Of a stretch of DNA of 64,000 bases, positions 1 to 64,000 are shown in pieces. How positions within the stretch are numbered: the stretch's first letter is position 1; every line of letters starts with the position of its first letter. The notes below the pieces were generated by a model, which saw only the letters and a list, made by a program, of their open reading frames with translations, ran no database searches and was not told where the DNA came from. The stretch spans positions 42,989 to 106,988 of the forward strand of contig CASGDZ010000002.1 of assembly GCA_949300385.1 (NCBI GenBank), written 5' to 3'. The stretch comes from an uncultured Christensenella sp. GTDB taxonomy: Bacteria > Bacillota > Clostridia > Christensenellales > UBA1242. The translations under genes were made by a program, and so were the position numbers.

Positions 1-2
1 TG

Positions 3-170
3 CTTGATAAACGGTTAAAAGAATATGAAATTTACTTTGTTAACGAATCTAGAGAGGGTGATAATATCGATATATATAAAAAGAAGCATGCAGGATATTA
101 TTATATTGAAGGCAAAGTAAAAGATAAAACCATTTTTAGATCTGTTTTAAAGTTTGCAAAGAAAAAGTAA
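3..170 (+). CDS. 3' end of an unidentified CDS entering from upstream (ends ...FRSVLKFAKKK*)
   Basis: The frame is open from the window edge to TAA at 168-170 and is followed by a strong hairpin terminator. I recognised no motif. Confidence 0.4.
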   Translation, partial: LDKRLKEYEIYFVNESREGDNIDIYKKKHAGYYYIEGKVKDKTIFRSVLKFAKKK

Positions 171-173
171 AAG

Positions 174-210
174 AAAAATAGATGTTGTAATATTACAACA
201 TCTATTTTTT
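174..210. terminator. Bidirectional intrinsic terminator between convergent genes
   Basis: A 12-bp perfect stem (tagatgttgta / tacaacatcta) with a 4-nt loop is flanked by an A-run on the left and a T-run (205-210) on the right. Confidence 0.65.
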
Positions 211-243
211 ATCCTTATTTAATCTCAATTTTAAATATATAAT

Positions 244-1332
244 TTAGAAGAAAACTTGTTGTTTATAACTAGGTTTTTCTTCATCTTTTTCTCTGTGTTT
301 AAGTTCTTGGAAGAATACTTCACCTTCGTGGGACTGAAAATATACCGCGATTATTCCCTTTCGCTTTGACGACAATATGTGGAAGGCTGCGCGCTTTCTT
401 GCGCCACCTACTACATAACCTACCTTTTTTGCATTCGGTTCAACAAAGACATTGTAGGCACGGATTCTGCCTTGGTTGTCTATTATTGTAATCCCGTCGA
501 AATTCAACATATTTATAAACATTGTGGCATATGCTTGAAGTTTTTCTTCGCTGTAACTTTTAGATTGAGTAAACAATTTGCTAAAACTAATCGGTTCTTT
601 AAGCCAAATTCCATCTTCAAAGAATCCTTTGTCGACATAATCTTTATCTACTATAACACATATTGCACCATTTACATCGTTTAGTACGCTGTTAAATATG
701 TTATGATACATGTTTTTCATATCTTGAAGTTTGCGCTGTGTTGTGCGAAGTTTCGAGAAAGTTGTATTTACAAAAGAATCTATTGCTACTGCTATTGCAT
801 TGCTTTTTGATTTATCCAAAGAGAAGTTCACTACTAAATCATTGCCCGATATTGAATGGAGATGCATTGAATAGAAGTTTAGCGGGCGAGCAATGACGCA
901 ATTAATTTTTACTGCTCGATCACGAAGAGTTGTGTTTTCTTCTAGAAGTTGTAGAATGCCTTTGTCTTTAATTGACCTAAAAGACATAACAAGTCCGTAC
1001 GAAATTCTATTTTCTTTAATATCTATGAATATGCACCAATCTTGTTTTGCTATTGCAAGTAGCGCTTTCATACGCGAGTTAAACATAATAGGTTCAGCGT
1101 CTTCGAAAATTGTTATAATGGTTGTTTTTAATAAACTTTTCGCTACAACTTCTATGTTATCAGTAAAAATAATTTTAGGACGGATTTTAATTCCTTCCTC
1201 TGTATAATTCATTATGTCATTAAATTTATTTAAAAAATGCGACATAAGCAGTGGCGGGAAGGACGGAAACTCCTTTTCAAAGAAGTTAGTCACGCTTTCT
1301 TTTGCTGTATCAAAAAACACCATCTCTTCCAT
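244..1332 (-). CDS. DisA_N / diadenylate-cyclase (DAC)-fold protein with a large unrecognised N-terminal domain
   Basis: The C-terminal part matches the DAC motifs in order: NGAICVIVD, FDGITIIDNQGRIRAYNVFV, GGARKRAA (canonical GTRHRAA), VYFQSHEGEVFF. I placed the start at MEEMVFF (1332) for two reasons: the upstream 23 codons of the tracked ORF overlap a TTGCAT-17-TATATT promoter, and GGCGGGG sits before the 1332 ATG. Confidence 0.55.
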   Translation of the reverse strand: MEEMVFFDTAKESVTNFFEKEFPSFPPLLMSHFLNKFNDIMNYTEEGIKIRPKIIFTDNIEVVAKSLLKTTIITIFEDAEPIMFNSRMKALLAIAKQDWCIFIDIKENRISYGLVMSFRSIKDKGILQLLEENTTLRDRAVKINCVIARPLNFYSMHLHSISGNDLVVNFSLDKSKSNAIAVAIDSFVNTTFSKLRTTQRKLQDMKNMYHNIFNSVLNDVNGAICVIVDKDYVDKGFFEDGIWLKEPISFSKLFTQSKSYSEEKLQAYATMFINMLNFDGITIIDNQGRIRAYNVFVEPNAKKVGYVVGGARKRAAFHILSSKRKGIIAVYFQSHEGEVFFQELKHREKDEEKPSYKQQVFF

Positions 1333-1372
1333 ACTGACCCCGCCAACAAAAAAATAATTGTTATCTTTAAAA

Positions 1373-1401
1373 AATATAACAATTTTAAAATTTTTATGCA
1401 A
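1373..1401 (-). promoter_or_regulatory. Sigma-A-type promoter for the DAC-fold gene
   Basis: On the minus strand, TTGCAT (1401-1396), a 17-nt spacer and TATATT (1378-1373). Confidence 0.45.
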
Positions 1402-1518
1402 ATAAAATTAAAAACTTTTTTAAAAATTTTAAAAATTTCACTAAAAATGGTTGACTTTTTTAAAATTATGTAATTTTTAACAACTTTTTTAATTTTTATC
1501 AATAAAAATTATAGAAAG

Positions 1519-1806
1519 TTAATTATTAGATAATTTTGTTTTTAAATATAAGATTTCATTTTTCAATCTGTTAATTTCCGCTTGCTTTTCTTTTAGAATA
1601 ACGAGTAGCCTATCTCTGTGAATATTCATACTAATAAGTTCACGCTTTGTTTCCAATTCCATTTTTCTTTTCATAACATTTAAAATACCATTGAATAGTG
1701 CTGAGATATCTTCGTCTGTGATACTAACGGGCATAACATGAACGCGACATTTTTGTATGTGTGCCTTTGATGAGATTTTTTTGATCTTGACCTTTTTCTT
1801 TATCAT
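1519..1806 (-). CDS. Hypothetical small coiled-coil protein (95 aa)
   Basis: An intact ORF with a heptad-like, charged C-terminal half (KEKQAEINRLKNEILYLKTKL). It lies upstream of and on the same strand as the DAC-fold gene. The start codon is uncertain. Confidence 0.45.
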   Translation of the reverse strand: MIKKKVKIKKISSKAHIQKCRVHVMPVSITDEDISALFNGILNVMKRKMELETKRELISMNIHRDRLLVILKEKQAEINRLKNEILYLKTKLSNN

Positions 1807-1876
1807 AGTATAATAGTTTCCAATTAAATAAATTATAATAAGTGAGATTTGACGAAAAATAAAAGTTTATCGAATT

Positions 1877-2782
1877 TTGAAAGTTTTTTGTCTGATTATC
1901 ATAAATATAAGTATGAATTATCTTATATCAAGGTTCGCGTGTATTATTAAGGGTAAAGAAGAGTTAAAGCTAAAACCAATGGCGAAATATTGTTTTGATG
2001 ATATATCGGACGAAACCTACATTGTCTTTTCAGAATTGGGCGAGATAGCGTACGCTATTAACTTTTATTCACTTATTTATTTGAATGCTACAAATAAATA
2101 TGTATTAAAATTTGAATATGGCAAGGACACTTATTTAATTCTAACTCAAACGAGTGAACTTAAACCATTCGTAACAAGTATTAAATATTTATCAACCGAT
2201 GTTATTGTAAGTCTGTCGAGCGAGTTAGATATTTCAATTTCGGGCGAGTGTGTTCTCAATAGAAAGTTATACGATATAAAATATTCACATTTTGAAATTG
2301 AAGGGAATATCTTAATAATTTATTTTACAGGCAAACGAAATTATGTAGTTGTTATAGATAATAAAAAATTAAAGTTTGATTCATACTATGACGAATGTAA
2401 TGTGGAAAAAGATGAAAAATATTTTATGTGTAAATGTTACGATATAATTAATCATGGATCTGTCTGCCACATTAAGGATAAAGAAGTTGAGACTTATCTA
2501 GTATACTTAGATGATTTTGAATTAAAATTAAAGCGCGAATTTGTTGCATGTGTATTCCTTGATTGCGTGCGTGTTAAAAATTACAAATATGCAAATTCTA
2601 TGTTGGATAGTGAAATTGCAAATGACGACGCAAATAATATAGGTAAGTTTTTCCCACAATTCGATAATTATTATATAATAGATAATAATTTAACAGCACT
2701 TATAAATAAAAATACCCTTGCGGGTATTTATAAGTTTGAGATTGAAAATTTATCTATTAGAAACATTGTAGAGATAAATTAA
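1877..2782 (+). CDS. Hypothetical protein (about 270-300 aa, start uncertain)
   Basis: A long ORF with no motif I recognise. Candidate starts are TTG 1877, ATG 1913 and ATG 1979, and none has a clear SD. Confidence 0.45.
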   Translation: MKVFCLIIINISMNYLISRFACIIKGKEELKLKPMAKYCFDDISDETYIVFSELGEIAYAINFYSLIYLNATNKYVLKFEYGKDTYLILTQTSELKPFVTSIKYLSTDVIVSLSSELDISISGECVLNRKLYDIKYSHFEIEGNILIIYFTGKRNYVVVIDNKKLKFDSYYDECNVEKDEKYFMCKCYDIINHGSVCHIKDKEVETYLVYLDDFELKLKREFVACVFLDCVRVKNYKYANSMLDSEIANDDANNIGKFFPQFDNYYIIDNNLTALINKNTLAGIYKFEIENLSIRNIVEIN

Positions 2783-5166
2783 GTTTTGTTTGCTTTATTA
2801 ATAGAATGTGATAAATTCGCTAAACTATTGAGTGCGACATATAGAGGATACGAACTTTCACATACTATTATTAAATACAATATTTGTTCGTATGAAAGGG
2901 ATACATATTTGAACAATGTTGGTAGAACAGACACACATGTTATTGCTATCGCTAAGCATGCAATATACATAATTGTTTTAAACCAGTTAAGCGGTTTGCA
3001 TATTTTAAATAGAGCGATGAATCCTACTGCTAGTACAGCCAAAGATGCCATTGTTGCAAGCACATCATCCGATATACCCGTAAACATTTGGAACACATAT
3101 ATAGCGATAGTTGCTGCCACCAACGATAATCCAGCAGGGAGAGTAGTCCGCGCTATATTGGACAAGAATTTACCCTTTATTTTATTTGTGTTAGGCTGTA
3201 GTGCTAAGAAGAAGGACGGAAGACCTATAACAAACATTTCTAGTAGTATGAATTGTATAGGACTGAACGGATAAGTTTTTCCACATATCAGTACGAATAT
3301 AGATATTGCTATAGCAAATATTGTTTTCATAAGGAAGAGTGAACTTGATTTTTGAATATTGTTTACAACGCGTCTACCTTCCGCAACAACGCTAGGCATA
3401 GAACTAAAGTTGCTATCGAGTAAAACCAGATGACTGACACTACGAGCGGCGTCGCTACCCGCGGCGATAGCAATTGAGCAGTCCGCTTCTTTAAGCGCTA
3501 AGATATCGTTAACCCCGTCGCCCGTCATGGCTACCGTCTTTCCTTGTGCTTTTAGTGCCTTAACAAGGATAGCTTTTTGCTCAGGACTGACACGACCGAA
3601 TATTGAAAATTTGTCCGCGCATTCTATGACTTCATTTTCATTTAGTCCATATAGACTAATATATTTATCATAATTTTGTACGCCGACGCGCCTTGCCACT
3701 TCACTGACAGTAACAGGGTTGTCGCCTGAAATGATTTTTATATCAACACCATTTTGTTTAAACCATTCAATCGTTTTAGGTGCGTCCTTTCGTATGTTGT
3801 CTTGAAGCAGTATAAATGCAATTGGCTTACTTTCCTTATTTGAGAAAGTCGCGTCACATGCTACAAGCATTAATACTCTAAAACCTTGAAGCGAATATTC
3901 TTCTGCTAATTTTTTAATTTCTTGTGTAGGCTTATCAATCACGAATTCATATGCACCCAGTTTGTATGCGCCAGTTTGTCTAAATTTGCATCCCATAAAT
4001 TTTCTTTCGCTTGAGAATGGAATAGATTTTTCGGCTACATAGCATGGTTTTCCAAAATATGATTTGAGTGCGATGGCTGTATGATTCGCGTCGTGAAAAG
4101 CATTGACCATTGACGCTACAATTTTGTCCACATCTTTGGTTGTTTTTTTGTCTGTAAGCATAACTACATCTTTGACACTCATTGATCCGTTAGTAAGTGT
4201 TCCGGTTTTGTCAAGACAAAGGACATCGGTTCGTGCCAACATTTCAATACAGTATAATTCTTGAACCAATGTTCGCTGTTTTGCTAGTCTAATGACGCTT
4301 ACCGCTAATGCTACTGAAGTTAGCAAGAACATTCCAGCAGGAATCATAGCAATTATGCAACCGGCCGTTTTTGTGATGACATCGTATGCGAGCGAATTGT
4401 CTGTAGTATAAGTAGAGTAGTGCGCATAATTATTGTACAACATGATTATAGCGATAGGGATCATGAATATAGATATGAATTTTATGAGTGCACGCAATGA
4501 GCGTAGCAATTCACTTTTTGCTTGTTTAAAAGTTTTTGCCTTTTCGCTTAATTGAGCAATATAATTGTCATCACCAATCTTATTTACTTTAGCATGGCAG
4601 GTTCCACTAGATATAAAACTTCCACCGAGTAGGCTATCACCCTTTTTCTTCTTTACAGGTTGACTTTCGCCAGTAAGTAAACTTTCATTTACCTCAACTT
4701 CACCATCCATTACTATACTATCACACGCGATTTGTACACCAGGGTGAAGAACTAACACATCATCAAGTACGACTTCTGTCTTATAGACTTCTTCCTCTTC
4801 GCCGTCGCGCACAACTTTTGTGAAATTTGAATTTGTTAAGGACAATTTATCCATAGTCTTTTTAGCGCGGACTTCTTGCACTATTCCTATCGCGGTATTA
4901 AGTACTACAATCACTAAGAACATAAGATCAGAAAATGCACCCACGCTTATCAATGCACCAGCAACAACTAGACAAACAATATTAAAGAAAGTGAATATAT
5001 TTTTAAATAAAATGCTCCATATACTTTTTGTAGTTTTTATGTTAGATACATTCACAAGATTTTGCTCAACGCGTTTCTGTACCTGACTTGAGTCAAGTCC
5101 TATGTTTGGGTCAGGATTAAAACGGGCAATTTTTGTGTTAGATTTTTCTATAAACTTTTTCTTCAT
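2779..5166 (-). CDS. Cation-transporting P-type (E1-E2) ATPase
   Basis: It has the LTGESQPV actuator motif, the DKTGTLT phosphorylation site and the TGDGVNDILALKEAD hinge motif, with multiple TM helices at both ends. SD AAGGAA lies upstream. Confidence 0.9.
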   Translation of the reverse strand: MKKKFIEKSNTKIARFNPDPNIGLDSSQVQKRVEQNLVNVSNIKTTKSIWSILFKNIFTFFNIVCLVVAGALISVGAFSDLMFLVIVVLNTAIGIVQEVRAKKTMDKLSLTNSNFTKVVRDGEEEEVYKTEVVLDDVLVLHPGVQIACDSIVMDGEVEVNESLLTGESQPVKKKKGDSLLGGSFISSGTCHAKVNKIGDDNYIAQLSEKAKTFKQAKSELLRSLRALIKFISIFMIPIAIIMLYNNYAHYSTYTTDNSLAYDVITKTAGCIIAMIPAGMFLLTSVALAVSVIRLAKQRTLVQELYCIEMLARTDVLCLDKTGTLTNGSMSVKDVVMLTDKKTTKDVDKIVASMVNAFHDANHTAIALKSYFGKPCYVAEKSIPFSSERKFMGCKFRQTGAYKLGAYEFVIDKPTQEIKKLAEEYSLQGFRVLMLVACDATFSNKESKPIAFILLQDNIRKDAPKTIEWFKQNGVDIKIISGDNPVTVSEVARRVGVQNYDKYISLYGLNENEVIECADKFSIFGRVSPEQKAILVKALKAQGKTVAMTGDGVNDILALKEADCSIAIAAGSDAARSVSHLVLLDSNFSSMPSVVAEGRRVVNNIQKSSSLFLMKTIFAIAISIFVLICGKTYPFSPIQFILLEMFVIGLPSFFLALQPNTNKIKGKFLSNIARTTLPAGLSLVAATIAIYVFQMFTGISDDVLATMASLAVLAVGFIALFKICKPLNWFKTIMYIACLAIAITCVSVLPTLFKYVSLSYEQILYLIIVCESSYPLYVALNSLANLSHSINKANKT

Positions 5167-5501
5167 ATAATTCCTTATGTTTTTATTACGTATTGTAAAT
5201 TAATTATGCAATAAAAATTATTTTACATATACATAAATAAATTAATATATTTTATATATTAACATAATATCATATTTTTATCAAATAAAATATTAAGAAA
5301 TTTTTAATATTATTAATATGATTTAGCAATAATTTTTGTCAATTGTTATGTTGGACAAAGCCTATGTTGATAGAAATTGTAGTATTTATATATTCAGCAT
5401 AATCCCTTAAATTAATTAACAAATTAATTAATATTAATTTTGTATTTGCGAATAAATTAACAAAGATTGTGTAATTTGCATATAAATTTACGAGGTGAAC
5501 A

Positions 5502-6017
5502 ATGGATTTAGATGATTTAAAATTAAGGGTTGATGCGCCCTACCCAGAAATTACTGATGCAACAGACGACCCAAATACTGTTGCCGTAATAAAAAATTTG
5601 GCTACATCGCGAGATAGCGAATTAAATGCAATACTTATTTATACATATCAGTCTGTAATAGCCGATAAAACAAAAGAAGATATTGCAAAAATTTTCGAAG
5701 AGATAAGTATAGTCGAGATGACGCATCTAGACATGCTTATGCATGCAATAACGGATTTTGGAGGGGTTCCGAAATATGAAGATGCACATGGTACCCCATA
5801 TGCAACAACTAACATTAATTACACAATGAAACTTCGCGAGATGTTACTTAATAATATTCGCGGAGAACAGCAGGCTATTGACGCATATAATCAAGCAATT
5901 TTGCGAGTTAAAAATGAAAGTCTAAAACAACTATTTGCGCGTATAATCAAAGATGAAGAATTACATAAAAAGGCATTTAAATATATTTTAGATAATGTAT
6001 CATTTATGTCAATCTAA
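5502..6017 (+). CDS. Ferritin-like di-metal carboxylate protein (Mn-catalase / CotJC-like family)
   Basis: Two ExxH-type helices are present (EISIVEMTHLDML and IIKDEELHKKAF), and the N-terminus has a PYPEI...DP motif resembling the CotJC/Mn-catalase family. SD GAGGTG lies upstream. Confidence 0.55.
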   Translation: MDLDDLKLRVDAPYPEITDATDDPNTVAVIKNLATSRDSELNAILIYTYQSVIADKTKEDIAKIFEEISIVEMTHLDMLMHAITDFGGVPKYEDAHGTPYATTNINYTMKLREMLLNNIRGEQQAIDAYNQAILRVKNESLKQLFARIIKDEELHKKAFKYILDNVSFMSI

Positions 6018-6154
6018 AAAATATGAAAAAATATATAATAAAATATAAATAAAAATTAAAAATTTAATAAAAAATAATTAAATTTTTATTAATTTTTACA
6101 TTAAAAATAAAAAATTTTTAAATATTTTTAAAAAAATAAAATAAAATTAATAAA

Positions 6155-6180
6155 AAATGGGGAATAATCCCCTTATTTTT
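6155..6180. terminator. Weak bidirectional hairpin terminator
   Basis: GGGGA / TCCCC stem (6159-6172) with a 4-nt loop, flanked by A-runs and T-runs, between convergent genes. Confidence 0.4.
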
Positions 6181-6922
6181 ATTTACTAAATAACATAAGT
6201 TCGCGCAATTTTCCAAAACGATTAATCTCGCGTAAATTCTTTTTGTTAATAATGGCGTGCGCTTTTATTAGCAATTCATTATTGAAATTAAATATATCTT
6301 TTGTACAAACTCTACCGATTAGAAAATCAGCATTTTGAGTATTTGATTTTTTTTCGCTATCAACGGGTACTGCTTGCGCGCTGACATCTATTTCATTTTC
6401 GACTGGCATAATTTCGGCTGTCTGTGGTTCACTTGTCTTTGTTTTAAAGAATTTAGGCGTCTTATTTGGAACGAATCTACTTACATCTACATGTTCTGTT
6501 TTATCATAGAAAATGACTGTATTTTTACCGCAAGATGCAAGATTTTTAACATCCAAAGTAGTATTATTATCAAGCGAAAATTTCTCTGTTAAAAACTTTT
6601 CATTCATGCTCATCTCCACTATCATGCCGAGATATTCACCACGAATTGTATATGCCTTTGAGCCGACAGGACAAAGCGATAAGTCAACATCTTCCACTTT
6701 AAGACTCACTGCTTGATTATTCTTCACAGTGATAGCATTTTTACCGACATGATAAATGTTTTTGGTTGGCAATAGAAGTCGGCTATCGTTATCAGATAAC
6801 AATTCTAAAAATAAAAGTTTTTTCATCTTCTTATCGAAGTAAAGTTTGTCCACAGTTCCGAGCAATTCACCTTCATATAATGAAAGCACATTTAATGATT
6901 TTATGTCGTTAGAATAATACAT
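6179..6922 (-). CDS. PRC-barrel domain-like protein (two PRC-like segments)
   Basis: The N-terminus (VLSLYEGELLGTVDKLYFDKKMKKLLFLEL) and a second segment (YTIRGEYLGMIVEMSMNE) resemble PRC-barrel repeats. SD AAGAGG lies upstream. Confidence 0.45.
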   Translation of the reverse strand: MYYSNDIKSLNVLSLYEGELLGTVDKLYFDKKMKKLLFLELLSDNDSRLLLPTKNIYHVGKNAITVKNNQAVSLKVEDVDLSLCPVGSKAYTIRGEYLGMIVEMSMNEKFLTEKFSLDNNTTLDVKNLASCGKNTVIFYDKTEHVDVSRFVPNKTPKFFKTKTSEPQTAEIMPVENEIDVSAQAVPVDSEKKSNTQNADFLIGRVCTKDIFNFNNELLIKAHAIINKKNLREINRFGKLRELMLFSK

Positions 6923-7001
6923 AATTACCTCTTAATTAAATGTATGCGATAGATTAAAAATTATGAATATTTTCTGTATATACAATTTTTATCGAAAATA
7001 T

Positions 7002-7030
7002 TTGATTTATAGGGAATTTTTGGTTATAAT
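7002..7030 (+). promoter_or_regulatory. Sigma-A-type promoter for the 1495-aa lipoprotein gene
   Basis: TTGATT (7002-7007), a 17-nt spacer and TATAAT (7025-7030). Confidence 0.45.
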
Positions 7031-7091
7031 AACATTAATATTAAAATTAATTTTAATTAATTTATTTATTAATTAAATTTTAAGGGGTTTT

Positions 7092-10000
7092 ATGAAAAAA
7101 TTAAGAGCAATTTTGCTTAGTTTTATATTAATTATTCCGCTAATTATGACGGGATGTTTAAATTCTAGCAAGGATAAAATGTCCACTCCAAGCGAACTTA
7201 CCATAACTTCTGGTATTATTCGTTTTGCGCGCGTAGATAATGACGACTACTATGTGCTAGATATTGACGGATCGACTATCAATATTTTTCCTAATCAAAG
7301 GACGGCCGATGATAATTATAATTATGTCACACTTTATACACTTAATGGAGTTAATTATCTTGAATACGACGCCACACGTTTGTTTTCAATCGGGGAAAGT
7401 TATGTTATACGCTTAAAGGCATGCGGAGAAGATAAAGCGGACAGCAACTATACAAATCCTTATTCATATACATATACACCGGCAATGGAAGTTCCAACGA
7501 ATGTATCAATTAGCGGGACGACGCTTACATGGAGCGCGGTTGAGAACGCGGGCTTATATGTAGTAAAAGTGGTTACACCTAACGACAATATTTTAGCAGA
7601 TGATTCAACAAGCATAGCAGATAATGATGATTTAAGCAGTTATCAATTCACGAAAAATAGTTTTGATTTTTCTTCAATCCTAAGTAGCGCGGGCGAGTAT
7701 AAATTTTATGTGTCAAGTGTCAGTGCGGACAATACACGAAATTCTAGTGAATTTTCGTCCAAAGTAGTTTACAACTATATCACTAAACTTGCTACTCCTA
7801 AATTAGGTTCTATCCAACTTGATGAAAAGACTAATTTACATATGCTTGCTGTTGTAGACGCGAATGCTAATGCTGTAAGTTTAAAGGCGAACGGCGAAGA
7901 GTGCATTTTACCACTAAATATGGATTCTCTTTCAGTAGTAAATTCAATAAGCAATCTATATGACTTTAATTTAACTGAAGTTTTTGAAGGCGTTAGGCTT
8001 GACGAGTTAAAACAATATTCATTTACGGCGCAATCATTATACATAACTACTGGGACATCATTTTATATAAATTCAGACATATCTAGTCCGTCGGTATATG
8101 AAAATACATTGAAATTAGATAGTCCTACATTAAATGTTGAGAACAATATAGCGAATTGGACAAATCTTAATGCTGTTAGTGCAGGTGTACGGTTATATGT
8201 GTTTACTTCAAGTGGTTGTCAAAAATATGAATTAAATTTAGGCGTTAGCAATTTTGCTTTACCTAGTGACTACATTGCAGTGAGCGCACAGGCGATCGGA
8301 GTTGGCAACTATCTTGATTCGCCTATGTCAAATGTCATATCAAAGAATACTGAAGATGTCGGCGAACTCAATGTCAGCAGTGTAGGTCAAATAATTAGTT
8401 GGACGAATGTGGGCAACGCTCAGTACATAGTTGAAATAGGAAATGAAGTTTTAATACAACGCTCAAACGCTTTTGACATCTCAACAATAGATTATTCTGT
8501 TCAATCGATTAAAATAACCGCAATCAGTGATAGATATGCGCCAAAATCAGTAACGGGTAACATATCAAATTATAGCGTAACATTAGCATCACCATATATT
8601 TATTTTGCAAATGAAACTAATCCATATCTTTTACAAATCTCGCCTGTTGCAAACGCTCTAGCATATAAGGTATATCTTAAAGACGCACAGGGCGTTCAGA
8701 CGGCAATAGATAATGTATTTACATCAACACAAATTGATTTAAGTTTATACATTATTAGAAAGGGCGAGTATCGTGAATATACCGTGCAAGTACAAGCGCT
8801 AGCAGATAGTTTGTCAATATATCGTGATAGTGGACTTTCTAACGAATTGACAATAGTACACACACCTACATTAGAAATGCCTGAATTTGTATCGGGCGAA
8901 AATGGGTTGACACCAGTAAGTTATGATATATCTACTCAATCATATTATTTGAATTTCTATGGAGTAGACGGCGCTTCAAGTTATGACATAGCAATCAATG
9001 GTCAACATTTGCCACCGGTACGCGATACAGGTGAGGAAATGTATCGCATTAATATAACCGCTTATGTGCCAGGCGCAAATAGATATACAATTACAATACA
9101 AGCGTTGCCGGATATCAATAATGGTGCAATTTTAGAGAGTGAAATAAATAGTTATATCTATGAAAAATCATTGCAACTTTCTGAAGTAACAGACATTGTA
9201 GTTAGCGAAAATGACGGAAAATATATTCTTTCATTTGCATTGCAAGATCAAGCATATAGTTATCAAGTGCGAATAGTTAAGTTAAATGATAGTAGATACA
9301 ATGAATATTTGGAAAGCATGGGACTTAGCAACACATTTGAAGTGTATGGATCTAGTGAAATAACACCATATGTAGAGCAAGCGGGCGAATATCATATATA
9401 CATTACAGCGCTAGCACGCGAAGGAAGTTTATATGTTTCGTCTGTTGAATCTTCGACTTATGCAGTGATTGACAAACTTGAAACTTTATCAACGCCAATA
9501 TTTGAGAGTTATAATGATAGAGAGTCAGGATTCAGTATAACTTGGACAGGCGATGAAAATGCAGAATATTTTATTGTAAGAATAACCGATCCAAGCGGAC
9601 ATATATACGAGCGAAGGACATACGACTCTGTTAGTCGAACTATGGATATAACCGATTATATCTCTATTGAAGGCGATTATTCTGTAAGCATTAAGGCCGT
9701 TATATCTAGCGATAATCCTACTTATATATCGAGTCCGTATAGTGATATAGCAAATTTCAATTATACATACACTTATCCATATGACTTTTCTAGACGCGTA
9801 GTTTTCATGAATGGCGGAGAATATTCTTTGTCTATTTCGAATGTTAAACAATTGACAAATGTTTTGTGGTACCACTATCTGTTTGGAATAGATGAATTAT
9901 ATAATTTAGATATCTATATTGAACTAATAGATGATGAAAGTATAAAAGACGCTATTATTCGATTGGCGAACGAAGCACAAGAAAACGAAATATATAATTT

Positions 10001-11579
10001 TGCGCAAGATAGCGAGTGGAATAATTTAATTCAAGAATCTACCGATAGTTCACTCTTTGCTTATTTGTGTAAGACACTTTTAAATCTATATCCTGAAATG
10101 GCAGTGCTTGATGAAGAAACTTTTGAAGTTAGTCAATCGGCAATTATCGGTGGATATAAATTCGAACTTTACTATGAAAATATGCTAGATATCGAGAAAG
10201 TGGATAGTGAAGAAGCATTTATTTCAATATCAAATGACTATGCAAATGATTACAAATATTTAGATAAATATATGCGACGATCTGGCAATGTCGTATTCGC
10301 GATTGACTCATGTCAAGAGATGGAAGTTAGCACCACTGAACAATTATTAATGGCTGTCCAGTATGGTAAAAAACCAATATTTGTTGGCGATAGTGATGTT
10401 GCCGAGCAGGTGTACGAGAATGCGAAATCGGTACTTTTGGCGATAGTTAGTGCAAGCATGACCGATTTAGAGAAAGTCAACGCGATATACGATTGGTTAA
10501 TATACGCGTACAACTACAATATTGACGCAAAAAATATCTTCAACTCAGTCAATGTTGAAGTGGAAGGAACGCTCCTTGATTATGGAGTTAGAAAAGAATT
10601 TTATCTGGAAGGAATTTTCTTGGATATACGCGATAGTGCACACGGCGGTTATGATGGCGAGTTCTATTTAGGGAATAAAAATGCGACGAGTCAGTCGTTT
10701 AGTAAAGCATTTGTTTTGTTGTGCTCAATAGAAGGCATTGAGACTAGAAAAGTTAACGGCGATTTAACATATTCTACAAATAAATTAGGTCAAGTTAATA
10801 TAGAGCATAGTTGGAATAAAGTTTATGTAGACACTTCTAGCGACAATAGTGGAGAGATGTGGTACAATGTGGATATCACATATTCAGATTATCACCCTGT
10901 CTACAACATTAATAACGGCAATTTAGATTCTTCATATAACATGGCTTCGCACTTATTCTACCTTGTTAGCGACGAATTTTTAAGTAGCAACATGCGCTTT
11001 AGTTATTCTAGCGATAGTATGGTAGGCTCAATCAATGTGACATTGAATGAGCGATTAAATCCAGTTGAATTAAATCCATTACCTATGATTAAAAGTTCGT
11101 ATAACTATTATATTAACTCTACATTCAGCATGACAAGAGAGGATATATTAGACACCTTATACGATCTAAATGTGGATATAAAGCAAGGCAATGAAATCAT
11201 AAGCACAGCAGAAGACATTAATTATGCTTTAACATTTATCAACACTAACCAATATCAAAAATATAACACAATCACAGGCTTTGGCGAATTACAAGCATAT
11301 GTGTTTAATGCCTTAACTTATACAAAATACAATTTAATCAAGAATGGCGATTCGTCTGCTTCATTTGAGATCAGATTGAATAATAATGATATAGGTGGAA
11401 CGGGTAGTTGGCCAATAAGTAATATAACTACAATAGTCAACACTATGAACAACTATTTTAGACAGACAAGCGACATTGATGGAGTAACAGAGACTAACTT
11501 GTCCGTTCAAAATTATCAAGTTTATGATAGTTCTACGAATACTATAACCATTATATTTACAATGCAATTTGCAAATTAA
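7092..11579 (+). CDS. Giant surface lipoprotein (1495 aa): Fn3-like repeat array plus C-terminal transglutaminase-like core domain
   Basis: It has a lipoprotein signal (LIIPLIMTGC). Repeat modules carry the signature S/TW..V.NA..Y.V (LTWSAVENAGLYVVKV, ISWTNVGNAQYIVEI, ANALAYKVYL, GASSYDIAING, ENAEYFIVRI). The C-terminal region matches the transglutaminase core (LEKVNAIYDWLIYAYNY ... SQSFSKAFVLLCSIEGIETRKVNG ... EHSWNKVYV ... WYNVDITY). Confidence 0.75.
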   Translation: MKKLRAILLSFILIIPLIMTGCLNSSKDKMSTPSELTITSGIIRFARVDNDDYYVLDIDGSTINIFPNQRTADDNYNYVTLYTLNGVNYLEYDATRLFSIGESYVIRLKACGEDKADSNYTNPYSYTYTPAMEVPTNVSISGTTLTWSAVENAGLYVVKVVTPNDNILADDSTSIADNDDLSSYQFTKNSFDFSSILSSAGEYKFYVSSVSADNTRNSSEFSSKVVYNYITKLATPKLGSIQLDEKTNLHMLAVVDANANAVSLKANGEECILPLNMDSLSVVNSISNLYDFNLTEVFEGVRLDELKQYSFTAQSLYITTGTSFYINSDISSPSVYENTLKLDSPTLNVENNIANWTNLNAVSAGVRLYVFTSSGCQKYELNLGVSNFALPSDYIAVSAQAIGVGNYLDSPMSNVISKNTEDVGELNVSSVGQIISWTNVGNAQYIVEIGNEVLIQRSNAFDISTIDYSVQSIKITAISDRYAPKSVTGNISNYSVTLASPYIYFANETNPYLLQISPVANALAYKVYLKDAQGVQTAIDNVFTSTQIDLSLYIIRKGEYREYTVQVQALADSLSIYRDSGLSNELTIVHTPTLEMPEFVSGENGLTPVSYDISTQSYYLNFYGVDGASSYDIAINGQHLPPVRDTGEEMYRINITAYVPGANRYTITIQALPDINNGAILESEINSYIYEKSLQLSEVTDIVVSENDGKYILSFALQDQAYSYQVRIVKLNDSRYNEYLESMGLSNTFEVYGSSEITPYVEQAGEYHIYITALAREGSLYVSSVESSTYAVIDKLETLSTPIFESYNDRESGFSITWTGDENAEYFIVRITDPSGHIYERRTYDSVSRTMDITDYISIEGDYSVSIKAVISSDNPTYISSPYSDIANFNYTYTYPYDFSRRVVFMNGGEYSLSISNVKQLTNVLWYHYLFGIDELYNLDIYIELIDDESIKDAIIRLANEAQENEIYNFAQDSEWNNLIQESTDSSLFAYLCKTLLNLYPEMAVLDEETFEVSQSAIIGGYKFELYYENMLDIEKVDSEEAFISISNDYANDYKYLDKYMRRSGNVVFAIDSCQEMEVSTTEQLLMAVQYGKKPIFVGDSDVAEQVYENAKSVLLAIVSASMTDLEKVNAIYDWLIYAYNYNIDAKNIFNSVNVEVEGTLLDYGVRKEFYLEGIFLDIRDSAHGGYDGEFYLGNKNATSQSFSKAFVLLCSIEGIETRKVNGDLTYSTNKLGQVNIEHSWNKVYVDTSSDNSGEMWYNVDITYSDYHPVYNINNGNLDSSYNMASHLFYLVSDEFLSSNMRFSYSSDSMVGSINVTLNERLNPVELNPLPMIKSSYNYYINSTFSMTREDILDTLYDLNVDIKQGNEIISTAEDINYALTFINTNQYQKYNTITGFGELQAYVFNALTYTKYNLIKNGDSSASFEIRLNNNDIGGTGSWPISNITTIVNTMNNYFRQTSDIDGVTETNLSVQNYQVYDSSTNTITIIFTMQFAN

Positions 11580-11615
11580 AGCATAAATTTATTTTCATTA
11601 GTTAAACTAGCATTA

Positions 11616-13070
11616 ATGAGAATTGATGCAGATAAAACTTTAAACGAAATACAATCTAGACTGCACAATAGTACTGACCTTAAGTCAAGAAGTGTGCAGT
11701 TTTTTGGCACGCAAATTTACATTTGTTACATAGCGGAGATAACGGACAATGTGTTGCTCACGGAAGCACTCATATATCCGATATGTTCGTATACAAACCA
11801 GAAAACAAAAGATGTATATTCTACACTAAAAAATGAAGTTATATCCACAATAGAAACAGTAGATTGCACTTCACTAGACGAAGCAATAACAAATTTGTTA
11901 AGTGGAAAAACTCTTGTTTTGGTGGATAAAGCAGAAAAAATTTTAGCCTGTGATGTAGAAAAGATAACCGTCCGCGCGGTATCTGAACCGCCGACTTCTG
12001 TTGTAATAAAAGGTCCGCGTGAAGGATTTACAGAGAGCATTAAATTCAATTTGGCACTTATACGCAAACGATTAAAGACGAATGACCTTGTTGTAAAAAT
12101 GTTTGAGATAGGCGAAGTGACAAAAACTCAAGTGGGTGTGATTTACTTAGATAAAGTTGTGGATAAGTCGGTTGTAGACATGGTGCTAAAACGATTAAAA
12201 TCTATTAAAATCGATGGAGTATTAGATAGCCATTATTTAGTATCATACCTTCAAAAAAATCCAAAATCACTCTTTAAGCAAGTGGGCGATACAGAAAAAC
12301 CAGATATCCTAGTTGGGAAAATGTTAGAGGGTCGTATTGGCATTTTAGTTGACGGCAGTCCTATCGCGCTCACTGTACCTTTCATTTTGATAGAAGATTT
12401 GCAAAATAGTGATGACTATTATAGTCAACCTATTCGCGTTGGATTCATACGAATATTGCGTTTGATTGGTGTTATTATGGCAGTATTGCTCCCCGGGGTA
12501 TATGTTGCGCTTGAGTTGTATCACTATAAAATTTTGCCAACCGAATTTTTGGTTACTATCATGAACACTACAAAAGGTATACCATTTGCGCCATTTGTTG
12601 AAGTGCTGTTTGTTATTCTTCTATTTGAGATATTATATGAAGCAAATTTGCGTATGCCACAATATTTTGGAATGGCGATGTCGATTGTTGGTGCGCTAAT
12701 TTTAGGCGACACTGCCATAAGTGCCGGACTAGTCAGTCCGCCGACTGTCATGATAGTGGCGCTTTCTGGTATTGTGTTCTATATCATACCAAGTCAGGCA
12801 GCACAGTTTAGTATGTTGCGACTTATCGCGCTTGTGATAGGAGCGTGTATAGGACTATATGGAATATTGTTGTTCTGCCTGTTCATACTATCATACCTTT
12901 CAAGTTTTGATAGTTATAAGAGTGCATATCTAGCGCCAACTGCTCCGTTTATTTCGCAAGACCAAGAAGACACTTTTATGCGAAAAACTATTCGTGATAT
13001 GAAGAAACGACCAAAGTCGATAGCAAATAATCGCAAAAATAGTGTAAGGAGAGGGGAAGATGAAAATTAG
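11616..13070 (+). CDS. Spore germination protein, GerAA/GerKA family (germinant receptor A subunit)
   Basis: It has the characteristic VSEPPTSVVIKGPREGFTESI motif and a C-terminal multi-TM region. It is the first gene of an A-B-C triad. Confidence 0.85.
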   Translation: MRIDADKTLNEIQSRLHNSTDLKSRSVQFFGTQIYICYIAEITDNVLLTEALIYPICSYTNQKTKDVYSTLKNEVISTIETVDCTSLDEAITNLLSGKTLVLVDKAEKILACDVEKITVRAVSEPPTSVVIKGPREGFTESIKFNLALIRKRLKTNDLVVKMFEIGEVTKTQVGVIYLDKVVDKSVVDMVLKRLKSIKIDGVLDSHYLVSYLQKNPKSLFKQVGDTEKPDILVGKMLEGRIGILVDGSPIALTVPFILIEDLQNSDDYYSQPIRVGFIRILRLIGVIMAVLLPGVYVALELYHYKILPTEFLVTIMNTTKGIPFAPFVEVLFVILLFEILYEANLRMPQYFGMAMSIVGALILGDTAISAGLVSPPTVMIVALSGIVFYIIPSQAAQFSMLRLIALVIGACIGLYGILLFCLFILSYLSSFDSYKSAYLAPTAPFISQDQEDTFMRKTIRDMKKRPKSIANNRKNSVRRGEDEN

Positions 13071-14187
13071 TTATAGACAAATGTCCGTATTGGTTTTGCT
13101 CGCTTTTATAACATTAAAATTCTCCGCACTGCCAAGTCTTATGTATACTGTTAGCGCTAACATGAGTTGGCTATCCGCTCTAATATTGATGATAGTAGAC
13201 AGCATATATGTGTTTATTATAGTTAATCTTATGCACAAGAGTGGAGAAAGAAATATTTATGAATTTATGACCGCCTGCTTAGGTAAGGTTTTGACGCGCG
13301 TCATTTTAGCAATTTTAATATTAAAGTATGCGCTTGTTGTCGCAAATGTATCTAAGGGTATGGAAATTTTTGTTGTTGAAAATCTGTACAAGGAATTTAA
13401 TTGGCTCATATTTGCGCTCCCACTTGCAATACTTGTTGCTTTCATGGTCTACAAAGGCGTTAGAAATATTGGACGAGTGGGCGAACTAGTCTACATTCCT
13501 GTCATATTAGGTTGTATATATATTATGATTAAAGCGATTAGTGGGATACATTTACAATCTGCATTTTTACCCATGTTTTCATCTGGTGTTGAACCGATTT
13601 TTAGCAGTGCATACAAATATGTTTCATGGTTCGGTTCGGGGACTTTCTTGCTCATGCTTTTTGGCTCTGTTGATTTTAAGGATAAGAAGAAATTTACGCT
13701 CTTTAAATATTTATTCTTTGCCATAATTCTTGTCCAATTAATGTATTTGGTATTTTACGGACTATTTCAAGTAACCAGTCCAACACATGATTTTTGTTTG
13801 AGCGACATAAGTCAATTTTCAGGTGGAGATTCAAGTATAAGCGAATTGAGTTGGCTCGTTGTTTCTATGTGGATAGTCGCGCAGACTGTACAACTTGCAC
13901 TATATTCATATGCACTCGTTCAAGCGATTAAATATATGTTTAATATAAAAAATAACACAATACCTATATTGTTAGTTGTAATCTTTATTTTCTCGTGGAG
14001 TTATTTGGGCGAAATTACAGTACGATTGGAAGAAATATTCTATCATCCTATCGCCTCAATAATAACTATAATGGGTGCATATGTTAGCCCGCTAATAATT
14101 TGGTTAGGATATGCGGTGCATAGTAAAAAAATAAAGAAACAAAGAGTTAGGGTGAAAGACAATGAAAAAGTTGAAATCAATTTTTAG
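13060..14187 (+). CDS. Spore germination permease, GerAB family (B subunit)
   Basis: A polytopic membrane protein of about 10 TM helices. It overlaps the A subunit by 11 nt. SD GGAGAGGGG lies upstream. Confidence 0.8.
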   Translation: MKISYRQMSVLVLLAFITLKFSALPSLMYTVSANMSWLSALILMIVDSIYVFIIVNLMHKSGERNIYEFMTACLGKVLTRVILAILILKYALVVANVSKGMEIFVVENLYKEFNWLIFALPLAILVAFMVYKGVRNIGRVGELVYIPVILGCIYIMIKAISGIHLQSAFLPMFSSGVEPIFSSAYKYVSWFGSGTFLLMLFGSVDFKDKKKFTLFKYLFFAIILVQLMYLVFYGLFQVTSPTHDFCLSDISQFSGGDSSISELSWLVVSMWIVAQTVQLALYSYALVQAIKYMFNIKNNTIPILLVVIFIFSWSYLGEITVRLEEIFYHPIASIITIMGAYVSPLIIWLGYAVHSKKIKKQRVRVKDNEKVEINF

Positions 14188-15403
14188 TCCGAAGAAAATT
14201 GCCATTTGGCTATTCATATTGCTTCTAGTGCTCACATTGCCTAGTGCAAACAAACCCGCAATGAGTCAAACTTCTGCCATTGTTACAATCATGTGTGTAG
14301 ATCAAACGGAAGAGGACAATATTCAAGTTGCGGTGGCGGTTATAGCTCCCGCGCAAGATAAAACCGCAAAATATGAAGTATTTTCGGGCGAGGGTGAAAC
14401 ACTGGGTGAAGCAGTCGGCAATGTCTCGCTATCCATAGGTAAAGATATGGGATTTGCACAATGTGAGATTTTAGGTATAGGAGATAATTTAAGTGAAGAT
14501 GGGGTCATGAAAGTGCTTGACTTCATGACACGAACTAAAAAAGTAGGACGAAATACCACACTCATAAATGCGAGTGGAGATATAACAGATTTTGTCAGTG
14601 CTGTAACTAAACTTTCAATGGATAAATCATTGAAGATAGAAGAGATTATCAATTATGATGAGCGATTTTTCGTCGCGTCTGACAGTAATGTTGAAACCTT
14701 TTATATAGGGTATTATAGCGATATTTCATTAGGAATAATGCCGATAATCAAATTGAGCGATAGCGAGCAATCAAACGCCATAGAAGTATCTGCTAGTTCC
14801 GACCAATCAGGAACAGGCGCGAGTGGAAATGCAAATTCTAACGAAGAAAATAGTAAAAAGTATTTAGTAAATGATGGTTCAATGCGCGTATTTAAAAATG
14901 GCAAAAAATTCCTTGATATTGATAGCGAAATGGTGCATAAAATCAATTTCTTTTTGAATGAATCACAAAAGGGAAGCATTATAGTAGAGGGCGTAAACGA
15001 CTATTTATATGACAACGCTAAGGTAACATTATCGATAGTTAAAAAGAATATAAAAGTTAAACCTATGTTTGACGGCAAAACTCCTGTATATAAAGCAGAA
15101 ATAGATTTGACCATATTTGTTGAAGAAGTGGGCGACTATGACCCAACATTAAATATGTTGAAACGAAATAGGGAGTTTATAACGGACGCGCTTATAAAAA
15201 AAGTGGAAGAAAAAGTGCAAAATGATATGAAAGAAGTTGAAGATTTTTGCAAAGAAAATAATGTAGATGTTATAGACGCTTATATGCAATTTAACACATT
15301 AAAACATAAAGATTTTAAAGAATATTTATCGCGCGTTGGTATTGAAAATTATTTAGACGATATTCGATTTGAAACGACAGTAAATGTGCGAAGTGAATAT
15401 TAA
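14162..15403 (+). CDS. Germination protein, Ger(x)C family (C subunit), without a lipobox cysteine
   Basis: It occupies the third position of the gerA-type triad and overlaps the B subunit by 26 nt. It has an N-terminal hydrophobic signal, and its size and composition are typical of GerAC. SD AGGGTGA lies upstream. Confidence 0.7.
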   Translation: MKKLKSIFSPKKIAIWLFILLLVLTLPSANKPAMSQTSAIVTIMCVDQTEEDNIQVAVAVIAPAQDKTAKYEVFSGEGETLGEAVGNVSLSIGKDMGFAQCEILGIGDNLSEDGVMKVLDFMTRTKKVGRNTTLINASGDITDFVSAVTKLSMDKSLKIEEIINYDERFFVASDSNVETFYIGYYSDISLGIMPIIKLSDSEQSNAIEVSASSDQSGTGASGNANSNEENSKKYLVNDGSMRVFKNGKKFLDIDSEMVHKINFFLNESQKGSIIVEGVNDYLYDNAKVTLSIVKKNIKVKPMFDGKTPVYKAEIDLTIFVEEVGDYDPTLNMLKRNREFITDALIKKVEEKVQNDMKEVEDFCKENNVDVIDAYMQFNTLKHKDFKEYLSRVGIENYLDDIRFETTVNVRSEY

Positions 15404-15406
15404 AAT

Positions 15407-15437
15407 AAAAGGCATTGTATGTTTACAATGCCTTTTT
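15407..15437. terminator. Bidirectional intrinsic terminator (gerA operon / pheT)
   Basis: A 9-bp GC-containing stem (ggcattgta / tacaatgcc) with a 4-nt loop, flanked by an A-run and a T-run. Confidence 0.7.
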
Positions 15438-15492
15438 GTATTCTTTATGACTTAATTTAAAATTAATTAAATTATTTTTTAATGCGGATAAA

Positions 15493-17865
15493 TTAACGCA
15501 ATTTTGCTTGAAGATGAGTTATTTCTTCATTTAAAACTTTGTCCATAATAGGAGTAATCTCATTTTCAGACAATGTCTTATCGCCTTGACGGATATAGAC
15601 AGAGAAAGCAACGCTCTTCTTGTCTAAACCAAGCGCGTTTGATGTATAGACATCGAACACTTTGACATCGACAATATTATGTCTGTCCGCCTTTTTTGCG
15701 ACTTCAATAATCTTGCTTGCTGGGACATCTTTGTCCACAAGTATTGCCAAATCACGCGAGATAGTTGGTAGTTTGTCTGGCGCATTGCCTACATGCCTAT
15801 CATTTGCGTGTGTCAATATATCCTTTAAATTTATTTCAGCGATAAACACTTTTGTATTTATTTCAAAATTGTTTAAAATCTTAGGGTGGACTTCGCCTAT
15901 TATTCCGACTTTTCTATTATATAGGTATATATCTGCCGATATGCCTGGATGTAACATTTCGTCTTTTGATTGGCGGTATTCGAGAGTTATGCCAATGCTT
16001 GACATAATCATATTTAAAGCATTTTTAAGTTGATAGAAATTATATTCGCCCGTTAGTGATAGACATAGATTATTATGTTCGTCCGGTAGTTCGCGTAAAG
16101 GAAGAGATTTTGCTAAGAATACGCGGGCAAGTTCGAATAAATGTAGGTTTTTATTACCTTGCTTTAAGTTAAACGAAATTGTGTTGAGCATAGCAGGTAT
16201 GAGCGAGCGTCTAACGATGCTATAATCTTGACCGATAGGGTTAGCAATGACAATATGCTCGTCCAGTTTTAGTCCCGCGTTTGTTATAAGTTTTGGACTA
16301 CCGAACTGCCATGTCATGATTTCACTATATCCTGCGAGTGTGCACGCTAATTTTAATCTGTTTATATTTTTCTGTTCTATAGTGAGTTCGCCGACTGTAT
16401 TAAAGTCGGTTGCGGTGCTGTCTGTGATACTAATTTTATCTAAGCCATATATTCTTCCCACTTCTTCACAAATATCACAATCGCGCGATATATCTGTTCG
16501 CTCAGGTGGAACAATAGATGTAAGAATGCCGTCTTTTTCAGTTGTAATAATATCTAATCGGTTAAGAATATCAATCATTGTCGTGCTGTCAATATTTAGA
16601 CCTAAACGCTCGTTTATTTTATCTACACGCGAAGTAACAACCTTTCTTTCACCTAATTTAACGCTAACATCAACAATGTTGGACGAAATGTCGCCTGCGT
16701 TTAAATTTGATATAATATTGAGTGCGCGTTTTAGTCCTATATCTGCGTTTTCAATATTTACACCTTTTGAATATCGGATCGCACTATCACTGCTCATACC
16801 TAGCGCGTGCGCACTTCTACGAATGTTTGCGAAATGGAAATTTGCACTTTCTAGCATAACCGATTTTGTAGTTTCGTATGTGCCATAGTCCGCACCACCC
16901 ATAATTCCAGCGATAACCATAGGTTCATTTGCGTTAGCAATGACAAGGTTGTTTTCATTTAGTTCATGCTCTTTTTCGTCTAATGTGAATAATTTTTCGC
17001 CTGCTTTTGCACGACGAACAATAATTTTTTCGCCAGCAATGCGTGATAAATCAAATGCGTGCATAGGTTGACCGACTTCGAGTAGTACATAATTTGTTAT
17101 ATCTACATATAGCGAGTGTGGAGTGTGGTCGAGTAGAGTTAGACGCTTTTGCATCCATTTTGGGCTAGCGCCATTTTTTACATTTTCCACGACAACAGAC
17201 TCATAGCGTGGACATAACTCAAAATCTTCAACTTTTACATCTACCTTTCTTGTGCCATTTGTTTTGTATAATAAATCAAGTGGTTTTAAAGGTCGATTGA
17301 ATATTACAGACAATTCTTTTGCTATTCCATATATTGAGTTGCAGTCAGCACGATTAGGTAAAACATTTATGTCTAAAACGACTTCATTTAGTCCCAAAAC
17401 ATCTGCCATAGGAGTGCCTTCTTTAAGCGAACTATCAAGAATGAGCAAGCCGTTCACTTCTGCTCCTGGGTAGATAGAATTGTCAATATTTAATTCGTCT
17501 CCCGAACAAAACATTCCGTTAGAATTTACACCGCGCAACATACCATTCTTAATTTCTGTACCATTTGGAAGAACCGCGCCGTCTAGCGCTAGTGGAACAT
17601 TGTCGCCGACTTTCATGTTGTCTGCGTGAGTTACAATTTGTGTTTTTCCAAATCCATAATCAGCTTGACAAACGACTAATTTGTCTGCGTTAGGGTGCTT
17701 TGTAATACTCGTTATTCGCGCTACAACCGCTTTATCTAGTCCTTTAGACTTATCGATAATTTCCTCCACTTCAAAACCAGCGTCTGTAAGACCTTTTGCA
17801 ATTTCGCGTGTTGTTAAGTTAGATAAATCTACATAATCATTTATCCATGATAATAAAACTTTCAT
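15493..17865 (-). CDS. pheT: Phenylalanine--tRNA ligase beta subunit
   Basis: 790 aa with an N-terminal tRNA-binding OB domain (ITKHPNADKLVVCQADYG), B3/4 and B5 regions and a C-terminal anticodon-binding-like domain. It lies directly downstream of pheS. SD AGGAGA lies upstream. Confidence 0.95.
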   Translation of the reverse strand: MKVLLSWINDYVDLSNLTTREIAKGLTDAGFEVEEIIDKSKGLDKAVVARITSITKHPNADKLVVCQADYGFGKTQIVTHADNMKVGDNVPLALDGAVLPNGTEIKNGMLRGVNSNGMFCSGDELNIDNSIYPGAEVNGLLILDSSLKEGTPMADVLGLNEVVLDINVLPNRADCNSIYGIAKELSVIFNRPLKPLDLLYKTNGTRKVDVKVEDFELCPRYESVVVENVKNGASPKWMQKRLTLLDHTPHSLYVDITNYVLLEVGQPMHAFDLSRIAGEKIIVRRAKAGEKLFTLDEKEHELNENNLVIANANEPMVIAGIMGGADYGTYETTKSVMLESANFHFANIRRSAHALGMSSDSAIRYSKGVNIENADIGLKRALNIISNLNAGDISSNIVDVSVKLGERKVVTSRVDKINERLGLNIDSTTMIDILNRLDIITTEKDGILTSIVPPERTDISRDCDICEEVGRIYGLDKISITDSTATDFNTVGELTIEQKNINRLKLACTLAGYSEIMTWQFGSPKLITNAGLKLDEHIVIANPIGQDYSIVRRSLIPAMLNTISFNLKQGNKNLHLFELARVFLAKSLPLRELPDEHNNLCLSLTGEYNFYQLKNALNMIMSSIGITLEYRQSKDEMLHPGISADIYLYNRKVGIIGEVHPKILNNFEINTKVFIAEINLKDILTHANDRHVGNAPDKLPTISRDLAILVDKDVPASKIIEVAKKADRHNIVDVKVFDVYTSNALGLDKKSVAFSVYIRQGDKTLSENEITPIMDKVLNEEITHLQAKLR

Positions 17866-17890
17866 ATTTTCTCCTATATTTAATTGCTTA

Positions 17891-18090
17891 TTATTTAAAT
17901 TGTTTTAAAAAGTGTATATTATTAACTGCCAAACAAGTTGACAGGAAACTTAATACTTTTTTAAATCAATTTAACCTACTATTTAAATTGCTTTAAAAAG
18001 CGTATATCGAAAGCTGTCAACGGGGGTTGCCAGGAAACTCATACTTTTTTAAATCAATTATCTAAATTGCTTTAAAAAGCGTATATCGTT
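17891..18090 (-). repeat. Tandem repeat of about 80-88 bp: two degenerate copies of the last 31 nt of pheS plus an adjoining hairpin unit
   Basis: The genuine pheS tail is at 18058-18088. Copy B (17979-18009) differs from it at 2 of 31 positions. Copy A (17891-17921) differs at 5 of 31, four of them C-to-T on the + strand. Each copy is followed on the + strand by an imperfect hairpin and the shared block GGAAACTnAnTACTTTTTTAAATCAAT. Confidence 0.75.
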
Positions 18091-19080
18091 TTCGAACATA
18101 ACCTTTGCATTAGGTATTTTATAGCGCATTTTAGGGAAGCGGTCAAATCCGAATCCAAACGCATATCCGCTATAAATTTCAGGGTCAATTCCGTTCATTT
18201 CAAGGACATGTGGATGTATCATTCCCGCACCTAAAATTTCGTATTGTCCGGCGCCGTTGCATGCAGGACACCCCTTTCCTTTACAAATATTACATTCAGC
18301 GTCAACTTCAACGCTAGGTTCAGTGAATGGGAAATATGACGCTCTAAATTTTGTCTTTGTGCTTTCGCCTAAATATTTTTTAAGGATTAAAGATAAATCG
18401 TGCTTTAAATCAGCCAAACTAACTTTTTTATCAATATAAATACCTTCTAGTTGGTAGAAAGCAGGGGTGTGCGTTGCGTCTATATCGTCCTTTCTAAATA
18501 CACGACCGAAACTAAACACTTTGAATGGTGGGCGAATATGTTCCATTGCTCGTGGTTGAGTGTTGCTTGTTTGCGTACGCATAAGAATTTCAGGCGTTAT
18601 ATATAGACTATCTTGCATATCGCGACTAGGGTGATCCTTAGGTACATTCACAAGTTCAAAATTGTATTTGTCATATTCAATTTCGGGACCATCAATCTGA
18701 CTAAATCCCATACCTGTTAAGATCTCAGTAATTCGCATAAAATCTAATGTTACAGGATGAAGTGCGCCGATTTCATCGTTATTAAGGTCAAGGGTAACAT
18801 CAATTTTCTCTTTCATTAAACGATCGTTTAATTCGGCGTCCTGCAAAAATGCTTCTTTTGCGCTAATGAGATTGTCTGCTTCTGTTTTCGCACTATTTAA
18901 TAATTGCCCCATAGTCTGCCTATCTTCTGCTGGCACTTGTTTCATAAAGCGGAACAATTCAGTCAACTTTCCATTTTTACCTAAAATCTCGACTCTTAAT
19001 GACTGCGCCTTAGCACTCGTATCAACCTTTTCAATTTCACTTTTAACATAATCTAAAATTTCATTGATTTTGTCTTTCAT
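18058..19080 (-). CDS. pheS: Phenylalanine--tRNA ligase alpha subunit
   Basis: Class II motifs are present (GRVFRKDDIDATHTPAFYQLEG, GYAFGFGFDRFPKMRY). I set the start at MKDKINE (19080), which is preceded by AAGGAGAG. The 10-codon upstream extension in the ORF track overlaps the T-box terminator. Confidence 0.95.
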   Translation of the reverse strand: MKDKINEILDYVKSEIEKVDTSAKAQSLRVEILGKNGKLTELFRFMKQVPAEDRQTMGQLLNSAKTEADNLISAKEAFLQDAELNDRLMKEKIDVTLDLNNDEIGALHPVTLDFMRITEILTGMGFSQIDGPEIEYDKYNFELVNVPKDHPSRDMQDSLYITPEILMRTQTSNTQPRAMEHIRPPFKVFSFGRVFRKDDIDATHTPAFYQLEGIYIDKKVSLADLKHDLSLILKKYLGESTKTKFRASYFPFTEPSVEVDAECNICKGKGCPACNGAGQYEILGAGMIHPHVLEMNGIDPEIYSGYAFGFGFDRFPKMRYKIPNAKVMFENDIRFLKQFR

Positions 19081-19084
19081 AATC

Positions 19085-19450
19085 TCTCCTTGCATATAAA
19101 AAACCCGCACGCTATTAGGACGAGCGGGTCTCGTGGTACCACCTAAATTCGCTCACAAACTGCGCTTTTCCTCGTTTGCTTGTACACACGGCGCAAACAG
19201 CGGTTTATGCTTGTTTGTTCGCTAACCCCATATCGAAACCAGTTCTCATGGGGACCCAGTGTACTGCGCTTTTCTCGTTTGATAGAATTTAACGCGTTAC
19301 GATTAAAAGAAAAATCAGTTTATAAGCCTTATTACATTTTCACAGTTTTATCTGTCGCATTTCAACAATGCGCAACTCAGATGCTGAAATTCGTGATTTA
19401 CACTGAACATAAGTATCTCTCAATCAACGGATACTCTCCCTTTATGAAAT
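19085..19450 (-). promoter_or_regulatory. T-box riboswitch leader (Phe-specific) controlling pheST
   Basis: The minus strand carries the conserved T-box sequence AATTTAGGTGGTACCACG (19149-19132). It is followed by the terminator ACCCGCTCG...CGTGCGGGT (19129-19103) and a U-run. Stem I-like elements GGGAGAGTA and TTGAGAGA lie near 19440-19410. A GAA-UUUC-A specifier-like context (UUC Phe codon) lies at about 19385-19392. The 5' boundary is uncertain. Confidence 0.85.
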
Positions 19451-19514
19451 GTATATCCTACTGCACACATCGTCATAGTCTTTAATTAAGTTAATGGATT
19501 ATTCCATATATTTT

Positions 19515-19542
19515 ATTATAATAATCAAAAATAATTTGTCAA
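19515..19542 (-). promoter_or_regulatory. Sigma-A-type promoter for the pheST leader
   Basis: On the minus strand, TTGACA (19542-19537), a 16-nt spacer and TATAAT (19520-19515). Confidence 0.6.
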
Positions 19543-19565
19543 ACGATATTTCACGATAAATAGAC

Positions 19566-20144
19566 CTATAGCGGTTTTATGTCGAATAGATTATCTTTTA
19601 TATGTTCGTATATAGTCTGCCAGTTAACAGCAAAGAATATATTATCATGTGATTTATGTTTTTTAGCATTTTTTAAACAAATTGAATCAATATCGCTTTT
19701 ATTCGCATATTTACATATTCTTAATGAATTATCGACTAATACATCAATATCATATTCATTACAAAATTTAATTTTATCGTTGCAATTAACGACTAAATGT
19801 GTAAAAGATAGATTATTTTGTTCGCACCATGTTAGTACAGCATTTGTTAGCCCATGCCAATTTGGTCTACTAGAAATCAAGAAAATCTCATTCCCTTCAT
19901 TATATAGTTGTCGAATAATACTGCAAGAGTCTGCAATTTCAGAATAATGTTTAACGTCATCAAGGTTTAACAATTTAAGCACAAGCCTTAGGATAAGGTT
20001 GCTTTTATTCACTTTTGATTTGTCCACAATTTCATACTTTAATTTTTTATAAGACACTTTAATCGGAAAAAATTTATTCGAAAAAGCATATGATTTCGAT
20101 TTATTAGTTATTATTGTTTGATCTATATCTATTCCCATTTTCAT
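19566..20144 (-). CDS. HAD-superfamily hydrolase (5'(3')-deoxyribonucleotidase-like)
   Basis: A DxDxT nucleophile motif sits at the N-terminus (MKMGIDIDQTI), and the protein has a small HAD-like size. I preferred the start at MKMG over the 26-codon hydrophobic extension in the ORF track. Confidence 0.55.
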   Translation of the reverse strand: MKMGIDIDQTIITNKSKSYAFSNKFFPIKVSYKKLKYEIVDKSKVNKSNLILRLVLKLLNLDDVKHYSEIADSCSIIRQLYNEGNEIFLISSRPNWHGLTNAVLTWCEQNNLSFTHLVVNCNDKIKFCNEYDIDVLVDNSLRICKYANKSDIDSICLKNAKKHKSHDNIFFAVNWQTIYEHIKDNLFDIKPL

Positions 20145-20340
20145 GCTATAAGTGTAACACACATAGTTGAGAAATGCAAGACTGAAAAAATAAAAAATTT
20201 TGCAAAATATTATAATATCCAAAAATATTTACAAAAAAATAGCAAAAAAGCGTATATTTCTTAAAATCTTTAAAAATTTTTAATAAATCATAAAATTTAT
20301 ATATGTTAATGTTAAATTAAATTAGTTTTGTGGAGTTAAG

Positions 20341-22617
20341 ATGAAATCAAAAATCAATACTAAATTTATTTTAAAATATTTTGCGCTATTTTTTCTATGT
20401 TTGGTGTTTGCAAATAGCGAGATAAGTGGGTTGAGTCCGTTTCTTTTTGCTTTCCTTTTCGCTTGCGTTTATGTGGGCTTAGATGAAAAACTTATGTCAA
20501 TTTTTACTCTTGTCAGTGCACTCGTTCTTGACCCAACTTTAGAAAGTTTTTATATTGCAATAACATTTGTCGCGGTCTGTCTTATAGTCTATTATTTCCA
20601 CCGATTAATTAAAAGACAACTTAGACTATTGACTATGTTTGTATCGTACATACTATCTTTGGCTACTTATACTTATTATAACTATTTTGATATAAAAAAT
20701 CTTATATTCTATATTTTGCTTGGCATTATTTCGCTCTATGTGTTTATAGTTGTAATGCAGGTATTCGAAAAGAAAAATTGTTTTAAATTAACGCTTGATG
20801 AAAGCATATGCGTACTTTTTGTAGTGGCTGTTATCGGGCTTGGATTAAGCGGAGTGTATATCTTTGAATTTTCGCTTTATAGATTTTTCCTTGCCATGAT
20901 GATATTCTTATGTGTTGCGATAGGTAGTCCTATTCTGACATTTTCACTAACCCTTGCTTTTTCATTAGGAGTAAGTGTTGCCGAATTTTCTCTCTCTTCT
21001 ATGGCTGAGTTTTCACTTATTGCACTTTTTGCCAGTGTGTTTGGTTTGCCTAATAAATTTAAGATTGTATTAATGTCGATGATTGCCGAAGTGTTCATTC
21101 AGTTGTATTTCAACATGAGTGGACTTAACAATTTTTACTCGATATTGCCTATTTTAGTAGCAGGCGCAATATTTATAATTATACCTAGAAAGGTTTTAAA
21201 TAGTTTGTCCGATGTTGTATATGTAAAAAGGAGCGAATTGTCGACAAGAAATCTTATTAATAGTACAAGAAAAACGCTTAAAAGAAGAATGAGCGAATTA
21301 AGCAATGTCTTCTACGATATGAAAGAGATACATCTAAATATGGTTAAACGCCAACTAAACAAAGAAGAACTTATATCGATGCTAACGCGCGAGATAACTA
21401 ATAGTTGTTGTAAAGACTGCTTAGATAAAAATAGGTGTACGCGCTCAATCGGCATGGATAACAAATCAAATCTCGAATATCTAATAGAGGTGGCAGTAAC
21501 GAAAGGGAAAATCACGCTTTTAGATATTCCGGCAGGGCTAACGAATCGCTGTGCGAAGATAAATAATTTAATTACACTAACAAATCACTTAATAGACGAA
21601 TATTCACAATACAAAGCAATGCTTACAGATATAAATAATGTGAAAATTTTGCTAGCGGATCAAATGGGTGCTGTATCGAAATTGCTCCTTGACATTGGGG
21701 AAGAGATTGATACAAATGCGACTTTTGATGTCGCACAAGAAAACAAAATTATATCGCGCCTATTGTCTTTAAATATAGATTGCAAGGAAGTTTTATTATA
21801 TACAGAGAAACAAAACGAATTGTCCGCCGTCGTCATATCTAAGACAAATCCAACAAATAGTCCGATTATAGAAAAGGCAGTAAGCGAATGTCTTAAAACG
21901 CAAATGAGAGTAGTCGACATAACACCTGTCGAAGAAAGTGGATATAATTCATTTAGTTTAAAGAAGTGTGCAAAATTTGATTGCGTATTTGGACTTGCAA
22001 GTTGTAATAAGGCGCACAATGACGAATGTGGCGATTGCCATAGCATAATAAGGCTTAGTTCAAATCGATTTTTACTAGCACTTTGCGACGGAATGGGGAG
22101 CGGCAAGTCGGCACACAAAATGAGTGCCATGACATTAGGCTTAATTGAAAATTTTTATAAGGTAGGTTTTGATAACGATATTATTTTAGAGAGCGTTAAT
22201 AAATTGCTTGCTATAAATAATCAAGAATCATATTCTACTCTAGATGTCTGTCTACTGGACTTAAATCATGAAATAGCAGATTTTATTAAAGTAGGCTCTC
22301 CATTTGGGCTTATTAAGCGAGATGGTAATGTAGAAGTCGTGCAAGGTGGAGCATTGCCTATTGGCGCGCTAGATAGCGTCAGTCCGTCTACCTATAAAAC
22401 GGCAGTTTCAACTAAAGATATTGTAATAATGGCAACGGACGGAATAACGGACGCCTTTATAACGCAAGAAAATATGATTGAATATGTATCTAAGTTAGCG
22501 AGCAATAATCCACAATCAATAGCGGAAGCAATATTAAACGAAGCCTTACGATTAAACGAAATGTCAGCAAAAGACGATATGACAGTGTTAGTCGCGCGCA
22601 CTTATTTAAAAGATTAA
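20341..22617 (+). CDS. spoIIE: Stage II sporulation protein E (membrane PP2C phosphatase)
   Basis: It has about 10 N-terminal TM helices, a central regulatory region and a C-terminal PP2C domain (LALCDGMGSGKSAHKMS ... MATDGITD ... DDMTVLV). It lies upstream of tilS, as in Bacillus. Confidence 0.85.
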   Translation: MKSKINTKFILKYFALFFLCLVFANSEISGLSPFLFAFLFACVYVGLDEKLMSIFTLVSALVLDPTLESFYIAITFVAVCLIVYYFHRLIKRQLRLLTMFVSYILSLATYTYYNYFDIKNLIFYILLGIISLYVFIVVMQVFEKKNCFKLTLDESICVLFVVAVIGLGLSGVYIFEFSLYRFFLAMMIFLCVAIGSPILTFSLTLAFSLGVSVAEFSLSSMAEFSLIALFASVFGLPNKFKIVLMSMIAEVFIQLYFNMSGLNNFYSILPILVAGAIFIIIPRKVLNSLSDVVYVKRSELSTRNLINSTRKTLKRRMSELSNVFYDMKEIHLNMVKRQLNKEELISMLTREITNSCCKDCLDKNRCTRSIGMDNKSNLEYLIEVAVTKGKITLLDIPAGLTNRCAKINNLITLTNHLIDEYSQYKAMLTDINNVKILLADQMGAVSKLLLDIGEEIDTNATFDVAQENKIISRLLSLNIDCKEVLLYTEKQNELSAVVISKTNPTNSPIIEKAVSECLKTQMRVVDITPVEESGYNSFSLKKCAKFDCVFGLASCNKAHNDECGDCHSIIRLSSNRFLLALCDGMGSGKSAHKMSAMTLGLIENFYKVGFDNDIILESVNKLLAINNQESYSTLDVCLLDLNHEIADFIKVGSPFGLIKRDGNVEVVQGGALPIGALDSVSPSTYKTAVSTKDIVIMATDGITDAFITQENMIEYVSKLASNNPQSIAEAILNEALRLNEMSAKDDMTVLVARTYLKD

Positions 22618-22710
22618 AATCAAAAAATTCGCATAAATATAGTAAAATTTCGTTAAAAATACTCAAAATTATACAAAAAATAAAAATTTTTATAAATTTT
22701 ATATTCCCTA

Positions 22711-22739
22711 TTGCAATTTTTACATTGATGTAGTATAAT
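22711..22739 (+). promoter_or_regulatory. Sigma-A-type promoter for tilS
   Basis: TTGCAA (22711-22716), a 17-nt spacer and TATAAT (22734-22739), followed by SD AGGAGA. Confidence 0.55.
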
Positions 22740-22768
22740 CAACTTAAGAAATTTACTAGGAGATAAGT

Positions 22769-24112
22769 ATGGAAAATGTTTTAGACTACATTAAAGAAAA
22801 TAAACTTATTAAACCGCGTGAAGTTATCGGTGTTGCGTGTTCAGGAGGGCGCGATAGCATAGCGCTATTACATTTCTTAAATAGCGTTAAAGAGGAACTT
22901 GATTGTGAGATTGTTGCAATAAATGTTGATCATGGAATACGACCATCTAGTGCATTTGATACGGAATTTGTGATGAACTTTTGTAAAGAAAATAATATTC
23001 GCGCTTATAAGTTTAAAGGTGAGGCTTTAAAAGTCGCTAGTGAAGAGAAATTGACTATCGAGCAAGCGGCTAGAAAGGTTAGATATGGGATCTTTGACAC
23101 TGTTATAAAACGCGGGTTAGTAGACAAAATTGCACTAGCACATCATCTAAATGATCAAGCAGAAACAGTTTTATTAAATATTATTCGTGGTTCAGGTTTG
23201 TCTGGCGCACGCGGTATGGACGCAATTCGCGACGGAGTATATATTCGTCCGTTACTTACGACTCCGCGTGAAGAGATTATGTCGTACATAGATGAGAATG
23301 GTCTCGAATTTGTTGAAGACGAAACAAACAGCGACATCACTTATTCGCGCAATTACATTCGTAACATTGTTATGCCAGCACTTAGGAAACATTTTAAGTC
23401 GGTAGATAGAAATATTGTTAATTTTGCAAAGATATGCGCTAAGGACGATAACTACATAAATAGTCAAATCGATATGAGTACCATGATTGAAACGACTGAT
23501 TATGTTAAACTTCCGCTAACATATTTTTTACAAGACGAAGCGATTGTCAATAGGATTTTAAAACGCGTTTTCTCAAAATTCTCTAAACAAGACATTGAAA
23601 GCAAACATATAAATATGGTGCGTTCGTTCGCGCTTGAAGCAGAGAATGGCACAATGATTAGCCTTCCTTTTAAGATAAAAGTTGTCAAAGAATATGACTA
23701 TCTAACAATAGGTTATGTTAAGAAAAAAGAGATTACTGGATCATATCCATTCAGAAGTGGAAAATTACCAATTGACGGATATGGCGTTATCCGAACAACT
23801 TCGAGCAAGGTAAGGACAGAACCTAAAATTCACCAACACATAGTGGACGCTGGGCGTATACCTACAACGGCAGTATGGCGCTTTAGACAAGAGGGAGATG
23901 TATTTTCTCCGCTTGGTATGGACGGCAGTAAAAAATTGAAAGATTACTTTATTGACAAAAAGATACCTGCGCGTATGCGTCAAGAGATACCAGTTCTAGC
24001 AGACGGCAATAAAATCTTGATTGTAGCAGACATACAAATCGCCGATGAAGTCAAAGTGACAGACGACACTCATCAATTCTTCAAAATAAATTATGAGAAA
24101 GAATTATTCTAA
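22769..24112 (+). CDS. tilS: tRNA(Ile)-lysidine synthase
   Basis: It has the PP-loop motif GVACSGGRDSIALLHFL. The size and C-terminal TilS domain fit the family, and the gene sits next to spoIIE. Confidence 0.9.
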   Translation: MENVLDYIKENKLIKPREVIGVACSGGRDSIALLHFLNSVKEELDCEIVAINVDHGIRPSSAFDTEFVMNFCKENNIRAYKFKGEALKVASEEKLTIEQAARKVRYGIFDTVIKRGLVDKIALAHHLNDQAETVLLNIIRGSGLSGARGMDAIRDGVYIRPLLTTPREEIMSYIDENGLEFVEDETNSDITYSRNYIRNIVMPALRKHFKSVDRNIVNFAKICAKDDNYINSQIDMSTMIETTDYVKLPLTYFLQDEAIVNRILKRVFSKFSKQDIESKHINMVRSFALEAENGTMISLPFKIKVVKEYDYLTIGYVKKKEITGSYPFRSGKLPIDGYGVIRTTSSKVRTEPKIHQHIVDAGRIPTTAVWRFRQEGDVFSPLGMDGSKKLKDYFIDKKIPARMRQEIPVLADGNKILIVADIQIADEVKVTDDTHQFFKINYEKELF

Positions 24113-24270
24113 AAATTAAATAATCTCGTATTAATCTAATATTCAAAACAACAACTACAAATCATGAACTATTTTGCTATAATTAACCAAGTGGTTTATG
24201 TAATTTTATAGATTTTGTGAAAGGCATTTTTCAAATATTATGGAGAAATTAAATACAAATAATTCTATTT

Positions 24271-24310
24271 AAAAAGCACTAGAATTTTCTAGTGCTTTTA
24301 CTCTTTTTTT
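24271..24310. terminator. Bidirectional intrinsic terminator
   Basis: An 11-bp stem (aaagcactaga / tctagtgcttt) with a 4-nt loop, flanked by an A-run and a T-run. It abuts the stop codon of the minus-strand gene. Confidence 0.65.
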
Positions 24311-25251
24311 GTGGGGATTGCTTGTTGCTCGCTATCCTTTTTTATTTGTTCGACTTTATTTTGACTTGATGTGTATACCTTTTTTGGCATATAGAGTTTT
24401 AGTCCAGATTCTACTATCTTTACTTCTAATTCGTCCAAAGTCATAACTCGACCATCAATGTAAGTCTTAATTTTGTTATTTGGGTTTGTTATTTTCACTG
24501 CTTTTAACCAAAATTGCTTTGTTTGGTCTTCATATATTTGTTTGCCCGATCTAAATAAAGATAAATATTTAGATTTGTTTTGCCCGTAAGTATATATTGA
24601 ATAATTTAAATTAAATAGACCGTCATGAATATTGGATAATGGGCTTAAAGGTTCGCCATCTTGATAGACTCCATTAGAAATTGATAGATCAAAAATATTT
24701 TCTTTTTTAGTACGAGAAGATTTAGTATCAATCGAAAGTTCGATCCCTTCAAATTTATTGCCATACTTCATACGAACATATTTTTTTGTAAAATAGTTTT
24801 TAAATTTATATTGATTATATATCTCATATATATCCGCGCTAGCACCTATCAAAATATGATTTAGTGCAATCATGTCGTTGGCTATTAAGTAGTCGACACT
24901 CTCAACATTTTTTTCCATTATGTCTTTAATCGCTTGAACGGGATTGAAACTAATACGCATAAATTTAGCAAAATCATTTGTTTTGCCAGCAGGAATTATT
25001 CCTAGTTTAATTTTAGATAGGTCTTTAATTGTATTTAATAGATAATTTATTGCGACATCATCACCGATAATGACAAAATCGGTCTCATTCATATTTTTCA
25101 ATTCAACAGCATTCGCTGTTAAATCGTCCATACTAGTTGAAAAATACACGGAATATTCCGCTTTAATAGATTTCAAATATTTGACTACGCGTTTTGCGTA
25201 TTGCTCGCTATCTAGATTTTGGCTATCTGGTGCGACTAATATATTTAACAT
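24298..25251 (-). CDS. Diacylglycerol/lipid kinase catalytic-domain (YegS/BmrU-like) protein with a degenerate GGDGT motif
   Basis: The DAGK_cat-like layout is present: MLNILVAP..., VIIGDDVAINYLLN in place of GGDGT, and GIIPAGKTNDFAKF matching the GTGNDFAR motif. Confidence 0.5.
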   Translation of the reverse strand: MLNILVAPDSQNLDSEQYAKRVVKYLKSIKAEYSVYFSTSMDDLTANAVELKNMNETDFVIIGDDVAINYLLNTIKDLSKIKLGIIPAGKTNDFAKFMRISFNPVQAIKDIMEKNVESVDYLIANDMIALNHILIGASADIYEIYNQYKFKNYFTKKYVRMKYGNKFEGIELSIDTKSSRTKKENIFDLSISNGVYQDGEPLSPLSNIHDGLFNLNYSIYTYGQNKSKYLSLFRSGKQIYEDQTKQFWLKAVKITNPNNKIKTYIDGRVMTLDELEVKIVESGLKLYMPKKVYTSSQNKVEQIKKDSEQQAIPTKKE

Positions 25252-25257
25252 ACTTAT

Positions 25258-25286
25258 ATATTAACCAAATTTAAAAATTTTTGCAA
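25258..25286 (-). promoter_or_regulatory. Sigma-A-type promoter placed for a leaderless transcript of the kinase-like gene
   Basis: On the minus strand, TTGCAA (25286-25281), a 17-nt spacer, TAATAT (25263-25258), 6 nt, then ATG (25251). There is no SD. Confidence 0.5.
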
Positions 25287-25362
25287 TGATTTTAAATAAA
25301 TTATATAATTTTGTAATTATAGTTATCTAATTTAATCGATTTTAACATTTTACAAAAAATGT

Positions 25363-25391
25363 TTGACAAATATCGCACTAGATTTTAAAAT
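25363..25391 (+). promoter_or_regulatory. Sigma-A-type promoter for the TasA-like gene / rmuC pair
   Basis: TTGACA (25363-25368), a 17-nt spacer and TAAAAT (25386-25391). Confidence 0.5.
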
Positions 25392-25408
25392 CAAAATATA
25401 GGTGGCAG

Positions 25409-25996
25409 TTGAAAAAATATAATAGGGTATATTTTAAATCATTTTTGAGTTGGGGGATTATTTTAGCCCTTTTGTTTTGCTTGTCTTTTGGCTCAGCATA
25501 TGCGTATTTTACTGCGACTGCAAAAGAACAAGTTGCGAATGTATCAACCGCTATCATACGCGTGGGATTTAGCGATGACACAACTGAGCAAATTTTATCC
25601 AGCAGTGCAGTAGTAGTGGACAATCGTGCGTTAGAGCCGGGCGATAGTGTAGGGTTTAGCGGTGCAATAGAAAATATTGGTACAGATTCAATATATGCCA
25701 TGCTTGTATTTGAAGTTAAAGTCAATGATAATCTTGTCGATACAAGTTACTATACCGCAGATGGTAAAACGGAATTGGTAGCAGATTTGTCAGGAAAATA
25801 CACAGACGAAACGACAATTATACCAGCGACAACTCAAAACTCAGTTGCATTTTCGCTTAATTATTTGCTAGACGGCGATACATATGGGAATTCTTATCAA
25901 AATCAATCGGTTAGCATTAATATTACAGTTTTGGCAATTCAGCAAGACAATGTTCAAGCGAATAATGCGGTAAATCTAATGTTAGGGATAAATTAA
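25409..25996 (+). CDS. TasA/camelysin-like secreted protein with SipW-cognate-type signal peptide
   Basis: It uses a TTG start after AGGTGG. The signal peptide ends in SAYAYFTATAKE, matching the AYFT motif of SipW-dependent signal peptides. The C-terminal strand ...ITVLAIQQDN is typical of the family. Confidence 0.6.
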   Translation: MKKYNRVYFKSFLSWGIILALLFCLSFGSAYAYFTATAKEQVANVSTAIIRVGFSDDTTEQILSSSAVVVDNRALEPGDSVGFSGAIENIGTDSIYAMLVFEVKVNDNLVDTSYYTADGKTELVADLSGKYTDETTIIPATTQNSVAFSLNYLLDGDTYGNSYQNQSVSINITVLAIQQDNVQANNAVNLMLGIN

Positions 25997-25997
25997 T

Positions 25998-27266
25998 ATG
26001 GAATACATAATTTTAGGATCAATATTTGGGGCTATATGGTTAATAACCCTTGTTACATTTGTGGTTTTATATAAAAGAAAACAGCCTACTATTTCGGACG
26101 ATAAGTCTATTAAAACGGTTGTGGATAATCAAAAAGAGCAAAATATCTTATTAAATAACATGCTTATGCAGGCATTAAAAAATAGCGAGGTGTCCACTCA
26201 AAATACAATAAACAATTTGACAGTACTTCAAAAGCAAGAGTTTGATTCAATTTCAAAACGCGTGGACGAGTTGACTACCAGAAATGAGCAGAGAATAGAG
26301 AAGTTGACTTTCGATGTCAATCTTTCACTTAACAATATGCGTCAAGAGAATACGAAAGCGATTGAAAAAATGCGCGAGACAGTGGACGAAAAATTGAACA
26401 CTTCACTATCACAAAGGTTGAATGATAGTTTCTCAAAAATTCAACAGAGTTTGGAGAGCGTCAATTTAGGTATAGGCGAGATGCGTACACTTGCTAATGG
26501 CGTTGGCGATTTAAAAAAGGTGTTATCAAATGTAAAAGTACGCGGTGGTTGGGGCGAAATAATGCTATCCACTCTTTTGGAACAAATGTTAGCACCTAAT
26601 CAGTATAAAGCACAAGTGCAGGTCAAGAAGAATAGTAAAGAGCGCGTAGATTTCGTTGTGCTTATGCCAGGCAAAGATGACCACGAAATCATGCTTCCTA
26701 TCGATAGCAAATTCCCACTTGAAGATTATAACAAACTAATTGAAGCAAGTGAGACTTTGGACAAGGATTTAATCGAAAAGACGCAAAAACAATTAATGAA
26801 GCGCATTAAAGAAGAAGCAAAGTCAATACGAGAAAAATACATAAATGTACCAGAGACTACCGATTTTGCCGTAATGTTCTTACCGATAGAAGGTTTGTAT
26901 GCCGAAGTTGTGCGCGATGTCGAACTCATGGATACAATACAAAATCAGTATAAAGTTGTAGTATGTGGACCTACTACATTGACCGCACTATTAAATAGTT
27001 TGCAATTAGGATTTAAAACCTTTTATATTGAGAAGAGAAGTAGCGAATTGTGGCAAGTATTGTCCACATTTAAGACAGAGTTTGAGAAATTTGTTCAACT
27101 ACTTTTAAAGACACAAACAAAACTAGGTGAAGCAAACAGCACTATTGAATTAGCAACTAAATCTTCGCGAAAAATTGCTAAAAAACTAGGCGATGTTAGT
27201 CAAGTAGTGGGCATTGATTACGACGACTCAGATGACGACAACGGCGCAGACGGATTTATTGAATAA
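25998..27266 (+). CDS. rmuC: DNA recombination protein RmuC
   Basis: It has an N-terminal TM helix, a long coiled coil, and then the RmuC nuclease-like core (VRGGWGEIMLSTLLEQML ... DFVVLMPG ... PIDSKFP). Confidence 0.85.
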   Translation: MEYIILGSIFGAIWLITLVTFVVLYKRKQPTISDDKSIKTVVDNQKEQNILLNNMLMQALKNSEVSTQNTINNLTVLQKQEFDSISKRVDELTTRNEQRIEKLTFDVNLSLNNMRQENTKAIEKMRETVDEKLNTSLSQRLNDSFSKIQQSLESVNLGIGEMRTLANGVGDLKKVLSNVKVRGGWGEIMLSTLLEQMLAPNQYKAQVQVKKNSKERVDFVVLMPGKDDHEIMLPIDSKFPLEDYNKLIEASETLDKDLIEKTQKQLMKRIKEEAKSIREKYINVPETTDFAVMFLPIEGLYAEVVRDVELMDTIQNQYKVVVCGPTTLTALLNSLQLGFKTFYIEKRSSELWQVLSTFKTEFEKFVQLLLKTQTKLGEANSTIELATKSSRKIAKKLGDVSQVVGIDYDDSDDDNGADGFIE

Positions 27267-27270
27267 AATA

Positions 27271-27298
27271 AAAGTATGAAGAGTCTTCATACTTTTTT
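27271..27298 (+). terminator. Intrinsic terminator after rmuC
   Basis: An 8-bp stem (gtatgaag / cttcatac) followed by TTTTTT. Confidence 0.7.
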
Positions 27299-27434
27299 AT
27301 ATAAAAAATTTAGTTATTTTTATCATAAAAATTTATAATAAGAGACAATAAAGTTTAATAATTTAAAAAGATTAATAATTTAAATAATAAAGCATATTAA
27401 AAGTGAATAATTTATTTCTATTAATAGTCATATA

Positions 27435-27464
27435 TTGCATGAATTTTAATTTATTACACATAAT
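27435..27464 (+). promoter_or_regulatory. Promoter placed for a leaderless VanW-family transcript
   Basis: TTGCAT (27435-27440), an 18-nt spacer, CATAAT (27459-27464), 6 nt, then ATG at 27471 (MKKKVVAL...). There is no SD. Confidence 0.4.
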
Positions 27465-28781
27465 ATGCGTATGAAGAAAAAAGTCGTAGCGTTATGTATA
27501 TGTTTTTCGCTATTTTGGATTTTATCACTAAGTATTGGATTAGTTTATGCGACCGATAATGAGCGAATAGAATTCATTTATAACGGACGAGTTTTTAGTT
27601 ATGAGTTAGCGGACAATATTAAGTCGAGTGAGCGCTTTGATTTAAATTTTGAGATAAACAAATATAAAAGATTTTCAAATTATGAAGATAGAAAAAATTT
27701 ACTAAATCATATGTTAAATGTAGGGTTTGATAAAGATGTAGCGTTAGAATACATGTTCCCGAACTTAAACGAATTAATTTCATCAATACAAAAAAATATT
27801 CAAGTTTTACCAAAAGACGCTAAAATGCAAGTTGACAGCAACACAAATAAAGTGTTTTTTATCTCGCCAGAAGTAGTAGGCATTGATGTAGATAGAAATA
27901 AACTCTTCGATTTAATTGCTAAAAAATATTTAAACAATGAAGAATTATCTATAAATGTACCTATAAAATTTACATATCCAACAATACGAGCGGAATACTA
28001 TGAAAAATATACACATTTGCGAGCAGATTTTTCGACCGATATATCGCGTTCTAGTGCGGATAGAAAACACAATGTTAAGACCGCGTTAAATGCACTCAAT
28101 AAGGTAGAGATTTTACCAAATAGCACCTTTTCATTTAATAAAACGACAGGCAGAAGAACGCCCGAAAATGGATATAGGACGGCAAAAATCATTGTAAACA
28201 ACGAATATGTAGATGGTGTTGGTGGCGGAGTGTGTCAAGTATCCACAACGCTATACAATTCGGCATTGTTGGCGGGACTAGATATAAAGGAGGCGAACAA
28301 ACATAGCAAACAAGTAAGTTATGTCCGCTATGGATTTGACGCTATGGTCAATTATGGAAGTAGCGATTTAAAGATTTATAATAATACAAATGAGCGAGTA
28401 ACCATTATCACTAACTATTCGTCCACGCGTGCGCGAATACGAATTTTTGGCGAAGATATGGGAGACACGCAATACAAGTTGACTAACGAGATAAGCGATG
28501 TAGTAGAACCTATTGACGAGATAGAATATGATGAGTCAGGCAAATATATAGATAAGGTACAATATGATGATGAATATTTTTACTTAAAGACGGGGAATCG
28601 TGGCATGCAAATAAAATCATATCGCGATAAATATGTAAAAGGTAAGTTGATTTCACACGAATTGTTGCGTACGGACAAATATAAGGCACAAAATGCAATA
28701 AAAGTTTACGGAACAAAAAAGCGCGCAGAAAATAGCGCGCTTAATAATGAAATTTTAAATTTTTTAGAATGGGTCGCATAA
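27465..28781 (+). CDS. VanW family protein (secreted)
   Basis: It has an N-terminal signal peptide and the VanW core (FSFNKTTGRRTPENGY ... GGGVCQVSTTLYNSALLAGL ... GFDAMVNYGSSDLKIYN). The start is either 27465 or, more likely, 27471. Confidence 0.85.
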   Translation: MRMKKKVVALCICFSLFWILSLSIGLVYATDNERIEFIYNGRVFSYELADNIKSSERFDLNFEINKYKRFSNYEDRKNLLNHMLNVGFDKDVALEYMFPNLNELISSIQKNIQVLPKDAKMQVDSNTNKVFFISPEVVGIDVDRNKLFDLIAKKYLNNEELSINVPIKFTYPTIRAEYYEKYTHLRADFSTDISRSSADRKHNVKTALNALNKVEILPNSTFSFNKTTGRRTPENGYRTAKIIVNNEYVDGVGGGVCQVSTTLYNSALLAGLDIKEANKHSKQVSYVRYGFDAMVNYGSSDLKIYNNTNERVTIITNYSSTRARIRIFGEDMGDTQYKLTNEISDVVEPIDEIEYDESGKYIDKVQYDDEYFYLKTGNRGMQIKSYRDKYVKGKLISHELLRTDKYKAQNAIKVYGTKKRAENSALNNEILNFLEWVA

Positions 28782-29843
28782 TTATTCTGCCATTTCACTT
28801 ATAGGTGTGATATAATCTTTATACACATCTTCTACTAATGATTTATATGCTTCTACAGAATTGTCAGGGACATAAATGTGGAAACCAGTTTTTAAAACTT
28901 GTAAAGCAAGCCATTGAGTGCTAAGAGTCGGCGGCTTTTCTCTTAAGAATGTGAATGATTTCATCTTGAAAATTTCCACTGGGTCGGTCGGCTTTGCATA
29001 AAAAGCATAAACTTTAACATTGTTTATATTTTCATGCAATGTAACATGATTAAATGAACCCCCAAAGTTAAATTGAATACCTACTGTGGTAACAGTAGAA
29101 GGGAAGCTTAAATCGCAGTCAAAAATAGAATTTTCAAATAATCCTGTTGGAGTTGTAGAAAGTGGCAATGCGGACATGTCTAAATCAGTGAAATATACTT
29201 TGTCAGACGTTCCTCCATAGACATAGCCACCATAGTATGTTACATTTGGGGAAATGACAAGTTTGCTTGATGTAGAGTCAACATTTGCAAAACAATATGA
29301 GTTCAAATAGGTAATAGAAGTAGGTAAATTCGCTAAATCTATTCCTTTACAATTTGAAAAACTATAATCCTGTAAAGTAGTTAAATTTTTCATATCATGG
29401 AAATTTGTGATAGTAACATCGGTTCCATTGAAAGCATATTTACTAGCGATTTCAAATTCTTCATTAAGAGTTAAAATGATTGGTCTAGTTATGTTATAAA
29501 TAAAATACGGACGAATAGTAGTGTTGCCAGAAGGTAGAACTATCTCATAAGGTTCGGTACTATCATCATATCCAGCCCAGAAAAGTAAACTTTCTGATTC
29601 GTCAACCGCCTTTAAAGTTCCCGTTCTAATTGTGTTGTCCAAAGCATAGAAAGTTTTTCCAATCAATACATCGTTTTCAGTTGCTGTTGCTAAACTTAAA
29701 TCAGGAATAGTTATACTTTTTATACCGGCAGTGATTTCGGCAGGACTTGGATTTGTATTTAATACTTTGACTGAACCGCCTTTGGATTCAATTGCTGACT
29801 TTTGAGATATTAATTCTTGTTTTAATTCGCTTAAATTTGACAT
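28782..29843 (-). CDS. BspA-type leucine-rich-repeat (LRR_5-like) protein without a signal peptide
   Basis: It shows the repeated pattern ..F..C..L..I.. (LQDYSFSNCKGIDLANLPTSITYLNSYCFANV). The N-terminal 85 aa or so are non-LRR and contain no hydrophobic leader. SD AAGGAGA lies upstream. Confidence 0.5.
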   Translation of the reverse strand: MSNLSELKQELISQKSAIESKGGSVKVLNTNPSPAEITAGIKSITIPDLSLATATENDVLIGKTFYALDNTIRTGTLKAVDESESLLFWAGYDDSTEPYEIVLPSGNTTIRPYFIYNITRPIILTLNEEFEIASKYAFNGTDVTITNFHDMKNLTTLQDYSFSNCKGIDLANLPTSITYLNSYCFANVDSTSSKLVISPNVTYYGGYVYGGTSDKVYFTDLDMSALPLSTTPTGLFENSIFDCDLSFPSTVTTVGIQFNFGGSFNHVTLHENINNVKVYAFYAKPTDPVEIFKMKSFTFLREKPPTLSTQWLALQVLKTGFHIYVPDNSVEAYKSLVEDVYKDYITPISEMAE

Positions 29844-29854
29844 TTTTTCTCCTT

Positions 29855-30025
29855 TTAATTTTGGTATGTTCCATTCATGATTTCTTGTAAATCTTCGTCT
29901 ACAATATATTTCCCTTTTAATATAAAGTCCAATTCGTCGCGAATTAAAAGGAGTTGATAATACCTTTCCAATCGCCTTTCTAAGTCACTTAATCGTTTTA
30001 TAATCAATTCATAGTTGTCTTGCAT
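29855..30025 (-). CDS. Small hypothetical coiled-coil protein (56 aa)
   Basis: I chose the start at MQDNYEL because it is preceded by GGAGAG. The gene is co-oriented with the LRR gene and lies 11 nt upstream of it. Confidence 0.35.
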   Translation of the reverse strand: MQDNYELIIKRLSDLERRLERYYQLLLIRDELDFILKGKYIVDEDLQEIMNGTYQN

Positions 30026-30196
30026 ATAATCTCTCCATGTTAATTTTTTCAAATTTTAATTAAATTTTTGTATATTTGTTCTAAAACATGAAAAAATCTG
30101 ACTAAAAGATTTGATTATTTGCACAATTTGGTGTATAATTTTCATGATATATACTATATATTGCGCTTGCAATTATCAATTAAAAGGTAGGAATCA

Positions 30197-30778
30197 ATGT
30201 CTAAAAACCTAAAATTATCGTTTATTCTATTACTTGTTTTCAATGCTATTTGTATTGCATGGATAACGCTATTAACATTCTTTTCTGGCGCTGGAATAAG
30301 TTTTGTAGCCATAATGACTATTGTAGGAATTTTATCATATATTATCGTTATCGATAAAGATACGCGCTCTAGAATTTTGGATGTTTTCGTTCTTGCGTGC
30401 CTATTCTTAATACTTGAATTTGTGGTATTTTGTGCCTTTGAATTTGGTTGGTACACTACTTCTAGTTTGAGTAAATTCTTAACCTATCAGCATGTCATCT
30501 CAATATTGTCAATATTCTATCTTGCATATGTATTGTTCAGATTCTTTAGCGAATTGTCCAACAAAAAATTTAAATTTATAGAAATAATATTAGGCAACGA
30601 AAAGATTAAGAGAAAGGCAAAAGCGAATAAAGAATTAACTAACGGCTCTTTAGAAGAAAAGCCTAATCATGTCCAAACAAACAACTCAATTGATAAAGAG
30701 ACGGATGAATCAGAGGATAATATAAGCAATCAATTTGATACAGACAATGAAGAAAATCAATATACTGAAGAAGAGTAA
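30197..30778 (+). CDS. Hypothetical membrane protein with an acidic C-terminal tail
   Basis: It has four or five hydrophobic helices followed by a D/E/N-rich tail. SD AAGGTAGG lies upstream. Confidence 0.5.
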   Translation: MSKNLKLSFILLLVFNAICIAWITLLTFFSGAGISFVAIMTIVGILSYIIVIDKDTRSRILDVFVLACLFLILEFVVFCAFEFGWYTTSSLSKFLTYQHVISILSIFYLAYVLFRFFSELSNKKFKFIEIILGNEKIKRKAKANKELTNGSLEEKPNHVQTNNSIDKETDESEDNISNQFDTDNEENQYTEEE

Positions 30779-30895
30779 TTTTATTAAAATTTATTTTATC
30801 AAGATTAATCGAATATGAAAATTTAATGAATATATTAATAAAATTAAATTTAAAAATCGCTCTAAAACAAAATTAAATAAAAAATAAAAAAACCG

Positions 30896-30924
30896 TTGAC
30901 TTTTAAGTAAATATATGTTAACAT
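30896..30924 (+). promoter_or_regulatory. Candidate promoter for rpmG-secE-nusG
   Basis: TTGACT (30896-30901), a 17-nt spacer and TG-n-TAACAT (-10 at 30919-30924). Confidence 0.4.
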
Positions 30925-30985
30925 ATAATTACACCAAAGAAGCGCGGTGTTTTTTTAAGCAAAAGCGCGAACAAAAGGAGTTATT

Positions 30986-31156
30986 ATGGCAAAGAAAGCT
31001 AAGACAAAGAGAGAGAAAATCATTCTTGAATGCACTGAATGCAAAAATAGAAATTATAATTCTACTAAGAATAAGGCTAATGATCCAGATAGAATGGAAC
31101 TCAAAAAATATTGTCCAACATGCAGAAAGACTACCGCTCATAAAGAAACTAGATAG
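30986..31156 (+). CDS. rpmG: 50S ribosomal protein L33
   Basis: This gene is absent from the ORF track because it is under 60 aa. My manual translation is [56 protein letters not shown], with CxxC...CxxC zinc motifs. SD AAGGAG lies upstream, and the gene sits before secE-nusG. Confidence 0.9.
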
Positions 31157-31164
31157 GAGAATTT

Positions 31165-31530
31165 ATGTCTAAGAATAAGAAGAAGGCAAAATCTGTCACA
31201 AAAGAAGAGCGTATTGACGACTTGACTCAAAATGAACCTAGCGAACAGTTGGTAGGAAAAGAGCCTACTACAAAAGAAAGCAAAAACAAAGTTGTAGAAG
31301 TCAAGGCAAAAGATGTCAAGACTAAGAAAAAGCAAGATAAAGTAAAAAAGCCTAATAAGTTAGTCAAATCACTAAAAGATACAGGTGGCGAGTTAAAGAA
31401 AGTTACATGGCCTAGATTTAGCCAAGTCGTTAAACAGACTGGTGTTGTTTTGGTCGTAGTAATTGTATTTACACTTGTACTATTCGGGCTTGATCGTCTT
31501 TGCTCATGGTTGACGGGTTTACTATTTTAA
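31165..31530 (+). CDS. secE: Preprotein translocase subunit SecE (with an extended K/E-rich N-terminus)
   Basis: The C-terminal ELKKVTWP motif is followed by a single TM helix. The gene lies between rpmG and nusG. Confidence 0.85.
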   Translation: MSKNKKKAKSVTKEERIDDLTQNEPSEQLVGKEPTTKESKNKVVEVKAKDVKTKKKQDKVKKPNKLVKSLKDTGGELKKVTWPRFSQVVKQTGVVLVVVIVFTLVLFGLDRLCSWLTGLLF

Positions 31531-31575
31531 GCACATTTAATGTGTTTAGTTTTTGATAGATTTGAGGAGAAATAA

Positions 31576-32136
31576 ATGGCTGTATTAGATAAAAATATTG
31601 ACAAAGAACCAAAGTGGTATGCATTAAGAGTATATGTCGGCTATGAGAACGCTGCTAAGCAAAATCTTGAAATAACCATTGAAAAGTATGGTCTTCAAGA
31701 CCGCATATTCCAAATTGTTATCCCTATGGAAGACGAACTTGTTGAAAAACGCGGGAAAAAAGTCCTTGTTCCTAAAAAGATTATGCCGGGTTATATCATA
31801 GTTAAGATGATTTATGGTGATGACATTTGGCATGCCGTTACGCGTACGCTTTATGTAACCAGTTTCGTTGGACCAGAAGGTCGCGCTGAACCTATAACAG
31901 ATGAAGAAGCAAGGAGATTAGGGCTTGATAGTGGGGCATACAATGGCGTAAAAACTGACATTGATGTCAAAGTAGGAGATTTAGTTGAAGTAATTGAAGG
32001 CTCTCTTTCTAGTTTTGTCGGCAAGGTTAAGGCTGTTGATAATGAAAATCAAAAAGTGACAGTTTCTGTTGAAATGTTCGGAAGAGAAAGCGATGTTGAA
32101 TTAGGTTTCAACCAAATTAGAATAAGCAATAATTAA
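31576..32136 (+). CDS. nusG: Transcription termination/antitermination factor NusG
   Basis: It has the NGN domain (KWYALRVYVGYEN) and the KOW motif (VGDLVEVIEGSLSSFVGKV). Confidence 0.95.
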   Translation: MAVLDKNIDKEPKWYALRVYVGYENAAKQNLEITIEKYGLQDRIFQIVIPMEDELVEKRGKKVLVPKKIMPGYIIVKMIYGDDIWHAVTRTLYVTSFVGPEGRAEPITDEEARRLGLDSGAYNGVKTDIDVKVGDLVEVIEGSLSSFVGKVKAVDNENQKVTVSVEMFGRESDVELGFNQIRISNN

Positions 32137-32221
32137 TATTTTCTGTTTTATTTACTCAATTTATAATTAAAAAGCATATAAAATAAAATGCGTATAAATT
32201 TGATAATAAAAAGGAGATATT

Positions 32222-32614
32222 GTGGAACTAAAGATAATCAATAAAATTGGTGACGAATATTTATATAGACTTAATATTCTAAAATCGATGGAAGAATACA
32301 AATGGGGTTCATTAGCGGTCAAATTAATGAATATGATAAACTCTGAATTAAAAAAGAAGAAAGCAAAAGGTTTAACTGATATTTATGTTAGCGGAAAGGG
32401 TCTTATTTCTTCAGAGTATCCGCCATTTGTAACATTTACATTTGACAATGGTGATTGGATTACTTTTGACATGTTTTCAGCAATAGATTGTTCACAAAAA
32501 AAAGTTAATTTAGATACATGCTCAATTTTATATTATTCACATTTATTTGAAGACAATGAAGCGTACAATAAAGAATTGTTTTCTGTAATCAAGCAAAATA
32601 ATATCCAAAATTAA
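32222..32614 (+). CDS. Hypothetical protein (130 aa) inserted between nusG and rplK
   Basis: It uses a GTG start 4 nt after AAGGAGA. I recognised no motif. Confidence 0.45.
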   Translation: MELKIINKIGDEYLYRLNILKSMEEYKWGSLAVKLMNMINSELKKKKAKGLTDIYVSGKGLISSEYPPFVTFTFDNGDWITFDMFSAIDCSQKKVNLDTCSILYYSHLFEDNEAYNKELFSVIKQNNIQN

Positions 32615-32626
32615 TAGAACTTAATA

Positions 32627-32655
32627 TTGATAAATTTTATAAATTTTACTATTAT
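32627..32655 (+). promoter_or_regulatory. Sigma-A-type promoter for rplK-rplA
   Basis: TTGATA (32627-32632), a 17-nt spacer and TATTAT (32650-32655). Confidence 0.45.
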
Positions 32656-32694
32656 AGACACGGAAACTAATCAGCCGAAAAGAGAGAGTAACTT

Positions 32695-32732
32695 CGTGGG
32701 AGAGCGAAATCCAAGAACGCTCACTAACCACG
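32695..32732 (+). promoter_or_regulatory. Structured rplKA leader hairpin (candidate L1 autoregulatory site)
   Basis: CGTGG-GAGAGCG-loop-CGCTCAC-taa-CCACG forms two helices separated by an asymmetric internal loop. This is a GC-rich island in an AT-rich spacer, about 35 nt before the rplK SD. Confidence 0.4.
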
Positions 32733-32768
32733 CCATGTGTGAATATTTCACAAAAGTAGGAGGAATTT

Positions 32769-33206
32769 ATGGCAAAAAAAGTTAAATCTGTCGTTAAAAT
32801 TCAACTCCCAGCAGGTAAGGCTACACCAGCCCCTCCAGTAGGTTCATCACTCGGACCACACGGAATTAACATCGCTGGATTTGTTAAAGAATTTAATGAC
32901 AAAACCGCTAACCAAGCAGGATTTATTATCCCTTGCGTTATCACTATTTATGAGGACAGAAGTTTTGATTTCGTCCTAAAGGCACCACCTGCAGCCGACC
33001 TTATTAAAAAAGAAGCAGGTATCGAGAAAGGTACAGATAAATCTCGTAACAAAGTTGGAAAAATTACAGTCGAACAACTTAAGAAAATCGCTGAAACTAA
33101 AATGCAAGACCTCAATGCAAGTAGTATTGAATCTGCAATGAGCATGATCGCTGGTTCTTGCCGTAGCATGGGCGTTACAGTGGAGGGCTACAATGAAAAG
33201 AAGTAA
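32769..33206 (+). CDS. rplK: 50S ribosomal protein L11
   Basis: [27 protein letters not shown] is the canonical L11 N-terminus. Confidence 0.97.
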
Positions 33207-33879
33207 GAATTATTTAGAAGCCATAAAACTAGTTGACAAAACTAAGCAATACGACCCAAAAGACGCAATGAACGCAGTAATCAGTACTAGCAAAGCAAAG
33301 TTTGACGAAACAGTTGAACTACATGTTAAATTAGGTGTTGATGGCCGTAATGCAGATCAACAAGTGCGTGGCGTTGTAGTTTTGCCAGAAGGTACTGGTA
33401 AATCTGTTAAAGTCCTTGTTATAGCAAAAGGCGCTAAAGCAGAAGAGGCTAAGAAGGCAGGAGCAGACATAGTTGGTGATGATGACATTATTGCTAAAAT
33501 CATGTCTGGCAACTGGTTAGATTTTGATGTGTGCATCACAACACCTGATATGATGGGTGCTTTAGGTAGATGTGCGCGTATTTTAGGACCTAAGGGCTTA
33601 ATGCCTAACCCTAAGAGCGGTACTGTAACTATGGATGTAACTAAGGCTATTAACGATGTTAAAGCTGGTAAAGTTGAATATCGTTTGGACAAGCAAAACA
33701 TTATCCATGTTCGTATTGGTAAAGTAAGTTTCGGTGCAGACAGATTATATAACAACTTAACAACTGTTATGGACGCTATAATTAAAGCAAAACCAGCAGC
33801 AGCAAAAGGAACTTATATAAAATCTTGCTATGTTGCAACGACTATGGGACCTAGCGTAAAGGTAGCATATTCTATGTAA
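33193..33879 (+). CDS. rplA: 50S ribosomal protein L1
   Basis: It matches canonical L1 sequence ([34 protein letters not shown]). It overlaps rplK by 14 nt. Confidence 0.97.
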
Positions 33880-33880
33880 T

Positions 33881-33907
33881 AAAAATGACCTAAATAGGTC
33901 ATTTTTT
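33881..33907 (+). terminator. Intrinsic terminator after rplA
   Basis: tgacct / aggtca stem with a 4-nt loop, flanked by an A-run and followed by TTTTTT. Confidence 0.7.
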
Positions 33908-33945
33908 GATTTATATTAAAAGTAAATATATTTAATAGCAAAATA

Positions 33946-33978
33946 AAAATCAGTGATAATTTAGTTCACTGATTTTTT
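33946..33978 (-). terminator. Intrinsic terminator after dut (works in both directions)
   Basis: atcagtga / tcactgat stem with a 9-nt loop, flanked by AAAAA and TTTTTT. Confidence 0.55.
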
Positions 33979-34017
33979 ATAATTATTTAATAAAAATATA
34001 TGCTTTTTTCTAATTAA

Positions 34018-34449
34018 TTACTTTTTACCGGTCGAGCCTATTCCACCGCGGTCAGCATTGTTTAATTTTTCTACTTTTGTGATAATATGTTTTGGTTGGT
34101 GTTCAAGAATTCTAAATTGACATATCCTATCGTTTTTTTGTATAACAGTGTCCCTTAATGCAATTGCAGGGAATCGCCACTCATCATTGTCTCCACAGAA
34201 AGATTCATCAATTATACCTATACTATTCGCTTGTATTATTCCGAAATTTTTAAAAGTACTACTTCTAGGCGCAACAATCGCTTCATATCCTTTTGGTAGT
34301 TGCATAGCAACCCCTAAACGAATTAGTTTAAATTCGCCAGCTTTTAATTCGACATCTTCGCTTGCGCGTAAGTCATACCAGTCGCTTTTATCTTCAATAA
34401 ATTTAATTTCATCAATATCTGTAAAATATTTTACTTTAATCTCTATCAT
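34018..34449 (-). CDS. dut: dUTP diphosphatase
   Basis: The trimeric dUTPase motifs are present ([27 protein letters not shown]-terminal [11 protein letters not shown]). SD GAGGT lies upstream. Confidence 0.9.
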
Positions 34450-34506
34450 ATGTACCTCATAATTATTTTATCAAAAATTTTAGATATAGTAAAGAAATTT
34501 TATCCT

Positions 34507-35994
34507 TTATCTTATAACGACCTTTCCGGATATCCAACTATCGAAGAAACTGTGCATATCGTTGCCTGTTGCGTTTGAAAAGGCTTCAATTAATTTTTCT
34601 GGAATTGAATTTGTGTATTTGTTATTATTAAAATAAGTTTTTAATGCTGATATGAAAGTCTTTTTGCCTATTAAGTTATATAAACTATCGTACATTAACA
34701 CACCTTTTACATATGTGCAGTATGTATATTCAGGTTCAGTATTGTACTCGTCTACTGCACGCATGCTCGTATCTAGATTGCCTAACACATCAGTATAAAC
34801 TGAAACAAATAAAGTGTAGTTTGCCTTGCATGCGTCCACCATTTGATCATGTGTTAAGTTATAATTTGAATTATTGTCATAGAATAACAATGTCGAGTAT
34901 TCAGTTAGCGCCTCGTCCAACCATGGATATTTATATTCGTCATTGCCAACCATATTGTACCACCATTGATGCGCCGTTTCGTGTATTATCACATTCATAT
35001 AATCGTCGCTGTTTTCTACATCTGCACTTATCATAACAAGGTTAGGATATTCCATACCGCCGTAGACAAAATCTGTTTTAACAATTGTGAAAGTCGCGTA
35101 TGGATAGTCGCCGAAAAGGTCAGAGAAAGTGCGAATGGCATCTACTCCTGCGTTTAAGTGTGCGTCTGCCTGCTCATCATTAAAATAGTAATAATCAATT
35201 TTTATGTCATCTACATTTGTTGATTTTATCTCAAAATTTTTACTTAAAACGAAAGCAAAGTCGCGTACCATTTTTGCACTTATTGTCATCGTTTTTTCAT
35301 TGTTAGTAGTAATGCTTGAAGTGCAATATCCTGTGTGTGCAACTTTAAAAGCACTATCCACATTTAGCGTGACAGAATAGTTAGCCATATCGCTATAAAA
35401 AGGGTCGCCATTAGCGTTATAACCCGATGTGTTAAATTCTCCGTTTTCGTAAACGCAAGTTATAGGATAAAAATTGCCAAAGTTAATTGTATTTTCTCCA
35501 TAACCAAATCGGTGTTCGCAGTTAGGGAATGTAAAATAAAATTCTATTTCAATCGTAATCCTTTCTTCTGGCAATAAACTTGCAGGCAAATTTACGCACA
35601 ATATTCCGTCCGCTTCACCTTCGTATGTAATCGCGCTATCGTTATTGTCAACTTTTACGCTCAATACTTCAAATTTTGCGTACGACATACCATTTGGGTA
35701 CGCTTCATTCATTTTAGTACTTGAAACGACAAAATCGGTATAACCTTCTTCAAAAAATTGCGGGTATAAGTGAAATTTAATTGTTTTAAGTATATTGTCC
35801 GTATTGTTAATATAGTCTACGCTTTCTTTGACTTGCGCACTCTTATTGCTGTCATCATAATCAATATTTAATGTGTAATTTGTTAAATTAGCACTTAATT
35901 CATCTAGATTGTCCGACTTTTTACATCCCGTGAAACAAAAAATGCAGACAAAACAACTAATAATAACTAATATAATGGGAAATTTTTTCTTCAT
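34507..35994 (-). CDS. M1-family zinc metallopeptidase lipoprotein (aminopeptidase N-like)
   Basis: It has a lipoprotein signal (FCFTGC) and the HExxH-18-E zinc motif HETAHQWWYNMVGNDEYKYPWLDEALTEY. Confidence 0.85.
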   Translation of the reverse strand: MKKKFPIILVIISCFVCIFCFTGCKKSDNLDELSANLTNYTLNIDYDDSNKSAQVKESVDYINNTDNILKTIKFHLYPQFFEEGYTDFVVSSTKMNEAYPNGMSYAKFEVLSVKVDNNDSAITYEGEADGILCVNLPASLLPEERITIEIEFYFTFPNCEHRFGYGENTINFGNFYPITCVYENGEFNTSGYNANGDPFYSDMANYSVTLNVDSAFKVAHTGYCTSSITTNNEKTMTISAKMVRDFAFVLSKNFEIKSTNVDDIKIDYYYFNDEQADAHLNAGVDAIRTFSDLFGDYPYATFTIVKTDFVYGGMEYPNLVMISADVENSDDYMNVIIHETAHQWWYNMVGNDEYKYPWLDEALTEYSTLLFYDNNSNYNLTHDQMVDACKANYTLFVSVYTDVLGNLDTSMRAVDEYNTEPEYTYCTYVKGVLMYDSLYNLIGKKTFISALKTYFNNNKYTNSIPEKLIEAFSNATGNDMHSFFDSWISGKVVIR

Positions 35995-36005
35995 AACTGA
36001 TTATA
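35995..36005 (-). promoter_or_regulatory. -10 element placed for a leaderless M1-peptidase transcript
   Basis: On the minus strand, TATAAT (36005-36000), 5 nt (cagtt), then ATG (35994). There is no SD, and the -35 is weak. Confidence 0.35.
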
Positions 36006-36077
36006 TGTCGCACATTTGATAAAAAGAACACGCCAAAAATTGGACTAAAAGCAATATTCGTTTTTTGTCGCTAATAA

Positions 36078-36106
36078 TAGACAAATGAAAATTTTTGTGA
36101 TAATAT
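36078..36106 (+). promoter_or_regulatory. Promoter placed for a leaderless dnaB-like transcript
   Basis: TAGACA (36078-36083), a 17-nt spacer, TG-n-TAATAT (-10 at 36101-36106), 6 nt, then ATG (36113). There is no SD. Confidence 0.5.
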
Positions 36107-36112
36107 ATAGGC

Positions 36113-37552
36113 ATGGCATTTTGTAAGTATAGTCCGAATTTTAGCGCGCGTAATAAAACGGAAGTTGATAATGTTTTTATCAATGAATTTTTGCCTAAAG
36201 CACCCGATTTATGTGTAAAAGTGTATATAATGGGGTTAAGCAAGTGCAACAACGCAGATGATAGCGATAACACATTGTCATATTTTTCTGAAAAATTAAA
36301 GATTTGTGACGATGATGTTATATCCATATTTAAGTATTGGGAGGAGCAAGGGCTTGTACAAGTGCTTTCCACCGATCCAATAGAAGTTAGATATCTACCT
36401 ATTAATGAATCTAGCGCTAAAGTGAAGAAATACAATGTGGATAAATACGCCGACTTTAACATACAAGTGCAAGAGATGTTTAAAAATCGTATGATTATGC
36501 CAAACGAATTTAGCGAGTTTTATTCACTCATTGAGCGCAATCATATAGAGCAATCTGCATTAATTGAAATAGTGCGCTACTGCGTTGAATATAAAGGATT
36601 TAATTTAAGTCCTAATTATTGTTTGACTGTTGCTCGCGATTGGATACGCGAAGGTATTTTAACGCAAGAGGCAGTAAAAGAGAAGATAAAAGAATTAGGA
36701 CTTGTTGATGACCAAATGATGCTCATTTTATCTGCAATGGGTAGCAAAAGAAAAATTCAAATTGAAGATAAAGACCTTATTAATAAATGGCTAAAAGCAT
36801 ATGGATTTGAATTAAATGTCATCATTTATGTGGTTAAAATGTGGAAATTTAAAAAGCGCAGAATGGATGTTAATATACTGGACGACTACTTAACAAAATA
36901 TTACGAAATGAAATTAATGTCCATCGCTGAAATAGAGAACTATGAGAATGAGAAAGAAAACTTGTATTTTATCGCTATGGCGATCAATAAGGAACTCGGC
37001 ATTTTCTACGAAGATGTAACAAAAGAGATTGATACATATGTCGTTACATGGCTCAATATGGGCTTTGATATAGATACTTTAAAAATGGTGGCGGACAATT
37101 GCTTTAAATCATCTATCCGTACGCTTGAAGGATATAATAATATTTTAAACAAATTGTTTAAGTTAGGCATTGTTACCATGAATGGATATATGCAGTATTT
37201 AAACGATAGCATAGCAGAGGATAGCAAAATTCAAGAGATTTTGTCCACTTTAGGAGTGGAGAGAAAAGTCAATAATGCGGATAGAAACTTCTATTCAGTA
37301 TGGACAAAAGATTGGGGATTTAGTCATGAGATTGTCATGTATGGTGCAACTATTAGTGCGGGCAAGGCGAATGCTGTACAGTATTTAAATAAAATTTTAT
37401 CAAATTGGAATACAAATGGCTTAAAGACAATTGAGAAAGTAAAAGAGACAAAGCCAGATACAGCAAATACTCAATTTAACTTTATGCACAATAATTACAC
37501 AAAAGAGCAAATAGCAAGCATTATTTCTAACCTTGACGAAGTGGAGGTATAA
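36113..37552 (+). CDS. Replication initiation and membrane attachment protein (Bacillus DnaB-type, DnaD-domain family)
   Basis: It has a DnaD-like N-terminus and two DnaB_2/DnaD C-terminal repeats (VARDWIREGILTQEAV, YLNKILSNWNTNGLKTIEKV). It lies immediately upstream of a dnaI-like gene, matching the B. subtilis dnaB-dnaI arrangement. Confidence 0.7.
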   Translation: MAFCKYSPNFSARNKTEVDNVFINEFLPKAPDLCVKVYIMGLSKCNNADDSDNTLSYFSEKLKICDDDVISIFKYWEEQGLVQVLSTDPIEVRYLPINESSAKVKKYNVDKYADFNIQVQEMFKNRMIMPNEFSEFYSLIERNHIEQSALIEIVRYCVEYKGFNLSPNYCLTVARDWIREGILTQEAVKEKIKELGLVDDQMMLILSAMGSKRKIQIEDKDLINKWLKAYGFELNVIIYVVKMWKFKKRRMDVNILDDYLTKYYEMKLMSIAEIENYENEKENLYFIAMAINKELGIFYEDVTKEIDTYVVTWLNMGFDIDTLKMVADNCFKSSIRTLEGYNNILNKLFKLGIVTMNGYMQYLNDSIAEDSKIQEILSTLGVERKVNNADRNFYSVWTKDWGFSHEIVMYGATISAGKANAVQYLNKILSNWNTNGLKTIEKVKETKPDTANTQFNFMHNNYTKEQIASIISNLDEVEV

Positions 37553-37553
37553 C

Positions 37554-38459
37554 ATGGATAGAAAGAAATTAATCGCAGATATAAAACAAGAATTCATGTT
37601 AAAACGCATACGGGCACAAGAAAAGGTCGATGATTTTATAGAACATTTAAAAAAGGATCCCGAATTTGACAACCTTTACACTCAATATTCAAAGAAATCG
37701 CTCGAATATTGGAGAGAAAGTTATGATGAAGACAACATCGTCTTAAAGCACGATGTCGAAGATTTAAAGTTAAAAATTGATAAATATTTAACGGACAAAA
37801 ATATAGATAAGTCACTTTTAACACCAAAATACGACTGCCCTATTTGCAATGATACAGGTGTGGTAGGCGGACGAGTGTGCAGTTGCTTACTTTCAAAATT
37901 AAATAGCGAAATTTCAAAGAAATGTTCAAGTTCTACTAATTTTAAGTCTTTTAATAATTGCAATTTAAACATTATGGACGATGTGGATAAAAAGGCGATG
38001 GAAAAGTTAAAAGACTGGTGTGAAAGTTATCCAAATGTTAAAAAAAAGAATATCAACATTTTAGGCGTTTCAGGTAGTGGAAAAACATTTTTATTAGAGT
38101 GTATTGCGGGCAGTTTGATAAAAAAAGACTGCATAATTTGTTTTAAAACTGCTTTTGAGTTGAACGAACTAGCGCGTTTATATCACATAGGGAAGTCATA
38201 TGATTTTATGGATTGCATAAATTCGGAAGTTTTATTGATTGACGATTTAGGCACTGAACCAATGCTTAATAATGTTACAAAAGAATATTTATATAATCTA
38301 ATTAATACAAGGCAAAATAAAAATTTAGCGACAATCATATCAACGAATTTATCGCTAGAAGATTTGTTATCAAGGTACGATGAACGAATATTCAGTCGAT
38401 TAGTAAATAAGAATTTATCACTCACGATTTCGCTAACAAGCAAAGACAAAAGAATTTAA
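37554..38459 (+). CDS. dnaI: Primosomal helicase loader, DnaI/DnaC-like AAA+ ATPase
   Basis: It has an N-terminal zinc motif (CPICNDTGVVGGRVCSC), Walker A (GVSGSGKTFL) and Walker B (VLLIDDLGTE). I set the start at MDRKKL, after GGAGG. Confidence 0.8.
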   Translation: MDRKKLIADIKQEFMLKRIRAQEKVDDFIEHLKKDPEFDNLYTQYSKKSLEYWRESYDEDNIVLKHDVEDLKLKIDKYLTDKNIDKSLLTPKYDCPICNDTGVVGGRVCSCLLSKLNSEISKKCSSSTNFKSFNNCNLNIMDDVDKKAMEKLKDWCESYPNVKKKNINILGVSGSGKTFLLECIAGSLIKKDCIICFKTAFELNELARLYHIGKSYDFMDCINSEVLLIDDLGTEPMLNNVTKEYLYNLINTRQNKNLATIISTNLSLEDLLSRYDERIFSRLVNKNLSLTISLTSKDKRI

Positions 38460-38475
38460 TCTAAATTTACAAAAT

Positions 38476-38510
38476 AAAAATAGGCTAGACTTTAGCCTAT
38501 ATCTTTTTTT
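38476..38510. terminator. Bidirectional intrinsic terminator (dnaI / DUF368 gene)
   Basis: An 8-bp stem (ataggcta / tagcctat) with a 5-nt loop, flanked by an A-run and a T-run. Confidence 0.6.
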
Positions 38511-39505
38511 CTTTCAAATTTTACGAACCAGTATGATAACAATAGACCAATAATAAATACGATTATTCCTATTGATAAATCACGAATGATTCCACTTGTC
38601 GTCCAAAATGTATATATTGCCATAACTTCAGGGTTGAAGAACATTGTTAAAATTGAACCTAGAGATAAACCTGCAATTGTAAAGAATGTGGCAACTTTGT
38701 ATTTTTTTATCATAAATGAAAGCCCTTTTGAAGTTGCAAATAAACCGATAACAAAACCGATTATAAGGCACAAATATACTAAGAATATATATGGATTTTC
38801 CTTAAAATTAGTTAAACTTACTGAATTCATTAATGGAGTGAAATATCCAAATGACATAAGCAAAGCAGTAGCGCTTAATCCCGGTACAAGTTGAGTTATT
38901 GCAATTAAAAATCCAATTATAACAAACAAAATATAGTGATAAAATTGTAGATTAGTTAAGTCGTGTTGCGTAACATTTCCAAAGATTGAAAATAGGGATA
39001 TAAGTATTGGAATTAATAATCCAACAATAAAGAGTAATACATTTTTAGTAGTTCGCTTGCTACCCTTTATTTGATCAGTAACAGCGGGATAGGCGCCCAA
39101 CATTAGTCCAGCAAACAAACAGATCACAATAAAAGGCAATATATTTAAAAGTGCGCGTACGCCGAAGAAACCAATAACAAATCCTGCAAGCGCGCCAATA
39201 CCAATAGGAATTAAAAACTTTAAGCATTTTCTAAATTTTTTAAACAAGTTGCCAATTGCATATAACAATTTTTCATACATTTTAAAGATTATGGCAACCG
39301 CCGAACCGCTCACGCCAGGCACGATGACGGCTAGTCCAATGAAAAAGCCCAATATTCCACCTTTTGCAACTTGCGCTTTATTTTCGTATTTTAAATCTGG
39401 ACTCAAATTTTTTTCTTCGTCATTTTTATTTGTAACGATATCCGCATTGATAACTTCATTTTCATTCGATTTCTTATCGTTAAAGTTGTTGTGTGAATTA
39501 TCCAT
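38492..39505 (-). CDS. DUF368-family membrane protein (putative undecaprenyl-phosphate translocase, PopT-like)
   Basis: It has the duplicated DUF368 signature (VPGVSGSAVAIIFKMYEKLL and VPGLSATALLMSFGYF) in a polytopic membrane protein. SD AAGGGG lies upstream. Confidence 0.7.
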   Translation of the reverse strand: MDNSHNNFNDKKSNENEVINADIVTNKNDEEKNLSPDLKYENKAQVAKGGILGFFIGLAVIVPGVSGSAVAIIFKMYEKLLYAIGNLFKKFRKCLKFLIPIGIGALAGFVIGFFGVRALLNILPFIVICLFAGLMLGAYPAVTDQIKGSKRTTKNVLLFIVGLLIPILISLFSIFGNVTQHDLTNLQFYHYILFVIIGFLIAITQLVPGLSATALLMSFGYFTPLMNSVSLTNFKENPYIFLVYLCLIIGFVIGLFATSKGLSFMIKKYKVATFFTIAGLSLGSILTMFFNPEVMAIYTFWTTSGIIRDLSIGIIVFIIGLLLSYWFVKFERKKDIG

Positions 39506-39636
39506 AAAACCCCTTAGATAGTTTATTATTAATAAATTATAAAATATTAAATATTTTTAGTCAATATAATTGAAGTTAGAATATTTTTAGTGTTTATATT
39601 AAATTATACTTTATACTATTTTTTTTATTAACTTAT

Positions 39637-40737
39637 TCAATGAATTATTTTATTATATAAATCTATAAAAATTTGTTTATTGTTTTTTAATCGTTCGTCG
39701 TTTGGTGAAAAATCAATAGCGCGTTCTACCGCTTTTATTGCTTTGTCATATTTACTTAAATAGTAATAGCACATTGAAAGATAGTCGTAAGGAACGCCAC
39801 TCCAACAAATAGGTGTAGACATATAGTTAAGTACACGCTCTTTTATTTTAAACATTTCATTAAAGTAGAAAGCGCTCATTAAATAATCTTTCTTTTCATA
39901 GTAAGTGGTAGCAAGTTCATAGTATGGTTCACGCATATAGTCGGCTTCTAATATGGCGCGGTGAAGATATTCAATTTTCTTTTTCGTGTTTCCTTTGTAT
40001 GAATAACATTGCGCAATGTATCTAAGGCTAGCGCTACGCTCAGCATCCCAATTAGAAGTCGGTAAAGTTAAATGTCTTTTTAGTGTTTTTATTGCTTTAT
40101 CATACTCTCTATGGAACATATATTCGCGTCCTAAATAATGGACATTTCTATCGTCATTTGGATTTTCTTTTACTGATAATTCCAAAAGAGGAAGATAACT
40201 TGCGCGTGATTTAGTGTTATCTGCTCTGTGATTTAATTGTATGTTAGGGAAACTTAATGTTTCGTAATTTGGATCATATCCATCTTTTAATGCGAGAATT
40301 TCGTGTACAGGATATATCCACTTAAACATGCCATGTTTGTGGACTTTATCTGCCATAAATACCACACCTTCGCTTCCGTCCGCATTAAAATTCCATGTAT
40401 ACCTATATCTGGCGCGCCCAACACCTTCATGCCAATTATCGCGTAATATTTTTGACCAACCAGGTTCAAACATTTCGTCTATATCCACGCAAACACAAAT
40501 ATCAGTATCGTCTGGTATTAATTCCATACTATCATTGCGCGCTAAATCGAATCTAAATTTATCATATTTTTTTTGCGCGGTGATAATATTCAACTCTTTA
40601 AATTTTTCGAATGAGCCGTCAGTACTCCCTGTATCAAGTACGCAAAGATAATCGGCTTCCTTAACGCTGTTGTACCAGCGTTCTATAAATTTCATCTCAT
40701 TTTTCGCAATTGCGTAAACACATATTTTATAACTCAT
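39637..40737 (-). CDS. Family 2 glycosyltransferase-like domain fused to TPR repeats
   Basis: The N-terminus resembles GT2 (VYAIAKNEMKFIERWYNSVKEADYLCVLDTGSTDGS ... CVCVDIDE). The C-terminal half has TPR-like repeats (YDKAIKTLKRHL, YDKAIKAVERAIDFSPN). Confidence 0.6.
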   Translation of the reverse strand: MSYKICVYAIAKNEMKFIERWYNSVKEADYLCVLDTGSTDGSFEKFKELNIITAQKKYDKFRFDLARNDSMELIPDDTDICVCVDIDEMFEPGWSKILRDNWHEGVGRARYRYTWNFNADGSEGVVFMADKVHKHGMFKWIYPVHEILALKDGYDPNYETLSFPNIQLNHRADNTKSRASYLPLLELSVKENPNDDRNVHYLGREYMFHREYDKAIKTLKRHLTLPTSNWDAERSASLRYIAQCYSYKGNTKKKIEYLHRAILEADYMREPYYELATTYYEKKDYLMSAFYFNEMFKIKERVLNYMSTPICWSGVPYDYLSMCYYYLSKYDKAIKAVERAIDFSPNDERLKNNKQIFIDLYNKIIH

Positions 40738-40742
40738 AATTA

Positions 40743-40772
40743 ATTTTATGAATAAATTAAAATGTTTGTTAA
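40743..40772 (-). promoter_or_regulatory. Promoter placed for a leaderless GT2-TPR transcript
   Basis: On the minus strand, TTAACA (40772-40767), an 18-nt spacer, TAAAAT (40748-40743), 5 nt, then ATG (40737). There is no SD. Confidence 0.4.
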
Positions 40773-40938
40773 AAATAAATTTTAAAAAATAAATAAAATT
40801 TTATAAAAATACAATAAATGTGTAAAAATTATTAAAAAAATAATAAAAAATCGCAAAAATGAATAATTTTTAATAAATATTTAATAAATTTTTATAATTT
40901 TATAAAATTTGTTTTTTATTTTAATAATAATTACACAC

Positions 40939-40967
40939 TTGCAATTTTTTTATATTTTAGATATAAT
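40939..40967 (+). promoter_or_regulatory. Promoter placed for a leaderless transcript of the macro-like gene
   Basis: TTGCAA (40939-40944), a 17-nt spacer, TATAAT (40962-40967), 6 nt, then ATG (40974). There is no SD. Confidence 0.5.
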
Positions 40968-40973
40968 TATTTT

Positions 40974-41672
40974 ATGAAAATTAAAGATATGAAAATTGAG
41001 CGTGAAGAGATTGAGCGCGCCATGCTAAAAATATTATTGAAAGAATGCGAAATAAAAATAGACATTAACCAATTTGAACCAAATGAATATAGGGACATGA
41101 TTGAAAAGTTGGTTTTAATGCGTTCTGATTTCAATGTAAGTGAAGAATATAAATCGCTCGAAGATAAATTGCTATCATGTGAAAACAAGTCAAATCTATT
41201 AAATCTATCAAAACAAAAATTCTTTGGAAGAATAAAAATTGTGGAAGAATCGCTTATTGATTCAAATGCAGATTTGCTAATTTTAATAACATATAGTTAT
41301 TTTAGTGAAGATTTCAATAGTGATAGTGTTAATTCAAAAATTATTTTAAAAGCGGGATTGCAATTAAAGCAAGATCTTTATACAGAACAAAAGAAAAACA
41401 ATTTTAATTTATCGAACAAAAGTATTTCAATAGTTAAAGGAAGGAATCTTAATGCTAAATATCTATCCATCATATGTCTTCCAAATGAAAGTGATATCGA
41501 AGATCTCAATCTCTATTTTTCTAAATTGGTTGAGTTTACAATTGATAATAAATTAAAAAATATAGTTATAATAATTGATAAATTTCAAAATGATTTAAAT
41601 TTTATTAATAGTATAAAAAATATTTCAAAAATTAATAAAAAATTAAAAATATTTATAAATATTATAAAATAG
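40974..41672 (+). CDS. Degenerate macro-domain protein (homolog of Firmicute protein-ADP-ribose hydrolase with lost catalytic motifs)
   Basis: The N-terminal helical region (EYRDMIEKLVLMRSDFNVSEEYKSLEDKLLS) parallels the staphylococcal macro-protein N-terminus as I recall it. In the macro core, IVEESLID replaces WQGDIT, LLILITYS replaces AIVNAANS, and NLNAKYLSIICLP replaces NLPAKYIIHTVGP. Confidence 0.45.
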   Translation: MKIKDMKIEREEIERAMLKILLKECEIKIDINQFEPNEYRDMIEKLVLMRSDFNVSEEYKSLEDKLLSCENKSNLLNLSKQKFFGRIKIVEESLIDSNADLLILITYSYFSEDFNSDSVNSKIILKAGLQLKQDLYTEQKKNNFNLSNKSISIVKGRNLNAKYLSIICLPNESDIEDLNLYFSKLVEFTIDNKLKNIVIIIDKFQNDLNFINSIKNISKINKKLKIFINIIK

Positions 41673-41739
41673 CGCATTATTTTTACCAAATTATTATAAA
41701 TTTTATAATATTTTTAAAAATTTATATTATTTTTGTTTA

Positions 41740-42213
41740 TTATAAATATTTAAATATAATAACATTTATATGTTCTAGTGTTGTAATAATTTTTGTAATA
41801 ATCATATTCAAACTCGAGATGGTCGAATTTGCTAGTGCTTTGTAATATGGTTTTTCTTCGTGAATTTGCCATTCTAAAACAAAAGATATGCATTCAGAAA
41901 TCTTTTTTATGAATGTAAATAAATTAAAATTTTTTACTTCATCGCTTTTTACGGATATAGAAAATGATGATTCAAAATTTTCAATTATTTTATCTATTTC
42001 AGATTTTGCATATGATATGCCATCTTTTATTTTTTTATTAAGATTTTCATCTACTCCTAAACATAATTGTCTGCAATGGATCAATTCAAAATAAATTTTA
42101 TTAACTATTACATTTCGTTCGGTAGGGCGATTTTGATATGCGCGCATTAACCTTAGATATGCGTCATCATCTAAGATGGGAGAGTCATTAAAATATGGTT
42201 TATTATAATCCAT
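41740..42213 (-). CDS. Hypothetical protein (157 aa)
   Basis: An intact ORF with no motif I recognise. TATAAT (42224-42219) lies 5 nt upstream of the ATG, and there is no SD. Confidence 0.4.
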   Translation of the reverse strand: MDYNKPYFNDSPILDDDAYLRLMRAYQNRPTERNVIVNKIYFELIHCRQLCLGVDENLNKKIKDGISYAKSEIDKIIENFESSFSISVKSDEVKNFNLFTFIKKISECISFVLEWQIHEEKPYYKALANSTISSLNMIITKIITTLEHINVIIFKYL

Positions 42214-42387
42214 ATGCTATTATATGTTAAATTTTAAAAATTTAGAATAAGAGTCATAAGAATTAGTATAATTATGGTTACATATTATATTTAACAGAAA
42301 AGTTATTATGCAATTCAAGCTAATTCCCTAAATTGCTAATTAATTATTTAAATTTCTTCTTTTAAATATTTTTTACTTTATTAAAAT

Positions 42388-42418
42388 AAAGAGCAAAGTA
42401 TTTTTACTATTGCTCTTT
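42388..42418 (-). terminator. Candidate terminator after cysS
   Basis: aaagagca / tgctcttt stem with a 15-nt loop, followed by a T-rich tail on the minus strand. Confidence 0.4.
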
Positions 42419-42423
42419 AAATA

Positions 42424-43809
42424 TTATCTTTTGTTGATTTCGTATTCGTTTTTTGGTTTATCAACAATGACATAACCTAAAGATAAAATCTCATCGCGTA
42501 AGATATCGCTTTTTGCATAATCTCTATTTATGCGCGCTAGTTTTCGCTCTTCTGCAAGTTTATATATTTCGTCAGGTATTTCTAACTTTTCTGCTTCGAC
42601 AGAGGACAATTTTAGACCTAAGAATTTGTCAAAATCAATAACTAGGTCGTAAATGTCGTGACTATCGTCATAATTTTTTAATGCGTCCCACATAACCGAT
42701 AATGCAAGAGGAGAGTTGACATCGTCTGCTACATATTCGCTAAATTTTTGTTTTAATTTTGTTAATTCAGAAGAATCAATTTTGTTTGTACCGGTTTTGT
42801 GTTTTAATAATAATCGCTTTAAATTTTTATAACTTTCTTTTGCACTATTTAAGGCTTCAAAAGTGAAGTTCTGTGGCTTAGAATAATGTGCGGATAAATA
42901 GAAGAGTCTAAGGTCCATTGGGTCGTAGCCCTGCTCCTTTAACGAATTTAAAGTATAAATTGCGCCCTTTGATTTGCTCATCTTGCCACCATCGAACATA
43001 AGGTGCTCTAAATGGAACCAAATGTCTACAACTTCGTGTTCACAACGGGCATAATTTTGAGCAATTTCATTTTCATGGTGGACGGTTTTATGCTCAATTC
43101 CGCCTCCATGTAGGTCAATATGCTCGCCTAAGAACTTATTTCCAATAGCGCTACATTCAATGTGCCAACCTGGATATCCTACTCCCCATGGACTATCCCA
43201 TTTTTGGATATGATTATCCTTTGCAATAACCCATAAAACGAAGTCGGCTGGATTTCTTTTTTCTTCATCTACTTCTATACGCGCACCAAAACGCTTCTCA
43301 TTTTGATTCATTCCACCCAATGCGCCATATTTTGGATATTTGCTAGTGTCAAAATAAACTCCATTCTTTGTGATATATCCATATCCATTGTCTAAAATCT
43401 TTCGGACGAAATCAATAATTTCTGGAATGACGCTTGTCGCTGGACATATGTGCTCTGGGTCTTCTATGTTTAATTCCTTCATATCGTTGTGGCATAATTC
43501 CCAATAAAATTTTGCTATTTCTTCAGGAGATTTATGTTCACGCTTAGAGGCAACTTCCATTTTATCTTCGCCACTATCTTCATCGCTAGTCATATGACCT
43601 ACATCCGTTATATTCATAACATGATTTATGTTGTATCCTAAATACTTTACAGCGCGACGCATACTATCCATGACAAAAAAAGCACGCATATTGCCTATAT
43701 GTTGAAACCAATATACTGTTGGACCACAAAAATAAAAATTGACAGTATTGTTGATTGGTTTAACTGCCTGTTTAGTTTTTGTTAACGAATTAAAAACTTT
43801 AAGTTCCAT
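42424..43809 (-). CDS. cysS: Cysteine--tRNA ligase
   Basis: Class I motifs are present: CGPTVYWFQHIGNMRAF (HIGH-type) and KMSKSKG. Zinc/cysteine-binding residues are present (HIECS). Confidence 0.95.
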   Translation of the reverse strand: MELKVFNSLTKTKQAVKPINNTVNFYFCGPTVYWFQHIGNMRAFFVMDSMRRAVKYLGYNINHVMNITDVGHMTSDEDSGEDKMEVASKREHKSPEEIAKFYWELCHNDMKELNIEDPEHICPATSVIPEIIDFVRKILDNGYGYITKNGVYFDTSKYPKYGALGGMNQNEKRFGARIEVDEEKRNPADFVLWVIAKDNHIQKWDSPWGVGYPGWHIECSAIGNKFLGEHIDLHGGGIEHKTVHHENEIAQNYARCEHEVVDIWFHLEHLMFDGGKMSKSKGAIYTLNSLKEQGYDPMDLRLFYLSAHYSKPQNFTFEALNSAKESYKNLKRLLLKHKTGTNKIDSSELTKLKQKFSEYVADDVNSPLALSVMWDALKNYDDSHDIYDLVIDFDKFLGLKLSSVEAEKLEIPDEIYKLAEERKLARINRDYAKSDILRDEILSLGYVIVDKPKNEYEINKR

Positions 43810-43830
43810 ATTTACCTTCTTATTTATTAA

Positions 43831-43859
43831 ATTATAATGAAAAATGTTAAATATGTCAA
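43831..43859 (-). promoter_or_regulatory. Consensus sigma-A promoter for cysS (short leader, no T-box)
   Basis: On the minus strand, TTGACA (43859-43854), a 17-nt spacer and TATAAT (43836-43831), then about 21 nt containing GAAGG before the ATG. Confidence 0.65.
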
Positions 43860-44177
43860 CAATATAGGTCGATTAAAATTTTTATAAATAAAATAAAAAA
43901 ATTAAAAAATAATTAATTTTAATTGATTTTTGTTTAATTTTTTATAATTTTTAATAAATTTTATATAATTTTTTAAAATTTTCATTAAAAATATTAATTT
44001 TACAAAAATTTTTTAATTAAAATAAAAATAAACTTTTTGCTAAAATATGTAATTAATTTAGTTATTTAATTTATCAACAACAATTTTTTTATTTATTTAG
44101 GGAAAATCTAAATTCGCAAAATATAAAAAATATTAATTTATATTAAAATATAATTTTAAAATTTATGCGTTATTTAT

Positions 44178-44206
44178 TTGATAAAAATTCAACAATGTGT
44201 TAAACT
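44178..44206 (+). promoter_or_regulatory. Candidate promoter for the giant-lipoprotein / SipW / TasA-like operon
   Basis: TTGATA (44178-44183), a 17-nt spacer and TG-n-TAAACT (-10 at 44201-44206), with SD AAGGGG before the ATG at 44243. Confidence 0.45.
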
Positions 44207-44242
44207 ATTTTTAGACAAGATTAGACATAAAAAGGGGTTTGT

Positions 44243-47200
44243 ATGTCAAAAGTAAAAAATAGGGGAATTTACATTTTAATAATTTTAGCGTTCCTTTCAT
44301 TTTTTGCATTTGGATGTGAGAAGGAGCTTCGCGTTGACGATATTTATTTTGCTGAAGAATCTATAACTTTAGTAGTTGGTGAAAGTTATAAGCCAAACAT
44401 AATTATTCAACCTAGTTATGCGGACAATACAGGATATACGCTTTCTAGTTCGAATGATCAGTACTTATCAGTAAACGGAGATACTATTACTGCCAACAAA
44501 GTGACCGATAGCGCGGTATATTTGCAAGTAACATCAAGCGATAATAATTTAAAAACAGATATCATTCGCGTATATGTAATTGTGCAAACTATAACCTTAG
44601 ATACTCCTAGAAATTTGACATATAACTCAGATAATCAATCGATCAGTTTTAGTGCTGTAGAATATGCGCAATCATATATCCTTAGGGTGAATGGACAAGA
44701 TATAAATATAGGCAATGTGACTAATTATTCACTAGCCGATTTAAGTACACGCATAAACGGAAATGTTTTTGATACAAAATTAAACATACAAGTTAGAGCG
44801 GTTGCTAATACAAACACTTCTGCATATAAGAATTCGGAATTGTCGTCAGCAATCATGTTCTATCAGACAAGTGCCCCTTCAAATGCTGATATCACGAATG
44901 GAGTGTTGTCTTATAGCGGAAACGCAGATAAATACGCTATTTTATTTAATGATGATAATATTCTTTCGACAAGTCTAACGACTATAGATTTAACTTTGGA
45001 CGCAAAATACGCAGGTATGTCAGGCGAACTTAGTGTTGTTGCAATGACAGAAGGTGAAGAGATAGGTGTGCAATATTATAATTCACAACCAACAGAATTA
45101 AATGTGAATGTATTAGATGTTGCTAGTGCGAATGTCCAAGCAGGGGTTTTGAGTTGGAATAATGTAATGTACGCGGGTTCATATAACATTTATATGGATT
45201 CAAAATTGCAAGCAAATGTTCAGGATAATTTCATTTCTATTAGTGATTTTGCAGACTATGGTACAATCGTGAATAATGATAGCGGTTATAATATTACCAT
45301 TGATCCGATTTTATATGAAAATAGCAAAAATATTTTAAGAACTAACGCTAAAAGTGAAGCGCTTATCATAAATAAATTGTCTACACCTATTGTCATAAAT
45401 AATGCAGGATTAATCAGTTGGGACAATATTGAGAATGCGACTCAATATGTCGTTGAGATATCTTATGTTTTAAATGCCGAGACGAAAAAAGAAAGCATGA
45501 CTATTAGCAATAATAGTATAGATATTAGTGCAAATAATTTTCCATCGAACATTGAATATACAATTTCAGTAAAAGCCATAAATACTACAAATTCAAGCAT
45601 ATATTATTTAGATTCTGACTATGCTTCAATTCAAGTATTTAAAGAAGATGAAGCGGACATTTATATTGAAAATTATAAATTATACATAAATTCAACTATA
45701 CAAGATAAATATTTAGTTAAAATTGACGACAATGAGCCAATAACGATAACCGCTGATAGCAATATAACAGAATACGACCTAACAGGCATTGAATTTAATG
45801 TTGGCGAACATTCAATTTCGGTATGCCATTTAGGAGACGAAAATTCATCTAGCAGTAATGCTACGCTAATAACATTTGTACAATTGGGGCTATTAGATAA
45901 TGCTCAAATAGAAAATGGTGTAGCCAGCGCAAGTTCATCACTTCAATTTGAAACATTATTATTTGAAATTTACAATGGGCAATCATCGTTTTATTCGACA
46001 ACAGGATTAAGTCTAAATATAAACACTACTGAGCAAGCGGGTGAAGGATATTTGCCTAGCGGAAATTATAAATTGTATATTTCAGCATTAGGTGACGGAA
46101 GTAAAACATTCTCTAGCAAAGAAAAATCAGAACTTGATTTTGAAGTGTTGGCTACTCCAACTTTTGATTTCGTTAATAAAGATAGTACAACAATCTCTTT
46201 CTCAGAGATAGAGAATGCAAAAAATTATCTACTTTTATTTAACGAGCAACAAATTGAACTAAATACAAATAGTTATGAATTTGATATTTCAGCCGGTCAG
46301 ACTATTGAATTCTTCGTTCAAGCCATAGGAAATGGGTCGAATACATTAAGTTCAAACCTATCTCAAGGACACAAAGTTATTAAATTGAACACTCCTTCGT
46401 TAAGTTTCAACAACACAACAGATGTTATAGAAAAAATAGATAATAATGACGCCGAGTTGGTCAATGGATATTCATTCGTGCAAGTTATTAATGGCATGCT
46501 AACAACCATTGATTACGACTTTAATAGTCCGTATACACAATTTAGCGCGGGAGAAAATAACTTCACATTAATGTTAATAGCGCGCGATGCGGATACCGAT
46601 AATAACATTTCATATTTAAATTCTGACAGCGTAAGTTTAATGATAAATGTGATAAATGGCGAAACAGAGATTTATATAGATTCTCAAAATCGTTTAGTGA
46701 TTAAGTCGCAAGATTTAAATGAACATGCGTTATTGCTTAATATTATTTCTAACGATGAAAGGATTGAACTTGAAGGTAGAGAAGGTACATTATCTAATAA
46801 GAATAAAGATATAAATTTAAATTATACTTTTGATAATGGTGTATATTATGTGGAAATCTTAAATAATGATTATACATTAAAAATCTCTACTTTGTCAGAA
46901 TTTTATGTACAAGTAAAATTGTTAGCAGATGATGAGGGTATGGCAAATAGTACTCTTAGTGAAAGTAAAACAATAGAGTTTGAAAATCCGACTACATTTA
47001 ATGTCGAGCAGTTTGATGATGAGAACATAGCGTTTAGCAATTTAGCAAAAAATTATACTGAATATGCGCTTTTAATTGATGGAAACAAAACTTTGCCCCT
47101 GACTAATGACTCTGTAAGTTTAGATGCAGACGCCGGCGTTATAAAGGTCAAAGTCGCATACATATATGAAAATATTGAAGAAAATACTGAAGTCATTAGC

Positions 47201-50200
47201 GTCGCAGTAATAAGTTTAAATAATTCAAGTAATGCCGAAAATCCTACTATCTCTAAGGTTGGACAGGCAATAAAAATTGCACGAAATCAACTCGTGGATC
47301 TTAACGCCAAAAAGGATAATACACAATCCAACAATTCAATAGAATTATCATTTAATTTATTTGAGACAACATATGCAAAATCATATGTACTTGAAATTTA
47401 TAATAAATCGAATGAAGAAGCAATCAATGTTAGACAATTTACATTTACTGACCAAAATGATACTGATTTAGATGGTGTAATATCGTTATATTTAGATGAT
47501 TATATTTCTTCTAATTTAAATGATACAATGTTAAGTTCTGAAATCTTCGTTAGATTATATGTCAAATCAAATGCAACCGATATAATAGATGGCGAAACGG
47601 TGTATATTTTCAATTCGCCAGCATCTAGTGAATTAAATTATACTTTATTAGATTCGGTTAGCGATATTAAGATTAAAAATGGCGAACTTACATTTAGTCC
47701 TGTCGAAAACGCAGTGGGTTATGATGTCTATAAATTAGACGGCTCAAATTTAGTAAAAATCAATAATAATTTAATTATTGAAAATCATTATTCACTTGCC
47801 GATATGAGCGGGAATATGAAGATTTTCGTACGCGCAGTATCAGATGAAAATTTAATATATTCTAACTCAGATTTGAGTGCTCAGATACAAGTAAATAAAC
47901 TTAATATCCAGTCTGTGAATGTGGAAAATGGGGATTTGGTGTTGAATTTAGATCCTACAACAATCGGTTTGATATCGACGACTGAGGTTGATGCAAACAC
48001 TGACATATCCACATTTAACGGTGTACTTGTTCGAGTTATTAATGGAAATAATATTTACTATTTTACTTCGACGAGTGAAGGGGTTAAAATATTAGATAAT
48101 AAATTTATAATTGAAGCAAGTAAATTATTAAACTATGGTGTAGATAATATTCAGTTAGAGAATTTGAAATTTAATCTTATTACAAATTACATTGAAGAAG
48201 AAACAATCTACTATCTAAATTCAAACGCTGTCAATCTTGGAGTTTATGGATTATTAAGACCTACTAATTTAATTAAAATAGCAGATTCTAGCAATGAGCA
48301 ACTTGAGTACATATCTTGGAAAGAAAGTGAATTAAATCATATGACAATTCAAGATGTAGATACGAATTTAACTGCTGGATATGTATTGAGAGTTAGAGTT
48401 GGGGATAATATATATTATTCAACTGATATCAACTTAAAATATGCAGATAATGACAAGTTCTTAAGTTATGACAATGTCATTACTTCAACATCAATTCCTG
48501 CACCATACGGCTATGATTTAGACGGAGATGGATTAATAAATGATAACGAAAGATTTATAGCAGGAGTCTACTATTTTGCAGTAAAAGCAGTACCTAATTC
48601 AATAGATGGAGTAAATATTGTATCATCGGCCTATTCGGACGAGTTGATTGTCAATATTATGGTTGCACCTTCTCTCACTATTAAAAACGGACAAATAACT
48701 TGGGATCAAGATAACGATGCGACAGGATACATTGTATCAATCTTTGACCAAAATATGGAATTAAATACTACACCGATTTTCACATATACAGCAAGCGAAA
48801 ATTTCTTCGATTTTAGTGGACAAACTTTTGACAGCCTTACAGGGATATATGGTGTAAAAGTACAATCTATTAGTACCAAAAACAATGTGTTAAATAGTCA
48901 AATAAGCGAAGGAATTTATGTATTTAGATCGAATGAAGCCGAGTCAATAGAAGTAGATGACGGCAACCTTATTCTTGAAGCAAATCAATATTTCACAAAT
49001 GCCGAAATAGAATTTGTGGATAATACTACAGGAAGAAAAGAATATATATACTTCAATTATGAAGACATCGCGAATGACAACATAGACGCTTTAAAATCAG
49101 GAGAAGAAAGCGGTTGGTTAGACTACATTGATAATCAAGACGAAATTAAGTCGGTTAAGAAAATCCTTATAAAAATAAATGATAGCAATATCTTAAATAT
49201 AACACAAGGAAGAAGTTACACTATCAATGTTCGTTTAATTGGTAATAGCAATAATGACTTTGGCGTAATAAATTCAAAGACGACTAAAAATATTAGCCAA
49301 ATAAATGTCGTCAAACTTAGTCAAAGTGCATCTAATGTTGAATTAGTAGAAGTTAATAAGGGTGTATTTAGTTATAATTATTTAGAGAACTATGACGGAA
49401 TTAATCTAAATTTTAATTTTAACAATTCAACAGGCATTTCGCCTTTCTTTGAACAGGTAAAGATTTATCGTGTTTTGTTAGAAACTTCTAGCGCAAAACA
49501 TTATATATATGCTATAGATTTTAATAATTTTAATGAATATTATAGTCTATTAGATGAATCCGATTATTTTATCTTCAGTGATCAAGATAATCTTGGCGGA
49601 TTATATGCGTATGTAAAATACAATTACACGCGTACTGATGGTCAGAGTGGAAGTCTGTATTTTAATGTATATAAAAATAATGAAATTAATTTACGCGATT
49701 ATGACTATTTATACTATTACGATATAATTACAGATGAGTCAAATAGCGAAATCATATATACTTCTAGTGGAGAACGCGCTTATATTGACTTAGCATCGGG
49801 TGGTTCGTTTGTAATTTCTATAAACTTGCTTGGTGGAGATAGCAACATTGAGAGCAATGAAAGTAGTATAATCTCGCATATAGCATATATAAATTCAAAC
49901 GCAATACAGACTAATACATTTGTACGTTATAGCGACAACAATTTGACAGCATACAATGGTCTAATTAAATTCAATGATTTGATGCCGGAAGATGATCTTG
50001 GAGCAGTGATAGACTATCCTATTTATCGTTTAGTTGTGACTCCATTAAATGAAGTTGAAAGTAAAATTATATATGTTTACTACACTTCAGAAGAAGATGC
50101 TAGACAAGTAGTTAATGATCAAAATGCAATATATGTAAAGGCAGAATTTGTTAAGACACTTCCTGATAGCGTACTATTTGATATGTCAAAATATTTTACA

Positions 50201-53050
50201 GCAGGCACATATCAAGTAACTATTCAGACACTTGCAGGATTAGGTAACGACTCACAAAATTCAGATTATTTATTAAATGCGCGCCTACCTATCAATAGTA
50301 CAGTATTTAAGAAAATAACCGACACAACATTCAGAGCAAATTTAGGTGTATTGAATTTTGATATGGCGTATGTCTATGACAATAATGTTATAAACTATGT
50401 TTATAATTATGAAATCACATTAAGTAATGGACAAGAAGAATATGTGTTTGAAATAAATGAAAATACTTCAGGTATTACAATAGATAACAATGCACACACC
50501 ATTTCATATGAACTTCCAGATTCAATACAAATCGGAGAAGAGATTATAACAATTGACAATTCGGCAAATTATACAATTAAAATAAGAGCACTTGCTTTCA
50601 ATAGCCAAGATAGAATAAATGGTACATATGCTCAATCAGATAATGAAGATATAGTGTTATCGTTTACTCGTTCATCAGGTGTGGAAAATGTTAGAATAGA
50701 AGACGGCGTATTAAAATTTGTCGTTATAGATAGAGATAATTTCAGTCAGGCACGAATTAAATTGACATACCTAGATTCTACAAGTAATGAATGTATTGTA
50801 CTCATCACAACACGCGCTAATGAATATATTGAGGACGGAATTTATCAATACCACTATTATGAATTCAGTTATGCAGTTGGTTCGACTTATCCTATTCAAG
50901 GCGGATTGGGCAACATGCAACTCGATTCAGGAATTGATTATAATGTATCAGTTCAAGTATTAGGAAAGAATGGAGAAACTGCTATTTTGAATAGCAATTA
51001 TAGTCAATCAATTATAGCAACACGACTTGCACGAGTTGATACGGCAGATATAAAATCACAGGACGGAATTCTAACTTGGAATGTTGTTGAAAATTGTAAA
51101 GAATATATTGTTACATTGTCAGGAGAAGACACATACACATTTAAGGTTAATACAAATTCAATTGATTTCGAAACAACTTTAGATGAGCAAGGCAGATACC
51201 TTCCAAGCGGAGATTATAAAATATCTATTCGCTCATTGGGCGATGAAATACTTAATTCGCGCGCGTCTAATAAAACGGAAGAATTTACACGATTAGCACA
51301 AGTAAGTAATATTAGAATCGATCCAAATAATTTAAATTCGGTTATTTGGGACGAAGTAAGCAAAGCAACGCGATATGAGGTCATATTCACATATGGAGAA
51401 AATGAGCCTATAACACAATATGTACAAACTAATTCATGTATTGCGCCTAGTGGAATGTCTGGTGCATTTACTATAAAAGTTAGAGCATTATCACAAGGCG
51501 AAGGAAAGACGCTTAACGGAACATATGGTTCGTTCACAAGTAGCACTGATCAGCCACAAGCGGTTGGTGCAGTTCAATGGGATAGCACAAATTATTTCTA
51601 TTATTTTGCTACAGCAAGCGATTTCTCGTCAGGCGACAGAATATTAGTAAGTTACGACTTTAGACCATACATTAAGACGCTTAATGGATATACGATTTCT
51701 CAGGAAAGTGAACAAGTGGAAGTTTATATCAATTACGGGCAGTCGGACGCGCAAATAATGATAGGCGATAGTCTATACTATTTCTATCAACCTACTCGTA
51801 TGGGACTTTATACGAGTGTAGTTGTACAAATAGAGCGAACGGGCAGTCTATATTCAAGTGCGAGTCGCGGTGATGATCTTGATTTCAACATTTTTGCTTA
51901 CGGCAGTGGTACAAGTCTAGACCCATATGGTTTAGGAACGGATACGCATTTGTTAAATATAAAATCGAAACCTAACGCAATATACGAATTGTATAGTTCA
52001 ATTAGTTTGCAATCAGTTGATATTGATTCACGCGTAAATGAAAATGGTGCTATAGTATGTGACGAATTTAGTGGTACAATCAATGGTGGCGGTTATTCAA
52101 TTATTGGAATTGGGGACATAAGTCTAAATTCACGACAAACATTTGGTTTATTCAAGAAATTAAATGGTGCTACTATTGAAAATCTTATGATTGGTTCGCA
52201 GGATAGCAATATAAATATTACAAATTCATTTGCAAATAATGTAGGAGCAGTGATACAATTAGGATTGTTAGCAAGTTATAGTGAGAATTCTAATATTAGC
52301 GAAGTTAACATTTATAATATGAACTTTATAATTAATAGTTCAACAACTATTAGTGGCGCACAAATATATGTTGGCGGTATGTTCGCCCAAGCGGTTAATA
52401 CAACGATAAGTCAATCGTCAATTCAAACAAACATTGAATTTAATGCAACTATTAGCGCTACATCAACTATTTATCTTGCGGGCGCAGTAGCAGAAGCGAA
52501 AACAACAGATATCAGCACAATTGATGTAACCTTTACACTCACACAAAGTGTATCGAGCAACCTATTCACATATGTGGGCGGAATAGTAGGATTCATAAAC
52601 GGAGGAACTGATTCAAATTACGCGATTAATGAATCTAACGCAAATGTCACAATGTCAAATGTATATACCGTATACTTCGGCGGTATAGCGGGTGTGGCTA
52701 GAAATATTGATATTACAGCAAGCGAGACTAGTGGCAGGTTTGCGAATACTAATCTCACTGGCGGCAAGTATATTGGCGGTATTGTAGGTATGGGAACAAG
52801 TGTTAGAATCACAGAGTCAGATGTATACTTAGTATTTGAATTCAATATCGCAAATACGAGCGCTCTATATATCGGAGCACTTGCGGGTTACTTAAATACA
52901 ATCAACAACATAGAGTGCAGTTATGATTTATGCAATATTGGGTATGATTTCATTAATGGCGCAACAACTTATACAACTAATAATATGAATATCGGTGTTT
53001 ATGGCTATCGTTCAAACGATGTCATAACTGGTACATGTGAAAGAATTTAA
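44243..53050 (+). CDS. Giant surface lipoprotein (2935 aa): Big_2 domain, long Fn3-like repeat array, C-terminal GLUG-motif beta-helix
   Basis: It has a lipobox (FFAFGC) and an N-terminal Big_2-like domain (ITLVVGESYKPNIIIQPSYADNTGYTLSSSNDQYLSVNG). Many modules carry the W..V.NA..Y.V signature (LSWNNVMYAGSYNIYM, ISWDNIENATQYVVEI, ITWDQDNDATGYIVSI, LTWNVVENCKEYIVTL, VIWDEVSKATRYEVIF). The C-terminus has FSGTINGGGYSI, FGLFKKLNGATIENL and repeated GG[IM][VAF]G turns (VGGIVGFI, FGGIAGVA, IGGIVGMG). Confidence 0.8.
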   Translation: MSKVKNRGIYILIILAFLSFFAFGCEKELRVDDIYFAEESITLVVGESYKPNIIIQPSYADNTGYTLSSSNDQYLSVNGDTITANKVTDSAVYLQVTSSDNNLKTDIIRVYVIVQTITLDTPRNLTYNSDNQSISFSAVEYAQSYILRVNGQDINIGNVTNYSLADLSTRINGNVFDTKLNIQVRAVANTNTSAYKNSELSSAIMFYQTSAPSNADITNGVLSYSGNADKYAILFNDDNILSTSLTTIDLTLDAKYAGMSGELSVVAMTEGEEIGVQYYNSQPTELNVNVLDVASANVQAGVLSWNNVMYAGSYNIYMDSKLQANVQDNFISISDFADYGTIVNNDSGYNITIDPILYENSKNILRTNAKSEALIINKLSTPIVINNAGLISWDNIENATQYVVEISYVLNAETKKESMTISNNSIDISANNFPSNIEYTISVKAINTTNSSIYYLDSDYASIQVFKEDEADIYIENYKLYINSTIQDKYLVKIDDNEPITITADSNITEYDLTGIEFNVGEHSISVCHLGDENSSSSNATLITFVQLGLLDNAQIENGVASASSSLQFETLLFEIYNGQSSFYSTTGLSLNINTTEQAGEGYLPSGNYKLYISALGDGSKTFSSKEKSELDFEVLATPTFDFVNKDSTTISFSEIENAKNYLLLFNEQQIELNTNSYEFDISAGQTIEFFVQAIGNGSNTLSSNLSQGHKVIKLNTPSLSFNNTTDVIEKIDNNDAELVNGYSFVQVINGMLTTIDYDFNSPYTQFSAGENNFTLMLIARDADTDNNISYLNSDSVSLMINVINGETEIYIDSQNRLVIKSQDLNEHALLLNIISNDERIELEGREGTLSNKNKDINLNYTFDNGVYYVEILNNDYTLKISTLSEFYVQVKLLADDEGMANSTLSESKTIEFENPTTFNVEQFDDENIAFSNLAKNYTEYALLIDGNKTLPLTNDSVSLDADAGVIKVKVAYIYENIEENTEVISVAVISLNNSSNAENPTISKVGQAIKIARNQLVDLNAKKDNTQSNNSIELSFNLFETTYAKSYVLEIYNKSNEEAINVRQFTFTDQNDTDLDGVISLYLDDYISSNLNDTMLSSEIFVRLYVKSNATDIIDGETVYIFNSPASSELNYTLLDSVSDIKIKNGELTFSPVENAVGYDVYKLDGSNLVKINNNLIIENHYSLADMSGNMKIFVRAVSDENLIYSNSDLSAQIQVNKLNIQSVNVENGDLVLNLDPTTIGLISTTEVDANTDISTFNGVLVRVINGNNIYYFTSTSEGVKILDNKFIIEASKLLNYGVDNIQLENLKFNLITNYIEEETIYYLNSNAVNLGVYGLLRPTNLIKIADSSNEQLEYISWKESELNHMTIQDVDTNLTAGYVLRVRVGDNIYYSTDINLKYADNDKFLSYDNVITSTSIPAPYGYDLDGDGLINDNERFIAGVYYFAVKAVPNSIDGVNIVSSAYSDELIVNIMVAPSLTIKNGQITWDQDNDATGYIVSIFDQNMELNTTPIFTYTASENFFDFSGQTFDSLTGIYGVKVQSISTKNNVLNSQISEGIYVFRSNEAESIEVDDGNLILEANQYFTNAEIEFVDNTTGRKEYIYFNYEDIANDNIDALKSGEESGWLDYIDNQDEIKSVKKILIKINDSNILNITQGRSYTINVRLIGNSNNDFGVINSKTTKNISQINVVKLSQSASNVELVEVNKGVFSYNYLENYDGINLNFNFNNSTGISPFFEQVKIYRVLLETSSAKHYIYAIDFNNFNEYYSLLDESDYFIFSDQDNLGGLYAYVKYNYTRTDGQSGSLYFNVYKNNEINLRDYDYLYYYDIITDESNSEIIYTSSGERAYIDLASGGSFVISINLLGGDSNIESNESSIISHIAYINSNAIQTNTFVRYSDNNLTAYNGLIKFNDLMPEDDLGAVIDYPIYRLVVTPLNEVESKIIYVYYTSEEDARQVVNDQNAIYVKAEFVKTLPDSVLFDMSKYFTAGTYQVTIQTLAGLGNDSQNSDYLLNARLPINSTVFKKITDTTFRANLGVLNFDMAYVYDNNVINYVYNYEITLSNGQEEYVFEINENTSGITIDNNAHTISYELPDSIQIGEEIITIDNSANYTIKIRALAFNSQDRINGTYAQSDNEDIVLSFTRSSGVENVRIEDGVLKFVVIDRDNFSQARIKLTYLDSTSNECIVLITTRANEYIEDGIYQYHYYEFSYAVGSTYPIQGGLGNMQLDSGIDYNVSVQVLGKNGETAILNSNYSQSIIATRLARVDTADIKSQDGILTWNVVENCKEYIVTLSGEDTYTFKVNTNSIDFETTLDEQGRYLPSGDYKISIRSLGDEILNSRASNKTEEFTRLAQVSNIRIDPNNLNSVIWDEVSKATRYEVIFTYGENEPITQYVQTNSCIAPSGMSGAFTIKVRALSQGEGKTLNGTYGSFTSSTDQPQAVGAVQWDSTNYFYYFATASDFSSGDRILVSYDFRPYIKTLNGYTISQESEQVEVYINYGQSDAQIMIGDSLYYFYQPTRMGLYTSVVVQIERTGSLYSSASRGDDLDFNIFAYGSGTSLDPYGLGTDTHLLNIKSKPNAIYELYSSISLQSVDIDSRVNENGAIVCDEFSGTINGGGYSIIGIGDISLNSRQTFGLFKKLNGATIENLMIGSQDSNINITNSFANNVGAVIQLGLLASYSENSNISEVNIYNMNFIINSSTTISGAQIYVGGMFAQAVNTTISQSSIQTNIEFNATISATSTIYLAGAVAEAKTTDISTIDVTFTLTQSVSSNLFTYVGGIVGFINGGTDSNYAINESNANVTMSNVYTVYFGGIAGVARNIDITASETSGRFANTNLTGGKYIGGIVGMGTSVRITESDVYLVFEFNIANTSALYIGALAGYLNTINNIECSYDLCNIGYDFINGATTYTTNNMNIGVYGYRSNDVITGTCERI

Positions 53051-53066
53051 CAAAATAGGGGAGAAA

Positions 53067-53705
53067 ATGAATTATTCGGATAGCATATTAGAAAATAAAT
53101 TATTCAATCTGTTTAAGCAAGGCTTATACTATATAGTTTTATCTATAATCATTATTTTGGTTGGCTGTTTAGTCCTTGTATACGGCTTTCATTTTCGCCC
53201 TTATAATGTTTTAACAAATAGTATGTATCCGGTATATGGTGCGGGCGATTTAGTTGTAATTAAACCGCAGAGCGATTATAATGTAGGCGATACTTTAAAA
53301 TTTGACCATAATGGCACACCAACACTTCATAGATGTGTAGCAAAGTTTGAATATAGTGGCACTATCTATTATATTTGTCATGGTGATAATGTACAAAATT
53401 TAGACGGCAGTGACGCAGATCAAGATTGGCGTGACGATGTCGAGTGGATAAATAATAAAGATAATATTGATATTGAGAGTATGACACCAAATGAGATTGA
53501 AACACAATTAGGAATTAATGCTCAAGTTGTATCAGAAAACAAGGTCGAAGGTGTAGCCGTTACAAGTTTTTCTAGATGGGGAACATATTTTGAATTTATT
53601 AAAGAACACAATGTTTTAATTATCGCGATAGTAATATCAATTTGGTGCGTTGTGGAGACAATACAAAACGAGACGGAAATTAAGCGAAGTTTGAGGTTAA
53701 TGTAA
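53067..53705 (+). CDS. sipW: SipW-type (ER/archaeal-type, S26B) signal peptidase I
   Basis: It aligns with B. subtilis SipW motif by motif: NSMYPVYGAGDLVVIKP (GSMEPT..G), GDTLKF (GDIITF), TLHRCV (VTHRI), CHGDN (KGDNN). It also has a C-terminal TM helix. I set the start at MNYSD, after GGGGAG. Confidence 0.75.
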   Translation: MNYSDSILENKLFNLFKQGLYYIVLSIIIILVGCLVLVYGFHFRPYNVLTNSMYPVYGAGDLVVIKPQSDYNVGDTLKFDHNGTPTLHRCVAKFEYSGTIYYICHGDNVQNLDGSDADQDWRDDVEWINNKDNIDIESMTPNEIETQLGINAQVVSENKVEGVAVTSFSRWGTYFEFIKEHNVLIIAIVISIWCVVETIQNETEIKRSLRLM

Positions 53706-56107
53706 TGTATAGAGCAAAAACCAAAACTAAATTAGCATATAGTTTACTCGCCATACTTGGCGTGGTTTTTGCATTTATAATAGGGGTCACATATTGTGCT
53801 TCTGCGTTTTTACTCAATGTCGGGAGCAACGGATATTCGACTTCTACATTTGTCGCGAAACAACAATACGCAATCATTAATGATACGAAGACTAGTCCAA
53901 TTCCTTTTGGATCAGGTGCGCATAACTATGAAGTAGCGATACAATATTCGTATAGTTACGATATAGATGTAAGGATAAAATATTCATTATCTTGGTCGGA
54001 CGGGCTAGATACTCATAATGTAATATTGAATTATGCTAATCGTGATAACTTCATGGTAGATGATACATATATATATGTTCGCGATACAATAGACGCAGGT
54101 ACAGGGAAATTGACAATTTTTACAGGGGTTGATTTTACCGATACAAACGATTTAAATTATGTCGGCGCGTATTTGACGATAAATATCGACGAAGTAAAAG
54201 TATATAAAGCACAAGACTCATATAATAGCGAACATGCGCTTGTAAAAGATATAAATTTAAACAATTATCCATCAGCACAAGCGTGGTTAAAATACAAGCA
54301 AAATGATAGTTCTTCGTCTGCATTTGTTATCTCATACAACAAACTATATGGTCAATATGGTGCAAAACACCCTATTAATGCCGGCGCATATTCAAAATTA
54401 AGTGATAATTATCGTTGGTTGGGTGGAAATCAATATTACGCAGGTGTAGGTATATATATTGTAACGGGTAGTAGTCCTATAAAATTGACTGCGAAGGTTA
54501 GTGCTAGGTGGATATCTTCTGGCAGTGGGCAGTCTGGACAAATCTATGAAAACAATATTAAGTTAAATTATGCAGATAATTGGCAAATAGATTCAACTCA
54601 AACGGACGAGATATTCCCAACTTATTATTATACAATGCAAATACCTGCGCATAGTGCAGTATATATCGAGATAATTGATAATTTAGAAATAACTACACGA
54701 GGTTCAAATTTTGATACTAGCGTATATTCAAATAGTCAAGCGGTAATATTTTCGTTATATCTGAACGAAGACAATTCAGTATTTACATATATAGAAAATA
54801 GTAGTATTTCATTTGGAGAGATTGAAACTTCGAATTCAAGTTTAGTTAGTTCAGTCAATACCGCCTATAGTCAAGAAGATTATACAATAATAAATTCGAC
54901 GGATTATTCATCTCTACTATACACTTATAATAACACAGCGAGTCAGCAAGTATATGAAATAAACCTTAGTGTTACAAATAATACTGCAAACGCCATGCAG
55001 TTGAATTCGCTGTCATTTACATTGGGTTATTATGTTTCAAATGGTAACAATAGCCCATATTTAGGTGATGACTTTGGCTCGACAGATTGGTATAGATGGG
55101 AAGATAGTGCAAGTTCTTCTTATATATCGGTCAGAGAGTCAAGCAATAATTATATACCGGCGTATAGTACAACAAATATTTCAACATATATAACAGTTTC
55201 CGCCAATTTCCAAACAGATTTAATTGAAAACAATTTTGGCAGTTATGATTGTTATGTATACTTAATTCCGAATTTGTCAATCTCAACAATTTCGTCCAAT
55301 ATTTCACAATCAGACATTGAATTTGGAGTGGATGAAGACAGCAATTTAGGTGTTTTCTATTTAAAAAATAATACAACATCAGTTTTGAATATTACATCAG
55401 TTAGTTTAAAACTGCAAAAAATCAATTATGAGTTCACTGCACTACAAACATTCCCTACAACTTGGGCTAATGATTACTGGCAATATTATGTTTATGACAG
55501 CGCAAGTGGAACTTATATTAGAAATACTACTTCTGATCAAAGTGCGGGAGCAAGGAATTTCTATCAATTAACTATTAATAACGAAACTATCTCGTTTAAT
55601 AATGCAACTAGTTATAATGGATTTTCTCGTTCAGGGGATACATTTACTAATTCGAGCGCAAAATTAAAGCCGGGAGAAACGATTCTGGTTGCAACTATGC
55701 CACTTACTTTCACTATAAATAATGGATATGTGCGTTATGCAATGCAATATTTAGATAGTTCTACTCCAAGCGTAAACGCTTCTGCATCAAATAACGATAC
55801 TATTGATATTATGTTCGAAGGAACGGATAATGCATATATAATAAACAATTCAGATTCAGCATATTTCGTACGATTTACAGGCACGACAATGCAAAATACT
55901 GGTATACTAACAGACGGAAGTTGGAATTATTTTATAGGTATAGTTCGTGCAGGACAAATACAAAAGATACCAATGTCTAGCGTTACAGGAACAATCAATG
56001 TCGAATACATTTTAGTGCCAGAGACATTCACATCTTCCACCCTCTCGAGTTGGTCGCCTAGTCAATCAGTCTTAGACGCATTTGATACTTACTTTTTAGG
56101 AGAATAA
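53705..56107 (+). CDS. Large secreted S/T/N/Y-rich protein (800 aa), candidate fibre-associated or accessory component
   Basis: Its ATG overlaps the sipW stop (TAATG). It has an N-terminal hydrophobic signal ending in CASAFLLNVG. I recognised no catalytic motif, and the composition suggests a beta-rich fold. Confidence 0.55.
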   Translation: MYRAKTKTKLAYSLLAILGVVFAFIIGVTYCASAFLLNVGSNGYSTSTFVAKQQYAIINDTKTSPIPFGSGAHNYEVAIQYSYSYDIDVRIKYSLSWSDGLDTHNVILNYANRDNFMVDDTYIYVRDTIDAGTGKLTIFTGVDFTDTNDLNYVGAYLTINIDEVKVYKAQDSYNSEHALVKDINLNNYPSAQAWLKYKQNDSSSSAFVISYNKLYGQYGAKHPINAGAYSKLSDNYRWLGGNQYYAGVGIYIVTGSSPIKLTAKVSARWISSGSGQSGQIYENNIKLNYADNWQIDSTQTDEIFPTYYYTMQIPAHSAVYIEIIDNLEITTRGSNFDTSVYSNSQAVIFSLYLNEDNSVFTYIENSSISFGEIETSNSSLVSSVNTAYSQEDYTIINSTDYSSLLYTYNNTASQQVYEINLSVTNNTANAMQLNSLSFTLGYYVSNGNNSPYLGDDFGSTDWYRWEDSASSSYISVRESSNNYIPAYSTTNISTYITVSANFQTDLIENNFGSYDCYVYLIPNLSISTISSNISQSDIEFGVDEDSNLGVFYLKNNTTSVLNITSVSLKLQKINYEFTALQTFPTTWANDYWQYYVYDSASGTYIRNTTSDQSAGARNFYQLTINNETISFNNATSYNGFSRSGDTFTNSSAKLKPGETILVATMPLTFTINNGYVRYAMQYLDSSTPSVNASASNNDTIDIMFEGTDNAYIINNSDSAYFVRFTGTTMQNTGILTDGSWNYFIGIVRAGQIQKIPMSSVTGTINVEYILVPETFTSSTLSSWSPSQSVLDAFDTYFLGE

Positions 56108-56108
56108 A

Positions 56109-56798
56109 TTGAGATATAAGAGCAAAGGGATTTTAATATTGTCGTTATTCGCCACAATGGTGTTAATCTTTTTGCTCGCAATAAATGTCGTTTTGGCTTA
56201 CTTTACTTCAAGGAGCAGTGCAAATGGAATATTTACATTCGGTGAACTTAATGTGAATTATGTATATCGAACGATGACTTCGGGTGCGAGCGTCGCAGTG
56301 AGTGGCAATACACTTAACCTTATACCAGACAGCACACAAATAAAGAGAGGAGATACATTTTTGTTTAAGTTGAACGACAATGGTGTTGCGACTGATACAA
56401 TAGAGAGTTTGCAATTTCGTTCAAGTGCAAATTCAACATCTGCATATATTCGTTTTAGAGTAAATGCTTACATATTGAATTCATCAGGGGAAATAATTAA
56501 TAATACTAATTATGGTCAGTATTTTAGATTAAACTATGGTTCAGCGTATGTGACCTATAACACAATTACAAACAATTCAGAGACAAATACAATCTATTAT
56601 GTTACACGCGCACTGCCTAGTAATACCACATATACATTTGCTAATAGCATGACACTTTTAACTAATGCACCTGCCGAAATACTAAATACTGATGTAAAAA
56701 TCACAATCACATTTGAAGCAGTACAAGCATCTAACGAGGCTTATAAATCAGTCTTTAATGACGGGTGGGGATATTTAAACGAGGAGTATTGGACATAA
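56109..56798 (+). CDS. TasA/camelysin-like protein with SipW-cognate signal peptide
   Basis: It uses a TTG start after AGGAGA. The signal peptide ends in VVLAYFTSRSSANGIFTFGELNV, and the C-terminal strand is KITITFEAVQASNEAY, typical of the family. Confidence 0.65.
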   Translation: MRYKSKGILILSLFATMVLIFLLAINVVLAYFTSRSSANGIFTFGELNVNYVYRTMTSGASVAVSGNTLNLIPDSTQIKRGDTFLFKLNDNGVATDTIESLQFRSSANSTSAYIRFRVNAYILNSSGEIINNTNYGQYFRLNYGSAYVTYNTITNNSETNTIYYVTRALPSNTTYTFANSMTLLTNAPAEILNTDVKITITFEAVQASNEAYKSVFNDGWGYLNEEYWT

Positions 56799-57422
56799 AT
56801 GTTAAAAAATAGGTACAAGTCAAATTCAATATTAATTTTAGCACTAATTTTAATATGTGCTTGTGTTTTTGTACCTATGATGGTAGTTCAAGCATGGTTC
56901 ACCGCAGGAGAAGGCAAAAGCATTGAAATTGTTGCACACATTGCTGATATCAATATAAAATTATATCAAGTGGATGATCAAAACAATGAAACTAATATTG
57001 AAAGTGATACCCCAACCTATATTGATTTGACGAATGGCGGTGAGAATTTAGAGATTTTACCGGACGAGCAATATTCGCTTCATTTGGTTTTAAAAAATGA
57101 AGATGTAGGCGCTACATCTGTGAAATTGCGCTTTAGCATTGAGTTTTATATCAGTACGAGTGATGGAGACCAACTTATTAATAGTGAAATTATAGGATAT
57201 ACTAACCCGACTAATGATTCAAACGGATTTATATATTCTAATACAGATAATTATTATGTCTATAGTTCACTTGACGGGAATGAGCAGACTTTCCCTTCTG
57301 GTTCTCAAGTGGACATTATAACAGGATTTACGATTCCATATAATTCATTTATAGACTCAAACGGAGAACCTATATTAAATGGCAATAATTTAAAGATTGT
57401 TGTATCAGTGGAAACTTATTAG
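56799..57422 (+). CDS. Second TasA-like protein with SipW-cognate-type signal peptide
   Basis: It starts immediately after the previous stop codon. The signal peptide ends in MVVQAWFTAGEGKSIEI, and the size is similar to the neighbouring TasA-like protein. Confidence 0.55.
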   Translation: MLKNRYKSNSILILALILICACVFVPMMVVQAWFTAGEGKSIEIVAHIADINIKLYQVDDQNNETNIESDTPTYIDLTNGGENLEILPDEQYSLHLVLKNEDVGATSVKLRFSIEFYISTSDGDQLINSEIIGYTNPTNDSNGFIYSNTDNYYVYSSLDGNEQTFPSGSQVDIITGFTIPYNSFIDSNGEPILNGNNLKIVVSVETY

Positions 57423-57429
57423 GAGTGAA

Positions 57430-58134
57430 ATGTCAAAGTACGAAGAAAAACTCGCCGAAATAGTACGCGAAAAGATGAAAGATCAGTTAGATGCTACGGA
57501 TAAAAAAACCGAAGCCAATCTTTCTAATGACAAAATCAAATCCCAGCCAAGTCTTAAAACAAAATTAAAATCAAAGTCTATAGAATTAATGGAGCTAGAA
57601 GAGATTAACGAGCAAAATATAAAAAATTATAAAGCGAGAAATACTCGTAATAAAGCACTTATTGTTATATTGTCTGTCCTTTTGGCTATTTCTGTGGCTA
57701 CTATAGCGATATTACTAACTATGACATATTACCGGAACAATTCGTTCCTTTATATTCATGGTGGTGTAGACGCCGTATATTTAGTAGATGGTAAAGAGAC
57801 GGATAAATTTAGAACACCTAATGATGTACAGGGAAATAGATTGCTAGATATAGATATTGAAGTCAAGATGAAAGAAGCTGGCACTTTTAATATTAGATAT
57901 GTAATAGAAGTTTATCAAGGTGATACAAGAGTAGAAAATTTAGATGTACCAAATTTTGATAGTCGATTCATAAAGGGTACAAATGCAAGTTTTACAAGCG
58001 AAAGTGCCATAACTCTCAAATATAACGATACGATATTGCTTTGCAGTGGTATATTGTTTGACTCACAATATGAAGATAGTTTAAATATAGACAATTTCCG
58101 TATGGAGATACACATATATTTTGAAAGAGTTTAA
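57430..58134 (+). CDS. Single-pass (type II-like) membrane protein, candidate anchor or assembly factor of the operon
   Basis: I set the start at MSKYEEK, after AGGAGTG. It has a charged cytoplasmic N-terminus, one TM helix (ALIVILSVLLAISVATIAILLTM) and an extracellular domain of about 135 aa. Confidence 0.5.
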   Translation: MSKYEEKLAEIVREKMKDQLDATDKKTEANLSNDKIKSQPSLKTKLKSKSIELMELEEINEQNIKNYKARNTRNKALIVILSVLLAISVATIAILLTMTYYRNNSFLYIHGGVDAVYLVDGKETDKFRTPNDVQGNRLLDIDIEVKMKEAGTFNIRYVIEVYQGDTRVENLDVPNFDSRFIKGTNASFTSESAITLKYNDTILLCSGILFDSQYEDSLNIDNFRMEIHIYFERV

Positions 58135-58150
58135 TTTAAAACTCTTTTTT
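58123..58150 (+). terminator. Intrinsic terminator closing the 44243-58134 operon
   Basis: A 9-bp stem (aaagagttt / aaactcttt) includes the stop codon and is followed by a T-run. Confidence 0.55.
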
Positions 58151-58214
58151 CATGATAATAATTGCAATTTGTTGTTATAATTGATAAAATATATTAAAAT
58201 TTAACGGAGAGTAA

Positions 58215-58931
58215 ATGATAGAATTAAAAAATGTATCATATATAGTTGAAGATAAAGGAATTACAAAAAACATTATAGATAATGTTTCATATATTTTTAA
58301 AGACAATTGCATAACTGCTATCACTGGACATAATGGTAGCGGGAAATCAACATTGACTAAATTAATCATGGGTATTATTAAGCCGACAAGCGGGCAGATT
58401 ATTTTTGATGGGAAAGACATCACAAATATGTCAATTGACGAACGCGCGCGCTTAGGATTGAATTATGCTTTTCAACAGCCTATCACTTTTAAGGGCATTG
58501 AAGTTAAAGATCTTATAGACATTGCCTCTTCAGAGAAAAATTCTATCCCAAAAGCATGTGAATATCTTTCACGCGTCGGTATATGTGCGCGCGAATATAT
58601 TAATAGAGAATTCGATAACACATTGTCAGGCGGGGAACAGAAGAGAATAGAACTTGCGCTAACTTTAGCAAAGAAAGGTAAAGTTATAATATTTGACGAG
58701 CCAGAGGCAGGCATTGATTTGTGGAGTTTTGATAGACTGAGTGGAATTTTTTCTGATAAAATGTGCTACATAGTAGTTAGTCATCAAGAGCGACTTTTGT
58801 CGCGTGCAAACGAAATAGTTGTATTGGACGGCGGAAAGATTGTGAAATCGGGCAAACCTAAAGATATTTTAAAACAATTGTCTTTAGAACAATGTGGAAG
58901 AACCCGTGGAGGAAAAGATGAAATTAGATAA
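58215..58931 (+). CDS. sufC: SufC-like Fe-S cluster assembly ABC ATPase
   Basis: It has Walker A (GHNGSGKSTL), the ABC signature (LSGGEQKRIELA) and the SufC-like DERARLGLNYAFQQP motif. It is paired with a SufB/D-like gene. Confidence 0.75.
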   Translation: MIELKNVSYIVEDKGITKNIIDNVSYIFKDNCITAITGHNGSGKSTLTKLIMGIIKPTSGQIIFDGKDITNMSIDERARLGLNYAFQQPITFKGIEVKDLIDIASSEKNSIPKACEYLSRVGICAREYINREFDNTLSGGEQKRIELALTLAKKGKVIIFDEPEAGIDLWSFDRLSGIFSDKMCYIVVSHQERLLSRANEIVVLDGGKIVKSGKPKDILKQLSLEQCGRTRGGKDEIR

Positions 58932-59832
58932 TATAACTAAAAATTTACTGGCAGAAATCGCAGGACTTCACGAAATACCAAATGGCGCCATGTCGTTTAG
59001 ACTTAATGGAAAGGGAGAACTAGTTCGTTCTACTGCGCATATTGAAATATCTAAAAAATCCGACCTTCCAGGAATAGATGTTATCATACATTCAAGTTGT
59101 AAGAATGAGGCTTGCCATATACCTGTTGTTGTTAATGCAGACGATTTACACGATTTAGTCTATAACGACTTTTATGTCGAGCCGGGCGCAATTGTTACCA
59201 TTGTCGCAGGTTGTGGTGTTCACTCGAATGGGTCGGGAAGTCATGATGGTATTCATACATTTCACATTGGAGAAAATGCTTCTGTTACATACGTAGAAAA
59301 TCATTTGGCGATAGGCGAAGGTAAAAATAAAACAATGAATCCTAAGACCATTATTAAACTTGGTTGCGGGGCTACTATGACCATGAATACTAATCAAATT
59401 GGAGGTGTTGATTATTCTAATCGTGAAACTATAGCCACATTGCAAGAGGGCGCAACTCTCAATGTCAATGAGAAAATTTTAACGGATAGATTCAATGTTG
59501 CAAAAACAAATTTTAAAGTAGATTTGCGCGGGAAAGAAAGTAAATGCAACATAGTATCGAGAAGTGTTGCGCGCGGTGAGAGTGAACAAGTCTTTAAATC
59601 GAATTTAATAGGCAGAGATGATGTGTTCGGCCATGTAGAATGTGATGGAATAGTGCTAGAAAATGCACGGATAGATTCTGTACCTAAAGTAAGTGCACGC
59701 TCTAACCTTGCTAGTTTATCGCACGAAGCCGCAATAGGAAAAATTGCAAACGATCAAATTATAAAACTTATGACATTAGGACTAACTGAAAAGCAGGCGG
59801 AAGATAAAATAATTGAAGGATTTTTAAAATAA
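58918..59832 (+). CDS. SufB/SufD-family Fe-S assembly scaffold protein
   Basis: It has SufBD beta-helix-like sequence (FHIGENASVTYVENH ... SRSVARGESEQVFKSNL ... LSHEAAIGKI). I set the start at MKLDNIT, after GGAGGA. It overlaps the end of sufC. Confidence 0.7.
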   Translation: MKLDNITKNLLAEIAGLHEIPNGAMSFRLNGKGELVRSTAHIEISKKSDLPGIDVIIHSSCKNEACHIPVVVNADDLHDLVYNDFYVEPGAIVTIVAGCGVHSNGSGSHDGIHTFHIGENASVTYVENHLAIGEGKNKTMNPKTIIKLGCGATMTMNTNQIGGVDYSNRETIATLQEGATLNVNEKILTDRFNVAKTNFKVDLRGKESKCNIVSRSVARGESEQVFKSNLIGRDDVFGHVECDGIVLENARIDSVPKVSARSNLASLSHEAAIGKIANDQIIKLMTLGLTEKQAEDKIIEGFLK

Positions 59833-59841
59833 TAAAAAGTA

Positions 59842-59870
59842 TTGATTTTTTCTACTAACTAAATTATAAT
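59842..59870 (+). promoter_or_regulatory. Promoter placed for a leaderless small-gene transcript
   Basis: TTGATT (59842-59847), a 17-nt spacer, TATAAT (59865-59870), 7 nt, then ATG (59878). Confidence 0.45.
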
Positions 59871-59877
59871 AGGGCAC

Positions 59878-60114
59878 ATGATAGAGATAAAAGACATTGA
59901 AGGGTTTAAAAAGAATGCTAATAAAATCATTGAATATTTGGACAATGATCAAAATTTTTATGCGATAAGGAAGAAAGAACCTGATTTAATAAAATGGTTT
60001 GAAAGGTATGGAACATTAATAGGTTTTTATAATAAAGAATTAAATGAACTATTAGTTCAAATCTATTTAAAACGAAAAGTATTGAATGAAAAAGAGAAAT
60101 CTCTAGAAACTTAA
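59878..60114 (+). CDS. Hypothetical small protein (78 aa)
   Basis: An intact ORF with no motif I recognise. A hairpin terminator follows at 60207-60232. Confidence 0.4.
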   Translation: MIEIKDIEGFKKNANKIIEYLDNDQNFYAIRKKEPDLIKWFERYGTLIGFYNKELNELLVQIYLKRKVLNEKEKSLET

Positions 60115-60206
60115 ATTATAAATATTAGGTAATGATATAATTAAAATATGCAAACTAAAAATTATATTGTTTAGTGAAAATATTTAAGATATAAGTTAAA
60201 ATCAAC

Positions 60207-60232
60207 AAATATTCGCGAGTGCGAATATTTTT
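60207..60232 (+). terminator. Intrinsic terminator
   Basis: aaatattcgc / gcgaatattt stem with a GAGT loop, followed by a T-run. Confidence 0.55.
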
Positions 60233-60247
60233 CATATAGCATATTAG

Positions 60248-60276
60248 TTGACAAAATTTAGATTTTATGCAATAAT
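60248..60276 (+). promoter_or_regulatory. Sigma-A-type promoter for the gatCAB-aspS leader
   Basis: TTGACA (60248-60253), a 17-nt spacer and TG-n-AATAAT (-10 at 60271-60276). Confidence 0.55.
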
Positions 60277-60282
60277 AAAATC

Positions 60283-60321
60283 ATGTTGATATTGAATAAT
60301 AATGACAATAATTTAGATTAA
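60283..60321 (+). CDS. Candidate Asn/Asp-rich leader peptide MLILNNNDNNLD
   Basis: The ORF reads ATG TTG ATA TTG AAT AAT AAT GAC AAT AAT TTA GAT TAA. The ATG begins 7 nt after the -10 hexamer, which is the leaderless geometry. The stop codon abuts the alternative hairpins. Confidence 0.4.
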   Translation: MLILNNNDNNLD

Positions 60322-60331
60322 CACAAACTTT

Positions 60332-60383
60332 GTGTGTACCTTTTGCCATGATTTTCAAGGTGCACACCTTGAATTTTCTTTTT
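60332..60383 (+). terminator. Attenuator: antiterminator and terminator alternative hairpins upstream of gatC
   Basis: The antiterminator pairs 60332-60342 (gtgtgtacctt) with 60357-60367 (aaggtgcacac) over 11 bp including one G-U. The terminator pairs 60354-60361 (ttcaaggt) with 60366-60373 (accttgaa), has a 4-nt loop, and is followed by TTTTCTTTTT (60374-60383). The gatC SD comes next. Confidence 0.65.
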
Positions 60384-60394
60384 AAGGAGACATT

Positions 60395-60673
60395 ATGATA
60401 TCAAACGAAGAATTTAAACATTTAGCAGAACTTTCAAAACTCGAGTTTAGTGATGAAGAGCGCGATAAATTTATTAAAGATTTTAATTCGGTATTAGACT
60501 TCGCATCTCAGATAAACAGCGCAAAAGTTGAAAATAAATCTTTTATCAAATCTATTCCGCTTAAAGATTTGCGCGAAGATGTGGCGCAGTCAGGACTAAG
60601 TCAAGATGAAGTTGTTTCTAACGCGCCATTAAAAAAGAAAGGGTGCTTCGTAGTGCCTAGAATAATGGATTAG
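60395..60673 (+). CDS. gatC: Asp-tRNA(Asn)/Glu-tRNA(Gln) amidotransferase subunit C
   Basis: 92 aa with typical GatC sequence (FKHLAELSKLEFSDEERDKF ... LREDV). It is the first gene of gatCAB. Confidence 0.9.
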   Translation: MISNEEFKHLAELSKLEFSDEERDKFIKDFNSVLDFASQINSAKVENKSFIKSIPLKDLREDVAQSGLSQDEVVSNAPLKKKGCFVVPRIMD

Positions 60674-60680
60674 GTGACAT

Positions 60681-62096
60681 ATGGTAGAATTAGGTATAAA
60701 AGATATTAGAGAAAAAATACAAAAGGGTGAGATAACAAGCGAACAAATTACTCGTGAATATATCGAAAAAATTAAAAATAGTAAAATTAACGCCGTTTTA
60801 GAAATATTTTCAGACGCCATCGAACAGGCAAAGGAAATGGACGAACGAATCAAACAAGGATTTAATGGTTTACTAGCAGGTGTACCTATAATTATAAAAG
60901 ACAACATTTTAGTAAAGGGCAAACATGCTAGCGCAGGCTCATTATTCTTAAAAGATTATATCGCAGAGTACACTTCTACTGTGGCTGATAAATTAATTAA
61001 GGCGGGCGCAATAATATTGGCGCGTGCTAATATGGACGAATTCGCCATGGGTGGAAGCACAGAGACAAGTTATTATGGCAAGACTTTAAATCCACATGAT
61101 CACACAAGAGTGCCTGGCGGTTCTTCAGGCGGAAGTGCGGCCGCTGTAGCGGAAAATCTATGCGCAGGTGCACTCGGTACAGATACAGGAGGTTCAATTC
61201 GTCAACCTAGCGCATATTGTGGAACTATAGGTATGAAACCTACTTATGGAAGAGTTTCGCGTTATGGAGTAATAGCATTTGCGAGTTCATTAGATCAAGT
61301 TGGGCCTATTACTAAGAGTGTTGAAGATAATGCAATTTTGCTACAAGTTTTGGCGGGAGTTGATGAGCATGACGAAACTTGTGAAAAGCGCGAAGTTGAA
61401 GATTATACAACTTATTTAGGTAAAGACATTCGCGGTTTGAAAGTAGGCGTGATATCTTTTGTTGAAGATATTGTTCGTGGACTTGATGTTGAGAAAAATT
61501 ATAATGAGTTTAAAGACTTTTTAGTTAAAAATGGTGCCGAAATAGTACCTATTGATATTAAAAATTTGGAGTTGGTTCTCCCTGTCTATTATATAATTGC
61601 GCCAGCGGAAGCAACTAGCAATTTAGCGAGATTTGATGGTGTAAAATATTCAAGACGCTCAAAAGATGCAAAGAATTTGGAAGAAATCTATACAAAATCG
61701 CGCACAGAAGGATTTGGCAACGAAGTAAAGCGTAGAATAATGTTGGGAAATTATGTACTAAGTAGCGGATATTTTGATGCTTACTACAATAAGGCACGCG
61801 CTATACAGGCCGACCTTAGGGAAGAATATTTGCGCGCCTTTGATAATTGCGATGTTATTATTATGCCTACAGCAAAAGGGGAAGCATATAAATTGGGCGA
61901 GAAATCTAATCCTGTAGACGCATATAAGGAAGATATTTTCACCGTAAGTGCAAATATTGTTGGCGTGCCGTGTATGTCAGTACCTTTTGGGGTCGGTAAA
62001 GATGGTTTGCCTATAGGTATGCAAATTATTGCACCGCATTTTGAGGAAGGCAGATTATATCGTGTGGCTGACTTCATTGAAAGGAGGGCTAAATAA
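60681..62096 (+). CDS. gatA: Asp-tRNA(Asn)/Glu-tRNA(Gln) amidotransferase subunit A
   Basis: It has the amidase signature (GGSSGGSAAAVA, GTDTGGSIRQPS). Confidence 0.95.
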   Translation: MVELGIKDIREKIQKGEITSEQITREYIEKIKNSKINAVLEIFSDAIEQAKEMDERIKQGFNGLLAGVPIIIKDNILVKGKHASAGSLFLKDYIAEYTSTVADKLIKAGAIILARANMDEFAMGGSTETSYYGKTLNPHDHTRVPGGSSGGSAAAVAENLCAGALGTDTGGSIRQPSAYCGTIGMKPTYGRVSRYGVIAFASSLDQVGPITKSVEDNAILLQVLAGVDEHDETCEKREVEDYTTYLGKDIRGLKVGVISFVEDIVRGLDVEKNYNEFKDFLVKNGAEIVPIDIKNLELVLPVYYIIAPAEATSNLARFDGVKYSRRSKDAKNLEEIYTKSRTEGFGNEVKRRIMLGNYVLSSGYFDAYYNKARAIQADLREEYLRAFDNCDVIIMPTAKGEAYKLGEKSNPVDAYKEDIFTVSANIVGVPCMSVPFGVGKDGLPIGMQIIAPHFEEGRLYRVADFIERRAK

Positions 62097-63523
62097 TGGA
62101 ATACGATGTAGTTATAGGATTAGAGGTCCACGCTGAGTTAAAAACAAATAGTAAATGCTTCTGCGCATGTAAAAATGAAGCGGGAGATGAACCGAATACA
62201 AATTGTTGCCCAGTGTGTATTGGACTACCTGGAGCATTGCCTGTTCTTAATAAATTTGCTGTTGAACAGACTATCCGTGCGGGATTAGCATTAGGTTTTG
62301 AAATTAATCGAACAGCAATATTTGAAAGAAAGAATTACTTTTATCCTGACCTTGCTAAAGCATATCAAATTTCACAACTTGTTAAACCAATTTGTGTAAA
62401 CGGAAGTTTGCGTGTGGGAGATAAGGATATACCTATAAATAGAATTCATTTAGAAGAAGACGCAGGTAAACTTGTCCATAGCGCGGACGGGAATACGCTT
62501 GTAGATTATAATCGTGGTGGTGTACCACTTATCGAACTTGTTACAGACGCGCTAAAAGAACCACACATAGAAAGCGCAGATGAAGCAATAGAATTTCTAG
62601 AAAAATTGCGCCAAATTTATATCTATACAGGTGTTGCAGATTGCATTATTGAGAAAGGACAAATGCGCGCCGATGTCAATGTCTCATTGAAACCAAAGGG
62701 TAGTACAAAATACGGCACTAAGGTAGAGATGAAAAACATTATGGGATTCAAATCTGTTTATCGCGCTATTCAGTATGAAATTGAACGCCAGCGCGACATA
62801 TTAGATGACGGCGGAGTTATCGAGCAGGAAACTAGAAAATGGGACGACGACAAAGGTATTAATTTTACACTGCGAACAAAGGAAAATAGTCAAGATTATA
62901 GATATTTCCCTGATCCAGACTTGTTAGCGGTTAGTATAGATGAAGAAAAAATTAATGAGATTAAGAAATCTATGCCACCTCTTCCTAGTGAACTAAAATC
63001 AAAATATATGAATGAATACTTGCTTAGCGAATACGATTCAGATGTGTTGTTGCAATTTAAACATGTGAGCGACTTCTTCAATGAATGTGTAAAGATGTAT
63101 AATCAACCAAAGACAGTATGCAATTGGATAACAACAGAGATTATGGCGAGAATAAAGACAGAAACGGGCGCGGGTCCAATATTGATATCTAAAGATAATT
63201 TAGTATGGTTGATGAAAAATGTTGATAACAAGAAGATAAATCGTCTTAGTGCAAAAGATGTCCTTTCTAAGATTTGGGGGACAGAATTGAGTGCTGAGAG
63301 CGAAGCAAAGCGCTTAAATTTGATTATAGACATAGACACAAATGCACTCGATGAAATTGTAAATAAAGTAGTAGAGCAAAATCCGAGCGTTGTGGCACAA
63401 TTCAAGGCAGAAAATGACCCTAAGATATTAAACTATTTAGTAGGACAAGTTATGAAAGAAACGCGTGGGAAAGCCAATGCTGGCGATGTTATGTCTAAAA
63501 TTAAAGAGATAGTAAACTCTTAA
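62096..63523 (+). CDS. gatB: Asp-tRNA(Asn)/Glu-tRNA(Gln) amidotransferase subunit B
   Basis: It has the canonical GatB N-terminus (YDVVIGLEVHAELKTNSKCFC) and a C-terminal YqeY-like tail. Its ATG overlaps the gatA stop (TAATG). Confidence 0.95.
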   Translation: MEYDVVIGLEVHAELKTNSKCFCACKNEAGDEPNTNCCPVCIGLPGALPVLNKFAVEQTIRAGLALGFEINRTAIFERKNYFYPDLAKAYQISQLVKPICVNGSLRVGDKDIPINRIHLEEDAGKLVHSADGNTLVDYNRGGVPLIELVTDALKEPHIESADEAIEFLEKLRQIYIYTGVADCIIEKGQMRADVNVSLKPKGSTKYGTKVEMKNIMGFKSVYRAIQYEIERQRDILDDGGVIEQETRKWDDDKGINFTLRTKENSQDYRYFPDPDLLAVSIDEEKINEIKKSMPPLPSELKSKYMNEYLLSEYDSDVLLQFKHVSDFFNECVKMYNQPKTVCNWITTEIMARIKTETGAGPILISKDNLVWLMKNVDNKKINRLSAKDVLSKIWGTELSAESEAKRLNLIIDIDTNALDEIVNKVVEQNPSVVAQFKAENDPKILNYLVGQVMKETRGKANAGDVMSKIKEIVNS

Positions 63524-63617
63524 AAATAAATTTATTAAATATATAAAAAATATATCAAAAACCTTTAAATTTAAAATAAAAAATAATATAATAGAAAATA
63601 ATTGTTAGGAGAAAATT

Positions 63618-64000
63618 ATGTATAGAACAATGACTTGCGGACAAGTCGATGAGAATATGGTAGGTAAGACAATTGAACTTGCTGGTTGGGTCAACACAAT
63701 GCGTGACCATGGCGGAATTGTGTTTATTGATTTGCGTGATAAATATGGATTAGTGCAATTGACCACACATGACGATAGTTTGCTTACAAGCCTTACGCGC
63801 GAGAGCGTAATATCAGTTAAGGGAAAAGTTGTTATGCGTGATGAGTATAACTTCAACCCTAAGATGAAGTCAGGTAAAATTGAAGTTGAGATTGAAGAAT
63901 TAAAAGTATTGTCAAAGGCGCGCAACATCTTGCCGTTTGAAGTAGAAGACAGCATGAAGGTGAGCGAAGAATTGCGCTTAAAATATAGATATCTTGACTT
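63618..64000 (+). CDS. aspS: Aspartate--tRNA ligase, 5' part (runs off the window)
   Basis: This gene is not in the ORF track because no stop codon falls in the window. My manual translation is MYRTMTCGQVDENMVGKTIELAGWVNTMRDHGGIVFIDLRDKYGLVQ..., a typical AspRS OB-fold N-terminus. SD AGGAGA lies upstream. Confidence 0.9.
   Translation, partial: MYRTMTCGQVDENMVGKTIELAGWVNTMRDHGGIVFIDLRDKYGLVQLTTHDDSLLTSLTRESVISVKGKVVMRDEYNFNPKMKSGKIEVEIEELKVLSKARNILPFEVEDSMKVSEELRLKYRYLD

Follow-up and report, generated by a model that had tools for sequence, protein, structure and literature searches.

Organization and context of the locus

Six co-oriented, tightly packed open reading frames (G1-G6) occupy positions 44243-58134 on the forward strand of the window, i.e., the whole 64-kb stretch of DNA that was analysed here. 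The ORF calls bear out this arrangement, which an earlier sequence-only reading had proposed, and the same is true of three of its junctions: the stop codon of G2 overlaps the start codon of G3 as TAATG at 53705, a single nucleotide (56108) separates the end of G3 at 56107 from the start of G4 at 56109, and G4, which ends at 56798, is followed by G5 at 56799 with no gap. The tight packing therefore stands, whereas the overlaps suggested at G1/G2 and G5/G6 do not, since the likelier starts of G2 and G6, at 53067 and 57430, leave short gaps. For G2, the ATG at 53067 follows a GGGGAG ribosome-binding site and agrees with the public gene call (212 aa), the alternative being a GTG at 53037; for G6, the ATG at 57430 follows AGGAG, and the alternative is a TTG at 57397.

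The signals bracketing the genes proved less distinct than had been thought. G1 and the divergently oriented cysS are separated by 433 bp with a GC content of 11.5% (43810-44242), which is presumably where the promoter is located, and no specific promoter can be named. The single promoter proposed at 44178-44206 is a 9/12 match, and 102 such matches occur in the region against a chance expectation of 95 ± 12 derived from shuffled sequence, so that this candidate carries no weight. Similarly, the single terminator placed at 58123-58150 reduces to a weak AT-rich hairpin on the forward strand at 58125-58150 (stem AAAGAGTT/AACTCTTT, with two G-C pairs, then a T-run), which did not pass a terminator scan; as a terminator before sufC it is plausible but weak. 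An Rfam search of the 64-kb window returned no RNA families.

The flanks of the cassette consist of housekeeping genes (cysS, sufCB, and gatCAB), and a spoIIID homologue lies on the same contig about 6.9 kb downstream. TasA, the fibre protein with which G4 and G5 had been compared, was originally described as the spore-coat-associated protein CotN, and many sources still call its homologues "spore coat-associated protein N". Together with the nearby spoIIID homologue, this would be compatible with a spore-surface or spore-appendage layer, but such a role appears improbable, given that the cassette has no sporulation-specific feature and is set among housekeeping genes, that a lipoprotein and an N-in membrane anchor point to the vegetative membrane, and that the promoter type is unreadable from the sequence.

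Conservation of the cassette

All 16 complete related loci, which come from species-level genomes (metagenome-assembled genomes of uncultured Christensenellales), share the order G1-G6, and it persists down to approximately 32% identity of G3. Two diverged versions between other flanking genes show the order again: downstream of one (L021) lie a hisS-like gene and a hydrogenase, and the other (L022), followed by unrelated genes, comprises G3-G6 and one extra paralogue, its upstream region being cut off so that the position of G1 is not covered. The predicted co-occurrence of the six genes in relatives was thus found. Much of this synteny could reflect simple vertical inheritance, because cysS and sufCB are also conserved in most of the 16 loci, and it is the two diverged versions alone that argue for mobility as a unit. 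Considering the shared order in 16 loci and its recurrence between different flanks, the six genes are, as far as gene order can tell, a genuine cassette.

The conserved cysS and sufCB flanks across the 16 loci also mean that synteny by itself is no proof of functional unity. The genes might then be mere neighbours through shared clade ancestry, with likenesses among their signal motifs that are convergent or compositional. We consider this highly improbable in view of the tight start/stop junctions, the survival of the order at ~32% identity and beside different flanks in L021 and L022, and the position of three paralogous genes next to a peptidase with known relatives that act on substrates of this kind. 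No functional names were available for the cassette proteins in the databases searched, where one relative of G3 is listed as "hypothetical protein" and the others are nameless. No relatives of G4 were found on the viral contigs searched, and a phage origin is accordingly not indicated.

The giant lipoprotein

G1 (44243-53050, forward strand) encodes a protein of 2935 aa with a signal peptide ending in FAFG-C25, i.e., a lipobox F-G-C with Cys25, and its mature form is acidic with a mass of about 323 kDa. After the hydrophobic stretch, F-G-C (L-G-C in one protein) can be read in 15 of 16 orthologues, an assignment made by sequence pattern with the N-terminus of the sixteenth not resolved. The combination of a signal peptide and a lipobox with an invariant Cys identifies G1 as a predicted lipoprotein, and the proposal of a lipid-anchored giant protein gains from the conservation of the lipobox among orthologues.

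A Big_2-like Ig domain (Pfam PF02368), also foreseen in the sequence-only reading, is tentatively assigned to residues 32-102 (44336-44548, forward strand) by way of the orthologues: the copy in the window reaches 11.3 bits, short of the cut-off of 22.8, and Big_2 matches at the same position in 9 of 10 orthologues, two of which exceed the cut-off (30.7 and 30.1 bits). At the other end, residues ~2558-2851 (51914-52795, forward strand) form a probable GLUG-type region with GG[IL]xG repeats, and an internal duplication relates residues 2707-2816 to 2809-2915. The suggested GLUG C-terminus is upheld in part. Pfam Glug (PF07581) gives no direct match on G1 even at E <= 5, but residues 2558-2851 align with the G5-like protein of L021 (hhalign 97.8%, E 8e-13), which itself matches Pfam Glug with 36.9 bits. 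Between these ends, modules of approximately 100 aa at residues ~115-810, 1100-1230, 1410-1600, and 1980-2430 are related at the profile level; neither BLAST self-comparison nor tandem-repeat analysis of the DNA reveals internal repeats, and only profile comparison shows them. The dozens of Fn3-like modules once proposed were not recovered, as the fn3 profile has no match on G1 at E <= 5 and two canonical Fn3 sequences, compared with the module profiles in hhalign, reach at most 9%.

The signal peptidase and the large secreted protein

G2 (53067-53705, forward strand) encodes an ER/archaeal (SipW/SEC11)-type signal peptidase I of 212 aa with N- and C-terminal membrane helices. Membership of MEROPS S26B was judged by a Ser in box B, a His rather than a Lys in box D, and the Asp of the GDN motif, and all three are present in G2 as Ser52 (NSM), His88 (LHR), and Asp107 (HGDN), which are invariant in 17 orthologues. 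In the PDB it matches SEC11C and SEC11A best, and the three residues align with the catalytic Ser, His, and Asp of these proteins. Profile scores remain under the curated cut-offs, namely 41.9 bits (E = 9e-11) against 51.85 for TIGR02228 (sigpep_I_arch), 20.1 against 22.9 for Pfam Peptidase_S26, and 22.3 against 190 for the Bacillus SipW equivalog NF046067. On these residues and matches, G2 is a divergent member of the ER/archaeal-type signal peptidases I (S26B), so that the SipW-type assignment with its conserved Ser and His was sound and extends to the Asp. Orthology with Bacillus SipW itself was rejected, the NF046067 score being far under the cut-off.

G3 (53705-56107, forward strand) follows with an 800-aa protein that had been described as secreted. 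Secretion and a beta-rich structure are supported by an N-terminal helix and an AlphaFold2 (AF2) model (pLDDT 84.7), in which tandem beta-sandwich domains form a chain whose best matches are macroglobulin-type proteins. The N-terminal helix ends in a conserved G-x-T-Y/F-A/C-A that is partly related to the signal motif of G4 and G5. The similarity between G3 and G4 in hhalign vanishes after trimming of the signal region.

Three small predicted beta-sandwich paralogues

G4 (56109-56798, forward strand) encodes 229 aa from a TTG codon, and this long start is backed by full-length homologues, the public gene call being a truncated version of 145 aa. Its mature part is predicted to be a jelly-roll-like beta-sandwich of ~22 kDa. 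The signal helix ends in VVLA/YFTS (the slash marks the signal end), for which the family consensus is TYA/YFTA; over the 107 sequences of the G4 family the motif reads NxTYAYFTA, and distant members bear the classic G-[SG]-TYAYFS. G5 (56799-57422, forward strand) is a G4 paralogue of 207 aa with a signal end VVQA/WFTA, and the consensus of its orthologues is TN[AS]/WFTSG. The two are homologous in hhalign both at full length (97.7%) and with signal peptides trimmed (96.3%, E 2e-9). These conserved signal ends (TYA/YFT and NA/WFT) resemble the SipW-cognate type, in line with the two small beta-rich proteins with an A-[YW]-F-T signal end that were first noticed. The TIGR04088 model (cognate_SipW) itself was less favourable: it matches 13 of the 107 members of the G4 family (best 6e-7), gives the G4 of the window 16.3 bits against a cut-off of 19, and has no match among G3 and G5 orthologues at E <= 0.05. 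We regard G4 as the candidate major subunit and G5 as the candidate minor subunit.

G6 (57430-58134, forward strand) encodes a bitopic membrane protein of 234 aa, as the proposed type II topology had implied, with a cytoplasmic N-terminus of about 73 aa that is Lys/Glu-rich and contains a conserved LEExNEQN..R.R..RN, a membrane helix at residues 74-101, and an ectodomain of ~130 aa. It has no A-x-F cleavage motif, in whose place NNCFLY or NNSFLY is found. The ectodomain is related to G5 in hhalign (94.7% at full length, 82.5% trimmed) and is probably a third copy of the G4/G5 domain, here behind an uncleaved-looking membrane helix, a relationship that the sequence-only reading had missed. G6 is conserved in all of the loci, the distant L021 and L022 among them.

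The BsaA family model (TIGR04090), named for the matrix polymer of Clostridium perfringens, matches one of the 107 members of the G4 family and neither G4 nor G5 of the window. Such a match raises the question of whether G4 might polymerise extracellularly like TasA or BsaA into a released biofilm-matrix fibre, with G3, G5, and G6 as accessories that raise the yield and G1 as an independent adhesin. Both of the nearest characterised operons (tapA-sipW-tasA and sipW-bsaABCRSD) are responsible for fibres of the matrix, and in the latter bsaB and bsaC encode secreted accessories that modulate yield only (PMC7395162). This reading is nevertheless unlikely in our judgement, because a membrane-anchored subunit paralogue in every locus is more readily understood as an anchor at the fibre base.

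Relationship to TasA

At the level of Pfam families, the label "TasA-like" was not sustained. Peptidase_M73 (PF12389) has no match in G4 or G5, and its matches in three members of the G4 family and in the extra paralogue of L022 span only profile positions ~4-53. When the family profiles of G3-G6 were compared with a TasA reference alignment (111 Bacillus sequences), hhalign gave a probability of 6.5% and aligned no more than the signal peptide with some 20 residues at the mature N-terminus; as this reference is narrow, being confined to Bacillaceae, the comparison is a weak negative. The aligned segment comprises the signal peptide and TasA residues 28-50, a stretch that takes in donor strand and linker; residues 28-38 of TasA constitute its experimentally defined donor strand (PMC9674648).

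Sequence searches of the PDB with G4, G5, and the 107-sequence G4 profile yielded nothing meaningful. The AF2 model of G4 (pLDDT 92.9) contains an N-terminal helix, an unstructured stretch of ~15 residues with lower confidence, and then an all-beta sandwich, whose best Foldseek match in the PDB is the archaeal bundling pilin AbpA, a TasA-like protein (7ueg; E 8e-3, probability 0.35, TM ~0.2). Cohesins and viral jelly rolls come next, and the top 50 matches do not include TasA. Other assignments were considered and rejected. G1 and G3-G6 contain no LPXTG sorting signals ([LIV]PX[TSA]G), which speaks against a sortase-assembled pilus, and the HExxH motif of a camelysin-type metalloprotease was looked for and is absent. 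Two large LPXTG proteins with Ig-like repeats (P0102 and P0114), which scored high in an exhaustive homologue search, were dismissed as relatives since their scores are inflated by repetition.

The weak fold evidence for a TasA-type polymer leaves room for a non-polymeric surface complex, in which G3-G6 would be stoichiometric partners in a membrane-anchored pedestal, or in a set of chaperones, for holding, folding, or presenting G1, and the peptidase would only ensure export. G1 is always the first gene and the largest investment, and the GLUG-type domain that the G5-like protein of L021 shares with the C-terminus of G1 links the small proteins functionally to the lipoprotein. Yet three paralogues with a conserved post-cleavage N-terminus better fit a series of subunit, adaptor, and anchor, and L022 retains G3-G6 and an additional paralogue (with the upstream stretch, where G1 would lie, cut off), so that we hold this arrangement to be quite unlikely.

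A proposed SipW-dependent surface fibre

The reading that we prefer, with a probability of roughly 0.5, is that the cassette encodes a SipW-dependent, pilus-like cell-surface fibre system confined to one clade among the uncultured gut Christensenellales. We infer the following mechanism. G2 would cleave G3, G4, and G5 after the small residue, with the cut expected behind Ala30 in G4 and Ala32 in G5, thereby baring an N-terminal segment (residues ~31-45 in G4) that matches the donor strand of TasA in position and pattern. G4 would then polymerise by beta-strand complementation, and G5 would take part as a minor subunit or an adaptor. G6, which would keep its membrane helix, may act as a base, nucleating or terminating the fibre and fastening it to the membrane. 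As the ectodomain of G6 is probably a paralogue of the G4/G5 domain, the interpretation as a fibre with an anchor becomes more coherent. G3 might serve as an accessory or tip protein similar to TapA and AbpB, whose distal domains bind targets, and G1 as a co-expressed stalk adhesin of approximately 100 nm with a GLUG-type head, standing beside the fibre or attached to it.

A more far-reaching version is possible but tentative: the cassette may represent an undescribed class of monoderm pilus with donor-strand-like N-termini unmasked by G2, a base anchor (G6), a tip or nucleator of 85 kDa (G3), and a coupling to G1 that makes it an adhesion organelle. Its subunit family would be one absent from Pfam and NCBIfam. 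The organelle so conceived would serve adhesion to a host or partner and would be specific to gut Christensenellales.

Christensenellales are heritable, health-associated gut bacteria that are largely uncultured, and to our knowledge essentially nothing is known of their surface biology; work on the SipW/TasA fibres of which we are aware has so far dealt with Bacillus, C. perfringens, and some archaea. The cassette would carry the principle of these fibres over to a new subunit family and would add an easily testable architecture, in which cleaved subunits are combined with an uncleaved, anchored paralogue. If true, this would suggest a way in which sortase-independent fibres can be tethered to a monoderm cell, a point that has yet to be clarified for TasA and TapA. 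In addition, G1 and G3 are nominated as candidate adhesins by which the bacteria may attach to the host or to other microbes in the gut.

Comparison with known systems

The archaeal Abp operon of Pyrobaculum calidifontis offers several parallels. AbpA (7UEG), like G4, is tied to TasA through sensitive comparisons only, and G3 is paralleled by AbpB, a multi-domain beta-sandwich accessory that has been proposed as a nucleator and adhesin (PMC9245690). The domain shared by TapA and AbpB is a beta-sandwich, described for TapA as closest to bacterial macroglobulins, and a further gene of the operon codes for a protein that spans the membrane once and has a large beta-rich ectodomain (PMC9245690). 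On the other hand, it has neither a dedicated peptidase nor a giant lipoprotein, and the fold match between AbpA and G4 is weak.

In C. perfringens, the sipW-bsaABCRSD operon contains sipW followed by genes for a polymer-forming secreted protein of ~23 kDa and for secreted accessories (PMC7395162). The placement of a sipW-type gene before that of a small secreted protein (BsaA, the matrix polymer) is common to both systems, whereas the cassette lacks two-component regulator genes and possesses a giant lipoprotein and an anchored paralogue.

An expanded TasA locus is present in B. cereus (sipW-tasA-capP(bc1280)-calY), with two paralogous subunits, both of which are bona fide members of Peptidase_M73, and an extra assembly factor. 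In contrast to the cassette, it includes neither an anchored paralogue nor a giant lipoprotein.

The tapA-sipW-tasA operon of B. subtilis, which makes donor-strand fibres of TasA (PDB 8AUR, 5OF1), shares with the cassette a dedicated ER-type signal peptidase beside secreted beta-sandwich substrates, and in both the signal ends in a small residue followed by an aromatic-F-polar pattern (GTWA/AFND in TasA; TYA/YFTA and NA/WFT in the cassette), although the mature domains of the cassette proteins have no significant PF12389 match and TasA is not a top fold match. Each system also has a larger accessory protein, TapA (253 aa) in B. subtilis and the multi-domain G3 (800 aa) here. Gene order differs between the two, and the cassette adds an anchored paralogue (G6), a second subunit paralogue (G5), and a lipoprotein of 2935 aa.

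Organization of the six-gene cassette

The open reading frames of the window confirm six co-oriented genes on the forward strand, G1 (44243-53050, 2935 aa), G2 (53037/53067-53705, 212 aa from the preferred start), G3 (53705-56107, 800 aa), G4 (56109-56798, 229 aa, TTG start), G5 (56799-57422, 207 aa) and G6 (57397/57430-58134, 234 aa from the preferred start), and the tight junctions described in the sequence-only reading hold to the nucleotide (TAATG at 53705, a single intervening nucleotide at 56108 and zero gap at 56798/56799). The ATG codons at 53067 and 57430 were preferred for G2 and G6 because they are preceded by GGGGAG and AGGAG, respectively, and agree with public gene calls of 212 and 234 aa, while the long TTG start of G4 is backed by full-length homologues. 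An ENA metagenome contig (ERZ17292904, k87_22628925, 187 kb) is identical to the window sequence.

The single promoter previously named for the cassette proved uninformative, since the region holds 102 sigma-70-like matches, this one among them, compared with 95 +/- 12 in shuffled sequences. The proposed terminator does possess an AT-rich hairpin and a T-run but fails the criteria of the terminator scan. G1 and the divergent cysS are separated by a 433-bp intergenic region (43810-44242, 11.5% GC), extremely AT-rich with many A/T tracts, which could have a regulatory role or consist of curved DNA, and in which no specific regulatory element was identified.

Several other large or unassigned genes are found nearby. 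Upstream of cysS, ORFs of 232 aa (40974-41672, forward strand) and 157 aa (41740-42213, reverse strand), both without a Pfam match, occupy the stretch with the lowest GC content of the window (25%, at 40-42 kb). A 1495-aa ORF (7092-11579, forward strand) with Transglut_core near its C-terminal part (Pfam, E 2.5e-8) is probably a further very large surface or secreted protein. In addition, a public gene call places the start of a 6807-aa protein ~9 kb downstream of the cassette end (entry at 20310-20624 of L001, the same contig, ~16.5 kb downstream of the window end region), with aspS, a spoIIID homologue and an ATP_bind_3 (TilS-like) gene in between; thus, several giant proteins are encoded close together in this organism.

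Conservation of the cassette

A profile of G3 homologues was scanned against one genome per GTDB species, which yielded 20 loci, all in uncultured Clostridia, Christensenella or Candidatus Onthoplasma MAGs (Onthoplasma belongs to Christensenellales in the NCBI taxonomy) from human, sheep and other gut samples. The proposed co-occurrence was borne out: each protein was found by phmmer in the order G1-G2-G3-G4-G5-G6 in all 16 complete loci, even at a G3 identity of only ~32%. As cysS upstream and sufC-sufB downstream are also kept in these loci, synteny alone could reflect descent; that G1-G6 lack functional unity is a rival but very unlikely reading. Two more distant cases separate the cassette from these flanks. 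L021 and its near-duplicate L020 have the same gene order, encoding in L021 a diverged giant protein (3034 aa or longer), a peptidase (276 aa) and G3-like (1148 aa), G4-like (296 aa, motif ATYSYFTAT), G5-like (609 aa, 14243-16072) and G6-like (286 aa) proteins; unlike in the 16 loci, a hisS-like gene and a hydrogenase come next. L022 contains a partial G3-like gene (hhalign 94%), G4, G5, G6 and one extra paralogue, followed by unrelated genes. These diverged loci with other flanks indicate that the cassette, at minimum its G3-G6 core, behaves as a unit. No relatives of G4 were found in the viral contigs searched.

Signal peptidase G2

G2 matches Pfam Peptidase_S26 and Peptidase_S24 only below threshold, and its score against the Bacillus SipW equivalog model is far under the cut-off. 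The top NCBIfam match is the archaeal/ER-type TIGR02228 (E = 9e-11, 41.9 bits vs a cut-off of 51.85), and among PDB sequences human SEC11C and SEC11A match best. Ser52 (NSM), His88 (LHR) and Asp107 (HGDN), invariant in 17 orthologues, align with the SGSMEP, HRV and GDN boxes of SEC11, whose corresponding residues we take to be catalytic. Hydropathy places membrane segments at both termini, an arrangement also present in SipW. G2 is therefore a divergent ER-type (Ser/His) signal peptidase, apparently an active one, and its earlier assignment as a SipW-type enzyme with conserved Ser and His holds.

Small proteins G4, G5 and G6

Close relatives of G4 are few. An exhaustive profile search recovered 165 clusters (50% identity) at E <= 1e-3, 107 of which were included in an alignment (A2) with invariant F32 and Q206 and the consensus NxTYAYFTA...FEAVQ..N.AY..VF.D..GY. 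The A-[YW]-F-T signal ends reported for the two small proteins are conserved as TYAYFTA in the G4 family and TN[AS]WFTSG in G5 orthologues, and the textbook G-[SG]-TYAYFS motif is present in distant G4-family members. TIGR04088 (cognate_SipW) matches 13 members (best 6e-7), the window G4 being marginally under the cut-off, and the BsaA family model matches one. In G6 orthologues, a conserved membrane helix is followed by NNCFLY, without the small-residue/aromatic-F pattern, and a cytoplasmic juxtamembrane motif, LEExNEQN..R.R..RN, is also conserved.

Profile comparisons by hhalign relate G4 to G5 (full length 97.7%, E 1.5e-12) and A2 to G5 (full length 98.5%; signal-trimmed 96.3%, E 2e-9, 94 columns). 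G5 matches residues 67-232 of G6 (full length 94.7%, E 6e-8; helix-trimmed 82.5%), and A2 matches G6 at 88% over the full length and at a non-significant 23.5% when trimmed. By these scores G4 and G5 are paralogues, and the G6 ectodomain is probably a third copy of the same domain, still joined to its membrane helix.

Several orthologues are enlarged. The 587-aa G5 of L014 (13132-14895) has a large insertion with two LPTGYTQ[LM]EYI copies that does not align with the GLUG region of G1 (hhalign 0.1%); G5 appears to be a scaffold taking different inserted head domains by species. In the 397-aa G6 of L009 (13803-14996), the cytoplasmic N-terminal part contains a long inserted stretch resembling additional hydrophobic (membrane) segments. 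Enlarged G4-type paralogues occur in L018 (12336-13379, 347 aa) and L022 (3645-4727, 360 aa), the latter with a classic GGTYAYFSA signal, an acidic insertion and a Pfam Peptidase_M73 match only at profile positions 8-53.

Relation to TasA

No clear Peptidase_M73 (PF12389) protein was present among the A2 members, and three G4-family members match this model only over its first ~50 positions. A2 was compared with a profile of 111 full-length members of the TasA family, each carrying the PF12389 annotation; only A2 5-53 and TasA 4-50 aligned (6.5% probability), pairing NvTYAYFTa..G..f..l.v with GGTWAAFND...FAAGTLDL. In TasA, the donor strand comprises residues 28-38 and the linker 39-47 (PMC9674648). 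The sole recognizable likeness in these profiles is therefore the signal peptide plus donor-strand segment, the region that TIGR04088 models. A single-sequence comparison using B. subtilis TasA (identical to 8AUR and 5OF1) also pairs the last strand (ItisfEAVQ with QFSFEATQ, 20%).

The AF2 model of G4 (pLDDT 92.9) comprises a helix (6-33), a lower-confidence coil to ~45 and an all-beta sandwich. Foldseek returned nothing in PDB at E <= 1e-3; the best match was the TasA-like archaeal bundling pilin AbpA (7ueg, E 8e-3, TM ~0.2), followed by type II cohesins, a picornavirus capsid jelly roll and PA14 domains. The description of G4 and G5 as TasA-like thus holds in part: they behave like TasA-class subunits in signal and N-terminus and, to judge from the G4 model, probably in general fold class, but they are not demonstrable PF12389 members. 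A released matrix fibre of the TasA or BsaA kind is a less likely alternative reading.

Secreted protein G3 and giant lipoprotein G1

G3 homologues (~670-950 aa) are unannotated throughout and come from the same kind of organisms. Their N-terminal helix ends in a conserved VFA....G.T[YF][AC]A; the similarity of G3 to G4 (hhalign 82% full-length) is lost once the signal region is trimmed, and TIGR04088 matched none of the G3 orthologues. In the AF2 model (pLDDT 84.7, pTM 0.83), beta-sandwich domains follow one another in a chain; the PDB entries scoring best against it are complement C5 and C3, E. coli alpha-2-macroglobulin, CD109, transglutaminase beta-barrels and the Bap BSP domain (E 3e-6 to 1e-3, TM <= 0.12), which supports a predicted tandem beta-sandwich, macroglobulin-like protein and nothing beyond that.

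An F-G-C lipobox (L-G-C in one) behind a hydrophobic stretch is readable in 15 of 16 G1 orthologues. The window G1 has no significant Pfam match. Its claimed Big_2 domain (residues 32-102) reaches only 11.3 bits, although 9 of 10 orthologues match at the same position, two above cut-off. The claimed Fn3-like modules lack sequence support. Neither BLAST nor tandem-repeat analysis detected internal repeats; profile self-comparison revealed related ~90-115-aa modules at ~115-810, 1100-1230, 1410-1600 and 1980-2430, as well as a C-terminal duplication. The GLUG tip, not significant by Pfam in the window G1, is indirectly supported as a GLUG-type head, because G1 ~2558-2851 aligns with a segment inserted in the G5-like protein of L021 (97.8%, E 8e-13), a protein with a genuine Pfam Glug match (36.9 bits). 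The module common to the G1 C-terminus and this G5-type protein suggests domain shuffling between pilin-like and giant components and hints that G1 and the small proteins are functionally coupled.

Proposed mechanism and comparison with known systems

The observations comprise only the parts list, paralogy, catalytic-residue conservation and co-occurrence. Cleavage and polymerisation, the polarity of the fibre and any attachment of G1 to it are inferred. We give about even odds (roughly 0.5) to the whole mechanism, from G2 processing through the G1 adhesin. G2 would cut G3, G4 and G5 after a small residue (near Ala33 in G3, Ala30 in G4, Ala32 in G5), exposing an N-terminal strand for beta-strand complementation; G4 together with G5 would form the shaft, uncleaved G6 the membrane-tethered base, and G3 a TapA/AbpB-like nucleator or tip, with G1 produced alongside as a long lipoprotein adhesin. 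A non-polymeric pedestal for G1 is a less likely alternative for the same parts, and a spore-surface structure an unlikely one.

None of the cassette proteins scores above threshold for any Pfam or NCBIfam family, and a literature search found no description of the cassette or of Christensenellales surface filaments. The SipA-type chaperones of some streptococcal pilus loci are catalytically dead, whereas G2 is apparently active. The predicted tandem macroglobulin-like sandwich of G3 parallels the core of TapA, for which bacterial macroglobulins were described as closest, and its predicted multi-domain architecture parallels three-domain AbpB, a proposed nucleator and adhesin (PMC9245690). The principle of a dedicated SipW-type peptidase, beta-sandwich subunits with cognate signals and an accessory protein is already known; the subunit family, anchored paralogue, 800-aa partner and giant lipoprotein are new elaborations of it.

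Follow-up and report, generated by a model that had tools for sequence, protein, structure and literature searches.

Upstream of the gatCAB-aspS operon of an uncultured Christensenella sp., we found a short leader that is likely to be a ribosome-mediated transcription attenuator, one that would be translated and would sense the supply of Asn-tRNA(Asn) and, secondarily, that of Asp-tRNA(Asp). The DNA analyzed was a window of 64,000 nt (GCA_949300385.1, contig CASGDZ010000002.1, positions 42,989 to 106,988, forward strand) with a GC content of 33%. An earlier sequence-only reading of this DNA had proposed an Asn-codon attenuator at this site. Direct sequence reading and folding recovered every element that it had listed, i.e., the promoter, the ORF, the terminator, the antiterminator, and the genes, where it had placed them (Table 1), and its interpretation gained support from relatives, with an Asn/Asp-rich ORF kept in about 20 distinct leaders. 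We infer from sequence features where transcription starts, that the ORF is translated, and which way the operon responds.

TABLE 1 Features of the leader region and the operon behind it (positions in the 64,000-nt window)
Feature	Position	Strand	Description
Terminator of the upstream 78-aa gene	60207..60235	+	10-bp inverted repeat AAATATTCGC/GCGAATATTT, then a T-run
Sigma-70-type promoter	60248..60276	+	TTGACA 60248-60253, 17-nt spacer, TG 60268-69, AATAAT 60271-76 (extended -10, TGc)
Leader ORF, MLILNNNDNNLD and stop	60283..60321	+	ATG TTG ATA TTG AAT AAT AAT GAC AAT AAT TTA GAT TAA; 12 codons; no Shine-Dalgarno (SD) sequence
Predicted regulatory codons	60295..60318	+	AAT x3, GAC, AAT x2, (TTA), GAT; ends at the last sense codon
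P1 hairpin, candidate anti-antiterminator or pause hairpin	60321..60335	+	ACACAA-ACU-UUGUGU, 60321-26 with 60330-35; -3.1 kcal/mol
Antiterminator	60332..60367	+	60332-60342 with 60357-60367; 11 bp, one of them G-U; -13.8 kcal/mol
Intrinsic terminator	60354..60383	+	60354-61 with 60366-73, 8 bp, loop GCAC, -8.1 kcal/mol, then UUUUCUUUUU
gatC including SD	60384..60673	+	SD AAGGAG 60384-89, ATG 60395; P0001 matches Pfam GatC (PF02686)
gatA	60681-62096	+	Pfam Amidase in syntenic relatives
gatB	62096-63523	+	Pfam GatB_N and GatB_Yqey in syntenic relatives
aspS, 5' part (bacterial-type AspRS)	63619..64000	+	Gene runs past the window end

Gene context, promoter, and leader ORF

The leader forms an independent transcription unit, since the upstream 78-aa gene ends in its own terminator (60207-60230). 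The same upstream terminator element is also present in a relative, L081. The promoter has 11 matches in 12 positions as well as the extended TG and was the best promoter-like site in a 5-kb scan (59000 to 64000). The ATG of the leader ORF is the 7th base past the -10, which is the predicted transcript start.

The leader ORF has five Asn and two Asp codons among its 12, so that Asn/Asp make up 7 of the 11 post-initiator codons. Among the 1,078 ATG mini-ORFs of 6 to 35 codons on both strands of the window, it is the only one with at least five Asn in seven codons, and a single other mini-ORF reaches four in seven. The sequence-only reading had cautioned that the ORF could be fortuitous given how common AAT is in this DNA, a caveat that is countered by this count and by the conservation of the ORF in relatives.

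The SD of gatC lies directly 3' of the U-run of the terminator, and all four downstream genes (gatC, gatA, gatB, and aspS) belong to the pathway of the aminoacyl-tRNA that would be sensed. The aspS product in relatives has 576 aa, with the domains tRNA_anti-codon, tRNA-synt_2, and GAD. We found no terminator between gatB and aspS, and a weak promoter-like site is present ahead of aspS at 63564-63592. Pfam scans of about 30 window ORFs identified pheST and cysS as the only translation genes, with no asnS, asnA/B, or glnS, a result that says little given a sample of 64 kb.

Conservation of the leader ORF in four classes of leaders

Relatives were collected by a GatA scan of one-genome-per-species contigs, by a GatC protein search with contig look-ups, and by a metagenome scan with a GatC alignment. 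Most GatC hits from the last of these were distant (about 33% identity) and lacked leaders, and only L097, L098, and L100 were useful. Altogether, we obtained 23 leader entries with about 20 distinct peptides, and in each of the 23 entries a short ORF with an Asn run (4 to 9 Asn in the approximately 20 distinct homologous leaders), often accompanied by Asp, sits between a promoter and an antiterminator/terminator pair. The enrichment in codons for the putative regulatory amino acid is thus kept in relatives, and the element recurs in dozens of contigs from different samples (e.g., the BRZ_* and ERZ286* assemblies), being shared by many uncultured Clostridia of the gut. The operons behind these leaders are gatCAB-aspS, dtd-gatCAB-aspS, or aspS-gatCAB.

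By RNA sequence, the leaders split into four classes, between which the hairpins differ while the Asn run, its frame, and the start and stop signals stay. The sequence-only reading had named relatives that keep the hairpins and lose the Asn-rich ORF as evidence that would speak against it. We found the opposite, namely, the ORF being kept where the hairpins are entirely different. Type A, the class of the window's leader (GatC 60 to 80% identical), comprises six distinct peptides, all with N/D-rich ends (NNLD, NNID, NNDN, or NNNI); those of the relatives are MLIINDNDNNID, MKIMANDNFNNDN, MKIKANNNNNNDN, MKIVANNNINNDN, and MIILANDNNNNI. The closest genome in the species collection, L001 (CALVTO01; GatA 71% identical), has the leader peptide MHIQIILNNTNHNCACK and an antiterminator of its own, with 13 bp starting 2 nt past the stop codon. 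In a direct reading, the antiterminators of type A and L001 were found to differ in a G-C pair that is replaced by U-A and in a 2-bp insertion, matched between the two arms. Type B has nine distinct peptides (e.g., MFFINNNNNNNLNHI) and includes Candidatus Onthoplasma (Christensenellaceae), with one of its leaders preceding dtd-gatCAB-aspS. Type C has four distinct peptides, of which MLMLINNNNNNNLNTLFIMGSFCIVD (L012) and MFSFVTVNNNNNNNNNTLNLMGSFCVVD (L016) are found upstream of an archaeal-type aspS followed by gatCAB, MFRFNNNNNNDNNLSAF (L178) is found directly 5' of gatC, and MFRVMNNNFNNNNLNANNLGFIFVVEKF (L098a) is found upstream of a type B leader that is followed by gatC.

The start signals of these ORFs are credible from sequence geometry, either by an SD or by proximity to the -10. 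All 13 type B and C leaders have an SD (GGA/GGAG) 5 to 10 nt 5' of the ATG, whereas the type A leaders and L001 have none and instead have their ATG 6 to 8 nt past the -10. Among the type A promoters, the -35 is invariant, and the -10 is TGcAATAAT in 9 of 10 leaders, the exception being L087 (GCA_947630405.1), which has TATAAT without the TG. On balance, we favor a transcript that starts at or adjoining A60283, with the ORF being read from a leaderless mRNA, because the ATG at 6 to 8 nt past the -10 and the lack of an SD are found in six distinct type A leaders as well as in L001. The frame is always the Asn frame, and homologous ORFs differ by AAT/AAC, GAT/GAC, or Asn/Asp exchanges. The kept frame, the SD or -10 proximity, and the synonymous or Asn/Asp variation therefore fit selection on translation rather than on an RNA motif.

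A few relatives depart from this pattern. L100 has lost the stop codon, and its ORF extends across the antiterminator arm, which still fits an attenuator model. L177, a single short read-assembly contig, has a type A RNA with an Asn frame that lacks an ATG because an A-run is two bases shorter. A post-stop hairpin in L177 was considered as a compensatory change and dropped, as the alignment register contradicts it. In L007, gatC is preceded by a promoter and a terminator but by no Asn ORF. In the AT-rich relatives outside the clade (L031, L017, and L014; 28 to 33% GC), no Asn-rich ORF was found before gatC.

The sequence-only reading had suggested aligning gatC upstream regions for conservation of the Asn run and for covariation in the hairpins. 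The Asn run proved to be conserved, but covariation was weak, with one or two compensatory pairs per class. This weakness in types A and B reflects helices that are nearly invariant within a class, and our case does not rest on covariation. The helices themselves are well kept, with 93 to 96% of alignment cells pairing, compared to 11 to 57% when the partner strand was slid by 1 to 3 columns. Common to all classes is a G-rich arm that ends in CCUUUUG or a variant of it (UUCAUUUUG and UUCUUUUUG in type C), so the four classes may be diverged homologues rather than independent inventions.

Alternative hairpins and the position of the ribosome

The terminator and the antiterminator of the window's leader are mutually exclusive. 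Minimum-free-energy folding of the leader yields the antiterminator (z = -2.1), and so does an unbiased RNAalifold consensus fold of 10 type A leaders, in which the antiterminator shows A-U/G-U and G-C/U-A variation. The intrinsic terminator, located 3' of the leader ORF and 5' of gatC, the first structural gene, is conserved, with 96% of the cells of its stem being paired across type A; the stem is followed by TTTTCTTTTT at 60374-83. With 8 bp, it is a modest terminator.

The sequence-only reading did not include the conserved P1 hairpin. The first 4 nt of the arm that forms the antiterminator also belong to the 3' strand of P1. Across type A, its stem is kept (94% of cells paired) and its loop varies in length and sequence (ACU, GCU, AAACA, AAUCA, AGC, UAUCU, and UUU). 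A further 5' hairpin, joining the start and the end of the ORF, was set aside, since it is kept only in the window and L081.

We folded each leader while barring from pairing the bases that a ribosome would cover. Among L001 and the type B and C leaders (14 leaders), the terminator probability was 0.90 to 1.00 with the ribosome at the stop codon and 0.00 to 0.64 with the ribosome stalled in the middle of the run. The switch logic is unambiguous in these leaders because the antiterminator arm begins 1 to 3 nt past the stop codon or the ORF crosses the arm. In the naked type C RNA, the (AAY)n run pairs with a UUGUUGUUG stretch adjoining the antiterminator arm, which is the 1:2 pairing of segments known from classical attenuators. 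The conserved ORF end of type B, AAC CAC AUU, copies the 5' arm of the terminator and can pair with the 3' arm, lengthening the antiterminator.

The geometry of type A is different, with the antiterminator arm starting 13 to 15 nt past the first stop base in all variants. A standard ribosome footprint, as known from toeprinting and ribosome profiling, reaches about 11 to 12 nt beyond the first A-site base. The sequence-only reading had assumed that a ribosome at the stop codon occludes 60332-36, which probably does not agree with such a footprint, as it would end at about 60330-31, short of these bases. At equilibrium, the antiterminator prevailed in the window's leader for all ribosome states tested with footprints reaching as far as stop+14, and the fold flipped to the terminator only when pairing was excluded through stop+15, where three masked bases suffice. 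The antiterminator (-13.8 kcal/mol) wins this equilibrium over P1 plus the terminator (-11.2 kcal/mol), so that either kinetics or a wider exclusion zone must account for the off state of the window's leader. This step, in which the antiterminator would be blocked, is the weakest part of the model.

P1 is probably the missing anti-antiterminator. In L087, L091, L179, and L084, P1 plus the terminator was favored or balanced when no ribosome was nearby. Masking of the last 3 to 4 codons switched L087 and L084 from P1 plus the terminator to the antiterminator, whereas the same masking shifted L091 and L179 only partly, with the terminator still being favored. A ribosome stalled on the first Asn codons (60295-60303) would leave P1 uncovered, and the N/D-rich ends of all type A peptides fit the need for a ribosome on the last 3 to 4 codons.

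Proposed mechanism and rival explanations

AspRS charges tRNA-Asp and, if nondiscriminating (ND-AspRS), also charges tRNA-Asn with Asp; GatCAB converts the resulting Asp-tRNA(Asn) to Asn-tRNA(Asn), and EF-Tu discriminates against the mischarged intermediate. The operon encodes exactly the enzymes concerned, AspRS and GatCAB. We propose that transcription begins at or next to A60283 and that the 12-codon ORF is read from a leaderless mRNA. When charged tRNA is ample, the ribosome would complete the ORF and then leave or sit at the stop codon. P1 (60321-35), which would form first and may also act as a pause hairpin before CCUUUUG, or occlusion by the ribosome, or both, would block the arm 60332-42 from pairing, the terminator (60354-73) would form, and RNA polymerase would halt near 60383. 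When Asn-tRNA(Asn) is short, the ribosome would linger near the end of the ORF, on its Asn/Asp codons, and cover the 5' strand of P1, the 11-bp antiterminator would form, and the polymerase would continue into gatC, gatA, gatB, and probably aspS.

Since EF-Tu rejects Asp-tRNA(Asn), a lack of Asp, of AspRS, or of GatCAB could each cause such a shortage and leave the A site empty at Asn codons. With Asp or AspRS in short supply, the A site would be empty at Asp codons as well. The Asp codons, which the sequence-only reading treated as an alternative to the five Asn codons, are part of the predicted signal.

A rival to this specificity is that the leader, though translated and in control of termination, gauges general translation capacity or transcription-translation coupling instead of Asn/Asp-tRNA. 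Any slowing of a ribosome on the ORF would give the same structural effect, a leaderless start would make ribosome loading sensitive to ribosome availability, and the default fold of the window's leader is the antiterminator. However, the concentration of Asn and Asp in the post-initiator codons (7 of 11), the runs of 7 to 9 Asn in relatives, and the identity of the regulated genes, which are exactly those of the Asn-tRNA pathway, all point to a specific signal, as does the AAC specifier of the T-boxes found on the same operon in relatives. We consider a general reporter unlikely. Also quite unlikely is a reading in which another factor (a protein, a small molecule, or a tRNA that binds the RNA directly) drives the hairpins as an attenuator or riboswitch-like element, with the Asn ORF being a by-product of AT-rich DNA. 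AAT is indeed the commonest kind of triplet in the window (4.4% of positions), the helices are highly conserved within classes, and terminator-type leaders are kept in L007 and L177, where no Asn ORF is usable. Against this stand the rarity of such an ORF among the window's mini-ORFs and its persistence over four classes with unrelated hairpin sequences, in which the ATG, the frame, the position of the stop codon, and the SD or -10 proximity are kept and the variation is synonymous or Asn/Asp.

A search with Rfam 15, at the gathering threshold on the whole window and at an E value of ≤10 on the leader, matched no relevant family (His_leader, Trp_leader, Leu_leader, Thr_leader, etc.). In particular, 60100-60500 gave no T-box match even at an E value of ≤10 and had no Stem I, specifier loop, or T-box sequence, while the same search does detect the T-boxes of the window's pheST, L004, and L014. 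A T-box was therefore rejected for the window's leader, which, at about 100 nt, is also too short to be one. That the mini-ORF is a functional micropeptide, or that promoter, ORF, and a leaky terminator are juxtaposed by chance with no regulatory role, is very unlikely; short ORFs are abundant, but nothing specific favors either version, the peptides are of low complexity and differ in length and sequence outside the Asn run, and the arrangement was found again in dozens of contigs from different samples. We thus return to the Asn/Asp-responsive attenuator as the preferred reading.

Relation to T-boxes and known attenuators

The aspS-gatCAB operon is a known target of tRNA-Asn sensing, as shown by the Asn T-boxes of two relatives and of Clostridium acetobutylicum. 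In L004 and L014, Rfam T-boxes (140 and 150 bits) precede aspS-gatCAB, and their specifier is AAC, an Asn codon. The C. acetobutylicum T-box, which the sequence-only reading had mentioned, is real; it is the tRNA-Asn T-box (NT-box) of Saad 2012 (JBC) and 2013 (PNAS), as cited in PMC4206432. The attenuator proposed here would share with these Asn T-boxes the operon, the signal of uncharged tRNA-Asn, and the output by an intrinsic terminator/antiterminator, but its sensor would be a ribosome that translates about 40 nt of coding RNA, in place of a tRNA-binding RNA of about 220 nt. In related genomes, the predicted leader peptide takes the place of the T-box on the same operon.

Classical attenuators (trpL, hisL, leuL, thrL, pheL, and ilvL in Proteobacteria; trp, leu, ilv, and cys in Actinobacteria) likewise combine an ORF rich in cognate codons with alternative hairpins, and type A shares their three-helix 1:2 / 2:3 / 3:4 layout. 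The leaders described here differ in amino acid (Asn plus Asp), in target, which is a set of genes for tRNA-dependent transamidation together with AspRS and not for the biosynthesis of a free amino acid, in host, an uncultured Clostridia lineage, and in their probably leaderless start, and they have no sequence or Rfam relationship to the classical ones. In E. coli, the aminoacyl-tRNA synthetase operon pheST is under the control of a leader peptide, pheM, that is rich in cognate codons. The likeness to pheST extends to the control of a synthetase operon by such a peptide, but pheM senses the product of a direct charging enzyme, whereas the species sensed here would be made in two steps by the regulated enzymes.

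To our knowledge, leader-peptide attenuation has not been described for asparagine or for the GatCAB transamidation pathway. The sequence-only reading, too, was aware of no leader-peptide control of gatCAB, and our full-text literature search found neither this nor an Asn leader peptide. The novel parts would be the amino-acid specificity, the target pathway, the unusual lineage, and probably the leaderless start, while the mechanism itself is classical ribosome-mediated attenuation. Put more broadly and more tentatively, an uncultured Christensenellales-like clade may have given up the Asn T-box on its transamidation operon for a family of Asn/Asp leader peptides, which in one branch would be read from leaderless mRNAs. 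Since Asp-tRNA(Asn) is rejected by EF-Tu, a stalled ribosome would then serve as a gauge of the flux through ND-AspRS and GatCAB themselves.

If true, this would be a direct autoregulatory loop on an indirect aminoacylation pathway, and the first leaderless ribosome-mediated transcription attenuator in Bacillota as well as the first with Asn specificity. The mechanism is a textbook one, yet it is considered rare in Firmicutes, where T-boxes do the job, and one operon would have two sensors, a T-box or a leader peptide, in related genomes. At about 100 nt, the leader would be a compact natural sensor for the supply of Asn-tRNA(Asn), with one branch coupling leaderless initiation to transcription termination, and would offer a handle on how the synthesis of Asn on tRNA is regulated in organisms using that route. 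Annotators should be warned that such mini-ORFs upstream of aminoacyl-tRNA synthetase-type operons are likely to be regulatory.

Mycobacteria provide a parallel for the leaderless start, with leaderless polycysteine short ORFs that attenuate operon genes in response to Cys (bioRxiv 10.1101/834739). As in our type A leaders, the mRNA starts at the AUG of an ORF rich in codons for one amino acid, but the mycobacterial ORFs are found in Actinobacteria and concern Cys and sulfur genes. We know of no description of these ORFs with a canonical antiterminator/intrinsic-terminator pair.

His leader peptides have been found 5' of a hisS paralogue/hisZ in Bacilli (Naville and Gautheret 2010, PMC2965389), and swaps between T-boxes and leader peptides were noted earlier, with leader peptides being regarded as rare in Firmicutes (PMC2965389). 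The Bacilli His leaders resemble our case as Firmicutes attenuators that replace a T-box before a tRNA synthetase-type gene, but the amino acid, the genes, and the lineage differ, and the Bacilli ORFs are led by an SD. The organism of our window appears to own both devices, T-box and leader peptide, as its pheST is preceded by a T-box (Rfam).

Variation among the gatCAB-aspS leaders

The Asn-rich leaders of the relatives (loci denoted by L and a number) do not always stand alone ahead of the genes they probably control. A single gatC in L098 is preceded by both a type C and a type B leader ORF, each with a separate terminator. In L012 and L016, which carry a type C Asn leader before archaeal-type aspS and then gatCAB, a conserved second small ORF may represent a further attenuator in series with the Asn leader; within it lies the hairpin CGCCC-UUUU-GGGCG, with a U-rich stretch after it. 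Type B loci have a spacer of 100 to 190 nt between the attenuator and gatC, and the second promoter-like site in this spacer (e.g., TTGACA-17-TATATAAT in L095) suggests that the regulated promoter is followed by a constitutive one. The type B leader of L093 probably also controls dtd, encoding D-aminoacyl-tRNA deacylase, along with gatCAB-aspS.

Features of the window and of related loci
Sequence	Position	Strand	Feature	Context
L098	18-104 and 257-313		Tandem Asn-rich leader ORFs, type C and type B	gatC at 417
L012	~2289-2345		Second small ORF, SD-led, MEIFKFQINALLGEVIVF	Between Asn-leader terminator and archaeal-type aspS
L016	~2280-2336		Second small ORF, SD-led, MKFSRYKINALLGEMSLI	Between Asn-leader terminator and archaeal-type aspS
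L095	~2895-2960		Second promoter-like site	Between attenuator terminator and gatC
L182	~1440-1480		Second promoter-like site	Between attenuator terminator and gatC
L002, L003			Second promoter-like site	Between attenuator terminator and gatC
L093	2397-2450		Type B Asn leader	dtd at 2544
L007	3569-3690		Strong promoter and intrinsic terminator	Before gatC
L177	13-160		Type A leader RNA, Asn frame without ATG	
Window	19113-19485	-	T-box leader, specifier UUC	Upstream of pheS-pheT
Window	43810-44242		Extremely AT-rich region, ~430 nt	Upstream of cysS (- strand)
Window	Starts 44243 (region 44243-53050)	+	2935-aa ORF	

Neither an Asn-rich ORF nor an Rfam match was found in the listed segment ahead of gatC in L007 (GatA 57% identical). 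L177 belongs to the window's class, type A, and its Asn frame lacks an ATG because its A-run is 2 nt shorter; the frame with the ATG encodes MNCSKHQ*. Either the low-coverage contig is misassembled here or the leader has decayed.

In the window itself, the leader ORF is predicted to fold back on itself, its 3′ end pairing with its 5′ half so that the UG of the AUG is also paired (60284-60323; about -4.8 kcal/mol), a pairing found also in L081 and absent from the other type A leaders. Such a fold could restrict leaderless initiation to a co-transcriptional time window.

Other loci in the window

The pheS-pheT T-box scores only 57 bits against an Rfam gathering score of 93, owing to a 159-nt insertion, and was therefore missed when the window was scanned at the gathering threshold. 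No T-box was found in the cysS upstream region. Several ORFs following the 2935-aa ORF had no Pfam matches in syntenic relatives; the 2935-aa ORF has a homologue in one relative with a weak match to Big_2.
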